Part shown: piece after piece, positions 1 through 64,000 of the stretch
Layout: every line of letters begins with the position of its first letter
Numbering within the stretch: the first letter of the stretch is position 1
DNA from: Sphagnum compactum
Lineage: Eukaryota
Direction: 5' to 3'
DNA: 64,000 nt
Assembly: GCA_965153455.1 (NCBI GenBank)
Contig: OZ234494.1
Location: forward strand, 1,364,001 to 1,428,000
Notes under the pieces: generated by a model
What the model was told of the DNA's origin: nothing
The model's input: only the letters and a program-made list of their open reading frames with translations
The model's database searches: none
Translations under genes and position numbers: made by a program

Positions 1-690
1 ATTCCAACCACAACAGAGAATGCAAACACATACTCAGACAAGGAAGATTGTGTGATATCTCCAGGCTACATGGATTGTAGAGAACATCCTTAAGAGACTC
101 CAAAAGGAACTTCATGTTTGTGAAGTATGCATTTTAGGGTTGAAGGGTTTGCTGGTAAAAGAAGTCACAAATCCAAAATTCTGATCCTCTGGAATGGAAT
201 GGCAGCAGAAGAGCCCAAGCTGGGGGATAGTTGCATCTGCCTCCTTCCATGTTTCATTTTGATTGTCAGAGTTTGGGGACCAATTTCTTCCTCAAACGCT
301 TGCAAAAATGACAAAAGATGTAGCTAGCTACCTGAGCGACAAGACAGGAGCTGAAGGTCCAATTTCCAGTCCTTAAAGAGCTTCTTCAGAATCAAGAACA
401 CCAGACACTAAGGACATGTCTGAAGATGTGAAAAGCAACAACTCCTTAAATAATGCAAAAATTCCTTACACAATGCGTGTGCAACAAACGAAGAAGTCAT
501 AACAGAATCACAAGAGAAAAGAAGACGGGACAGCATAGAAATGTTCATTCTAAGACCACAAACACTACAAGAAGATAACACATTGCCAAAAAAAAACCCT
601 TACCCTACAACATGCACATTCCTTCAAGAATTGAAGAAAGCCGAAGAAGCAGGACTTGTACTGAAAGTATCTGAGACAGAGAGCAGCTAG

Positions 691-1977
691 TTATCGCCAA
701 CGTCCTACTCTCTCGCGCTCATGCGCAGACTCGCTATACTTGCTCCAGCAGTAATCTTTGTTAAGAGGCACCTTGCCAATTTTATTGCCAGAAAACGGAA
801 AGTCGCCAAAGCTGCTCCTCAACACTCCCCTCAGCTGTGTCTTGCTCAGAAAGGTAAGGACGCCTGTGTTGACGTTGCCTTCATAATCAAGCTGGATCTC
901 ACCCTCTCCAGTTTCTCGGCCTCGCCATGAGAACTCAACGTCCTCGGCCGGAAATTTGGATGATGATAATGGAGGTTCCGTGGTGGAGCGAAGAATGCCT
1001 TTCAGAATCCCCATCCGGAAGTTTGCACACAGCAGGCGAGAGGTAGTCATCACAGCTGAGGGGTTCTGTTTTTTCTTCTGGTTGCTTTGATCATCGTCAG
1101 AATGACAACCCGAGCTGTAATCCGAGCAGCCTTCTTCTTCTTCTTCTTCCTCTGGTAGAGGCCTGTGGAAAAAAATGGACATCCTTCTATCGGCTTTTCG
1201 GTACTCCTTGTCCATTTTGCTGCAATCAATCGACCACTCACCCTCTACATCCACAAACTTTCCCTTCCCACCTGCTTCACATTCCTTGCGCATCGCTTCC
1301 GTCTTCTTCCTCTTGGCATTTGTCTCCTCATCTTCCCACAGCTTGCGCTTCTTCTCAATCTCACTCTTGCGGTCCCAGACAGCTGCTCGGTTCTTACCAA
1401 CCACAATCCAACGGGCACCAGCGTCACCAGGAGCATCAGCACTAATTGTGTGCAAACCCAACTCTTCAGCAGCTTCATGTACTCGTTGTCTTTGTTGGAT
1501 CTGAAGCACCAACACCTCTTCCTTCCCCGTTTCACCAAACTTCTCGCGAAGAAATCGATGGCTATCGAATTCAGCCTTCGCATTGTCGTCCAACCTAAGG
1601 TACTGCTTATCCCTCGCCTTCGCATTCTCTAGTAAGAACCGCCGATTAAGCTCCAGTTCAAGCTGAACCAGATGCTCCGGAGGACCTTGCAAGCCATTGG
1701 AGAGGGCAGTTTTGAGGCTATCACTCAGAGTGGCGATGGTGCTCGCAGATTTGATCTTGCACCCATACAGTTGCAGTTGAGCGAGCCACCAATCTTTCGA
1801 TCGCTTCAATGGGGTTGCCGTCGTGCTTTTCCGCTTAGGAAAAAGCCAGGCATTCAGGTTGTCGATTGTCTCTCGACATTGGCCCTTGTACGTAAGACCT
1901 GCACCAGAGCACTCAAAGGGAGGCGAAGAAAGGGGTTTGATAACAATAGGTTCAAGCATGGGAAGGCTCAAATCCAT
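691..1977 (-). CDS. Intronless 428-aa uncharacterised protein with motifs resembling a fungal hypothetical-protein family (HGT candidate)
   Basis: Single uninterrupted ATG-to-TAA ORF, visibly richer in GC and CpG than its flanks. Motifs: N-terminal DWWLAQLQLYG...PEHLVQLELEL, central KAEFDSHRFLREKF, an acidic tract, and C-terminal FSWRGRETGEGEI...GVLTF...FSGNK...WSKYSESAHERERVGRW. Family resemblance is from memory, not a search. Confidence 0.8.
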   Translation of the reverse strand: MDLSLPMLEPIVIKPLSSPPFECSGAGLTYKGQCRETIDNLNAWLFPKRKSTTATPLKRSKDWWLAQLQLYGCKIKSASTIATLSDSLKTALSNGLQGPPEHLVQLELELNRRFLLENAKARDKQYLRLDDNAKAEFDSHRFLREKFGETGKEEVLVLQIQQRQRVHEAAEELGLHTISADAPGDAGARWIVVGKNRAAVWDRKSEIEKKRKLWEDEETNAKRKKTEAMRKECEAGGKGKFVDVEGEWSIDCSKMDKEYRKADRRMSIFFHRPLPEEEEEEEGCSDYSSGCHSDDDQSNQKKKQNPSAVMTTSRLLCANFRMGILKGILRSTTEPPLSSSKFPAEDVEFSWRGRETGEGEIQLDYEGNVNTGVLTFLSKTQLRGVLRSSFGDFPFSGNKIGKVPLNKDYCWSKYSESAHERERVGRWR

Positions 1978-2340
1978 GGCTAGTACTCACAGTCGCACGC
2001 ACAATTCTTCTACATACACAAAGCTATCAAAACCGCCTTCAAAAAATGGAGTCCTATCGGTTGTGCAAGCTTCTGAAACAGACAAACAAACAAAAAAACT
2101 GCAGACTATTTCCGCCAAGCAAGCCGCTACTCTACTACCCTAAGCGTTACATCAGGTACTCGACATACCTCATCATCATGCCACAGGGTGCAGCAGGGAG
2201 TACGAAGGAGAATGCCTATAGGAGGAGAGATTGGGTGACGGACGCTGGAAAACATACACCCGAGTTTTCAAACTTCAAACTTCAAATTAGTGTCGTGGCG
2301 GGTTAGCATCAGAATTTTGTCAGAATCGGAATCTAACTTT

Positions 2341-2472
2341 CCCCCGGGTGGTGATTCTTTCATTGCATTGCCGTGTTTAGCGAGCGGCGGGTGAGAAGTT
2401 AGAACTTAAACGTCCCTCCCCCCCCCCCCCGGTGGGTGGTTCTTTCATTGCTTTGCCATGTTTAGCAAGAGC
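2341..2472. repeat. ~45-bp imperfect direct duplication upstream of the 428-aa gene
   Basis: ccccgggtggtgattctttcattgcattgccgtgtttagc at ~2342 versus ccccggtgggtggttctttcattgctttgccatgtttagc at ~2427. Confidence 0.7.
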
Positions 2473-2614
2473 TGTTGAACCACAAAAGCAAGCCTTGAGC
2501 TCGCATTTACTTACGTCGCCAACGACAAGCTCAAGCGGATTCGTTCATATCCGTTTCACCAAATGAAGAGCAGCCAAATGTTTCCGCGATGATGATAATA
2601 AGTGACTCAAAATG

Positions 2615-2741
2615 CTCCTGATTTACAGTGTCTTCTGGTCGTGAATCTCCGCCTCCTGATTTGGTTGTGTCTTCTGCTCATGAATCTCCTCCTCCTGATT
2701 TGGTTGTGTCTTCTGCTCATGAATCTCCACTTCCTGATTTG
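2615..2741 (+). repeat. 39-bp tandem repeat, about 3.3 copies
   Basis: Unit ctcctgatttggttgtgtcttctgctcatgaatctcctc; reads PDLVVSSAHESPP in one + frame. Confidence 0.9.
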
Positions 2742-5700
2742 CTTATGATTCTCCACTTGCTGCTGATCAATCTCCCAGTTTAATAAAAGAATCAAAATGC
2801 TTGTTTGCTTGGAGATTCATCATGTTTCATCATCCAGAGCCTCATGAAGTTGGACTGATGAGGAAGCTGTAGATTAAGCTTTCCCTTCCGTGCAAGCAGA
2901 ATTTGTAGCTTACTCTGTTTCCATGAACCAGGAAATTTGGAATGAAGATTGTGTGATTTGGAATGCAAATCAAGTGCCAATGCTTCTTGCTCTTCAAGCT
3001 CCTAAGTACTTGAACGTGGATTTGATGACAGAAATCCAGTGCTAATGTTTCTTGCTCTTCAACAAGCTCATGGAGTACAGTACACGCAAAGTACTTTTTA
3101 TTGAGATCACATGCACAGATTTGGAGATGCCTAGCACATCTGCAACTGAGATACAACTTACATATGCAATTACAAGCAAGAATAGATTTCTGAGATGTAT
3201 GTTTTGAGAGTAAACAAGACATGATCTAGTTCACAAATTGCAAGTTTGCTGCTAAGAGTACATGTCAAACGAAGCACCAAGAATCGAAGAATCAGTTGCA
3301 CAGCTTACAATCCTGCTTTGGCGTGTTCTACAAAACTCTCAAAGTAACCCTTTGGCATGTTCTATGAAAAACTCTTGAAGCATGAAAAGTTCATACAAAA
3401 AGATTGTACAAAACCTTACAAACAAGGGATAAACTTTGAAGCACAACAAGGCATGTGTTGGAATTCAAAAGATGCTTCAAAAAATCAAACACGTAAGAAA
3501 AGAGGTAGAAATCTAGCAAGAATGAATGTATACTTTCATAGGTGTCATGAACCCTCCATACCTCCGATTTTAAGCCAACTTGATAAGAAGTAGGAATCAA
3601 AAGATGAGAAATAATTGAAAATAAGGTCATCGAGAAATAAGATTAAAACAGCATATTAGGGAATAAGAGAAAAAGAAACCCAAAAAACATAAAGAATGAA
3701 ACTAAGGAACAGTTTTTCAGACTGCAACAATCACATGCATATCCAAGGACCTTCAACATGTTGTATGGTATTGATGAACTGCCATAACATCTCCATTGAC
3801 CCCATCGTCTTTGAGTAGTGGGTGAAGGTCATGTATTGATCAACATATTGAATTTCTACCACAAGACTAGCAATAATAACAAGAAACTCAACCATGATAC
3901 TAATGAGCTCAACAAAACCATGAGGAAAAAGGATGTTTTCATTAATATATCTTAACACTTACAATCTAAGTCACGATTAAAAGAATTGAGAGATGACTGA
4001 ATAATAAGGTTATGATGATATTCCATATCTAACAACATAATCGCAACCAATCAACTAGCATAAATGAAAGGAAACCCAACCCTGATGAGAATCAAGATAT
4101 CTTCTTACTCATTGTTACAAAAGCCACAACAAAGTTTTAACTTTTCCTTTAAGTCAAAAGAAGACTTCCAACTAAGGATTTATAAAACAAGGAAGAAGGA
4201 ACACAAAGGGAATGAACTAGAAAAAAAACAAAAACAAGCAATATGAACAAAAGTGACAAGCTCTCACTTCTTCAAAGACCATCAACATTGTAACATGTAT
4301 GATAAGAACTAATCTATCACAACTTCCCCACTAACTCTATCGGCTCCACTAACTTCATCAAGTACCTACAATGGGTATAGGTCAACGTAAACATTAGCTT
4401 GTGTACTTATAAGTACAAATTAAGCTCACAAAATGAATTAGCTTGGAAAGGTATAGAGATCGACATAGTAGATAGCAGTTGGGGCCTCTTGTACCTTAAC
4501 ATGTCATTTAAACTCATCACTAGTAACGACTTGAATGCAAAACATCTACTAAAGTTAGTAAAAAATATATCTGTGAAATTGCAAAGAAATCTCCACAACA
4601 ACATTTGAAGGTGACATGGCTAAGTCATGTCAGAGCCTCGTGAAAGTCCTTCATAAAATGTCAAACCATCACTTTGATTGTCAAGCATTAGCAAAAAAAG
4701 TTTAGCGTATCTATACTTGCTAGCGAACTGTCTACTATTGATATGGATGGAGGTTAATGTCAAACATTAACCAATGTATTTAAGTTCCTGTCACAAGACC
4801 AGCAGTAAAAGGAAAACTTTGCCAGGATGTTGGCCGGCTCACCAAAACATAAGATGGAAGACCCAAAAAACACTTCAAAGAAAATGGAATATGAAGACAA
4901 AGAAAGAAAAAAGGGAGAAGGCCAAGAAATGGAAAATCCCAAAAAAGAAAGGGGGAAGAAAACAGAGAGAAATAAGAAGGAAAGCTTTGCAAGCAAGAAC
5001 TTACAGGATAAAGTTTTAGAAAAGCTCCCTACTTGTCCTGACTTGGGATAGAAAAGCCTTTGAAATGGTCATTTTGAACATCCCAACTGCAGAAACGCCG
5101 AACAGAAATCTGGCTTTGTCAAAACCAACCTCTTGTTTGATTTAAAAGAAACTTTGGTGCGTAACCTTTTTCCCTCAGCAGACAAATCAAGCTCACCATT
5201 TGAACTCGTTGGTGATACAAAGCCTTAAGAACGTGATAAACTGACTATTGACCACTCCAAATTTCACAGAATATTGGAGTCCACATGAGGCATGCAGAAC
5301 AAATATTATCCATATCATCACAAATGCTGTGAATTTCTGCTACCTACACTTAAAATCAACCTAAATAGAATTGAGAGATGACCTGACAATGAGGATATAT
5401 ATATATAAGATCTGAAATAAATAACAGCAACAATCAGCAGTCAAGCATGAAAAAAGAAAAAATTCAACCCTAAAGAGAAGAGAAAACCAGACCAAAAATT
5501 AAGGAGCAGTTTGAACAACAGCAATGGACATACGCATGTTTAGGGACATGTTATACATGTGTTTCTACATGTTCAGGAATACTAAGCCCTTGATGGTCCC
5601 TGAACACACAGATGACCATATTCTCTACTAACCATATTGCTGGACCGGACAGGTTTAGCAACAGAGTGACTCTCTCTGTTGCTAACCCTAGGCATCCTGA

Positions 5701-7564
5701 AAACAAAACTGATATCAACACACCTGCCTCCAAACTTGTGGTGCAACAGTTAGATTATCTCATCTGTGGCTGTGAAGGAGTGTTCTGGCAATTGTTTAGT
5801 CTACCAGGACAGCTCCAACAAATGAGCTCCTAGCATTTCCCCTTGAATGAGAGAATAAGAATTTCACTCTTGATTCAGCATCCAGCTTCACTCCAATGCA
5901 ACTGGGTAGGCTTCACAGAAGCACAAACAGGCTGCAAAACAGTCATTTGGCGGAAGGGAAAGAGCTCAAAACCTCCAGAATTCATCTTGAAAGAATCTCA
6001 GACTATTGAGCAGAATCTGTTTGAACTTAAGATGGCAGTACTCTTGTGACCTGGTGCTGGATTGAACAAGAATCAAGCATAACCAAATAGTACTAAGTAA
6101 TGTGAAACCGTAAACCCTGGACCATGCATTCTCTCAGGCATTCCAATACAAGGATCAGTGACGCTTGGCAGATTACTCAGTCAAAACTTTCAAGGAGACT
6201 TAGGCTTAACTTTTTTTTGTTAAGTCCCTCTGCTGCTCCTGTTGTTTGGCCTATTTTGGGAGGGTCACTCTTCACAAAAATTGACTCTCTACTATCACTT
6301 CCAGTAGTGTGGCTAGAGGTGCAATTTCATACATCACCAGCACACCAGGTTTCTGCCACAAAACCATCAGCTACAGAAATACTCAGCCTTGATGCTGGCT
6401 AGGCCAATAAAAGCTAGAAGCGAACGAGAACACTGATGAAAGTAAGAAGAAAAAAGAACACCAAAAAGAGGGAAAGATTTAGAAACCTAACAAGAAAAGA
6501 GGAAGAAAACAAGAGACAAAACAAAAAAGAGAACTTTAACAGCGTGATCATTTTTAAGGCCCTTGAAAGAATCATTCACAATTTCAGAGTTGAAATCAAA
6601 CAGAGATTTTTTTTAGTCGAGCTCTGCACTTGCTTACCGAAAGATGCAATTGCATTCGGAATTGAATTGAGCATTGGTAACGAAAATTCGGGCGCAACAC
6701 ATTTCAAACCAGATCGTGAGAACCGAGTTGCAAGGAATAATGGAAAACGGGAATTATAGTTGGTTGAGAAAACGAGAACAAAAACAACCATGTCGAGCTT
6801 TTTTCTTACAAAAATTCAATGTTGTATTTCAGACTCACCAGGTTCTTTGCTTCTCCTTGGAGACCCACTCCGCTGGACAATAACCCAAGACCAGGTCGAG
6901 ATTCCGTAGGAAGGAACTACAGTATAAGAACTCATTATTAGAGGAGCACAAAGAGGTGCACTTAAAGACCATCTTGATCTTGGTTGTGCAGTTTGAGCAC
7001 AGAAAAAGCATGAACAAGATTTACAACTTGCAAGTTCAATGTAGTTGGAGAGAAACTAGTTCAAAACAGTTTATATTTTGAGTAGTTTTTATCACTAAGT
7101 AGAGAAGAACCCCAATGGGGGGAGGGAGGCAACAGCCCCATCGCAACTAAGTAGAGGGAAAACCCCCAAGGTGGGGGCATTTTCAAAATAAGCCCCTAGG
7201 TACAAGTAAGTAGATGCACCAAGGAAAAACAGACACTTGCAAATCTTAAAATCCTCCTCTACCATGCCCCAACACAAAACAGGAGGAAACAAAAAAACAT
7301 TCAAAATCCTCTTTCACCAAAAACCAAATTGATATCCTATCAATTGCATAATACCTTACAGTCCTAATAGGTACATGAACAAAAGACCATCTCATCTGAG
7401 GATCTGATGGACATTCTGTGCATTCCAATTTCTGAAAAAACTGAGTTTCTACAGTTTGCAAATGAAGATTTGGTGCTCTTGAATTGCCAGCAGCTGGCTC
7501 CCCTTCAATACAACTGGTGAGAGGAGTCTGCCAATGAGAAGACAATTCCATGGCATGAAAATGG

Positions 7565-8786
7565 TTATGAGGCAGCTGGGAGGAAGAGGAGATTTGCTCC
7601 ATTATTTGAAAGTCTTGTCCTTTGAAGTTCAGGCATAGTGACATCCAGAAACATTCCAAGGGATTTGTAACCTGCAGCTTTGTTGTCCAACTCATACCCG
7701 AATCGCGTTTTGAAGTCATTCTTCAAAGACGCTTGATCATATCCCTTGCCTGCTGGCTGGCCTGCAAAGATTTCTCCTAGCAGAGACCGGCAATCTGTTT
7801 GTAGCTTTGCCAACCTGATAGTGTTCAGGTTTGAATTTTGACCCACCTGATCAGCAAGCTGCACTCCTATAGTAAATGTCATCTTTCTCTTCTTGTGATC
7901 TAAGTCTACACCAGCACCTCCCAAGTCACAGTCAGAAGCAAATCTCTTCAATGGTTGTACTGGGGCTGGATCAATTCCTGTCCCAAAATTTTCCAAATTA
8001 GCTTGATTTTCATGTTGCTCATGTTGATCCAGCACCTTAAGTGGAAGCTGCAATCGATCAGGAATGATGGTGAAGAAGGAACCAGGCCATTCAGCAAGCA
8101 CACGATGCAACAATCCAAACTTGGCAGCTTGTGGAGTCGCCTGAAAGATTCGATAGCCTTTCAAATGCATCTGGTACAACACAGATGCAAATATTCTATC
8201 TTGCACATCAGAGATGATGACAATATAATTGTGTTCAGATGGAGAATGATCAAGTGCCCAGAGTAGTAAATCTGCCATCATCTCCTTGCAAACCCCATCT
8301 CCAGTACTTCCTGCAAACAATATCATTGCACACAATCAACAAAACACAAGAACTACATTAGAAACAAAATTTCAAAGGGATGGCCAACAGCGCTCATTCA
8401 GCTGCGATGTCTTACAACGTGCAGCATGTAAAGGGTTAAAGGGTTGAAACTTTACCTGCAGCTCGAGTATCGCTTGGAACTGGACAATGGCGCAAAACGA
8501 AGCCAGGATTCCGGAAGAGGATGCTCTGGACCACGTGCCAGGGCTTGCATTGTGCCGCACACTGCTGCCCAAGTAGATCACCGTAAGCATACACGGCACC
8601 CACACAAGATCCATGAAATCCAAAACAATTCAGCTCGTCAATTTGCTGCTCAACCCACTCGAGATCAGCCGATCCCGCAGGATTAGTACTACTACTACTA
8701 CTACTCTTTTGATCGCCAGCTGGATCAACAACTGCTGCATCAAGTGGTTGGTAGCTCAGCAAGTCCCACCACACGCAGGTCTCCAT
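7565..8786 (-). CDS. NYN (PIN-like, LabA/DUF88) domain plus C-terminal LOTUS/OST-HTH protein, MARF1/limkain-b1-like; 2 exons (8786-8456, 8310-7565), ~358 aa
   Basis: Exon 1 has METCVWWD, VYAYGD and LRHCP. A GT-AG intron (8455-8311) joins it in frame (G|GA). Exon 2 has MMADLLLWALD, YIVIISD and LYQMHLKGYRI (NYN) and LKNDFKTRFGYELDNKAAGYKSLGMFL (OST-HTH). Alternative in-frame ATG at 8795. Confidence 0.8.
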
Positions 8787-11319
8787 TTCGATCATCCAAT
8801 ATTTCTTTCTTAAAGATCGAATTGGAAACTTGAGACCTCCATTTCCAAAGTAGCCTACAAGTACTATCTTGTTTGGAAGAGCACTGGTATGCAAAGTCTG
8901 CGCTAGAAGCCTCTACACCTCCAACCCAAAACCAGACACAGCAACAAAAGTCTTGAAAATGAATCCACAAGGCACGTAAATGGCGGCACCAACTGGAAGT
9001 TGGATTGGGTAATCAATGTTAGGGGAAGCTGACAGATTCTAGTTGCAAAATTAGGGTACTTTCAAGTAGGTTTGAAACAAGAGACTGGCTGCCGGTAATG
9101 AAGAAGACTGATGTGTTTGCTGATTTCGGCTCTGCATTTATTGATGTAAAAATGACCATAACTGTATTGCAACAATCCAGGATCAGAAGCTAGATCTGAT
9201 TTCCTTTCTCAACTACCCACCAAATCTTATTGAATGTCTTACTAGCTCATCAAATAACAGCATAAGTATTACTGTTGAATGGGAGGTGGGTGTCTCCAAA
9301 GGGTGGAAGCTAAAGTGGTAGCCAACCTATTCCTTTGCTTGTTTGCTTGGTGCTTTGATTTGAAGACCAATGAATTCATAGTTTTTGCAAGAGAAGAATT
9401 CTGATGAGAGAGAAGAGAATTGGGACTATTTTGGTCATTGTAGTGTCAGAAGCTTCACAACCAGAAGTATGCCCCCTCCCCCCCACCCCCCCAAAAGACA
9501 AAAGAAAAAAAAATCGTCTACTAGTCTGTGGAGCTTGGAGGCAGTTAAAATTTCCCTCAATAGCACAAGGGAAATTTTCATCTTTCTTGGCACCTGTTGT
9601 GGTTTGTTTAATACCCAACATTTGAAGCTATTGTTGCTCATGAATGTGTGCTTAGTAAGTTAGCAACCTATGTGTGAATAACTTTGTCTATTATCAGAGT
9701 GGAACATTTTTAATTGTTAGGGGTATTGAGGAGTTAGTTTTTAGATCTTTAAACAAATGTCTGATGGGTATTCAATGGGTCTATGTTTTTATTATGAAAT
9801 TTTATTTATTACGGTATTTGCATCTACATCCATCAGGTATGACAAAATTAACACTTTGATTCATATGCCAACTACAAAAAACCCTTATAAATCAAGGGTT
9901 TCATTGCTTGTGGAGTCCATGTATGTCTGTAGATATTTGTTGATTCAACCTAAAAACACATATACCTCTATGGTCTCACCAAACATGGTCGCTATCCAAT
10001 GCATGAAATACCCACATTTACATGTCTTGGTTTCACTTCAACCCCAAATGGTGATTAAACACTTATTCTTGTCATGTTTATTTTTCAGTTTGGTGCAACA
10101 TCTCCCTTTACAGTGCTTTCGTGGAGTCTATTCATCCGCAATTCCATAAGATATCAGTTGTGCAAAAGAGTATTTGCATCTAAAGATACAGCTTTTTAGC
10201 TTGTAAACACACACACTTTACAATATACTAGAGAATGCAGTTATGTTCACCGTAAGCAAGCAAACAAGATTTTTGATGCAAATAGCAGACTTGCAGCAAA
10301 GGTGATAGCCATCTTCATTGTTATTGATGCAGCCTGCTTTTTGCATGGAGTCTTCTGAGCATGTCAATGACATTGTGTCAAAGATCTCATGTGTTCTTCT
10401 TTCCTAAACGTACCCATTATTGCATCATTGATACATCTAAGTTAGATGTTGTGTGGTTGTATTGAATGGTAGATAGAAATTTGATGCCATGCGGCCTGGC
10501 TCAGGAGGATGGTACTTAGTTGGGATTCTTCTACTGTAGTAGCTCGCCAGCTTTGTCACTAATTATATTATCTGGAGAAATGCTGATTACGGAGGAGCAA
10601 TACGTGTTCCAAACTTATGCTACCAATCAATATGCAAGTTGTATATCTCACGATGCTCTCTTTTTCTCTTGTATGTTGTGCCTTGTTTTTGTTACTTCAT
10701 TGGCCACAAAATCTCAAAAAATTGTTTCCTTCTGATTCCTTTGACTCCGATCCCACACTTACTACAGCAATGGAAATAGAAAAGTGATGGGATTGAAATG
10801 AGAGCAATACATTTTTTTACTTGAAATGAGAGCAATACGATTAGTACTTGAATATGATTTTTCACTTGACATTATTGCAAGTCTGATGGTTTTGACAATG
10901 AGACTTTTGTTCGGATCAACTTTCAAATCTTACAACACACTTGTAAAAGAACCATTCAGCATCCTGCAAGTTCATAGTTTTCAGAGAATTCTGAAAGCTT
11001 TATTTGTCACCAAGCATATGGAACTTTATGAGAACCCTACTTGAAAAAGAATGAGGTGTGTCTTCTTTCTCCAAACTTCAAACTTGCATCCAAATAAACA
11101 AAAATACAAAAGTGAAAAAGAAACACTTTATTTTTATTATACAAAATAATAATAAAATCAAAAAACACATAAATTTTTTTTAAAAAAAAAGATAAAAGGT
11201 TAAAAAAAAAACTAAAACATGAACCAAACATTGTTGAAATAACACACCTGTGCATTAGGCACGGGGTTCAAACTAGTATGGAACTTTATGAGAAAATTGT
11301 GTCAAAGTCTCCAGATTTT

Positions 11320-11775
11320 GAGGATTTTTTTTTCCCAAAACCTCCATATTTAGACATTAGGTTCTAGTAGGTCACCAAAATATAACAGGATTCCTAAAAT
11401 TTTCTACTTTCCCCTATGAACTAACTGTAGCCAAATTTGACTACTTCCTCTTATGGATGATTGCTAGTGTCGTTACATCCAAAAAATTGAATTTTTTTTG
11501 TAATATTGAATTACGACAGAATTTATTTAGTGAATTTTTGTCATTTAGTGATTTTTTTTTTCCAAAGTGCAAAAAATGAGTGTTTTTTTGGGGGTTTTGA
11601 TTGTTAAATTTAGATTTTATTTATTTTTTAATTTTTGACATCTCCTACATCTGGTTCCAATTGGTAGCCAACAATACACAAGGATGCTCAAATGTTTCTA
11701 CTTTCATTTTTTGTCTAAAGCCAAATTTCACTAAATCATGTATGATTTGGGGCACATCACAAATTTGGAAAAAAT
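11320..11775. repeat. Dispersed MITE-like repeat family (agccaaattt...gatgat...acatcacaaaatt); other copies ~17970-18035 (inverted), ~53570-53670, ~55155-55300
   Basis: The same degenerate motif order recurs at several loci in both orientations, with no coding capacity. Confidence 0.6.
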
Positions 11776-12299
11776 AAACAAACACTCGCTCGCTCGCTCG
11801 CTTGCTTGGGGAAGAATGGTGTTGAGAATAAAAATAGAAACACAACATGAAATATTTACAACTTTGGTTTGGAACAAATTTTGGGATTTGTTTGAAGAAT
11901 TCATTGAGAATGTTTGGGAACTAAAGAGAGAGAGAGAGAGAGAGAGCTCGGGAACATTGTTGACAATATCAGGGACATCAGTGAAAACCTTTTGGTTGGG
12001 AACAAAATTAAATTAATGTGTTGGGATTTGAGGATAGGGGCCAAGGTACTAAGAATGCTGAGTTCAACACATCCTCATTTACTCTCGTTGCAATGCATCA
12101 TTCTCTTAGGGTTACATACTACTACGAGATGGTACAATGGCTTTTACCAAAACCCCATTCGTCGTTTAACAAAGTTGTCGAAGTTTTGCTTTAGGAAATG
12201 TAACCCTCCTACTTCCACCTTGCACTAACTAATTAACTCTTTAATTAGTTAATTAATTAACTAAGTAAAAAAATAAATAAATAACTAACTAATTAATGT

Positions 12300-12450
12300 A
12301 TGTAAGAATCATAGGTAAGTCATAGGCAATGTAAGTGTTCACTATATAGGTAGGTAGGTACGTAAGTACGCAAGGCACTTGGTGATTACTAGGTAGGTTG
12401 ATGCATGTGGACGAATCAATACATAGCTAACCGCCACGGTTAGCTATGAC
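12300..12450. repeat. gtaggtag-rich element ending in the hairpin catagctaacc...ggttagctatg; second copy ~20420-20606
   Basis: Palindromes catagctaaccgccacggttagctatg (12422-12449) and catagctaaccacaatt...aattgtggttagctat (20562-20604), each preceded by similar gtaggta-rich sequence. Confidence 0.65.
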
Positions 12451-14954
12451 AAGAGAATCTGTTAAACCGGCAAATAAAAGTGGCCAAATTTGGAATCGGT
12501 AAACAATTTTTTGGTCATGTTGTGGTGTTCACATGTGTTCTCAATGCCTTCATTGTGATATTTTCTTGAAAGAAAAAATATCTCTTGCACATTAGAGTTA
12601 TCCGTAAAGTAAGGAAAAACACAGCACCAGAACCCTGAGTTTGGTCATACAGGGGGTGAGATTAACCCTAAACCTGCACAAAAGTACATTAGCATTCAAC
12701 GGGGGATGAAACTCAGAAAACCATCAATTTTGGGTGGTAAACTGAGTTTCATCCTGTCTTTCCTTTTTCCTGAGCGCCTCCACTGTTGTTGCTGCTCCAT
12801 ATATTTTCACTGCTGCTAACTGTACAACTACTATAATTAGTCTCAAGCCTTGTGCATTGAATGCTGGGTATCAGCATTTCATACTGAGATTTATTAAAAT
12901 GTCTTTTTACTTTGCAGATACCACTGAAAGAGGGGATAGTGGGTGAAAGGAGGCCCAAGACAGGGTGAAGACAGGGTTACTTTACAAATAACTCTATTAT
13001 GTCTAAAATTTATGAAATCACTTGCATAAAATGCTAATCAGCGAGCACTTTCCAAAAATATACCAAAATTGCACCCAACTTTGTTTTTTTTAATTAATCT
13101 TGATTTAATGAGAGTTTCAATAACAAAATTGTTTAATATTTTATAACTATCGTGCAATAGGTTAAACATCACAAAACCACATTAGTGCCCCATCATTCAT
13201 TGAGGACTAATACCAACATAGACTATCGATTTTGAATTCTAAACCCTCAAACCAATTGGTCTAGTTGTTATTGTACCTCAAACTCATGTTTGGCATTTTG
13301 TGCCGAAATAACTTTTTTTGAAAAAAAACAGGTTTGGCACTTGAGTTTGTAATTTTTTTATTTTTTCATTTTTTTATTTTTTGTAAAATTATTTTGACAA
13401 GATGAATGAAACATCACAATTCTTGAAACGGTTAAGAATACATCCAATCTTGAAAAATGCATGTTCTTTTTAATCTTTCTTTGTGTATTTCTTTTTGTTT
13501 TTCAAAGTGTTTTGTTTGTGTGCAAGGAATAGGTGCTTTCAAGTTTTATAAATATTGTAATGCTAGAAGTGAAAGCTTCACTAGGTAATAGATTCTTACA
13601 ATGACATTTTATTTGATTTGTTATAATTTTTCATTTACAAACTGTTAACGACAAAAATTATGTCCCCCAATCATTATCATCCTACAAGGGTGAGCCAAGT
13701 GACAAGGTTGACACCTTATCACTTCACGTAAAGAACTACCCTCTCTATCATATTTTATTACAACTACTCAAATAAGAAGTAAGAGGTCATACACACAATA
13801 AAGAAGATACGCGTATGTTGTCCACGACCCGACCTACCTCCCTATAAGTAATTTCAATTGGGAATAGAACATAAGGGAAGAAGCAATAAGAGAAAGGGGA
13901 AAAAAACCCAGGAATAATTACTCTCCCTGGTTTTATAGTACCTTCAACACCCCTAGGATATTACCTAGAGGATTTTCAAACCCTTTTACCACTACGGTCC
14001 CTCCTTTTCCTTACATGTTGAGTTTCTAGCGGCTCTGTTTGTCACCTTCAACTTTTGAGAAGTCCTTCTTTCGGTTTGTACCTTTTACAACCAGTTATTT
14101 TCCCTCTAAGTTTTTGCCTTTTGCTTACAGCAGTACCTTCCAGCTTGCAAAGGGTAACTTGTTGGTTTGTTCCCTCTCTAATTCCCACCACCAAAGACTG
14201 GTTGTTACCCTCTTATGGCAACTAGTAGCTTTGTGCTCTTGGGGCTACCCATGGGTAGCCCCATTACCCTTGTCTTTAAAAAAATGCAAAGATACCAACT
14301 CCAAAAAATATCCTACTTACATAACATGTCCTACTCTACCTTCAACACTTAGTATAATAACAATGCAACACAAGGGACTCGAGTCCTTCAACCATTTTCC
14401 ATTAAAATCATATACCAAGTACGTACATCTTTCTCCATTCCTCACCCCACTTTCAAAAGAAAAGAGTTCTCCATATCCCACACAAATCTTTAATGAATTT
14501 CCTCATCCTTTCCCACTTCCTCTATCCCCCTTCCCCCACATACCACATACAAGACCCACATTGACCCCTAAAAAATATGGCTCTTATCATAATCCCTTCA
14601 TATAAATTGCTTAGATGATTGGGTGAATTACCACCAACCACTCACTAATTCGAGCTACCTAGTCCCACTAGCTTCACCCCTTGGGTAAAGGACGTAAGTC
14701 TACCACTAGTAATTAATAGTCATTATGAGACTTATAGAACTAAATAGTATAGAGATTTTTACCCATTAACACATACATACCTGAACTTGCACATTTTTCT
14801 AATATGTGTCCATAGTGTAAGAATCATCATACTTGCATCTTAAAGATACCATGTGCATCTTAATGTAGATTTGAGATAGGTAGGTATCATACATGTGCAA
14901 AGCAAACAGCAACAACCAAACAACAAAAAATGATAAATTCTATGTTTTGTAGAA

Positions 14955-16640
14955 TGGACAAAGAAGAGAGGTTGTTAGTTGTAGCACAAGAAGTCCAAGC
15001 CCTTTTTAAAGACATGCAATCACAAATTCAAGAGTAGGAGATAATACCCCCACCTTTCAAAAGACCTATTGGAAGGCCACAAAAACTAATGGAAACAACA
15101 TTGATTTCAAAAAGGGAATTAAGAAAGAGACCGTTGATGATGTAAACAATTCAAAATCAACAAAGAAAAGGAAAAGAGGTGCTTACACAAATTGGTTTGC
15201 ACCACACCTTTGGCCTTTGATTCTTGTAGTTGTGAAAAAACATGGTGATTTCATAAGTGTGATCCACTACCTAAAGACATTTCATAGAAAGCCAAAAGAA
15301 GTTAGTGGTCCATATGAGAAGTTGAGTAGAGGGTCTTTGTATGAGTGGTTCACCCCAAGAGGGGAACTAAAACCACATATGAAAATTGTTGTAGAGAAAG
15401 GGACAATTTCCATTGCTGCAAAAAAACATTTTTTAATTTTTGAAATAAGACCAGAATTGAAAAATGAGTTGATTATCTTATTGAAAAACATGAATGTTGT
15501 TGGACAACGTCTTTTTACACCTATTATACAACCAATCATTAGAGGGATCTTTGAAAGTAAAGCACTTGAACTCTTAAAAGACTAGGCTTTAAAGTCTTTT
15601 AAAAGAGGATGAAAAATTTCATGAGGAAACACTTGAATTGGTCTTACTGAATACCCACAACAATTGCAGGGAAACTACCATCAACATGGGAGCAAAAAGG
15701 GACATTCATGGCACATTGAGTTATTTACCTTGTCAAAATGTACAACATAACCCCATGCTTGGTTGTCAACACAAATCAAATTGGAATTCACTTTGTACCT
15801 ATTGGAGGGGATCGAACATGGGAAAGAAAAGGAACCAAACACATACAAGTTTTAGGGATAGAAGACAAAAGACAAATTACAACAGGTGTATCATCTTCAA
15901 CAAATGGGTCAATGCTACCTTTGCAAGTTGTGTTCTAAACCACAACAAGTCAAATGCTCTCACCCATGAATGAAGGAAGAAAAAATTGTCTTTCAAATGA
16001 CTTTCATCTTACCTATAGCTCCAATCACTAGTCTAATTTGGAAACCATCAAAAGTTTGTTGAACACAACCTTATGCCCTCTCAAAAAATTCAAGTGGAAA
16101 AACTTGCATTATTAAAAGAGTAAAAGATGGTTTGGCCAATTAATTGCTGGTCAATTCATAAAAGCAAAAAAAATTGGATTGAATGAAGTTGAAGTTTCCA
16201 AAAGTGTGTATCATCTTCATTCTAAAAAATTGCATTGGCATACTTCAATTGTTAATGTCATCCTCCACCACCCATTCAAACATGTGTTTAAGAAAAAATT
16301 CATTATTGGACCTCAACAATCAAAAGCCAACTAGAAAAAGGTGAAAATCCTAAAGTTGACTTCATGTCAATTATGAAACCAAACCTGTGTGCATGGTTGT
16401 TTCATGTATGGATTCATGTGAAAAACATGAATGAATTGATTTGCAAAGGTTGGGAAAAAACAAGACTATTAAAAAACTTCAACATGCAATTTCAGCTTGA
16501 AGCTATGAAGGTCAATGTTATTACACCTCTCTTTTCAATTACTTTTAATTCAGAATTTATACAACACAAAGAGGAAGTCGATGACATAGATTCAAAGGAT
16601 TCCACTCTTGAAATCATGCAGAACTGTTTGAATGTTTAGA
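14955..16640 (+). mobile_element. Decayed pogo/Tc1-mariner-superfamily (DDE_1, CENP-B-like) transposase pseudogene
   Basis: Fragments across frames with stops and frameshifts: KRPIGRP, RKHLNWSY*IPTTIAGKLP, LVVNTNQIGIHFVPIGGDRTWERKGTKHIQVLGIEDKRQIT...GSMLPLQVVF, HLTYSSNH*SNLET, INCWSIHKS, HHPFKH, LCAWLFHVW...GWEKT. The order matches pogo-like DDE_1 transposases. TIRs not identified. Confidence 0.8.
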
Positions 16641-19604
16641 TTACTAAAACTATTTGATCGTAGGATCTTCAAATCCTCCTTAGATTTGAGCATGAGAAAT
16701 GGAATATGATATGTGACAAAATCTGACCTTCATATATTAACATATAGGACCATATGTTGGACAAAAAAGTCATCATGGACCTACGAGTTGTGCACTTTTT
16801 GCTAATGTTGAAAAAATTATTCTAATCATCAACGTCATATGCGTCGTCATTGCCTTCATCATTCTCATGGGCTTTTGTTTCATTTGGTTTTTCACCAACT
16901 TTACTTTGATACTAGTTACATCTATCATTGACAACAATGATGGATTGTTGAAACCTATTTTCAAACTTTTCATTGAATCTCCTTAAGACAAGCCTTGTGA
17001 AACACTTGGGCTAAATATAGGAGTAGCATAATCTGATGCTCCTCAGACTTGTCACCAAGTGATACAAAGTACACTACACACTAATCAATCCATTTTGTAA
17101 ACTCTTTGGAAAATCTTAGAAGACAAACCTTTGTCCTCCTCAATCAACACCTTTCTGTTGATATTGAAATAGGCAAGTTCATCTCAAGTTGTGCAACACA
17201 ACAAATCCAAGACATACCCTTCTTTTGAACTTGAAGTGGGTTCATTTGTTTCTAATGTTTGTTCACTATCCACTTTTCTCATTACACAAAAATTGCTTAA
17301 GTATAGATTGTTGCCACCACTATCCATCTTGGCCAATGCCACCTTCCAAAGACCATAGTTTTTCACATTATTTAATCATTAGTAATCATTTTTCCCTTCC
17401 AAAAAAAGCACACCACTAAGTATCACTTTTTCATCCTTGTAAGAGATGAAGTGTGCATTAAGATCCAAGGTGGGTAGGATCAATGCTTGTTTGTTGTATA
17501 TTGGCAAAATGGTAGCTTATGAGAATGGCAGATTCTCATATTTTTCATCCATTGCATAAACTAATAGCAACTTCATTACTACCAACTCCTTAACTTGATC
17601 CCCACAAAGATGATAACCTTTCTCTCTCTCTCTCTATATATATGGGTCATCAAATTTCATTCTTAGCCATCATGCCTCTCATATCTAATATCTAATAAGC
17701 TAGACATGGATTTAATAAGTTAAAGAGGTTACAAAGCCCATTCATCTATGATGGTGTTCCTTCTTGGAAGCTTTGATTTGATGTTGTAACTTGTAAGCCT
17801 TGTAACACTTGGTGTCCATACACAAAGTGGAAAGATACTCATGCATTCCTTTTCTTCTTTGTGTTCAACTGCCTGTATAGAGCTTGAAGGAAGGATGTGA
17901 GAAATTTTACCTAAGTATCTCTTTATGGGGAAGGGAAAAAGAAATCCCTCTAACTGGATAACAGTTTTTTTTTTTTCCCAATTTTGTGAGGAAGATGATC
18001 ATGGATAAGAGGATTTAGCCAAATTTGGCTACAGGCTAGAGCCAAGCCAATTGTCTAAACCTGGGCAATTCCAAAAGGATGCATTAACTTTTCCTGTTGG
18101 AAAGTCCTTCCTTTTATCTCAAGACACTTGGTCCATTTTCACCAAGTAATAGATAGATAGGTCATGAGTTGATCAAAATGGGCTTTTGGGTGGAAGCATA
18201 TATGATTGAATACCAAAAAAATCATCCCATAACAACAATTTTCCATAGTGTTCCCACAAAGTATGAAACACAAATAAAATATGCAAAAAAAATGTGGGCG
18301 AAAGAATAATAAGAGAACTCCACAATAAGAAAAATGTGGGCGAACCTTCTTCAAACCCATTTGTACTTAGATTTGGATGTGATCGTTTGATCTTTGTATC
18401 GTATCTTTTTGTGTCAACAAATGTTCAGTTGAATATTTAACCCAATACATCATGTTATAGTATAAAATTTAAATGTTCCAAAAATTTAAAACATCCTTTA
18501 AAAAAAAAAGAGAATGAATGTATGCAATATGATTATGTAATTTCACAATTGTTTTGTTGCAACCTTAGCTTTCAACTAGGTTGAAAAAACGAGAATTGGG
18601 TTGGGAGCAAGGCTAAGGCATGAAATGAGTCAAAGCAAGTGAAACGCATTTCCAAACCTAATATTAAGGAATGGATCAAGCCTTGCAAGGCAAGAACGCC
18701 ATTCCATTAGGTGACAACTGGTTGTACAAGGGCCCCGTCCATAGCATAACCGGTGTTCCCGACCATCGATTCACTTCACTATAGTGTTGCCCTCCCTTCG
18801 ATTCATATCACAAATGGAACTCACGTGACCAAAAGTGGAACTAGTAGCAGATGACCACCTTATTCCACATAGGGAAAAACCCTAAAGAGTATCCGAATAA
18901 GACACCAAAACCAAGTTCCGTACCCAAAGCATTTGCCCATTGCCTTTTTAGATGGGTAATTAAAAAAAAATCTTCAGGTTTTGGCCCCCACTTGTGTACA
19001 CCTCGGGTCTAATAACAAACCAAACACACCATGAGTAGTTCTATTTCAAGGAGGTGGGATTTTAAGTGATACTATAATCGTGCATTCACACTAGATGTTA
19101 AATCAATGTTAAATGTAAACCTAGGTAGCATCCTAGGTGGCACCCAATGTTAAATGGCCCGATAGCTTAATGTTAAGTGAATGTTAGTTTAACATAAAAT
19201 CTTCATGATAAGTAAGTTTGAAGCCTTAAATGACTAGTATGGTGATGATAAGGGACTCAACATGAGAGTCCTTAACACCAAGTGTGAACGCACCTTAAGT
19301 ATAATCACAATTCAAGTTACTGACACTGACATCTCCAAAAGTGGAACCCAAAATTTCTTTACCCGTAAAATAAAAAAAATAAAATAATTTTAAAAAAAGT
19401 TTTAAAAAAGAAAAAAGAAAAAAGAAAAAAGCATCAGAATAGGACCCGAAACCAGTTAGGATCACAAGACAAGAAAAGCTGATGCTATTCGAGTGCAAAA
19501 TCCAATGGAAATGTCATGATAGAGATTTTATACTTCATTCTTTCCATACTCAATGTGAATCCTGAATACCCCACCTCCCCCTCCCCAAGATGGGTTAGGT
19601 TAGG

Positions 19605-20001
19605 TTAGATTCGGTATAAATACAATAAATACGGTCTAAGTTATTCATGTTCTACTTCTTTTGTTCACATGGTTGTCAAAAGATGGGGATTTCTTAGATT
19701 GGTTATAAATACAATAAATATGGTCCAAGTTATTCATGTTCTACTTCTTTTGTTGACATGGTTCTCAAAAGATGAGGATTTCTTAGATTGGGTATAAATA
19801 CAATAATACGGTGTCTAAGTTATTCATGTTCTACTCCTTTTGTTAATTCATGGTTGTCAAAAGATGGGGATTTCTTAGATTTGGTATAAATACAATAAAT
19901 ATGGTCTAAGTTATTCATGTTCTACTCCTTTTGTTAACATGGTTCTCATAAGATGGGGATTTGTTAGATTGGGTATAAATACAAAATAATTATGGTCTAA
20001 G
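19605..20001. repeat. Tandem minisatellite, ~89-bp unit, ~4.4 copies
   Basis: Unit ttagatt(c/g)ggtataaatacaataaatacggtctaagttattcatgttctact...gatggggatttc starts at 19605, 19694, 19783, 19875 and 19964. Confidence 0.95.
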
Positions 20002-21694
20002 TAAGGTTTGGAGAGCACTTAGTTGTTGAAGGATGTATAACGGAATCTAAATTAGTTCTAATTGGAGTTGAAAAGAAGTTGGCAAATGGATTGTTGTAAA
20101 TTTCGTGCTTTTGTGGCCCCACTAGGGACCTTGATCATTCAAGCTCAAGGTCCCAGAGAATTGATTCGGATGTCTTGGATTAGAGTGATTTTTAAAAAAC
20201 TTAAGCCAGATAGACCCTACATTGGGAAATCCAGCACAATTTTCAGTCAACTCTGAACTTCTTCAGCTGCCGATTATCTAACTAACCCACCAAGTGCACC
20301 ATCCATTGGAATCCATTTATGACTCCCTCCGTTGTAGTTGACCCACCCACGAAGCATGTTACCATTTCATCAATCTTTCTACATCCAACTCCGCACTACC
20401 GAGGTAAATATCCAAGTAAAAATATCTTGGGTAATGGGTTAGTATAATATTACTAAATAGGTAGGGAATGAAAGTGATTATTATTGTGTAGGTATGTATG
20501 TAAATAACTAAATGCACTTGGTAGTTACTACATAGGTAGAGACACATGTGAATGGTTAGTACATAGCTAACCACAATTAATTAATTACAATTGTGGTTAG
20601 CTATAGGATAGAAATACAACCAAAAAGTGTTTCCCGTTCACACACCATCCATCTTCCAGGGGTTGTGCACTGGTGTGTGCTGGTTGATTCTTACCATTGG
20701 CTTCACCTTTGTAAACTAGCTAACAAAAACAAGCAGCTGATTGCATAAGTAATATCTCATTGACAAGTTTTAACAAAATCACGAGTGAAATGATCGAAAT
20801 CACTCACTCACGAGAAAGAAAACACACGCGGTAACATATAATAACCCAACTATGTAAAACTATGATGAAACTATGTAAACATGGCACGGTATAACCCAAG
20901 ATGAATTTGATGAAGAAATGTAAAGAAAAGGGCAGCTGCTAGGTCTCCTCCAATGTCAGTTGCAGATTGGATTGCAGTTGAAGCCAAAATTGTATCCCAA
21001 TTTCCCAAATATGCAAAGTCTCTTTCCCTCTCTGGGCAAAGCCATCCAACAAAAACAACTCACTCACAAAGTACTTACCTACTCTGACAATCCAATTTTG
21101 ACTCCCAAACTGACTGACAGAAGAGGAGAGGAGAGGAGAGAACCTGGGGAGTGGCCAAAAGATCTTCTCCAAAGTACAACTTTGGCTATGATGATTGCCT
21201 ACTACTACTCTTTTTAAGAGCAGCAAAAGGTAGAAGTGGCATGCAAGCAAAATATGTTGTACATTTGTACATTGCTTATGGTTCTGAATGAATGAATGAA
21301 TATCCTAGTCTTTCTCTGAATTCATTAATGAGCCGAATAGCAGCTTGGACTCTAGAGAAGGCAGCCTAGAAAGGACCAAGGAACATGTATATGTCATCAC
21401 ATGTTGGTGACATGTTGTTGGAGGTCAGCTTTTGGTACTTGTGAATGAATGAATGAATACACTGTGCTTGGTAGAAGACATGGATTTAGAAACCAAAGTA
21501 ATGAGGACACTCAAGGCTATTCTATTCTATGCATGGCCTCCTTACTAGAGGAGTGGTGGTGTTCAAAACATGGTGGTGGGAAACTACCATTGTTGTGTCG
21601 GGGTGGGTATCAACTTTTCTAATACCATCTTGGTCCCGGTATTAGGGTCTAAGGCTGATTTTTGACTGATGCGTGACAAGTATATATCCACAAA

Positions 21695-21815
21695 CAATAT
21701 TGAGAACACCCTTGGGGAACGCATTGGGAACCTAGGGAAGATATTGGGAGCCTGATGGGAACCCATTGGGAAATTTTGAAGGGAACATGTTGGGAACACA
21801 AAGGAAAAATGAAAA
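21695..21815. repeat. gggaac-rich dispersed repeat; related copies ~11860-12005 and inverted ~23565-23700
   Basis: Clustered (t)tgggaac / gttccca motifs at three loci. Confidence 0.5.
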
Positions 21816-24800
21816 AAAACTCCTGATGCAAGCAAAAAAAGTGGCACTTGCGGATTGTGATATAGACTAAGCCTTCATTGATGAATCAAAATAAATTTGC
21901 TCACATTGTTTAGCTACAAAGTAGATGTGTTTCAATAGAATTATAATTCTAATGATAATAATCAATCAAAACTTACATGAACCAAAAATAGTCAGGGAGG
22001 AAGGGCTTAAAACCTTTTTATGTTTGTCTTTCTTTGGCTTGTGATATTGAAATGATAATATCAGGATATAGTAATTAGAAGTGTGGTGGACGTGAGCATG
22101 TGATTGTGTTCTAATGTGCCATGCATATGAACACAATCACATAATATTTACTATTGAATGCAGCTTTTGTATGTATGTTCACAATGTGTCTATACAACAA
22201 GCCAAAGTTTTGCTAAGTTTCCTTTGAAAACAACATTGAGGAATATGGCAAATCGTCTTACAAGGGACATCAAATATTCAATGAAACACGATTCCACAAT
22301 ATCAAATATAAAAAAACTTGATCATATCATTGTAACAATACTAATGGAGACAAGCTACTACAATGCATTCTATGATGATGTAACATGGATGAAACAATGT
22401 TGAATTTGCTATGCTTAAATTTGTAAAATTAAGGTTTGTCTACTATAAAAACTTAGGATCAAGCCTTGTGCAAATAGTCAAACACACAAATCATTAAGAT
22501 TTCTTTGGCGGTATGAGCTCGGGTTGTAAACACTAGCCATGCCCAAAGAAATTGTGGCCAACATAAGGTGCCTTTTGTGGCCAAATACTAAACCGAGGCG
22601 CTTAAGAAGCTTCCACCACGCTTTTTTTATGGAAAGTCAATCCAACAAAAGCCCCTCAAAGAATTGGGATTGAGATGGTTGGTTTGATTAATGAAAGATT
22701 AACCGTTAACCGCTAAAAAATTATCAACATGATTGTTAATGGGACCATGTGATTACACACTTCAACTCCAATGACTCAAAACAATCCTAGTGTTTCAAGA
22801 CAAATTCTAACAACATCCAATCATCTTGTACCTATAGCCCTCATGTAATTTGCAATGGGACCAACCCACAACCCCCCTCCACACACACACACACACACAC
22901 CTTTTCATGGTGTTCACATGCCATGTCTTATATTGGGCTTTCCGACAATGAAGAACACAAAAAAAAAAGTAATTTTTTTCAAGAGAGGCCTTTTCACTTA
23001 TCATCAATTAGTAAATAAATTTTCATACGAGCAGAGAAAATGGAACCGACCATACTCAATCTCCAGTTCCAATGCAACAACAGAGCCGCATAAGAATCTT
23101 TTTACTGCACAAAGTGATGATCAAGTTGTGTGTGAGTGACAAAGCCCAAGTAAAACAACAAAGGACCATATCATACCAATCATGAATTCAGTGGGGACCA
23201 TTCTACAACTAGTGATGTCACCACACGCCAACCCCCCATTTAGCCCTCGTTATGTGACTTTCCTACGAATGAACACACACGCGCACACACACACACACAC
23301 ACAATTGTATCGACTAAATTAATTAATTATTTAATTATTTAATTAACCGGTAAGCTGGGGACTGACAAAACACACTCACAACCACACCACCCATTGCAAC
23401 AAACACATTATATATAAGTAAAGAATTGGCAAGCTGGGTAGTATGTGATGCAGGCTAGCGCACTCACTCCGAGTACACTCATACTATTTTAGTCTATCTT
23501 TACTTACTTCATAAGCAAAGGAAGGCCATTCCCCAAAGAGAATCCCCACTTTTGAGAGTCAACTTTAATTGTTCCCAAGTTGTAGTTGTTCCCAAGTTTT
23601 GTGTTTTCACAATATCCTCGGTGGTTCCCATCTCATGTTTTTCATACCAGGCTTGAAAACCCAATTGCCATGCAATGTGTGAAAACCCAGTTCCCATGTT
23701 TTCATGCAAGGGCGTGGAAACACATACATACGGTAGCCTAGGGTCAGCTTTTTCTAAGTGTCAAATAAATAAATAAATAAATAAATAAATCTAGGATACT
23801 CTAAAATATTCTCTACTTTTGTGCAAAAATTTGTGTTTCTTGAAAGAAAGAAAAAAATTGGGAAATTCTCAACATTTTTGAAAATAATAATATAATTTTT
23901 CCAGAAGTTACCAAAGTAAAGTACTATTGCTACACTTCTTCTCAAGAGGCTAATCTCAAAAATCAGGTTCATGTTATTGTTGTGCCTTTGTAATTAAGTT
24001 CTTATTATGTGCTGTTTAGTTGCACTCGAGTTTTTATGACTTGAAGGAAAGTGCAATGATTCTTTTGCTTGAGCTACTGCCAATTCACTCGCTTGCTTGA
24101 TCCCTTCCCCACTGTGCATTGGATCCGTGTTCAGTTGTCATCTGCATAACAAATGCCCTAACCAAAAAGTTAAAGATCTTCTCCGAAGAAACTGGTGGGT
24201 AGATTGAGTTTTCTCACATGAAATCATCACATAGTTGAGCATCATCACTCTCTCTGATACAAGCAACAAGCATGACCGAAGAAGAATACTATGATATATT
24301 ACTATTCCAGAGTGCAATTTGCGGCGGCACGTGTAGTGGGAGGGCTGTGATAGTTGTTGGCTGGTTGGCTGGCTTTTTTTTGTATGTTGTCAGAGAGAAC
24401 AGGTGAAATGGAATCGAATCGTTCGAGCCACAAATTCCTCCGTGAACGCTCCCTCTCCCCTAAATAAAGAATCTAATAGATGAAGCTGCAAAGTCAAGCT
24501 CACGACAAGCAAAGGAATCAGCTAAGTAGTCAAGTCCTCAAGGAAGTGAAAAAAAATTTGCCAAACTACTGAAGGCCATAATTAGTTAGTTCTCTTTGCA
24601 TTCCTCCACAAAAGGAAAGGGGGTGGAGATCATGGATGATGGTGTGTTTAACCATTTTCTTTGTTGTTTTTGTCCCTTTCTTCCCATCATCCAAAATATC
24701 ATAACCAATTCTTCTACAAAACTTTGTTTTTTTGGAGTTTTGTGTGTGGAGATGATTGGTGTTCACCACAACCTTTTATCTTGTTGTTAGTGTTTGTAGT

Positions 24801-24976
24801 GGTTGGCTTCTTTCCATTATCCAAAATATGATCAATGGGGGAGGGGGGAGATCATGGAATGGATTTTATAAATTTTTGAAAATTTCTTCTTCTCATCATT
24901 GTTCCCTTTTCATTAGCCAACTTTTGATCAATGGGGGTAGATGAGGAGATGGGTTTTTTATTTAATTAAAAAAAAA

Positions 24977-25014
<38 letters not shown>

Positions 25015-27008
25015 TCATCATTGTTAACCCCTTTCCATTCCTCCATAATGGAGCATAATTGATTAAAGATGATAAAAGAAGGTTTTTATAAAAACTTTTT
25101 TCTTCTCTTCTTCTCATTGTTGGGTTGGTCCCTTTCCATTAATTAACCAAAGTAATTGAAGATTGTGATGGGTTACAAAAACACTTCATTTCTTATTCTT
25201 ATTGTTTCCCCTTCTTTCCATCTTCCAACTTATGATGAAAGGGACACAATGGAGGATTACAACAAAACTTTTTTTGTGTCTATTTTATCATTGTTGCCTC
25301 CCTTTCCCTCTTCCAAAATATGATGAAAGGGAAGTAAAATGTCAGGTTACAAAACCCCTTTTTTCTTCTTCTTCTTTATATTTATCATTGTTAGGCTACT
25401 ACCTCTCTTTCCATCTTCCAAAATATGATCAACCTATATTTTAATCATCAGGACAGGTACAAACAAAAGAGTGGGGAGCAAGGAAACAAATGCTACTACA
25501 AAAAGCTTCCAAAAGAAAAAAAAAAGACCAAAGGCACCCCACTCACCCTTAGATGTAGCTCCTTACCCCCCCCCCCTCCCACCACTAATAAAAGACCCTC
25601 CAAAAGCCATTATCACCAAAGAATTTTTTTTGTGAAAAAAAATAAAAATAAAAATCCTATATTAGGAAGTACCTGTATTAATTAGAAGAGCATGGGGTTT
25701 ACCTCAGTTTGTGAAGCAAGAAATAATCAAATAATAGTATATATTATTACACATATTATATTATTTCATATCACAAAATTGAAATGAAAGAAAAAAAAAG
25801 GTTTTTTAATTTTATTTTAAAATGGAAAAAAGTTTTTTAATTAATTAATTTTTAAAAAACCCTGCCTCAGAGACCATGAGATGAGCGGGTATAGGGGGAG
25901 CCATGTCAAGGCAAGGAATATGGGACAAAAAGGAAAGAAACCAAAGAAAGTCTTGTGGAGTGAGCACACGTTTAAGCTAGTGGAGTGAACAGTGTGATTT
26001 GATTTGTTTTTGTTGCTCTTGTTGCTCTTGTTGTTGTTGGGGGAGACTGCAACTTCGGAGAAAATGATAAGTCTCAAGGGGACTTGGGTTTCTTCTTTTC
26101 TTGCACATTCATCATCTTCTTCTTCATCATCTCCATCTTCTTCTCATCTCCTTCTTCCCTTTGATTAAGTGAGAAAGAAGAGATTTTTGTGTTCTTCTTG
26201 GGAAGCTTGTGAAGGTTGGTCTTTGTGGGATCTTTGTGGTGTTGTGGGGGAGGGAGGGAAGATCTTTGAAGCTTCAGCTTCTCTTCTAAAGGTTGCATCC
26301 TTCTTTCTTTCTTTTTTTTTTTTTTGTTTGGGGCCTTTCGGGGGGGGGGGTTTGCTGTTGTGTGGGGAGCTGGATTGGGTGGGTAAGGTACCTATGTTTC
26401 TTCAGTTTTGAGCTCCAACTGCTGTTGTTGTTTCAGTGCTGGCTGCTGTTGCTGCTGTTGGTGCAACTGGAAAGGATTTCCTCAACATTTTGGAAGTCTG
26501 TTGAGCAAACAAACTGTTGAGCAAGCTGTTGAGCTTCTTCCTCCACCAGTTTTGTTGCTGGCCATAAACCACCAGACACAATGCCTGAGGTGGGGATCTC
26601 TGTCCGTATGTCTGGCTGTCTGTCTGTCTGTGGTTGAACTTGAAGCGCTCTCTTTCTTTTTATTTGGGTTGTTGTGGATTTTACATGATGGTTTGATCTG
26701 ATACTTAGAACAAAAAGCAAGAACAAGAACAAGTTGAAGAAGGATCGGTCAAGCTCTGTATTTTGCTCTATTTGGAATGGGAAGTTCCTTTGCCGTGCCC
26801 CAGTATCTTATTTTCTTTTTGTTCTCTTGTTTCTTCTTTAGACTTTGTACCTTGAACGTGTTTCAGAAGTTACATCTTGCCTGCAATCCCGAGAGAAAGT
26901 CGGACCAGGATTAGATACAAACACAGATGGGTTTTTCAAGAGGGATGTTTTTTTATTATTCTTGAGAACAAAGTTGATTGTGCTTTTTGGAGCATGAATT
27001 TTTCTATG

Positions 27009-27011
<3 letters not shown>

Positions 27012-27042
<31 letters not shown>
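27012..27042. repeat. (GA)n microsatellite; similar tracts at ~11925, 35887, 50116 and 57637, with (CA)n at ~22880, 23280 and 39977
   Basis: Directly visible; several sit in 5' regions of genes. Confidence 0.95.
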
Positions 27043-27044
<2 letters not shown>

Positions 27045-27655
27045 AGAGAATTTTTGTTCAATTGTCCTCATAAATCAGTTTTTCACACGAGTTTTGAATC
27101 CCATTTCTTCAGATTCAGCAGCAATGATCCTAGTTCTGTCAAAGTTCTCATCTCCGATAGCAATAGATTGTGTGCTTTTGAAAAAATGTTTTGGTGCTTT
27201 GTTGATCATGAGTCCCAACTCTTTCCACTTTGATCTTTGATCATCTATGTGCTTATCTGCTCTTGTATACATGTCCCTTCCACAATTGCAAATCCAGTGA
27301 GTTGCAATCCTTGGCTTACAGCCTTCAATTGAATTGAAAGCTTCTTCTATATTCTGGTTTTTATCTTGTGAGATCAATCAATCAAAATGACAGAATTTGT
27401 TCTTCCCTTGTGAGATACTCTGTGGAATCAAACTGAACTTCCAATGCACAAGTAGCTTAATGATACTGATGATGATGCTTTTTTTTGTGGTTGTTTGTTT
27501 TTTCTGAGATGCCATCCGTCTGCATGAACAGGGGACATCTTTGTTTTCATTGATAGAATTAGGTGCTGTCATTGGTTGGTTGTCAAGCACACCAGTTTTT
27601 TTAAACTCTTTTGTTCTTTCTTTCTCATTGTCTGTTGTTTATCAAGCTGTTGCAG

Positions 27656-29830
27656 AATGATGTAAAGACAGTGGTGCTGAGCGTGATGATGCACTGCGAG
27701 GGCTGTGCAAGTACAGTGAAAAGAGCAGTGAAAAGAATCCCAGGTTTTTCACCTTCACAACCCCCTTGCAATTCTTTCGTGTGACATCCATCCATGGAAA
27801 CTTTAATCTTCAGATAAGAACTCTGGCCAGCACAAGGCTTTCTTGAAGAGAGACCTCACATGCACTTCGTGCTGCTTTTGATCTGGGGGTGGTCAAGGAC
27901 TATGGGAATCTTATGTGGAAGCTTGTCCTTGAAGCTATCATTCCTCTTTCTTTTGTCCTTGGATTGTTGGCCTTGGCCAGGCTGAATTCTCCTCGCATTT
28001 TCGGTATTCAATTGCAGTACCAGATTTTGTGTGGATTAGTATGTGCATATCTACACCCGCTGACTCGATCAGCTCCCAGCTGATCAAGTCGTTGTGTAGT
28101 CATGGCAGCTTGTTGCTGCTGTTTGTGGTGAAGGTGATAGTCTGATGCTTTGTGAGCAACTCTCATAAGGTTATGACTGTGCTTGTTGTCATGTTACCGT
28201 CGAATTGTTGTTCTGGAGATTTTCTCTGTGATTTCAAAGATGAAGTTCCAGTTTCATTTCAAAACTGGAAGATAATCAATTGGAGTCATGAATGTACATG
28301 TGTATAAAGCATAACAGTTTGCCTGAAGTTGTGGCTGGATTATTAATTATATGCTTATCTACACCCACCATTCAGAGCTGATGATGTCACTGGATTAGTC
28401 ATGGCAACAGCTCATCACTGCTCTCCATGATGAAGGTGATAGGGCTGTCGCTTTGTGAGCAACTCCCATAGGGTTATGACTGCACTCATTGTCATATTAC
28501 CTTCAGACTGTTGTTAAGGAGAATTCTCTGCAATATCGTAGATTTGTGGTACAAAGTTTGAAGCATTGAGCCCCTTGTCTGGTACTCAGCTTCATGGCTG
28601 CTTTGAATGTGGTATGCAATCAGTCACCTATCATCAAGGTAGTGAAGTCAAGTACTAAAGGGGGTGACCAGGTCACTGATCATCAAACTTTTGGAAATGG
28701 AGGGCCTTTTGAATCTGCAAGGGGAGATAGCCTAGAGATTATGGGGAATTTTGTCTAAGAAATTTGGTTGGACACTGTAGGGGTGACATCATATCAAGTT
28801 GATTTTCCTGGACAGAAAGTGACAGTCACTGGCAAGGTGAAACCGGAAGATGTTCTCCGCCGGGTTGCCAAAACTGGGAAGCACACTGAGTTCTGGCCAG
28901 AGGAGCCAAAGAAGGGAGGAAAAAAGGAGGAGAAAAAAGAGGAGAAGAAAGAAGAGAAGAAAGAAGAGAAGAAGGAGGGTGCTAAAGACACAAAGGAGGT
29001 AGATTTCCATCACTCACCAATAGCAAGTTCAACGATCATAGCCTCACCTACCTACAATTGGTTGCAATGGTCTATCATTGTCTGTCTTCATGGAGAACAA
29101 CCAGATCCTACCACCACTCAAGTAGTTTGCATGTTCTTGAGTCTTGATTGGTTTCAGGTTTCAACTTGATGCATTTTAATTGCAGCTGGATTTGAATATC
29201 TATGTTATAGCAAGATTTTACCTAGCAATCAAACCCAAAGGCATGTAGTTCTGCAACTGTTAGATCTGCAATTGTTGCCATACCCCAGTTCAATCCATTC
29301 CATTCTCCAGCTGTGGGATCTGAATGGGATCTCTCAAGTCATAGTGAGATTGCCTTTCTGTCTGGTACATAGGCCATAGATCACATAGATCAAGGTGAAG
29401 GAGTACAATCTTTCCATGAAATGGGAGGTATCTTGCCGTTGCCCTAACAGAAATACGGGTTGTTGTAACTTGTCAGGAGTCAAAAGGGGAGGCAAAAAAA
29501 GAGGAGAAAAAACAGGAGGGTCCTAAAGGAGGAGGAGGTGGTGGTGGAGGAGGAGGGGGAGGTGGTGGTGGAGGAGGAGGAGGAGGAGGAGGAGGAGGGA
29601 AGAAGAAAAAGGGTGGTGGTGGTGGCGGTGGCAGCGGTGGGGGTGGAGGTGGAGGTGAAGGTGGGGGCAAGAAAGAGGAGGCAAAACCAGAGGAGAAGGA
29701 GGATGATAAAAAGAAGGATGACACGGAGGCAAAGAAGAAACCTGAAAAGAAGGTGGAACAACCTAAGGAGGACCCCTTCCCTGTTACGTTTGTTCTCGGA
29801 CCTGACTACACTCGATACTACTACTACTAG
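27656..29830 (+). CDS. Heavy-metal-associated (HMA) domain protein, HPP/HIPP family, no C-terminal CaaX; exons 27656-27743, 28781-28998, 29477-29830; ATG-bearing first exon unresolved
   Basis: Spliced frame: NDVKTVVLSVMMHCEGCASTVKRAVKRIP|GVTSYQVDFPGQKVTVTGKVKPEDVLRRVAKTGKHTEFWP, then (KKEE)n, poly-Gly, and ...FVLGPDYTRYYYY*. It carries the MHCEGC metal-binding motif. All introns are GT-AG with consistent phases (660 nt in total). Confidence 0.9.
28030..28545 (+). repeat. Two diverged copies of a ~200-bp element in the HMA-gene intron (~28030-28232, ~28335-28545); third copy in CNGC intron 3 (~60213-60418)
   Basis: Shared blocks in the same order: ggatta, tctacaccc, agctgat, agtcatggca, tgaaggtgat, ctttgtgag, cata(a/g)ggttatgac, ttctctg. 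Confidence 0.8.
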
Positions 29831-32615
29831 AGATTTGGGCTGCACCAGGAGTCCACTTTACAACAGCTCTAGTACTAGCTGTAGCTTAGAGAATTGCTGG
29901 CAATGAATGGCCCATGTGATTCACAAATGCTGTCCACACATCCCAGTAATTTTCTACTGCCAAACCAAGCAGATTTCACACCATAGAACAATGATTATAG
30001 TAACCTTGGTAATATGGCAACCCGGATGATGCGACTGATGCATGTTAGATTGCAAGGTTGAGAAATATACGTTGATGATCAGCTCATGCTTTGTTCTGGC
30101 CCCTGTGTCGTTCTCAGATTTTTCTATCATCAACAAATGTTTGCACTCTTGGAGTGGAGCCAGTATGGGATTAGGGCAAGTGATTGTCGAATCTGTGAGT
30201 CTATGAACATGCTCACATCCACCACCTTGCAATTCCAACAGGCCCATTCTTGTACATATACTGACCAACAACTGTGTATTGGTTAGACTACTCCAATTGC
30301 TGGGTGTCAATAAGCATAATTCCTATCAGCTTATCCTCCAGACACTAATGATGAGAGTTATTACTACTCTGGATAATTCCTACACATTTGAGCTTAAGAA
30401 ATCTGAGCATTATAGTTGCTCTGGATAATTTCTACACCTGAGCATACCATGACCATTGATCCATCAACTAAAGAGTCACAATTTTTTTTGGTTTTGTAAG
30501 TTGGCATTGGTCTACTATGATTTCGTAAGATAGGAGGCAACCTAGTACAAGGTTAAATAACAGAAAGTGTTAGGCATAAGACATACCCTTCACTACATTC
30601 TCAGGCCACAACAATTTCGCACACAATTGTGTGATTTGTGCTTCAATTATGCCAGAACAGTCTGTGTGATATTGTTGCCACAAAACTTTCTTGCCACAGA
30701 ATGAGTTCTCTTTGTAGATTCTCTTCTAATATACTTCCATCTCAGACGTAATTCATTGAGTAAGAACAACTACTTTGCTAGCACTCTTGAGAAAATTTGT
30801 GTATTTTGGTGATGTTTTTGACTCATCAGCAAAACGAGCTGCTGCTGATCACTCTGAGGCATTGTGCTATACCTTGATTCCTAAGATATTCATCACATAA
30901 CATATAGCTTCATGATCCAAGCTGGTTTGGCATCTGGATTGAACCATATGATGTGTGCATCGAACTGCCACTAGAATGTTTGGGTCTAAAATAATTCCAA
31001 ACTCCAAAGAATCATGTCAATACCAAAGAATCAAAGTTGCTGCTCCACTTCAAATACCTCTCTTGGTTACAGTACCTTTGAGCACAACTAAGTTCCTAGC
31101 CCATCTGTGCTGTGGAGACCTGTACAGGTCTACCAGATGCAGTCTCAAAGCAGAGATCTGCTGCGTCTTTTCTATTCCCGAACATCCCAACAATTCCACC
31201 TCAACCTCTGCTTCAAATTTGCATTTTATCAATGTGCAATCTTACTAGAAAATTGTGCTCCAAAAAATGTTTCAAACCAGAATCTAATCAATTCCCATCA
31301 GCTCATTCTCCAGACACTAATGATCAAAGGATCACGATCTAGTTTCAAAGGAACTCAACACATATCATGTGCCATACCCACTATGTCTTTGAATCTCAAG
31401 TGTTCAGATTTGAAGTCAGTTGGTGAAACCCGCTGGATCTAAAATTCTAATGGGTAAAACTAAATCAAAGATCCAACAAGCTAACACAATTGGTAACCAC
31501 GGGATAGAATGACAAATGTTAGACATGTCAAGTTTCTTTGATGCAACTTGTGCTTTGAGATTCTTGCTAGCTCACGCAAGTAACTTGTACTGAAAGTATT
31601 CAACAAGTGGCTTGAAATCCTCCACAATGTGAAGACTTGTCACCTGGTGGAACAACAATTTTCACTAAATTTCTTCTAAGATTCCATGGAACAAGGTCAG
31701 CAAAAGAGCCACAAGCAAAGTGAACTAGCACCAAAGTGCACCACATAGGATTGATGGTAGTTAACCACATACCAACCATCCACATGTAAGTATCCACCTA
31801 AGAGACACCATGTGCCTTGTCTATTTACCTACCCACATAGTAACCTATTGCAATTTCCTACCTACTTGCCCATGATAAAGAAAAAAGTTTGCAAGACAAT
31901 TGACATCCAACTTTTGTTTGTGTCATGGCTTGATTAACCATGTTATATAACATGTCACCATCAAATATCACATCCTATATCATGCATGCATATCATGTCA
32001 TGATATTCCATGCACACATGCACATTATCCATGGCATGTATTTGTAACCAACATCACATCACAAACTACACCACACTTATTTCTTTTACCCTACCCCTAC
32101 TACCATATTACCCAAAAAAGTCACCTTATAAGTGGATTCACACCAAAAATTAGTGGGGATATTTTTATTCCAATTAACCTTCTCTTGAGTTGGGGGTTAA
32201 AATCAATGTTGTTAACTTTATATGGGATTTTGGAAGGTTCAAGTCTAGGTTATAGGGTAGGTTATAAGGTTTTGGATTAAACAAGGAGCTTGGAGGTCAT
32301 AGTCAAGACCCAGAAATGTCTTTTTTGTTGCTTCAATGTTGGGGTTGAAGAGTTGCCAGAAAAATAGGGGAGTTCACCGCAAGTCCATCCTGGTAACTAG
32401 GTCTGCTGATTATAATACATCAACAATGATTAAACAGTGTTTTTATTTCCTCAAGTCAAAAACACACAAGAATGAGTACAGTCATAAACCTAGACCATGG
32501 AAGATGCACAACTTTGCTTCAGTTTCTCTCGTGTGAAGGGGAGATTATTACTTCCTCTTTGATATCTTTGAAAGATGAGAGAAGGGCCAACTGAAGAGTT
32601 GTGCTCAAGTAATTG

Positions 32616-34097
32616 CTATGCAGGCAAAAGCCTTGCATCAACCTCACCAACATCATGATGTGGATATGATGCAGAATTGATGTTATCATCATCATCATCA
32701 TCATCAGGCACTTTAGGCTTGTCTGCATCCAAAAACTCCATCCATTTCTTTGCCTTTGCATACTCCAGTGCTGGATATGCAAGGAAACCAAGAACCGAGA
32801 CTGTGATACTGAAGATGACTGTTTTCCAGGATGCTAAACACATGACCACAATCAGCAAGGCTGTTGCTGGCAGCAGCATGAGGATCATACCTAGTGTGCC
32901 AACCGGAATCTGGAAAGGGCGTACCAGTCCAGGGTTTTTCATCCGCAACCAAACAAAGGCTGCAAACTCAAGAAGCATGCCAAAGCAGTAGAGAAAATTG
33001 AGGAACTCCACAATCTCTTGGAAGCTCATCCAGGACAACAGAAGTACTCCTGATGCTGAACATATGATTCCCAGCACGGGTGTCCCATACTTGGAGCGGA
33101 CAGCAAATACCTTTGGGAGCATTCCTGTCTCAGCCATGCCCAGGAGCTGAAATGAATCACTACTCATCTCAGCTTCAAATAACCCCATGTTAGAAAGTGC
33201 AGCTGCTGCTTCAATCCACCACTTGAGTCCTATACCTCCAATGGCCATCCCAATGTCTGCAAAGTAACCATCTTCCCATTTATCCCTATCAAGCTCCAAT
33301 GCTCCTGTGCCTGCTGCCAATGGCACAACATATGCTACTATCACCAACACTACAGCCCACAGTAACGCCTTTGGAAAGGTTTTACTAGGGTTGTCCACTT
33401 CCCCTGCCAGAGTGCTCACTGAATCCCAGTAATTGAGATTCCAAAAGAGTGTATTCAGGTACATTCTCCAGTTTGTCTTGCTCACATCCATCACCAGCCA
33501 TCTCTGGACCCTTATCTTAGGAACCGCAAGAATCGCTAACACACAAAAGGGCAGGAGTGAAAAGATTGTGAGTACTACTGCTGTGATTCCAACAATGGTG
33601 AGCCCTCTATAGTTGAGATATGTAAGGGAGAAGGTAATGACCAGGAGAGCTATGAGCCGGAACACTCCATCTCCAAAAACTGGAAGTGCACGCTTGAGAT
33701 AATCCAAAAAGAGCACTGGATACAAGGCATTGTCTGTTACTCCACTGATCCATTTCCACCACCCTTCTTGAAAACCCCATAAAGGCCCAAATGCTGCTGA
33801 TATCCACAACACATATCCACCATTGTCAGGAAACGCTGTTGCCAGCTCTGCTGTTACCAGTGCCTCTGGAATGCTCCAAATGAAAGGAAAGATGAGGAAC
33901 CCAAGAAGGGCTAACAATGGTCCTCCTGCTTTTACCGAATCCTCCACACCAAATGGTCCACCTGATACCTCATAGAAGATAAGGGCTATCAAAGGAAGAA
34001 TCTGTAACTTGGCTCGATGTTTCCTTGGTGACCGTCCATGCAAAAGCTTGTCCACTTCTCTCTTGATTTCACCTTGGGTAGGGGAGCTATCCCCCAT
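32616..34097 (-). CDS. Polyamine uptake transporter PUT/RMV1 (LAT subfamily, APC superfamily), 493 aa, intronless CDS with intron(s) in the 5' UTR
   Basis: Motifs [39 protein letters not shown] and [17 protein letters not shown], with about 12 hydrophobic segments. First ATG is at 34097, preceded by an in-frame TGA. Acceptor at 34143-34144; candidate donors at 35366, 35433 and 35723. Confidence 0.95.
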
Positions 34098-35882
34098 TGG
34101 AACTTCCACTCCTCAATGGCTCTGAGTGTCAGGAATTGCACTCTGTAGATCCCACAACACAAAAAAACAAAGTTGACGATCAAGAACTGTCTCAAGAAAC
34201 CAGGTGAGATTTACACAATTGCCAGCTGATATGTTACATTACACAGTAAAGAGTCAGTTGAATTAGGGACCATGTATTCGAAGATCAGAATCCTTTTGTA
34301 AGAGAAATTCAGCTACAAGTGTTCAGAATTGAAAGAAAATGGGACAAAAACAAGATGTCCAGCCAAAAACTTTTGACAGTTCCTGATTGAAAAAGAAAGC
34401 CCAATCTAGGGTTTCAATTTGTGTGCTCTCAAAAACAACCACAAAAGAATAAGACTCCATCAACTCTTGGTTCTCGTACAATCAGTTCAACTATTTGAAA
34501 TCATGTGTTTTGCATGATGAAACTGCAGAGCAAGCTCATGCAAACCTTCGAATGAAACATTGACTCTCTCCAATGTCTGGCATGCTTGTAAAGTACAAGT
34601 TGAAACCCTCACACAACAAATACCATTCATACCCGGTCTTGTCTGTTCTATAAAAATGAAGCTTTGTTAAGCAGGAAAATGGATACCATACACATATGGC
34701 AAGACCGAAATTTCAGCTGCTGCAGAACAAAACACACAAGGACACTCCAGAATCTGCAAGCAAACCACAAAAACTCTTCACCGATACCTTGGAATGTGGC
34801 AAGACAATACAAGGACTATTCCTCTGCAGCAGACAAGGGCAATTAAATATGGTGGTTGACAACCAGAACATGCAAAACATATCTTTGAAGACACTCAATT
34901 CCCCGAAGACACACAATTCCTAAATCAGCACTACTATCCCTCAAAACATCAGCATACCCCTTTGCCACACCATTTTCTTGGACAAAGGTTTGGTGGGGAA
35001 CTTCAACCCTGGAAATTTTGTCATGGCAGAGCCATATAAACTGAAACATATCACTTCTATGATGGACAGACATCAGAGAGGTTACAACATATCAGATTGA
35101 GATTCTACGGGAGAGAGGAGCCACACAACAAGACCAACTCCAAAGACAAATCATCTGCACAGAACACCCGCAACCTTAGAATGGCCAAATGGAGAAGAGG
35201 GTTCTCTAAATTTTTTTCAGTAAGGATTCTCATTGCAGCCATAGTTCACAATCTCCTTGGACAGGTATCCTGGAGTCAAGAAAGCCCCAATAGGAAAAGA
35301 ACATGAAATTACATGGAGAAAAAGAAATATAGACCAAAAGAGTTCAGGAAGCCAGTAAGCACTCACAGCTGAAGTTCAGCACCGTAAATGCAAAAGCACC
35401 AACGATTGAACCCCGGCATTAGAAAGAACTCACAGGTGCTGCTACACACCAAAGAATGCGACGACACCAAACATCGCATTCTTGTTCAAGTATTCAAAAT
35501 ACAGAAACCGCAAGTGCACAAGATAGCACCGATTTCTTAAGACACGGCCTACCACGACAGTAGTGCGTTCTAACATCACCACCAACACCACCACCGACGA
35601 CGACGACACTTTAACTACTTATCTGCAAAAGCTTGGAAATGCAATTCTACAATTGCGAAAGTGCTCTGGATCCACCAACTACCACTTCTCTCTGGGCTAA
35701 TCTCAAACCAGCAGATGGCTTACCGAGCCTCCCACATTCACCTCCGTTTTGACCGACAAACCACCCATTCTTCCACGATCAGTTAAGTCCTCCCTTCACT
35801 GGCTCCAGATCACATTTGGTTCAGAGCTTAATCAGAAAAAAGCAAGACCAAACGAAGGTCTGGAGCCCTCGGAAGTCCTTCA

Positions 35883-35924
<42 letters not shown>

Positions 35925-37295
35925 CAGATTAGGGTTAGGTTTTGGAGCCTTCGAAAGTCCCTCGGTCGTTGACAGACAGACAGGGATTGCATGCACAGAC
36001 AGGGATTGCATGGATAGACAGAGGGAGAGAGAAGAGATGATCGGATTAGGGTTAGGATTTTGAAGCTTTTGAGTTGAAGGTATGATAGGGAGTAGATTTT
36101 TAGGGTTTGGAGCCCAATGTGCTTTGCAAGAAAGTCACAAATAAACTTCGCCAGTGCTCTCCGTTGTCTTTTTTTTGTCTCCTTACTAATCATTCAACTA
36201 CCCACCCCCCCCAATCCCTTTGTCTTTTTGGTCGGTTTTCCTTAAACGTCACTCGATGGGTAAAGGTGTTTCTTGTGTCCCATGCAAAAGACATGCAGCA
36301 ATAACATGGAGCTTTTTAACACACTCTTCTCTGATTTTACTGAAGGGTCCACAAACCAAGGTTTCAACCTTGCAACCTCCTCCTCATACTTACAGATAGG
36401 GTTCTTGCACATTACTTGTGCTGATTGTTTTGGTAATGTTCTGAACATGTTACAAGGGATGTAATTGGAGTATCTAATATAAATTAAAATTCATTTTTAC
36501 AGTCACCTTACATGCAGGCCTTGGTTTGACAGTAAAATTCCTCTTTCATCACAAATTGAAGTGAAACCAGACAGCAAACAAAACTGTCTATATGTAATGA
36601 AACTGGGTATCACTCACAGGATTTGATTCTCCAAAGAAGAGTATAAGCAGCGAGAAGGCTGGATTTGAAAGATTTGAATCTATGAGTATAAGCAGCTGCA
36701 ATGAAGGATATGGTCAGGATCTCAGTATAGAATCAGTTTGGAACTTGGCATTTGGAGGAGGAGAAAAGACGATGAAGAGAAAATCAGTTTGGTTGCCATG
36801 AAGAACACATATCACTTGGGGAGACTGTCCAACAAGTACCTCTTGTAGGTAGTTGCTCAGGGAGGACACAGTCGAGCATTTGAGAGATTGGTGGTTGAAA
36901 CCCATCCCACAGTTTGCAGGAGCTTCACAGAGAAATGAAGAAATACAAAGCACCAAGGGCATAAAACTTAGCTCACCAAAGCAGTAGTCACCACACAAGA
37001 CTTAAAAGCACCACACAAATCAACGAAAAAACTGGAGTAATGCATCTGTTGGTCAATATTAGCATCTTCATAACTGAGGTAGCCTGTACAACACAGAGTC
37101 AAGATTCAAGCAACCAAAGAAGCTGTGCTAAGACTCTTTGTGACTGGAAGATTTAGAAAATTCAAAACATACAAGGACTAATTATACACCTGTTTATTAA
37201 ACTCATGAACAAGAGTTCACAAAATTATGAAGAATCAAAGGTTGCCTTGCATACAAAACAGCTATCCTCAACCTAATGTATGGACAAAGAGGAAT

Positions 37296-39022
37296 TTAGA
37301 CACTGAAGGCAGATTGCAGAGTGTTAGCCATGTGTGATGCCACAGTTTGTGACGCAAATTGCTGAATTTGTTTCTTTGCATCTGCTCCAAACCAAATAAC
37401 CAAAATGTCAGAAAGTAGTTTGAATGCTGTCATGTAAAACTTAGTGCAAAATTTCAGACAACAAAAGCATCACACTCAAGAGCCAAGTATCTCTTGCCCT
37501 GTAGTCAACAGACCTAAACCCAAAGGATCGGTAAACCTATATGGCAAGACACCTTGTGTTGAAGTATGGGAGATCAAGAGTATGACTCATGCAGAAGCAG
37601 AATGTTTGAAATACCTTTCCGGCATTTAGTGAAGCCAATGATGTTGGCTATGCTGAGAACAAGAGCAACTCCAACCACCAAAAGGTAGTCCAAATTAAAC
37701 TTGATAACAGCCACAATGCCCAGTGCTACCCATGCCACAGGCTGCCACACATTTTCTTATTAGCCTAACCAGCAAATCTGATACACTGGTCATCCCCAAG
37801 GAAACAGTTTGAAACTTACAGGAGACAAGCAGGCTTGCAACAGCACACAATTATACCTCAATGAAAAAAGCAGAAGCATATCCAACCTCAATCAAACAAA
37901 AGGTTCTTGATCAAAGCTGGAGCTTACAGTGAGGTACAGTGACCACCAGAAAAGCCATGCATCCTTTTTGTTCAAGGTCTCCAAAGTCTGCAATAAACCC
38001 CAACCAAATGTAATCACTTAGTAGTTGAAACCTCTGATAATAAAGTTTGCACTACCTTTACAAACTCAGTTTAAGACACAGCCAAGACACTTTACGTAAA
38101 TAGTAGCAACTTCTAGTTTTGTATTAATCTTTCATTCAGTAGTGGCTAGAACAACAGAAGCAATGTCCTGCTGTATACAACTGTTGAGCAATTTCTTGGC
38201 ATCTTGAGTCTTGACAAGCTTCCTAGTAGGGACTAAACAACCTCCTTTTTCCATGAGACCCAGCTCCTGATGCATACAACTGATATCAAACACATCAACC
38301 CAGCTTCTTGTCCAAATGCCCTCTCATATTACATGGGTCAGTTTTCACCATAGTTTTGAGGAGTGTTCAAGGAAAGCATGAAAGTAAAAAAAGCTATATC
38401 ACCTGCTGATCAAGAGACTCATAGTGCCACACACTCTCGCCTTGGTCATTCACTTCATTCCACCATCGCAGTCCAACCAGTATCCGGCCACTCACATTCT
38501 TCACTGTCCAAAAGTCAAGTGCTACAAGGAGCACTGTAACAACAAACTGGATGACAAAGCTCTGGACGAATATCGAGAACAGAACGTAGAATGCTAGGGC
38601 AGAAAACTGCAGACATAAATCCAGCTACCACATCATCAGTAGCCAAATAGGAGCAAAATTCTTGCCACATTACAGACTGGATGGCTCCCAAATCAAGTCA
38701 TTGCTCCCAGACTAACCACACCAAAGACATCACTGCCACTTTGTGCAGTCAGATACGAATGGGCAGACATCTATAATAGGGCATCTGATTCCACAAAACT
38801 CACCTTGAAAAGGACAGTGAAAAAACAAACAGCCGGATGGCCATACTGCTCTCCCTCTGCCTGCCAGGAAATCACCATATAGTTCAGAGCGTCAGAGAAG
38901 AGGTCCAACAAGGAGGCCGGTAGTAAAAAGAGAGGAAGAAAACAAGGAATTGATGATAAAAGACACAGAGACAAGGAACGAAGACAAAGTGAGAGTGCTC
39001 ACCTCTGCCTGTCTACCGACAT
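37296..39022 (-). CDS. ECH: ECHIDNA / TVP23 (DUF846) trans-Golgi membrane protein; exons 38860-38804, 38606-38403, 37987-37928, 37741-37615, 37381-37296 plus a short first exon near 39022
   Basis: Spliced frame: AEGEQYGHPAVCFFTVLFK|FSALAFY...LDFWTVKNVSGRILVGLRWWNEVNDQGESVWHYESLDQQ|TLETLNKKDAWLFWWSLYLT|PVAWVALG...ANIIGFTKCRK|DAKKQIQQFASQTVASHMANTLQSAFSV*. All introns are GT-AG with consistent phases. The junction of the first exon is uncertain. Confidence 0.93.
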
Positions 39023-39207
39023 ACAACTCTCCTTCACCGTTCTAGGACTGCTAGCAATGGCAAAGAGATTACACATTCCAAAAAGATAGGGCTCCCAGAA
39101 CCTGATGGACACGAAGCTCAGAGGAAGCAGAGAGGGCGAAAAAAAACAACGGCTACAAACCCTCTCCGGGCACCGCTTTGCAATCGGAGTGCAGACTACT
39201 GGACTGA

Positions 39208-39273
39208 CTACACTTCCGGATCTACATCTCTATATATCTGTTACCAATTTCTTGTAAGTCTACACTTCCGGAT
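39208..39273 (-). promoter_or_regulatory. Putative ECH core promoter: TATATA flanked by two copies of ctacacttccggat
   Basis: TATATA at ~39231-39236, about 210 bp upstream of the ATG. A 14-bp repeat occurs at ~39208 and ~39260. Confidence 0.35.
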
Positions 39274-39584
39274 TCAAAACCTCAGGATCTACAAACATAG
39301 TGTCCGCCGGCCGAAAAGAGATTTACCATTTGGTAGCAGTGCTGACGACACTCAATGCGAGGTGAAGAATACAGATCCAAGCTCCTTCCGTGTCAAGGAC
39401 GCATAGTAGAGAACTGATCCCGTGCTCACCCCAACTGCTGGTAAAGCTCGAATCAATCGACCCTCCTTCACGCGCTTCACTCCGGACTTAGCTAGCTCCT
39501 CGCACGTCGTCTTCCTCGATTCTGCGTCAAACGAACAGACACAACACTGTTCTGTTTTAGGGCTTGTGTGCCGTTGTCGCTCTC

Positions 39585-39975
39585 ACTCGACCATTCCACC
39601 ACGGTAGGTCGACCATTCCAGCAATGAAGCCCGACTATTCCACCACCCCCTCCCTAGTAGAGAAACTCCAGTCGACGATTCCACCAGCCCCCCTTTCCTA
39701 TTGCAGTCTTCTTTTTCGATTCTGCATCAAACGAACGCACTTTACTCTGTTTTAGGATCTGTGCGTGAATATTGCTCTTACTCGACCATTCCAGTACGTT
39801 ACGTCGACCATTCCACCACCCCATTCCCCCGTGAAGAAAACTATAGTTGACGATTCCACTACTCCCCTCCTCCCAATTGCTCTGTTTTAGGGTTTGTTTG
39901 TGAATGTTGCTCTCACTTGACCATTCCAGTACAGTAAGTCCGCCATTCGAGCAATTCAGGTCGACCATTCCACCA

Positions 39976-40010
<35 letters not shown>

Positions 40011-40122
40011 AAAACTCCGGTTGACAATTCCACCAACCCTCTCTCCAATTGGAGAAACTCCAGTCGACAATTCCACCATCCCTCTCGCCCAAGTGGAGAA
40101 ACTCTAGTCAACAATTCCACAT
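39585..40122. repeat. Cluster of more than 10 (g/t)cgac(c/g/a)attcca motifs, probable subterminal repeats of the adjacent hAT element
   Basis: Repeated tcgaccattcca / gacaattccacc immediately 5' of the hAT transposase relic. Confidence 0.7.
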
Positions 40123-40599
40123 TCAGAACATTACATCTCCCTAGTGAATCTATTTGTTGTGTTTCTTTGTTTCTCCATCCATGTCATGTATTATCAAGTC
40201 GGCATTTGCATTGCAAAGAACATGTTAAGTTATGTAGAAACCTTTTCGGTTGTTGTTTGGTGGTTGGTCTCATTGTTGTGGGTTTCTCTTATTGTCACAA
40301 TGGTCATTGCATTCTATGGGAGAGTTCATATGTTATAAGGGTTCAAGCTTTCAAGCTTTATGATATGCATTCAATACATTCCCACGTTGTGATTTCAAAA
40401 CACTTGTTGGGGAAGGGGAAATAAAAGAATTTTATTAACATTATGATGAGCGAGTCCGTGTAGCAAATGGTAGACATCATGGACAAGCCATAGGTCATAG
40501 AAACCATGAATGAAAAACTTGCAGCTATTGAATGCAAAGCGTTTTGGAATGAACAATTTCAAAAGTTATAGAAGAATTAAAAAAATATGGGCTTCACAT

Positions 40600-42350
40600 C
40601 ATCATAGCGCATTTGCATGGGTGTTTTTTAGGCTTAATCATCATAATGTTGTGATTAATATTTAAATTATTCAAAATATGAGATGCAATTTGTGTCACCC
40701 ATGTTCACCTCCTCTAATAATAATTAAACATGATCAAGGAAATGTATTGTTCCCTACAATCCTTTGCACAAGATTAGAAGCATGAAAAAAACACATTGAA
40801 AATGAACATTTTTTCCCCTTTTTTGTTACAAACAAAAAATTTAAGGTGGTCGAAGAATTTGGACATGCTCAACAAAAGGAAAAAATAGGAAGATGATTCT
40901 TCTTACTTCAATCACCAAATTTTATTCTAGCCCTAACCCTTACAAGTTCAATGATTTGGGTCATAACAATTCATAAAGGATTTAGTTTTGTTCATAGGAA
41001 AAGGATACTTGTTAATGTCACTTATTAAAAATTCTTGGTTGTGGCGTTTTATGATTCAGCAATGTGATAGTTCTTACACAATTTCTATCTCACAAGTTCT
41101 TTGTCCAACACATACCCATCATGTTAGTTCATATGATGAAGTGGTATGTGTTCCCAACCATTGCATAATGTGCAATTACCACTAACATTTTTTATTTTTA
41201 GATGTCCAACACATGGTTCAATACATTTATATTTGTGATAAATTTTAGCAATGAAATTAGGTGCCTTGCCATATTAAAATCAATTTGTTTGAAGTTACCA
41301 ACACTTTTGGAGCAACATTGGCTAAGCAAATGAAATCTTTGTTAATTGAGTATCAACTCACCAACAAGTTATAGCTTACTTTAAAGACAAAGCCACAAAC
41401 TTGAACACCCTTGCTATTATTTCAACCTCTGTTGTGTCATGTGCACCTTTATAACTTTTTTCACCTTTTCATGGGACTTGTTTTGGCCATGTGATGTTCA
41501 AGGCATGTCAATATGCCACAAATGATGGTAAAGTTAAGGTTGGAATGAAGGATGTCAATTTGGCTAAATTAGAATATGTTTTAAAAAAACAATTACATGA
41601 ACAAAAAAGTTCAACAAGGGTAAGCAAGAATGGGAATTACCTTACAAGAAGGTTGGTTTAAAAGCACGAAAATTGAAAACATTTGTCAAAATTAAATTTG
41701 CATCCAAGATTGTTTTGTTTCAAAAGATGTTGGATTTTCTTGCAACCATTAACCCTTGTTAAAACTAACAAACTTCCAAGTTGGAAGCTCAAGTGCCCTC
41801 AAGCTCCAATGGGTAATTGCAATGTCATTGAAACCCTAAATCCTATGGTGAAGCAAAACATTTTTAACCAAACCAAGGGGTATTTGTTACTTTATGTTAT
41901 AATGTGCAACAAGTCCTACCCCATTAACCTCCATCGTTGACGATTCCTTATGGAGAGTTGAAGCCCATATCTCTTTGGTGAAATTTAAATTGTCATTGTA
42001 TCATCAAATTGCCATTGTGAATGAAAGTGATCTAAATCACCTTTGCATTGGTGAAAAGATCATGATAAACAATTCTTTGTTATTGCATTCTTTGTAAATG
42101 GCAATTTCTAGGTATTCCAAGATTTCATATTGAAACTATAAGGATTTTTACTATTGTTGGCATATTGACAAGTTTGCAATGGTGTTGATTGGGAGTGTAA
42201 AACTTGGACAAGCTAATGATGATCTTGAAAAACTAACCAAATGATGCAAAGACAAGATGAACTTTTACTTCAAAAGATATAGAATAACTCTTTGTTATTG
42301 AACATGTTTTACTTGATGATTTTGAGGAGGAGCTTGAAGAGGTTAGATAT
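40600..42350 (+). mobile_element. Decayed hAT-superfamily transposase pseudogene (BED finger, catalytic core, hATC dimerisation region)
   Basis: Fragments interrupted by stops and frameshifts. BED finger: SAFAWVFF, MRCNLCH, RSMKKHIENEH. Core: LFEVTNTFGATLAKQMKSLL, IAYFKDKATNLNTLA, FHGTCFGHVMFKACQYATND. C-terminal: FLGIPRFHIETIRIFTIVGILTSL...NLDKLMMILKN. Confidence 0.8.
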
Positions 42351-42399
42351 TTTCATAACCCCTTAAATACCTAAAACCCTCAAATTTTTTGTGTAAATT

Positions 42400-43050
42400 G
42401 GAGCTTTTTTTGGATATCCAATACTTGCAAATGACTATGATTAACATTCACATCTATACATCTCAAAATTTTGTGTAATTCTTTGAATCATCTTGAGCAA
42501 ATACTTACTATAGTTATAGTTTGCAATTATATTTTATATCTAATAATTGTAGGTGACTACATTAAACATTTCAATGTATCTCAAAAAATAATTTTTTTGA
42601 ATCATTAGTTTAAACAAGTATTTGCTTTGTTTTTAGTTTGTAACTTTGTTTGGATATCAAGTGCCTAATGGCTACATTGAACATTTAAATGTTTCTTAGA
42701 AATTTTTTAAAACTTTTTGAATCACCTTGAATAAGGACCTACTTTGTTTACAATTTGTATATTTGTTCGATATCAAAAGTTGCAGATGTGTACATTGAGC
42801 ATTGAAATGTGTTTCAAAAAAAATTATATATATTTTTAATCACCTTGAACAAGTTTTTTATTTATTTATATATGCAATTTAGAAGTGAATGAAGATTTAT
42901 GTGATGGACCTATGAACATTTAAATTGTTGATCATGTCAATTTTTTTGAAAGTTTTGGATTGTCTTGAATAAGTTTAAGTTATGTTTAGATTTTCATGTG
43001 GAGGGATTAGGGATGTGCGAATGAATATGTGACTACATGATAACATTTTA
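42400..43050. repeat. Degenerate ~120-bp tandem repeats 3' of the hAT relic
   Basis: Recurring ggatatc...gactacatt(g)aacattt...tttgaatca(c/t)cttgaa blocks. Confidence 0.55.
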
Positions 43051-44339
43051 ATCGCTAATCATGTTTATGATCATGTGAAAAATGCAATGGGAACATTACT
43101 GGTACCAAAATTATTATATATACTTATTACTATTAAAAATCCATAAGATCTATGTTGATACCATTGCATGATACCCATTCCATATCCTTCAATTATATGT
43201 ACCATACCATATATACCATGTTTTAAAATGTTTTGATGTCATTATACATATGCTATGAAAAATTTGGAAAACCTTATATATTAGTAGCAATTTGGTGGCC
43301 AACATTAGTTTGCACATAAGTATTGAATTGGTTTTATGTTTTTCCTACAACCTAAAAATAACTAAGTTAGGGGTTGTTAATAAATAGGTTAAAAAAAATG
43401 TAATCAAATTAACCATAGTAGTTAGTTAAGGAACTAAAATTCAACAATTTTTTTTCTAACTCATCATCACAAATTTAAAAGGTCAAAAGTGAAAATCATT
43501 AGCTCAACTAGCGGATGCAATAGATTAATAATGAAAATCATGTGAAGTTTGTTCATTCATAGGTTCATACATTTTACATATGAATATCATGCATTGAAAA
43601 CACGTTCGACACATGAATAAATGCATTGACGAATGAACTACAAACTTATGAATGAATGAATGTCACACAAATTTCACATCTTTCTATAAATTTGTGTGCC
43701 AAATGTGTTTTTAGTTCACAAAATTAGTGCATGAAACATATGAATTATGAATGAATGAATTTTGCACAATTTCCATTACTAAATCATGAGATGTTAAGTT
43801 TGTGATGTTACCATCTATTTTTCCTTGTGTGTTGGTGGGTGTTAATTCAACTTAGTTCTGCCCAATTAAGGGAAGTGTTGTTCCATTAGGTGTAGGGTAA
43901 TGCCCAAAAATGAAAGCATTACCCAACATAAAGACATAGCTGAAAAAAAATTCCACCTTGAACAAGCATGATTTCATAAAAAAAATCAAGTTAATTAATG
44001 AAATGATCAACACAAATAAAGGGCATTTGACATAGAAAATCACCAAACACCCAAACTGTGATTTTGGAAATATTACATAAATAATAACTTCAAAACTTTG
44101 AAATCAAAAATTTGATGTTAAATCTATTTTCACTATTTGAATCAAAAGACATTTTTGACAAAGAAAATGCAACCAATATGTAAGGTTTTCCGCAAAACAA
44201 TTGATTAAGATCACTTGAAACCTTTTCTTTAATTTTTTATGAAAAATTGATACCGTATTAAAGTATTAAAAAATAGCAAGTTTAAAGTTTTAAAATTTAC
44301 CCAGTACTTTATTTTATTACATTTAATCATCACTTTAAG

Positions 44340-44662
44340 GAAATTTTATTAAATCTCAGTATGAAATGTTGTAATTCAACATTTAATGCACAAAGTTCAA
44401 GAGTAATTATAATATTTGTATAACTAAAAATAATGAAAATGTATGTAACAATAGTGGAGGCACTTAGGAAAAAGAAAAAAATAGGTTTCCTTTCACCCCT
44501 TATCCCATCTTTCAGTGGTATTTGCAAATATATAAATTTTTTATTAAATATCAATGTGAAATGTTGAAACTGAACATTTAACATACAAGGTTCGAAAATA
44601 ATTATAGTGGTTATACAAGTAGGAACAATGAAAATATTTGTAACAACAATGGAGGTGTTTAA
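44340..44662. repeat. ~130-bp diverged direct duplication (copies at ~44340 and ~44535)
   Basis: ttttattaaat..c..t.tgaaatgttg...aacatttaa...gtaacaa.a.tggagg occurs twice. Confidence 0.7.
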
Positions 44663-47600
44663 AAAAAGATTAGATGAAATTTAGTTTACCACAAAATTGA
44701 TGGTTTTTAAAGTTTCACCCCCTTGAATGTTCATTTGTGAATATCATGTTTGAATACCAACACATTAAAAATGTGTGAGACTCAGCAATTTGAAACTTGG
44801 GTGAAAATATTTTTCTCAAAATTTTGAAATCTGGTTTGGGTCTCTTCAAAAATAATTCAAAAATAAATTTAAAAACCAAGGTGGGTTTTATAAACTCTTT
44901 TGAAACGTTGACCCAATAGGTCCTATAAAAACTTGAGAACTGGCCAACATTGATTTCGACCTCAACATCACACTAAACCTCAATTTTGATAAGTTTTGAT
45001 TGATTGTTATAAATAGTATAACCTACAAGTAATATCATTTTTGGGATGCCCCATATTAACAGGAACCACACTTATTCACTTAAATAATTATTTATTTTGA
45101 AATATACCCAAAATATTTTAAGAATCTTTCATTTGAAAGTTTTAAAAGTCAAATTTGATTCAAAAAGATGTTACAATACATTATATTGTGCTCCTAGGTG
45201 CTTAGGAGCTTGTTGCCGCCTTGACAAGTGTATAGGCCCTTTTTATCTTGCTCGATGTTAGACTAGGAAATTTACAAGCTCATTCCATGCAAGATGGAGA
45301 TTGATGGTTCTACATAGATACCCAAATGATACCTTGGGATCTCCCCCAAAATACATCATGTTTAAAGAATCTCCTTAAAAATAAGGGTCTTTACAACACC
45401 TAATGATTAATTTTTAGTAGTTCATTATCATTAAATTCATTCCAAATCATACCACATGTTTCCATAATATATTAAAAACATTATCATGTAAACAAATTAA
45501 AAACTTGCAACATTAATACAATTTTTGACACAAAAAACATGAAAACTAAGAATTGATTATGCATCATGTAGCGCATGTTAATGTGTACACACTCTTTTAT
45601 TAAATAAGAATATACATTAAGATCAATGTGGTAAAAAGATCAGAATTTCAATTATTGAAAAAATTCATTACATGTCTTTAAACATGGTTTAGAGATTATG
45701 TACAAGTATGCAATTTTATTGAAAACGAACCAATAAGAATAATAATGTATGTTCAAATTGCTTCATATTCTAACCAAAAATAGAAGAAATTATGTTCTAA
45801 ACATGATGGAATAAAACATCAATATTATAAAACACTATATTTTGTGAAACCAATGCTATTATTTTTTTAATTTCATTAAAAAATGCATTAACAAGGATGC
45901 CCATATAATTTTTTCCAATAATTAAGTTGCATTTGACATGTTTGGAAGGAAGTTAGGGAGATGTGGATATTAAAAATAGGATTCTTAAAATGTTTTTAAA
46001 AAGATATCGGCACTCCAAATAAAATACCAAGTCACTTTGGAAGTGTCTTGAAATCTTGCATTCCTTATCATATTATATTTCAACAAGACATTGAAAAAAA
46101 ATCAATTATTTTTTACCAACCATTTTTACACTTATTAGTTGAAGGACTAAACATCTATGTCCACTTTTCATTGTTGAACATTTAAGGAATGTTCATTTTA
46201 CCTTTGGACACATGACACACGACAAGATTGTGTCTTAGTTTTTGTTGTCATACCCCAACCTTGAATGCACCCATTAAGAGGAAACAACATAAAGACAATT
46301 GTGATAAACTTGGATATTTAAACTTAGATTCCATTTCAAGAGCTAGGAATGGATGTTGATCCACATTGTGTCCCATTTCATTTAAAAATTTGTAGGAAAA
46401 AAAAAACAATGAAGCAAAACTCCACACTTTGCCAAAAATGTGTTGTAAATCAAAAGTTTCATATGCTCATCAATGCAAACAACATACCATGAACAAGCAA
46501 GACATCATACTATATATTGAATTAGATAGCAATCTACATCTAAAAACTAGAAACCAAAAAATGCATTTAAAAACATGAAATCACAATACAAAACATGAAG
46601 ATGTAAAAATCTATTGTTAGTAGAATATCGTTACACTACAAACAAAAGAGGGTGATTTTATTATGAACTTTTGATATATAAAAAAATTGAATGATGGCCA
46701 TAAGTCAAATCTTTAGTACAACAAATAATATCCATTGATCCATCACAAATCAACAATGTTGAAAAGTCAAATTCCTGCATGATGGACGGTTTGCATTCAA
46801 CCACAATAATTAAGGATCCATAGCTAACATGAACAATCACAATTGCCACAATCCAATGGCTTGCATGTATTTTATGAGATCAAATGGTCAACTTTTATGG
46901 GTAATTTAAATGATAGAAATTGATTTCAAAACGAATCACACTTTTCACTTTTGAATGATGAAGATTAATTATTTTTCATCAATGAATGATAGGATGTAGC
47001 ATGGAAGGTGTGGACACATTGAATGATAAAAAAATATTCCTACTATTGAATGGTTATGGGCTCATCATCTCCACATTTGAACGATGAAAATTAAATGAAA
47101 ATATTGCACATATTAAGTTCTTCAAAAATATGGTCACAATAGTTTTTTACTAAACAACTATATATTGAATATTTTATTTTGATGGTCACAATCTTGTCTT
47201 TTAGAGGTGAGATACTCCTATTGTTTCAATTCATGGTGTTGATAGTCGAAATTATGTGATTGACATTAACAATATTTTTAGTTTTACATCTAAATGCTTA
47301 AAATTTCACATCAATTATATCATTGTTAGTGAAGGTTTTCTAGCATTTTTAGTAGTTTTTTAATTTTTCCTTATCAATTTAAATTTTCACTATTGAAAAG
47401 GTTAGTTGTTGTATTTTGCATGGGTTTTATTATGTTAGGTTATTGTGACCTCTGCTAACAATCATCAATTTGAGCGATTTGACATTCTGTTATTTGTTAT
47501 TTCTTCTTATTTTCTTGTTTACACTATTTTTTTGAAGCAAAATGTATGTCTAATGTCTTTTAGGAATGATTTTTTTTTTGGTCCAAATGAACAATTCTAT

Positions 47601-49014
47601 CAACTTCTGTTATGGCCATTTTATTTTGTTTTGTATTTGAAATTTGACACAAGTTTTCAATTATTGTCTTTCTATAGAGGATGGTTAGAAGGCTTCTATC
47701 TATCTTTTGATTTGTTTGGTGTTCTTCAAGTGGACGAAATGCAAGGCCTTTGGCTTACTATAATGTCTTTCTAGCTATTTGGAACCCTATTTTTATTTTT
47801 AGTGTTCTTTTTTTTCCCATATAGGTGCTTCATCTTTTGACTCTCTTAGATTTAAATGGTTTTAAGTTTTGTGCATTTGATAAGGATGAATTCAATTCAT
47901 TTCATGAAAAAGAGGCTCATGTTGTTCCATTCATTAATAGTTTGTTTAACTTGTTAATGGATGAAGACCTCATTCCCAAACTACAAAGATGTTTTCTAGT
48001 GGTTTTCTCCACATTTTGTTATTACATATGCGAATCCATTCATGCACAACAAGTTGTTGTTATTATCAATAAGACACATTTTGCATTCATTGAGGTATAT
48101 ATGTGTTCCAAATGCAACAATTTATAACCTAAAATTTTCATATACATATAAAAAAATATTGTACTAACAATTGGTTAGATGACCATCGTTTTGTATAGAT
48201 CTATTTATGGGTTTTAAGCTTTATGGGCATGTAAGCAAGGATAATCTTAATTGTCATGCATTGCGTATGCAATGGAAAACAATGTTTTGCATTTTTGAAA
48301 CCAACATACGCAATTGATTACATCATTGCAATTCTTGTGTTGGGTGTCAACAATAGTTAAAAAATGACATTACATGATAAACATGAATCTATGATTCTAA
48401 CAATTTGTGATAATGTCCCCAATTTAATCATTTTCCCTATGTAATTGTGATTTTTAAAAAATTAATTAATACATGAGGATTTAATCAATGATAATGAAAT
48501 GAAATTAAGAAATTAAAGACAATTCTAAGTTTTCAAAATGACACGTAGGTGTATGTTTGCAATTAAAGACATTACATTGAGATTATTGAAATAAATATTT
48601 TTAATCGATATAATTTTACATGTGAAAATAACTTAAGTTTTAAAGAATATTTAAATTTATTGTTTAAAATAAAAAATAAAAAACACATATTTTGTAAATT
48701 TTAATTTTAAAACATTACAAACTTTGGTGAAATTATAAACATGTGAATTATTACATAATTATATAATTATTTGACAATGAAAAGAAATTCAAATATGCAA
48801 GTTTATGTTTATGCAATGACAATATTTTTGTGAAAAATATAGAAGTCGACATGTTGAAAATCATCATAATTATCATAGGCTATATACATTATAGTAGGTG
48901 ATGGGAAAAAAATATAGTTAATCTTTTTAAATGAATTAATTTTTTCTTTAGAAATAAAATCCTTTTGTCAATGTGGAAAGTGACCCTAGGCTAAGTTAAG
49001 GAGTAGGCAAGCAG

Positions 49015-49302
49015 TAGGACCCTTGTCCTATGCCACCCATTTTGACAATGTCTCCCCACTCGTGGGGCCTTAAACCTTGGGGCCTAGGTCCCCCCATTTT
49101 GAAAATGTCCTTTGCATGTGGGTCCTTACCCTTTTCCAAGCACCCCCCCCAACCCCCCCCTTTTGAAAATGTCCTCCACTTGTGGGGCCTTTTACCCTTA
49201 GTCTAGGTCCCCCCCATATTGAAAATGTCCTCCACATGTGTGATCTTACCCCTTGTCCTAGGGCCCCCCCAATTTGAAAATTTCCTCCACCCATGGGGCC
49301 TT
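49015..49302. repeat. Degenerate GC-rich tandem array, ~55-60-bp unit (cccccattttgaaaatgtcctccacttgtggggcctt), ~5 copies
   Basis: ttgaaaatgtcc-type cores at ~49041, 49099, 49163, 49219 and 49274. Confidence 0.8.
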
Positions 49303-49454
49303 AGTGAGCATGAGGCAAACCCCATGATTAGCCAACACCTATGTAGATCACATAGGTGGTAGGGTCTAGAGTAGTCTTACACCTACTATTTAGGCATGGG
49401 AAGGAGGTACTAATTAGAACCAATGAGACATACCTGGTAACCACCCCTAAGGGT

Positions 49455-49800
49455 CGGACAAGAATTTGCCCCTAGGGTTTTTTTTTCCCATTTTTGGATT
49501 GGACAAGAATTTTTTCCCCTAGGGTTTTTTCCCATTTTTGGATTGGTTAAGAATTTGCCCCTAGGGTTTTTTCCCATTTTTGGATTGGACAAGAATTTTT
49601 TGCCCCTAGGGTTTTCCCATTTTTGGATTGGACAAGAATTTTCCTTCCCTTAGGGTTTTTTCCCATTTTTGTATTGGGCAAGAATTTGCCTCTAGGGTTT
49701 TCCCATTTTTGGATTGGAACAAGAATTTGCCCTTAGGGTTTTCCCATTTTTGGATTGGGCAAAAAAACAATTTCCCTAGGGTTTTCCCATTTTTTGGAGT
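49455..49800. repeat. Tandem array, ~38-45-bp unit ggacaagaatttgcccctagggttttcccatttttggatt, ~8 copies
   Basis: Directly visible repeated units, which vary mainly in homopolymer lengths. Confidence 0.92.
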
Positions 49801-49860
49801 TGGTGATTTTTAGGTCAAGAGTGAAGGGGCGCAGTGGAGAGGGTACCTACTTGATTGAGA

Positions 49861-50113
49861 GTGTGGGTGCCTTTGTACTTACTGCCTGCCGACGTTTTTC
49901 CTTGTGCGGGATTCCATAGCGCGCAAGCCTTTCTTCCCGCTGCTCTGCAAGTGTCGTGTCTGCTTACGATCTGTTGCTCCAGTGAGGTACTTCACGCTCA
50001 TTGCAGGCTAATGAATCTGTCCTGTGTTTGCCGTAGCTTCTGTTGACGCTTTGTTTGTTGCTTTTCAATCTGCTGAGGAAGAAAGAAAGTCTCAGGTAGA
50101 GAAGAAGAAAGGA

Positions 50114-50154
<41 letters not shown>

Positions 50155-50763
50155 AGCTAGCTAGCTACATATTTTGTGTGTTTTTGTTGTGAAGACAGCA
50201 GACGAGACCTCGAGGAGGCGTGTTTTTCTCCTTTTGCAGCTGCGGGGCCTTCTTCTTCTTCTCGCTTCTTCTTGTCGGTATTATTAGGACAGAGTGAAGC
50301 CCGCATTGTTTGAAGTTGCTTTGCTTGTGTGCGTGCTTTTTGTAGTGTCGACGTTTTGTGCGGATTCCATAGCGCGCAAGCTTTTATTCCCGCTGCAAGT
50401 GTCTTGTTTCCCTGCGATCTGTGGCGCCACTGAGGTACTTCTCGCTCATTGCAGGCTCACAAATCCGTTCTGTGTTTTCCGTAGCTTCTGGTGCCGCTCT
50501 GTTTTTTGCTGTTTCAATCCGCTGAGGAAGAAAGAAAGAAGGCCATAGGTAGATAAGAAGTAAAAAGGGGGAGAGACAGAAGATAGACAGACACAGAGGG
50601 AGCTACCTAGCTACATATTTTGTGTGTTTCTGTTGTGCAAGACGGTAGACGAGACCTAGAGGAGCAGTATTTTCCTCCTTTTGCAGCTGCGGGGTTTTCT
50701 TGTTGTTGTTTTCAGAGGTATTAGGACAGATTGAAGCCCTCATTGTTTGAAGTTGCTTTGCTT
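49861..50763 (+). repeat. Tandem segmental duplication (~465 bp + ~437 bp) in the promoter/5' UTR of the SPIRAL1-like gene
   Basis: Both copies share gattccatagcgcgcaagc, tgaggtactt, ccgtagcttctg, tagctacatattttgtgtgttt, ttttgcagctgcgggg and ggtattaggacaga...tgtttgaagttgctttgctt. Confidence 0.9.
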
Positions 50764-51173
50764 CGTTAGCAGAGAGTAGTTGAGGAGCCTCGGAGAAGAG
50801 TGTTTGTTGTTGTTAGTAGTCAGGTGCTTTGTCTTTTTTCTGCTGTAATGAAAAGTCTATCTGAAGGACTCTGCATTCTATTGTTTTGTTTGTTCAGAAG
50901 GATCTTGTTTCATGGTGCTTTGTTGCTGCATTCTAGGGTTTCCATAAAATGAAATAGCATCCTCTTGACCTAGTGTTTTGTGTCAGAGGTTCTGGATAAC
51001 ATCAGTTTGTTGTGATTCTTCAGGCTGTGGTGATGCTGATGGAAAATGTTCATCTTGTGAACTCCCGTACCAAGATCTACTTTGCTTGACCTTTTGTTTT
51101 GGTGCGCTGTGGTTTTTCAGAATCCAAGGCATTTCGTTTTTCCTTTGTCCTTCCTGAAAAGCGAAAATACAAA

Positions 51174-52019
51174 ATGGTGCGGGGTGGAAGCAGTGGAGGA
51201 GGACAAAGCTCATTGGGCTATTTGTTTGGATCGACAGAGACTGCTCAGCCAAAGCCTGTAGGAAGGGCAGCTGCACAGCCTCCACAGCCCACAGTAGCTG
51301 AGCAGCGGCCTGCAGGGCTGGCCAGGAATCCTCCCCCTGAGGAGAAACCTGCCTTGGCTCCTGTCAAAGCCGGGGAGGACAGTGGGACCTCACTTGATAT
51401 GGGAGGACAGAACAAAATGGGAAGAAACTCCAATAACTATCACCGTGCTGATGGCCAGAACACTGGCAACTTCATCACTGTGAGTTTTCCAATCCTACTA
51501 CTTGAGCTCCATGTTAATCTCGATAGTATAATGTGCTCTGCAGCTCTGTCTTTGTCAGCTCAAACACCTGACAATGTTGCTGGTCATAACCTTGCCATCC
51601 TGTCCGCTGTCTGTTTCTGAAGGAAGCCATCTTTTTCTCCCTCAGCAAATCAACCAGCGAAACCTTGTGATTGAAACTGCATTCCCACTCTGGATCTCCA
51701 CATTTGCTCCAGACCTCTCTTATGCAGCGCTTCATTCTTTCCTATTTGCTTGGTTTGAAATGGCCTTATTTATATGCAACAGCACCTATAACATCGGCAG
51801 CTTCTCTTTTGCCTCCCTGGACCTCTCTTTACTAGACTTTGTAAGGAGAAAGCACTTCTATTCCTTGTCTAAGCCAAGTCAATATGAGTCCTGTAAGTAA
51901 ACATGATGTCTCATGACATTTCATGCAATGTTATCTTGGCACAGGATCGGCCAACAACGAAGGTACATGCAGCTCCAGGAGGGGGGTCATCTTTGGGGTA
52001 TCTTTTTGGTGGGAACTAA
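51174..52019 (+). CDS. SPR1: SPIRAL1-like microtubule plus-end protein, 126 aa; exons 51174-51479 and 51945-52019
   Basis: MVRGGSSGGGQSSLGYLFG...NSNNYHRADGQNTGNFIT|DRPTTKVHAAPGGGSSLGYLFGGN*. It has the hallmark N- and C-terminal GGG-SSLGYLFG repeats and a phase-0 GT-AG intron. Confidence 0.95.
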
Positions 52020-55000
52020 GTGTATTTGACATGATAACAATGTCATGGTGCTTAAGAGACATAGATTGCATTGTTTTGCAATGCCACAGTATATTCAATC
52101 ACTGGCTAGTTTATGTGGTGGGAGACAAACTTGGTCTTGAATAACCTCTTGCACTTTGGCAACCTGTATTTCAAAATGCTTTACTCAGGATTCTTATAAG
52201 TTTGTAATTGTTGTTAATGAGCTTCTCTGGTGCTTCATTATGCCTCTGGATCTCAAGCATTCAGTGCCTTCTGCCTTGACATAATAGCTGAAACACTTGG
52301 GGATTGTGTGATAGTGAATGTTGCAGAAATTGGAGCTCTTGTTATTACCTATGATGGTCCTTTCCAATCTGGGGTCTCTTGTCAATTTATCCATGTTCTG
52401 ATTTTGTAGTCACATAATATGAATTCAATTTGCACAAAACCTTTCAAGCATTGTCAGTTAAGCTTAACTGAGTATTCAGGTTTCTGCGATTTAGTATTAA
52501 ACACATGCTTTTGGGTCCATACCAGCTTCAAACTGGTAATCGAGGTGTTTTATACTCATTGAAATGTTTTTTGGCTTCATATGAGCTTTTGACCCATTCC
52601 AAGCTCTTCTTGAGCTTCAGCTCCAGGTATCTGCAGGTCCTTTGCTGCCGCTGCAGACTGCTTAACCACCTCAGTATCTCTGGAACTGCAATCACTCCAG
52701 GTCAGCTACCTGCCCCTGATCTATGGTACTCTGGAGAGAACAGATGTACTCTGTGACATTATTGATATGGATCTGAATACTCTGAGACAATTATCACACT
52801 CTTTGATAAGAAACTATATTATGCTTGGAAAATGAAGCTGGTACCCTGCTATTTCTCTGACAAGACAAGCTGGGCCTGCCTGGCACCAGTGGAATGGAAT
52901 TGTTGCTTTCCAGGCCAAGAGAAGAAGTAGAATTCCTGACAGGCTTTAAGAACGATTCCAATTTTTTGCAGGTTTGATTCTGTGTGTCTGGTTTCCTGTT
53001 TCTTGTTCTATTTTCCCACAAGTATGGATGCCACCTTGATCATCCTTTGCTAGTGAACAAATTGATGATACTTGAAGTGGAGAAGGTGGTTGGCAATGTG
53101 TACTTAGAAGTGGATTATGATGTTCATCACACATTATGCAATCTGAATTGGAGAAAGGTGTTTGGTAACGTGAACTAACAGCTCTCTCATGATCCAGGTG
53201 AGAAGCTCTGTTTACCAGAAAGGTGACTAGTTAATTTTTTTGCATGGCTCAGTTGGTGCAATTGGTGAAACTTGGGACCTGAGGAACTTGTATGAAGCGG
53301 CACTGATGCAATTATGTTACGTGAAGGACATGCGGAAGAAAGAAAGAAAGATGTATGGTCTTCAGCAGCCAGTAAATCTTTCTTTCTTTTGAGTAATATT
53401 CGACAATTGCACCACTGGCATAGCTTCTTTTCCTTTGAACTTTATTACGTTCTTTAAGGTTTTAGTGATTAGTGTAAGCTTAAATGGAAATGGCACTTAC
53501 AAAGTTGGTTCATTACCAAATGTGGTGAAAATTTTGTGAAGTTTTTAGCACTAAATTTTGTGAAGTTAGAGGATTCTTAAATTTTCTACTTTCATATCTG
53601 CTCTATAGTCAAATTTGGTTAATCCTTCTTGTGGACGATTGCTAGTTTGCTTACATCACAAAAATAGGAGGAGGAAACAAAAAAAGAAGAAAAAGAACTG
53701 GTTGAGTGTTTTAATTCTCAAATATTTCGACAAAAATATTATTATCTAATAACGAAACTGACCTTAAGGTAAGGTAGTGTGCAAAACATGGGGGCGAAAA
53801 AGAAAAGGAACATTGGGGACAGTGATGCAATGAAATTGGATCTATTCTCTCCACTTTTCATAAGTTGTACACATTACCTACTAAAAGATATGCCTAATTG
53901 TACAATATTTGCAAGCAAACGACATGTAATGTAACGCATGTGCCAAGTGAAAATGAATTGGAACATAATTTACATATCCTTGAAGAATGGATATTTGAGT
54001 GACTAATAAAGAAAAGAAAACCCTATAAATAAAAAATCAAGGATGGGAAACCATTCATCATCATGTGTTATTAAGTTCAATTTTTTGGTACAAAAGGGAA
54101 AGAATGACAATAGAGATCCTATAACTATGCACAATCTTAGACAAAGAAATGTTGGAGCTTGGGTATTGCGCTCCTTCAAGGTGGAGACCTTTCTTGAATA
54201 TTATTGTAGTTGGTTGTTTAACCAAGGTCAAGGTGAAGAGAAAAATGTTTTGAAACCAAACCAAAACATTTAGCAATTGATTCTTACCATTTCGATTTTT
54301 TCGTCTTCTTATTTTAAAACCCTAAGACCCAGAATGGACAGGTTTTGATTCTTGAAATTTTATTAAGAAACACCCAAAACCAACAATGATTTCCCCATTT
54401 TGTAGAAGTTGTGAAACTCAAAATTGACAACTCCCTTACAAACCTAAGAACCAAGCAACACTTGTCATGGTATCGTAACCCCTTTGACAACATCTCATTG
54501 CCTCATATCTAAAAGCATCAACATGAAAAGGATTGTTCCTTTTCTTTCCATTAACTTTTATCACTTCATACAAAGTTATAGTCAATACATCGTGTGTACA
54601 AGCTCATCTACATCATCCTCTCCGATCAAGTTGTGAGCCCAAGATCCGTGAATCCGAAATAAGTTACTCTTGATATGTAGATTACCATAGTAGGTTTGCA
54701 CATTCAACATTAAATAATTATGAGGAAATAAAATCTGGACTTTTGAAATTGTATTATACCTTATTAAGGTGCACTTAGCAAGTAAAAAACTACACATTAA
54801 TCCTATTTTAGTGTATATTGTAGAATCCTTGGAGAAAATATGTTAAATATTTGACCTTAAATGTGTTGAACGTGCCTACCACCTACTATGGTAATCATAA
54901 TTCATCCAAACATGGTTAACCATTGTTCAATTACTTTCAAATTTCAAAAGCTTTTACTATAGTTTTATGGATTTGTTTATTTATTTATGATCTCATGAAA

Positions 55001-57109
55001 GTTAGTTTTTTGACCGCTTCTTACATTAATTTTTCGCATTTTATTTTTTCATGTAGGTAAGTTTACAAAATTCTTGGAAAGTTTCAACAAACTTCAAACT
55101 CAAATTAAAAAGGAATAGTTTGTTGCAAATCCCTTGTTTCAAAAAAAAAAAAAATCACCAAATTTTGGCTACATGAAGCTCCAATATGTAGCCCCCAAAA
55201 ATAGAATGATGCTTAAATTTTCTTATTTTTATATTATGTTTACAGCCAAATTTGAAAAATCATTTTATGGATGGTGATCACTTTAGAAACACCAAAAGAT
55301 TGAAAAACAAATAGGAAAAAACCCAATGAGTTAAGTGATAGTTAACACTCACCTCTACAAAACTCTCCTAGATTTTTGGACATTTGTGTATTTGTGGGGG
55401 AAAATTGAAATTCTTCGTAAAATCCCTCACATTTAGACTCATGTCTAATACTTAGTTTGTTGCTTGACACACATTTGACTTGTTCAAAATGATGAGATGA
55501 TTTTGTTTTGAGAGTTGTTCAAATTAGGTCTGTTTATCAAATTCTTTTAATCAATTAAAGTGGTGTTTTCATGAATGGATTTTCCCCTTGCAAATCACCT
55601 CATCACAAAATATACTACAATTGCAACCACCATGCACCAAATACAATACCTTGATAATACTCACCATGTTGCCAACATGTTTGATCATGAATATTGTACC
55701 CAACTTGCAAATATTTGCAAGTGACAAAGCCATCATCATGATCATTATTTTAAAATTATAAATCGCCCAATCGGTTACACATCACCCTTAAAAAAACACT
55801 ATCTAGTTTAAATGAAGTCCAAGTTGTGTAACAAGATTGGCAATTAATAATGTGTCCCCAATGACTTGCCACAAGGTATTAGGGTAATTTTTAAAAAAAT
55901 TATGCACTATGAAAAACTTGAAAAGTTTAAACACATTCCTTAACTCCATGCAACTGAAATTTTTAAAAAATCAAAATCAAAATTTATTTTATATATCTTT
56001 ATTTTTGTAATGTAATCATATTAGAGTATACTATTTTTCAAGACCTTTTCAATGATTTATAAAAAGCTAAATATTTGAACAATGCTCACTTTTAAATTCA
56101 AAAGTCACCACGGCCCAGACTCAAAGGAAGCCATCACCTTTCCTCATATAATATTATCTACACTTATCTGTGACACTTGCATCCAAATGACTTTTTCTCC
56201 CGGGACTCCTAAAAAAAAAGTCCCGAAACTGTCCCAGTTCCAATATTCAAAATGAGAATGCATTCAAAGTAGTTTTGAAAGTGCCTCCCTTTTCCTCTCA
56301 CACATTTTCATTTGTGTAAAATGCACCTTTCTTTTACAATGACATTGAGTGTTGACTCAATTTCATTTGGAGGCATTTTACTTTGTTAAAATTCTAAGAA
56401 AGACATTTTTGTTGTTTCTTTTAGGAGTTGGTCGAGTACTCAAGTTAGGATCACAACCATCAACTGATTTTCTTTTTTATTAAAAAAAAGTTAGTTCAAA
56501 TTCCACACTAGTTCCTTCTTTATTCACTTTCATAAAATTTCAAACATTTTACAAATTAATGCTCACTCTTTTTATGTTCACATTCAATTTTTTTAATCTT
56601 TTTTACACACCCTCCCCAAGTGTCCAAGATTTGTAAAAAATTGTAAATGTTTATTTTTCTCTTGTATATAAGGAATAATAAAAAAAAAATGAACCCTTCC
56701 TATGCATAGGTAAATAAATGCTCACTCTCATTATGTTCAGATTCCATTTTGTTTTTTACTCACCTTCCAAAAATCCCAAGCCCTTAATAATTTTTTTAAA
56801 AAAACCCATGTTTATTTTTTGTTCTACTTAGGAGACTTGGTATTTGTGTAGCATTTGAAATACAATTTTTGATTTGAAAAGGGAACCCAATTTGTGGTGA
56901 AATATTGTTGGAGACAATGTTTTTTTTTTTTTTTGGGATAATGTTTTTCATTTTTGAAACCAGAATTTGGGATTTTTTAAAAAGTGTAAATTCAAGTAAT
57001 TGTGCTAATTATCAGGGGAAAAATCGTCCAATTTTTATATTAAAAAATGGGAACCAAAAAAAAAACCCTGTTCAGAGACCTAATTTTATTCCTTGTGCTG
57101 TGTTTTCCA

Positions 57110-57445
57110 AAAGACCCGAACAGGAGGGTTCTTTTCCAAATTTTCCCAAACGACGGGAACCGGGGGTTCTTTGATTTCCAAAAATTTCCAAAGACCGGAA
57201 CCAAAGGATCTTTGATTTGCCGAAATTTCCCAAGTGATTGGAACAACCGGAGGTTCTCTAGGCTAGCGAATTCCCAAAATTTTCAAAATCCCGGAAACCA
57301 CCGGAGGTTCTCTAGGCTAGTGATTTCCCAAAATTTTCAAAAGCCCGGAAACCACCGGAGGGTCTTTGATTTTCCCAATCTTTTGGATCCGGGGGTTTTC
57401 TTTTACTTTCACTTTTTTCCCCAAAAGACGGAACCGGGGGGTATG
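57110..57445. repeat. gaaccgg/ggttct-rich MITE-like repeat containing a 54-bp tandem duplication
   Basis: ccggaggttctctaggctag...cccggaaacca at 57247 and 57301, with a partial third copy at 57355. Confidence 0.7.
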
Positions 57446-57634
57446 AGCAACAGCCCTCACACTGGGTCACAATGGTTCCTTATTTTCATAAAGCTCGGAG
57501 TTCTCACGGGCGCACCCCGCGATGTTCGCAGGAGGACCCGCGATGTTCCCGTGCTCTGCGCGACAACCGAAATTCGCACGGCAAACAAAGGAAGGAAGAA
57601 TTTTGTGCTACAATCCCGAGAGAGTATGTGCATC

Positions 57635-57674
<40 letters not shown>

Positions 57675-57828
57675 GATAGTGCATCCGTGTTGCAGCGACG
57701 AGAGGGAACAAACGAAGAAGCTTCGAGATGTCGTCGAGATGTGGACAAGGACGGCAGAGAAGGATTTTTGTGTAATCGGGGGGCGGGGAATGGCATTGTT
57801 TCTTCGAGAACATCATCAGGGTTTCTTT

Positions 57829-58500
57829 CGAAACTGGAATAGGACGCTAGTACTAAGTTTTAGTGCTCTTGTTATTATTTTGTCGCATTCAGATACGTTG
57901 TGAGTGTTTTTGGACAAGGATTTTGTGGAGATCGAGTCCGATTTCTCAGTAATAGGTAGCAGCGAGCCCACTTCGCCAGAAGCTGAACATGTTTCTGTTG
58001 AAACTGGAATAGGAAGAAGATAGTATGTTGTAGTGTTGTTGTTTTTCCTTTCCCAGCATTACGTTGTGATTGTTTTTGGACAAGGACTCTGTGGAGATCG
58101 AGTCGGATTTATCGGTAATAGGTAGCAGCGAGGAACTGAACGTGTTTCTTTCTTGGCGAGAAGTTGAAACATGTTTCTGTCGAAACTGGAATAAGGAAGA
58201 TAGTGTGTTTTAGTGTTGTTATTGTTGTTTTTCTTTTGCCACTAGTACGTTGTGAGTATTTTTGGACAAGGACTTTGAGGAGATCGAGTCCGATTTATCA
58301 GTAATAGGTAGCAGCGAGGAACTGAACATGTTTCTTTCTTGGCGAGAAGCTGAAACATGTTTCTTTCGAAACTGGAATAGGACGATAGTGTGTTCTATTG
58401 TTATTATTGTTGTTTTTTTCCCCCGGTATTAGGTTGTGAGTGTTTTTGGACAAGGATTCTGTGGGGAGTCGACAGCCAGTTTTCAGTAATAGCAGCGAAC
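57829..58500 (+). repeat. Tandem array of four ~170-186-bp units in the CNGC 5' region
   Basis: gaaactggaata at ~57830, 58000, 58182 and 58368. Each is followed by gttgtga...tttttggacaagga...gtaata(ggta)gcagcga. Confidence 0.92.
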
Positions 58501-58527
58501 CAGTTCGCAAGAAGCTTGAAACGTCCG

Positions 58528-61500
58528 ATGACGACCGAGAACAAGAAGTTCGTGAGGTTACTACTTTCTGTGGCATTGACATTTGGCTTTGTCTTCCTCT
58601 TGAATTCACGGATATGCTTTGTTTTGTTTTGTCTTCCTCCTGCTGCTTAGACGAGAGGGTTGAATTTTGCTTTCCTGATGATGATTTGCCGTCTTGGACC
58701 GGTCGTTGTGATAGCAGGTTTTTCAACGAGTATGACTCGGAGAGATCACTCGGATCTGAAAGGGAGTCCATGAAGCCATTGCGAGTGGCAAGTCCGTCCT
58801 CGGCCGTCAAGAAGGGATGGCTGAAGGGCTCAAGCCGGCTAAGGAAAGTAGGAAGGTCGTTGCGGCTTGTTCCTTCCCGGGTATACTCCGAGGATTTTCA
58901 GGGGCAATCACAGATCACAATCCTTGATCCCGGCAGCAAATTCTGCCAGCAATGGAACAAGTTCTTTGTGATCTCTTGCCTTGTTGCTATCTTTGTAGAT
59001 CCCCTCTTTTATTACCTTCCAGTTGTGGATGGATTTCAACCGGTTTCAGCTGGTGGAGGTGGAACATGCATCACCATATCTAGAAAGCTGGCAATATCGG
59101 TGACTGTGTTTCGCACCATCACTGACACTCTCTACTTGATTCACATGGCTCTTCAATTCCGGACAGCATTCATTGCACCTTCCTCTCGCGTGTTTGGCCG
59201 AGGTGAGCTTGTGGTGGATCCCCATAAGATTGCGATGCGGTACTTGAAGAAGGACTTTTGGCTGGACTTTGTGGCACTCTTACCTCTTCCCCAGGTACTC
59301 CCAATTTCACAACTATGTGGCTTTGTCTTCATTAGATTCAGATGGGCTTTTTAAAATTCCAACACTGATGTGAATGGGCTTCTAATAATGCCCTGTGGAA
59401 TGCATGAGAAATAATACATCCTAAACCTCTTGAATCATTGATTGTTGGGTATGCAGCTGGTTATATGGATCATAACACCAACAATGTCTGGCTCAACTGC
59501 AGTTGCCACCAAGAATATGCTAGGGTTCATTGTATTTTTCCAGTATCTGCCTCGCCTCTTTCGAATTTTCCCTTTGACATCTCAAATGGTTAGAAATACA
59601 GGGGTGCTGATGGAAACTGCTTGGGCAGGTGCTGCTTACAATCTACTGCTGTATTTACTCGCAAGTCATGTAAGTCCTCTTCTTTTCTCACTCATTTCCA
59701 GCTATACATACACAGGAAGCAGTGACAGTTTTGAGGGAGGCAGGATCGTGTGTAGACAGGATGGCAGACACATCATCTGATGGTGAATGTATAATTGCAG
59801 CTGACTTGTATGTTATTTCAACACTAGTTTAATCAATCTCTTTTCTAGAGGTGCTAAGGTAAGAATGTCTTTTTCTGTACAGTTTGTCTCTTCAAGAAGC
59901 TGTTGAAAGACAACTTAACAAATATATAGTAAGCAAAAAGAGATTCTAGGAGTAAATGTAACCTTGAGTGAATGGAAACAAAAAGAGTCCTTGAATTTGT
60001 CAAGGTGAAAATCCAAGCTTTGCACTTAAGCCATGGTGGTGATTCCAAACACACTTAAAGATTCCAGCTTTCTTTGAGTCTTACCTACATGAACAAATGT
60101 AGCTTCTCTCTTTGATGCTACCCAACATGACTGAATCCTCCCATTCCTCCAACAAATATGGCAGAAACTCAGGATTAAGGTGTTTATATGTTAGTTTGCC
60201 TGAAAATGTGGGGTGGATTATTACCTACTTCTCTACACCCACTGTGAGGAGCTGATAAATTCAGTGGGGAGTCATGGCAGCTCGTCACTGCAATTCAAGA
60301 TGAAGGTGATGATCTGGAACTTTGTGAGTGACACTCATAAGGTTATGACCACACTCATTGTTGTGGTGGTTCACAAAATGTGGTGTTGTAGAATTTTTCT
60401 CTGCAATTTTGCAGATATGAGGAAATGTAGTAGTAACTTTTTGCTCATCTGTAAGAAGCTTATGTTGTTTCAGTTGTCAACAGAATTATTGTTCTTGAAG
60501 GTACTTATGTCAAGACTAGTTTGTTCGAATGTGAAGTTTCAACCTGTGATAGCTGTTTCAATGTGACCAATAAGTTTAAAACAAAGTGTGGCCCTCATTG
60601 TCCTTCTCTTGTGGGGGTTGGAGGTCCATATGAACCCCATGAAGCTTAGGTTCATCAAAAGCAGCTAATTCTACTCTTCTCACAGAAGTTTCTAAGTGGG
60701 CAGCTTCTTTCTAAAAAGTTATCCTGCCAGTGGTCAATCAGTTGCCAAGTTACAGCAAGTGTGGTGTTTGCCCTCTCATAATACATGGATTTGAAAGAAT
60801 TCCTCAAGAGTAGTTGAAGTCATCAAGTTCTTGTATCCCTCAAGATCTAATGCTGTCAAATCATCACCCCTATTGCTGTAGTCCTTTGATTTCTCAACTC
60901 TTCACACGAGTATTAACCTATGAGATTTGAAATCTAGAATAGAAAGTTCTAGTTGATAGAGTTTTTGATAGGATTAGTGAGTCCCATTATTCCAGATATT
61001 TGTTAATCCCAAGGGTAGCTCTTAATTTTATGTTTGCTTAAATCATCGCAAGTATTAAGCTATCAGATTTGGGAGCTAGTATGAAAGTTCTAGGTAATTG
61101 AGGTTTTGATAGGATGATTGGGTCCCATCATTCCAAATTTTTGTTGCTTCTGAGGATAGCTCTTAAGTTCATTTTGAGTGAAATCATAAGTTTGGAAAAA
61201 CCATCAGTACCTATGAGCAGGATATCTGATGTTAAACCTGTTGGTGGTAGGTTCATTTTAGTACCTTTGAGGGGAAGGAGAGAGAGTCAGGATGGCAGGC
61301 ACATCACTTAAGGCCATCTGCAGGTGTAAGGTGCATGCTGGAAGTGTCAGAGGGATGGACAGGAATAGACAAGATGGGAGACTCAACATTTGAGAGTGTA
61401 CCTGCAGGTAGTAGGTGCATGCTGGTACTTCCTAGCAGTGGACCGCCAAGTCACATGCTGGAGAATGTTATGCCAGCAAGAGGCAAATTGTACCAATGCA

Positions 61501-63941
61501 TTCTTTGACTGTAGTTCACTTAGTCCATCATATACACTTGTTGCTAATCGGACTAGCTGGATCAACACTTCAAATATCACCTCTGATTGTGATACTAGCC
61601 CCAGCAACTTCTTCAACTTTGGCATCTATGCGGATGCTATAATTAATGGCATAACAACCTCATCTATAGAGTTCATGGAGAAATACTTTTACTGCGTGTG
61701 GATTGGTTTACTGAGCTTGAGGTGAGTGCCTTGCTATTTCTTGGTAGAGCAGCTGTTCATGTTATTCATTCAGAAAGCACTGTCCAGGTATTAGATCATC
61801 TTCTTTGGTGATTGGGTTCATCTGACTCAAGTGTTGTTTGGCCTTGTTGTCTGTGCAGTTCCCTGACACAAACCTTTATAGTCAGCACCTATATATGGGA
61901 AATCATCTTCACCATCTGTATCATCATTGTTGGCTTGCTCCTCTTTGCCTTTCTTATTGGAAATATGCAGGTGAGCTGCAAAGCTTTGTTACTTACCTTT
62001 GTCCATGATGTTTTATTGTGAGGGTGCTGGTATGCTCTATCCAGAAATACATTGCTTGCTGTAGCCTTGTGACCACAACACCTATGCCAAGTCTGGATGT
62101 AATTGTGGAGAGGGAAAAAGGGATTGACCATGCAGGGAGAGTCACCACCATATAGCTGACAGACTTTGAATGTTGACTGCTTTTGTTTGCCAGACATATC
62201 TACAGTCTCTGACAGTGAGGCTTGAAGAGATGAGAGTGAAGCGTCGTGACACAGAGCAATGGATGAAACATCGACAACTGCCCCATGAGTTAGTGGAGCG
62301 TGTGCGACGTTTTGACCAGTACAAGTGGGTGGCAACCCGGGGAGTAGATGAGGAGGTCCTAGTGCAGAGCCTACCATTGGATCTTCGGCGTGACATCAAA
62401 CGCCATCTTTGTCTGGATCTTGTCCGACGGGTAAGGCCATTTGTGTTTTTTTAGGTTGTTGACTGTGATGTACACATCAGTGCATCAAACTGTAGAGTAT
62501 GTCTGCAGGGGAGTGTAGTTATGTAACAGTTTGCTGAGTAGTGTTCTAAAGACGGTGCTCCATATCAACAGTTAGGTCTATGGGCTCTCCACTACTGTTA
62601 TTTCCAAAAAGTTTGTCCCTCAGATGGTGAGTTGAATCACTTACTCAATGACAGAGGTGGTTCTCTCAATCAGGTCTTCTTACAACACAGAGATTGAGGG
62701 TTTTCCAATTTTAAGTGGGGATGTTTTTTAAAGCCTATGTACATCAAGAAGTTCACTTGCCTTACCTTCTTCATCCTTTCCTCCTCCATCCTCCTCCATC
62801 CTCCTAGTCAGAAAGGATTTGTTATAACACCTTCCTCCAAGTCAGAAGTTGTTCCTTCTTGTCATTTGTATGTCACATCTCTTTGTCATGCTTCTTTCAT
62901 TCTTGTCAATTTCAACTGCTCATTATAAGGTCATCTCAGCTTTACTAGTTTGGTTTCCTCAATTTGGTAGCATTTTTGATACTCATGGGGCTGTATTTTG
63001 CCTTCTCTTGTGTGTCCGTGTTCAGGTTCCCTTGTTTGATCAAATGGATGACAGTCTCCTAGATGCTATGTGTGAGCGGTTGAAGCCTGCTCTGAACACG
63101 CAGGGTACCTACATAGTCCGTGAGGGAGATCCAGTGAATGAAATGCTGTTCATCATCCGGGGCCGCTTGGAGAGTGTGACAACCAATGGTGGTCGCACTG
63201 GCTTTTTCAACTCTGGGATCCTTGGACCAGGAGATTTCTGTGGAGAAGAGCTGCTTACATGGGCTCTGGATCCCAAACCTAGCAACAATCTTCCTATCTC
63301 TACCCGTACTGTAGAGGCATTGGTGGAGGTGGAAGCCTTTGCCCTGTTTGCTGAGGATCTCAAGTTTGTGGCCAGTCAGTTCCGGCGCCTGCATAGCAAG
63401 CAATTGCAACATACATTCAGGTTTCTGCTTTTGTTTTCTCTGTTTTTGGTGTTCTGTGAAAATTTCACATTCCCTTGTCTAAGATAACAGCAGTGTCTGG
63501 TGTGAAAATCATTTGCAATCAAAACATTGAGTTCCCTGAGTTGGAGCACCCTGTGATTCATCATTCTTTATTTCCCATATGAAAGATGAGAGCTTCCATA
63601 TCATTCTTTCATCAAGATTGGTTGCTTTCTATTCCTGCAGGTACTATTCACATCAGTGGCGCACATGGGCAGCCTGCTTTGTCCAGGCAGCATGGCGACG
63701 TTACTGCAGACGCAAGATTGCAGAGATGCGGCGCAAGGAAGAAGACCTCAGTCTGCAGGAAGCAATGGCTGCGTCTGATGCATTGCTTACCAAGCCAAGC
63801 CTTGGAGCCACATTACTGGCGTCTCGTTTTGCCACAAATGCAATGCGAGGAGTTCGAAGGTTACGAACCATGCATGCGGCAGAGATGATCCGCATATCCA
63901 ACATTCCTAAGCCCACTGAGCCTGACTTTTCACTTGAGTAG
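58528..63941 (+). CDS. CNGC: Cyclic nucleotide-gated ion channel, ~725 aa; exons 58528-58556, 58718-59294, 59457-59669, 61408-61721, 61859-61970, 62194-62430, 63026-63420, 63641-63941
   Basis: Motifs: MTTENKKFVR|FF, WNKFFVISCLVAIFVDPLF, SSRVFGRGELV, ETAWAGAAYNL, LIGNMQ|TYLQS, C-linker, CNBD GDFCGEELLTWALDP, and IQ motif VQAAWRRY. All junctions are GT-AG. Total length 2178 nt is in frame to the TAG. Confidence 0.96.
60920..61170. repeat. ~105-bp diverged direct duplication inside CNGC intron 3
   Basis: agattt...gaaagttctag...ttttgataggat...gtcccat.attcca...tagctcttaa at ~60922 and ~61064. Confidence 0.75.
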
Positions 63942-64000
63942 GTGGGATCTTGGTGAAGTTAGGGTTTGTATCATAGCAAGGTCTAACAACAATGTGCAAA

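Follow-up and report, generated by a model that had tools for sequence, protein, structure and literature searches.

A single-exon gene in a Sphagnum chromosome, probably an ancient acquisition of mosses from fungi, with a predicted SAP-like, R3H-like and beta-barrel layout

The window analysed here, a stretch of 64,000 nucleotides from Sphagnum compactum without a single N, carries on its reverse strand (691-1977) a single-exon coding sequence of 428 codons, which starts with ATG, ends with the stop codon TAA at 691-693 and is preceded by an in-frame stop 9 nt upstream. Three orthologues from metagenome contigs (L001, L002 and L005) are likewise full-length (427-431 amino acids). The gene is free of introns: its reading frame is unbroken, and X15 metatranscriptome contigs are collinear with the window, without a joint, over 266-1462 and 1484-2258. 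The initial annotation had described a full-length, intronless ORF with retained CpGs, and both points were confirmed. The ratio of observed to expected CpG reaches 0.73 in the ORF, whereas the window as a whole has 0.34, the 3' flank 0.21 and the ORF of a neighbouring permease 0.19; the GC content of the ORF is 0.50 versus about 0.40 in the flanks.

The same gap-free sequence holds genes of plant type. A permease of the polyamine-transporter type is encoded by a single ORF at 32616-34109 (reverse strand); the protein has an identity of 98% to one from Sphagnum troendelagicum, of 70% to one from Ceratodon and of 60-70% to polyamine transporters found across many land plants, which marks the window as nuclear DNA of a Sphagnum moss rather than of a seed plant. 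A Pfam scan revealed in addition an HMA-domain exon at 28759-29169 and exons for Ion_trans (weak) and cNMP_binding at 58-63 kb, in agreement with the earlier statement that the gene lies in continuous sequence with plant genes. In about 20 other ORFs of the window the Pfam matches were limited to these four (permease, Ion_trans, cNMP_binding and HMA); an NYN locus named in the initial annotation was not found among the ORFs scanned, and transposase, integrase and viral domains were absent from them and from the 428-residue protein. Decayed relics of transposable elements had also been reported nearby; there are high-copy repeat fragments at about 4200-4800 and 5200-5600, with a depth in the thousands, which may represent such relics; a repeat search of 3400-6400 gave only short, weak repeats.

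The gene is physically integrated in the host chromosome. Organism A (in DNA runs that come from three studies), organisms B, C and D and a moss metagenome all contain the stretch 300-2600. In the independent run X7, contigs spanning 1-1121 and 1160-4713 cover the gene plus its flanks; the sole break, at 1122-1159, is the Glu-codon repeat, which is skipped as a repeat during mapping. Apart from it, the contigs of this run show no break of the kind that the initial annotation had named as a sign of a chimeric contig. A scan of metagenome contigs yielded five loci (L001-L005), of which L001, L002 and L005 carry full orthologues with 97-98% identity and L003 a partial one; collinearity with the window extends to about 4500 in L001-L003 and to about 5300 in L005.

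Comparison of the coding sequence with L001, L002 and L005 gave dN/dS ratios of 0.18-0.21 at dS values of 0.044-0.055, with 12-15 synonymous differences set against 9-10 non-synonymous ones, the excess of synonymous differences being significant (binomial p = 4e-5 and 5e-4). Between the Sphagnum orthologues the coding sequence is 98.1-98.4% identical versus 95.9-97.3% for the flanks, the indels in the coding sequence are all multiples of three (3 or 9 nt), mostly in or beside the acidic tract, and the frame is intact in the window, L001, L002 and L005. Judged by these comparisons, the gene is under purifying selection; the dN/dS of about 0.2, a measure that had been suggested for this purpose, supports its retention.

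As to expression, 35-38% of the sampled words were present in six RNA-library runs, which came from four studies. The contigs of one of the six, X15, cover 266-1462 and 1484-2258 at a depth of 8-12, as would be expected of a transcript about 2 kb long and unspliced, although such contigs may include DNA and do not by themselves prove transcription. Upstream of 2258 the depth falls to 0-2.8, and it is 0 at 3000-3800. A probable 5' untranslated region is delimited at 1978-2258 (reverse strand) by the contig 1484-2258, contigs being unable to mark the true end of a transcript, and a probable 3' untranslated region at 266-690 (reverse strand) by the contig 266-1462; between the latter and the window there are 11 differences in 266-690 and 8 in 691-1462. 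In X24, a run of polyA RNA from the same organism of which about 12% was read, none of the 288 placed reads fell on 1-3400. RNA sequencing, another check proposed at the outset, therefore speaks with two voices: given contig cover in the RNA libraries and zero reads in the polyA run, the gene is likely to be expressed, but conditionally or at a low level.

The sequence features on which the initial annotation was built could all be located in the 428-residue protein: the motifs WWLAQ (63-67), PEHLVQLELEL (100-110), WRGRETGEGEI (351-361) and YSESAHERERVGRW (414-427), the basic clusters KRKS, KKRK and KRKK, and the acidic tract, which includes a run of seven Glu at 276-282. With the window protein as query, Pfam returned no family at E ≤ 1, a profile search of PDB sequences gave a best E of 0.35, and Foldseek found no match in the PDB at E ≤ 0.001, either with the whole model or with the N-terminal model. 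AlphaFold2 predicted the structure confidently, with a pLDDT of 86.9 for the whole protein and of 92.4 for residues 1-235. Structure prediction with Foldseek had been advised for both halves of the protein; in the N-terminal half, weak matches suggest SAP-like and R3H-like folds, and the C-terminal half is modelled as a barrel.

In the predicted structure (coordinates on the reverse strand) a conserved N-terminal segment (residues 1-55; 1813-1977), made up of short beta-hairpins and carrying the motif LFPKRK in the alignments, is followed by a SAP-like helix-loop-helix (residues 57-95; 1693-1809) with WW.AQ at 63-67, assigned from Pfam SAP matches in homologues and from fold matches. A helical linker (residues 96-150; 1528-1692) with the motif RFLREKF, delimited from models and alignment, leads to an R3H-like alpha/beta domain (residues 152-196; 1390-1524) with R163-x3-H167 (RQRVH, 163-167), LGL at 173-175 and RWIVVGK at 189-195. 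Then comes a long basic helix (residues 197-238; 1264-1389), modelled as helix over 197-235 and harbouring KKRK (209-212) and KRKK (222-225), which is probably a nuclear-localisation and/or coiled-coil segment. Model and conservation define an eight-stranded up-and-down beta-barrel (residues 239-403; 769-1263) with the loop WRGxETGEGE at 351-360; it is interrupted by a predicted disordered acidic loop (residues 272-314; 1036-1164; pLDDT 46-50), in which the Glu/GAA run varies in length between orthologues through indels of 3-9 nt and short-read contigs break at 1122-1159. The protein ends with a helix (residues 404-428; 694-768) with the motif YSE.A.E.ERV.RW, whose R426 and W427 are each found in 30 of 32 sequences.

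Part of the evidence for the two N-terminal modules comes from homologues. In a Pfam scan of 40 family members at E ≤ 1, R3H was found in eight and SAP in eight, the curated cut-off being passed by one of the 40 in each case (P0096 for R3H, with 33.9 bits versus 26.8; P0055 for SAP, with 24.3 bits versus 23.9); the window protein reaches the cut-off of neither PF01424 (R3H) nor PF02037 (SAP). Seven R3H matches, located individually, correspond to residues 152-193 of the window protein and seven SAP matches to residues 65-91. Of 32 family members 17 retain R163, and H167 is likewise retained in 17; among the 12 moss-type sequences the Arg is present in 4 and the His in 9. In comparisons with the N-terminal model, the R3H domain of Smubp-2 scored a Z of 5.6 (Foldseek probability 0.96, E 0.2, 34% identity over 50 columns), that of SPAG7 5.4, the SAP domain of Ku70 5.3 (rmsd 2.1, 51 of 54 residues aligned) and five further SAP domains 3.4-4.0, which is low, though expected for a motif of 35 residues; with Z below 7 throughout, these matches may reflect a mere common arrangement and are individually weak, but they agree with the sequence evidence. 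From the homologues and the predicted structure together we infer SAP-like and R3H-like domains.

With R3H proteins such as Smubp-2, SPAG7 and PARN the predicted R3H-like domain would have in common the small alpha/beta fold, R-x3-H, the hydrophobic LGL and the beta-strand that follows; it differs in lying below detection by Pfam and in that the Arg and His of the signature vary in mosses. With the SAP domains of Ku70 (at its C-terminus), PIAS1 and Hcc-1 the predicted SAP-like module would share a helix-extended loop-helix of about 35 residues; however, no scanned moss-type member reaches the SAP model at E ≤ 1, and the WW.AQ signature is specific to the gene's own family. We know of no R3H protein with these partner domains. 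A full-text literature search pairing "R3H domain" with "SAP domain" retrieved nothing relevant, and with "fungi" as a third term it retrieved nothing at all.

With VIA-align, the barrel gave Z values of 10.7-9.2 to outer-membrane barrels, de novo designed barrels and Cap15, which are mutually unrelated. Over the wider range of eight-stranded barrels (avidins, calycin-like, Cap15-like, the GID4 substrate receptor and small outer-membrane proteins) the topology is alike over about 100 residues (Z 10.7-6.4), whereas the identity is 1-18%, there is no common motif and the WRGxETGEGE loop is without counterpart. The likeness of the modelled barrel is thus one of fold only, to generic barrels, and gives no function. 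The WRGxETGEGE loop is nearly invariant and the most conserved feature of the family; since it is kept while the Arg and His of R3H vary, the barrel is probably the functional core.

The initial annotation had seen in the motifs a likeness to a family of uncharacterised fungal proteins and was aware of no seed-plant family with them; the database searches bear out the fungal likeness. A word-indexed protein search gave 24 matches, headed by a 97% identical orthologue and followed by proteins at 46-59% identity. Ceratodon purpureus has two chromosomal paralogues (45% and 40% identity) on contigs of 25.2 and 16.7 Mb. The fungal matches of this search were from Icmadophila, Gloeophyllum, Xylona and Glonium (25-37% identity over the aligned part), and a profile search with 25 matches added Exophiala, Peltigera, Gallowayella and Xanthomendoza (24-36%). 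The named relatives outside the mosses are therefore eight fungi, of which seven belong to the Ascomycota and one to the Basidiomycota; in the aligned part their identity is 24-40%. In neither set of matches (24 and 25) was any named as from a seed plant, a fern, another plant, an alga, an animal, a protist or a bacterium, where it must be considered that only about one quarter of the database proteins are named and that kin from liverworts, hornworts or algae could sit among the remainder. Nor was there a named protein from Physcomitrium patens in these two sets, though this species does occur by name in that database.

The family is large. An exhaustive HMMER search, run on a sequence set that carries no taxonomy, counted 315 representatives with E up to 1e-3, of which 73 had E ≤ 1e-10 and 9 had E ≤ 1e-30. 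The three protein-atlas clusters listed, with scores of 0.93-0.94, are mostly from Ascomycota; when the atlas was restricted to named clusters, there was no usable match. In the alignments the homology spans the full length of the protein. All 32 aligned sequences agree at seven residues (A66, Q67, W351, G353, T356, E358 and G359), and WW.AQ and WRG.ETGEGE recur in named fungal proteins.

For phylogeny 174 proteins were collected, of which 69 span the profile and were used for a quick tree; a careful tree retained 54 of the 69 rows, the large clade of Ascomycota type having been thinned by 14 rows and the long-branched P0101 left out. In the 54-row tree ten moss rows form a clade (support 98/88), within which the Sphagnum-type rows P0001, P0002 and P0003 (97/76) are separated from seven other moss rows (100/100), both Ceratodon paralogues being among the seven. 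Just outside the clade join P0027 (100/99) and then P0028 (88/85). The next neighbour of this assemblage is a Xylona-type fungal group, weakly placed (87/72), followed by the Gloeophyllum group. A branch with 100/99 support, on which the midpoint root falls, sets off a large Ascomycota clade of 24 rows, with fungi on either side. The tree is unrooted: the mosses form one clan without an outgroup, and a root on the moss stem fits the topology too. Phylogeny, one of the checks suggested earlier, sets the moss clade beside fungal groups.

Because the mosses are a single clan in an outgroup-free tree, the direction has to be read from the distribution. The far greater diversity of the fungal members, their deep paralogue groups and their presence in both Ascomycota and Basidiomycota favour a transfer from fungi to mosses. 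Since the closest kin are moss proteins (40-60% identity) and the fungal ones are only 24-40% identical, the transfer would be ancient and followed by vertical inheritance, and the split between Sphagnum and the other mosses inside the clade would place it no later than their divergence, which lies several hundred million years back. We therefore regard the gene family as probably an ancient acquisition from fungi, inherited vertically since and under purifying selection. An early moss would have acquired the gene from a fungus at or before that split, and the gene would then have been passed on through the mosses and retained by purifying selection. A fungus-to-plant transfer kept under selection had been proposed from the outset: the exclusively fungal named outgroups, the chromosomal integration and the purifying selection agree with it. 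The gene is, however, not a lone recent arrival, as the moss clade with kin at 40-60% identity shows, and an unrooted tree does not give the direction. A recent, species-specific transfer was also considered and was rejected on the basis of the moss clade and of the merely 24-40% identity to fungal proteins.

An origin of the family in mosses, or in some earlier plant, with later passage to fungi is unlikely. The unrooted tree would permit it, with a root on the moss stem, and plants and fungi live in close contact, but in a family of 315 representatives the fungal members by far outnumber those of mosses and diverge more, they form several deep paralogue groups divided by the 100/99 branch and comprise Ascomycota as well as Basidiomycota, whereas the moss sequences are a single shallow clade. 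We consider it quite unlikely that the gene descended vertically from a common eukaryotic ancestor and was lost everywhere but in fungi and mosses; with names for about one quarter of the database proteins, members in other lineages could be hidden, but the named matches include no seed plants, ferns, algae, animals or protists, the neighbouring permease retrieves dozens of named plants from the same database, and very many independent losses would be demanded. Separate delivery to fungi and mosses by a mobile element or virus is very improbable: the family is large and patchy, some modules occur twice in the fungal proteins P0062, P0097, P0100 and P0147, and the window has high-copy repeats 2 kb upstream, but neither the protein nor the about 20 other window ORFs contain mobile-element or viral domains, and the single moss clade with its species-like branching is consistent with one entry. 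The idea of a fungal contaminant or of a chimeric assembly join, to which the high GC and CpG content of the ORF relative to its flanks and the presence of fungi in moss samples might lend some colour, is practically negligible and was rejected, since independent DNA runs as well as four metagenome contigs show the gene with the same flanks, these flanks have 96-97% identity from species to species, and the nearest kin are moss proteins on chromosome-sized Ceratodon contigs.

An ancient acquisition from fungi would not stand by itself. The initial annotation had presented the gene as a fungal-looking one in a plant chromosome; the host is a moss, and mosses are already well known to take up fungal genes, as documented for the HET-domain superfamily, the KP4 killer-protein genes and the FB lectin (PMC3493653, PMC12513842, PMC11228847). 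In P. patens, Yue et al. listed ten families derived from fungi, among them HET and an ascomycete "hypothetical protein" (PMC3493653), and a survey of 2025 counted 1,809 families acquired by horizontal transfer in 49 streptophytes and noted that such genes are poor in introns (PMC12513842). The documented cases resemble the window gene in their fungal type, in having few or no introns, in their integration among moss genes, in an absence from seed plants that for the window gene is apparent from the named matches, and in their long retention; the difference is that the window gene belongs to another protein family. Judging from the named matches, the family appears to be missing from P. patens and would escape surveys built around that species. 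Six locus tags of named family members were absent from the searchable literature; supplementary catalogues of horizontally transferred genes may list the orthogroup.

As to function, the initial annotation had suggested a nuclear protein, a possibility that is strengthened by the SAP-like and R3H-like domains indicated by homologues and predicted structure. The protein would be nuclear and tethered to DNA or RNA through its SAP and R3H modules, and the barrel would bind a ligand or a partner; to this reading we give about an even chance. Going further, one may imagine an unrecognised SAP-R3H class of nucleic-acid-binding proteins whose new type of barrel senses a ligand or foreign molecule. 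It would serve fungi, in which the family is large, patchily distributed and often duplicated, in genome defence or non-self recognition; mosses would have captured it some 400 million years ago and kept it for use in their interactions with fungi. This more specific proposal is rather unlikely; a role in such interactions has been proposed for the HET and KP4 genes also.

No other plants have as good a record of fungal gene uptake as mosses, and each well-supported case informs on the gene sets of early land plants; the present gene has been kept in both Sphagnum and other mosses. What appears new is the domain layout suggested by the models, in which a SAP-like and an R3H-like module precede a basic coiled coil, and the WRGxETGEGE loop is borne by a barrel of eight beta-strands at the C-terminal side. 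It would be the first domain description for a fungal family of hundreds of representatives for which there is no whole-length Pfam model. Ceratodon and Sphagnum are possible simple haploid systems in which the role of the family could be uncovered.

A further moss homologue, with 51% identity to the window protein, was found at the remaining one of the five metagenome loci (L004) on a contig of 1.8 kb. It contains a single frameshift near position 1165, which may be either an error of assembly or the mark of a decaying copy.

The fungal-type gene, the intronless 428-aa ORF at 691-1977 (-), has a moss homologue with 51% identity at positions 359-1692 of the 1.8-kb metagenome contig L004. This homologue is interrupted by one frameshift near position 1165, past which the reading resumes in a different frame, and its second half is the database protein P0030. 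The frameshift is either an assembly error or the sign of a recently broken copy. In the homologous database proteins P0062, P0097, P0100 and P0147 (581-845 aa) some modules are present twice, including the C-terminal eight-stranded beta-barrel (residues 239-403 of the fungal-type protein), which suggests internal duplication or the fusion of tandem genes. Among the family matches in the protein database (24 in the word-indexed and 25 in the profile search) there were two proteins from Ceratodon and no named protein from Physcomitrium patens; the family may have been lost from this model moss.

The Glu run of the fungal-type protein (residues 276-282) is encoded in a GAA-rich acidic tract at 1122-1159, the length of which differs among Sphagnum orthologues by indels of 3-9 nt. 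The break in the short-read contigs falls at this tract.

On the upstream side, 2.2 kb from the gene, lie high-copy repeat fragments at about 4200-4800 and 5200-5600, over which the summed depth of contigs from DNA runs climbs into the thousands. Within 1-6000, polyA RNA reads were found only on these fragments, and the majority of them continue into dissimilar sequence. The fragments are probably transposon pieces transcribed from other genomic sites.

Two clusters of ORFs of 126-256 aa follow at 7246-8912 (-) and 14030-15973 (+). A Pfam scan of their five longest ORFs (158-256 aa) gave no match; the clusters could be genes specific to this lineage, or elements that have decayed.

Elsewhere in the window are an exon-sized ORF with an HMA (heavy-metal-associated) domain at 28759-29169 (+) (E 1e-4) and a multi-exon cyclic-nucleotide-gated-channel-like gene at 57044-63941 (+), within which a weak Ion_trans match (58440-59354) and a cNMP_binding match (62828-63487) were located. 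A polyamine-transporter-type amino-acid permease is encoded at 32616-34112 (-) by a single unbroken ORF of 497-498 aa, and a protein of Sphagnum troendelagicum shares 98% identity with it. The permease ORF has a CpG observed/expected ratio of only 0.19, whereas the fungal-type gene reaches a much higher 0.73, a contrast that may reflect differing methylation histories.
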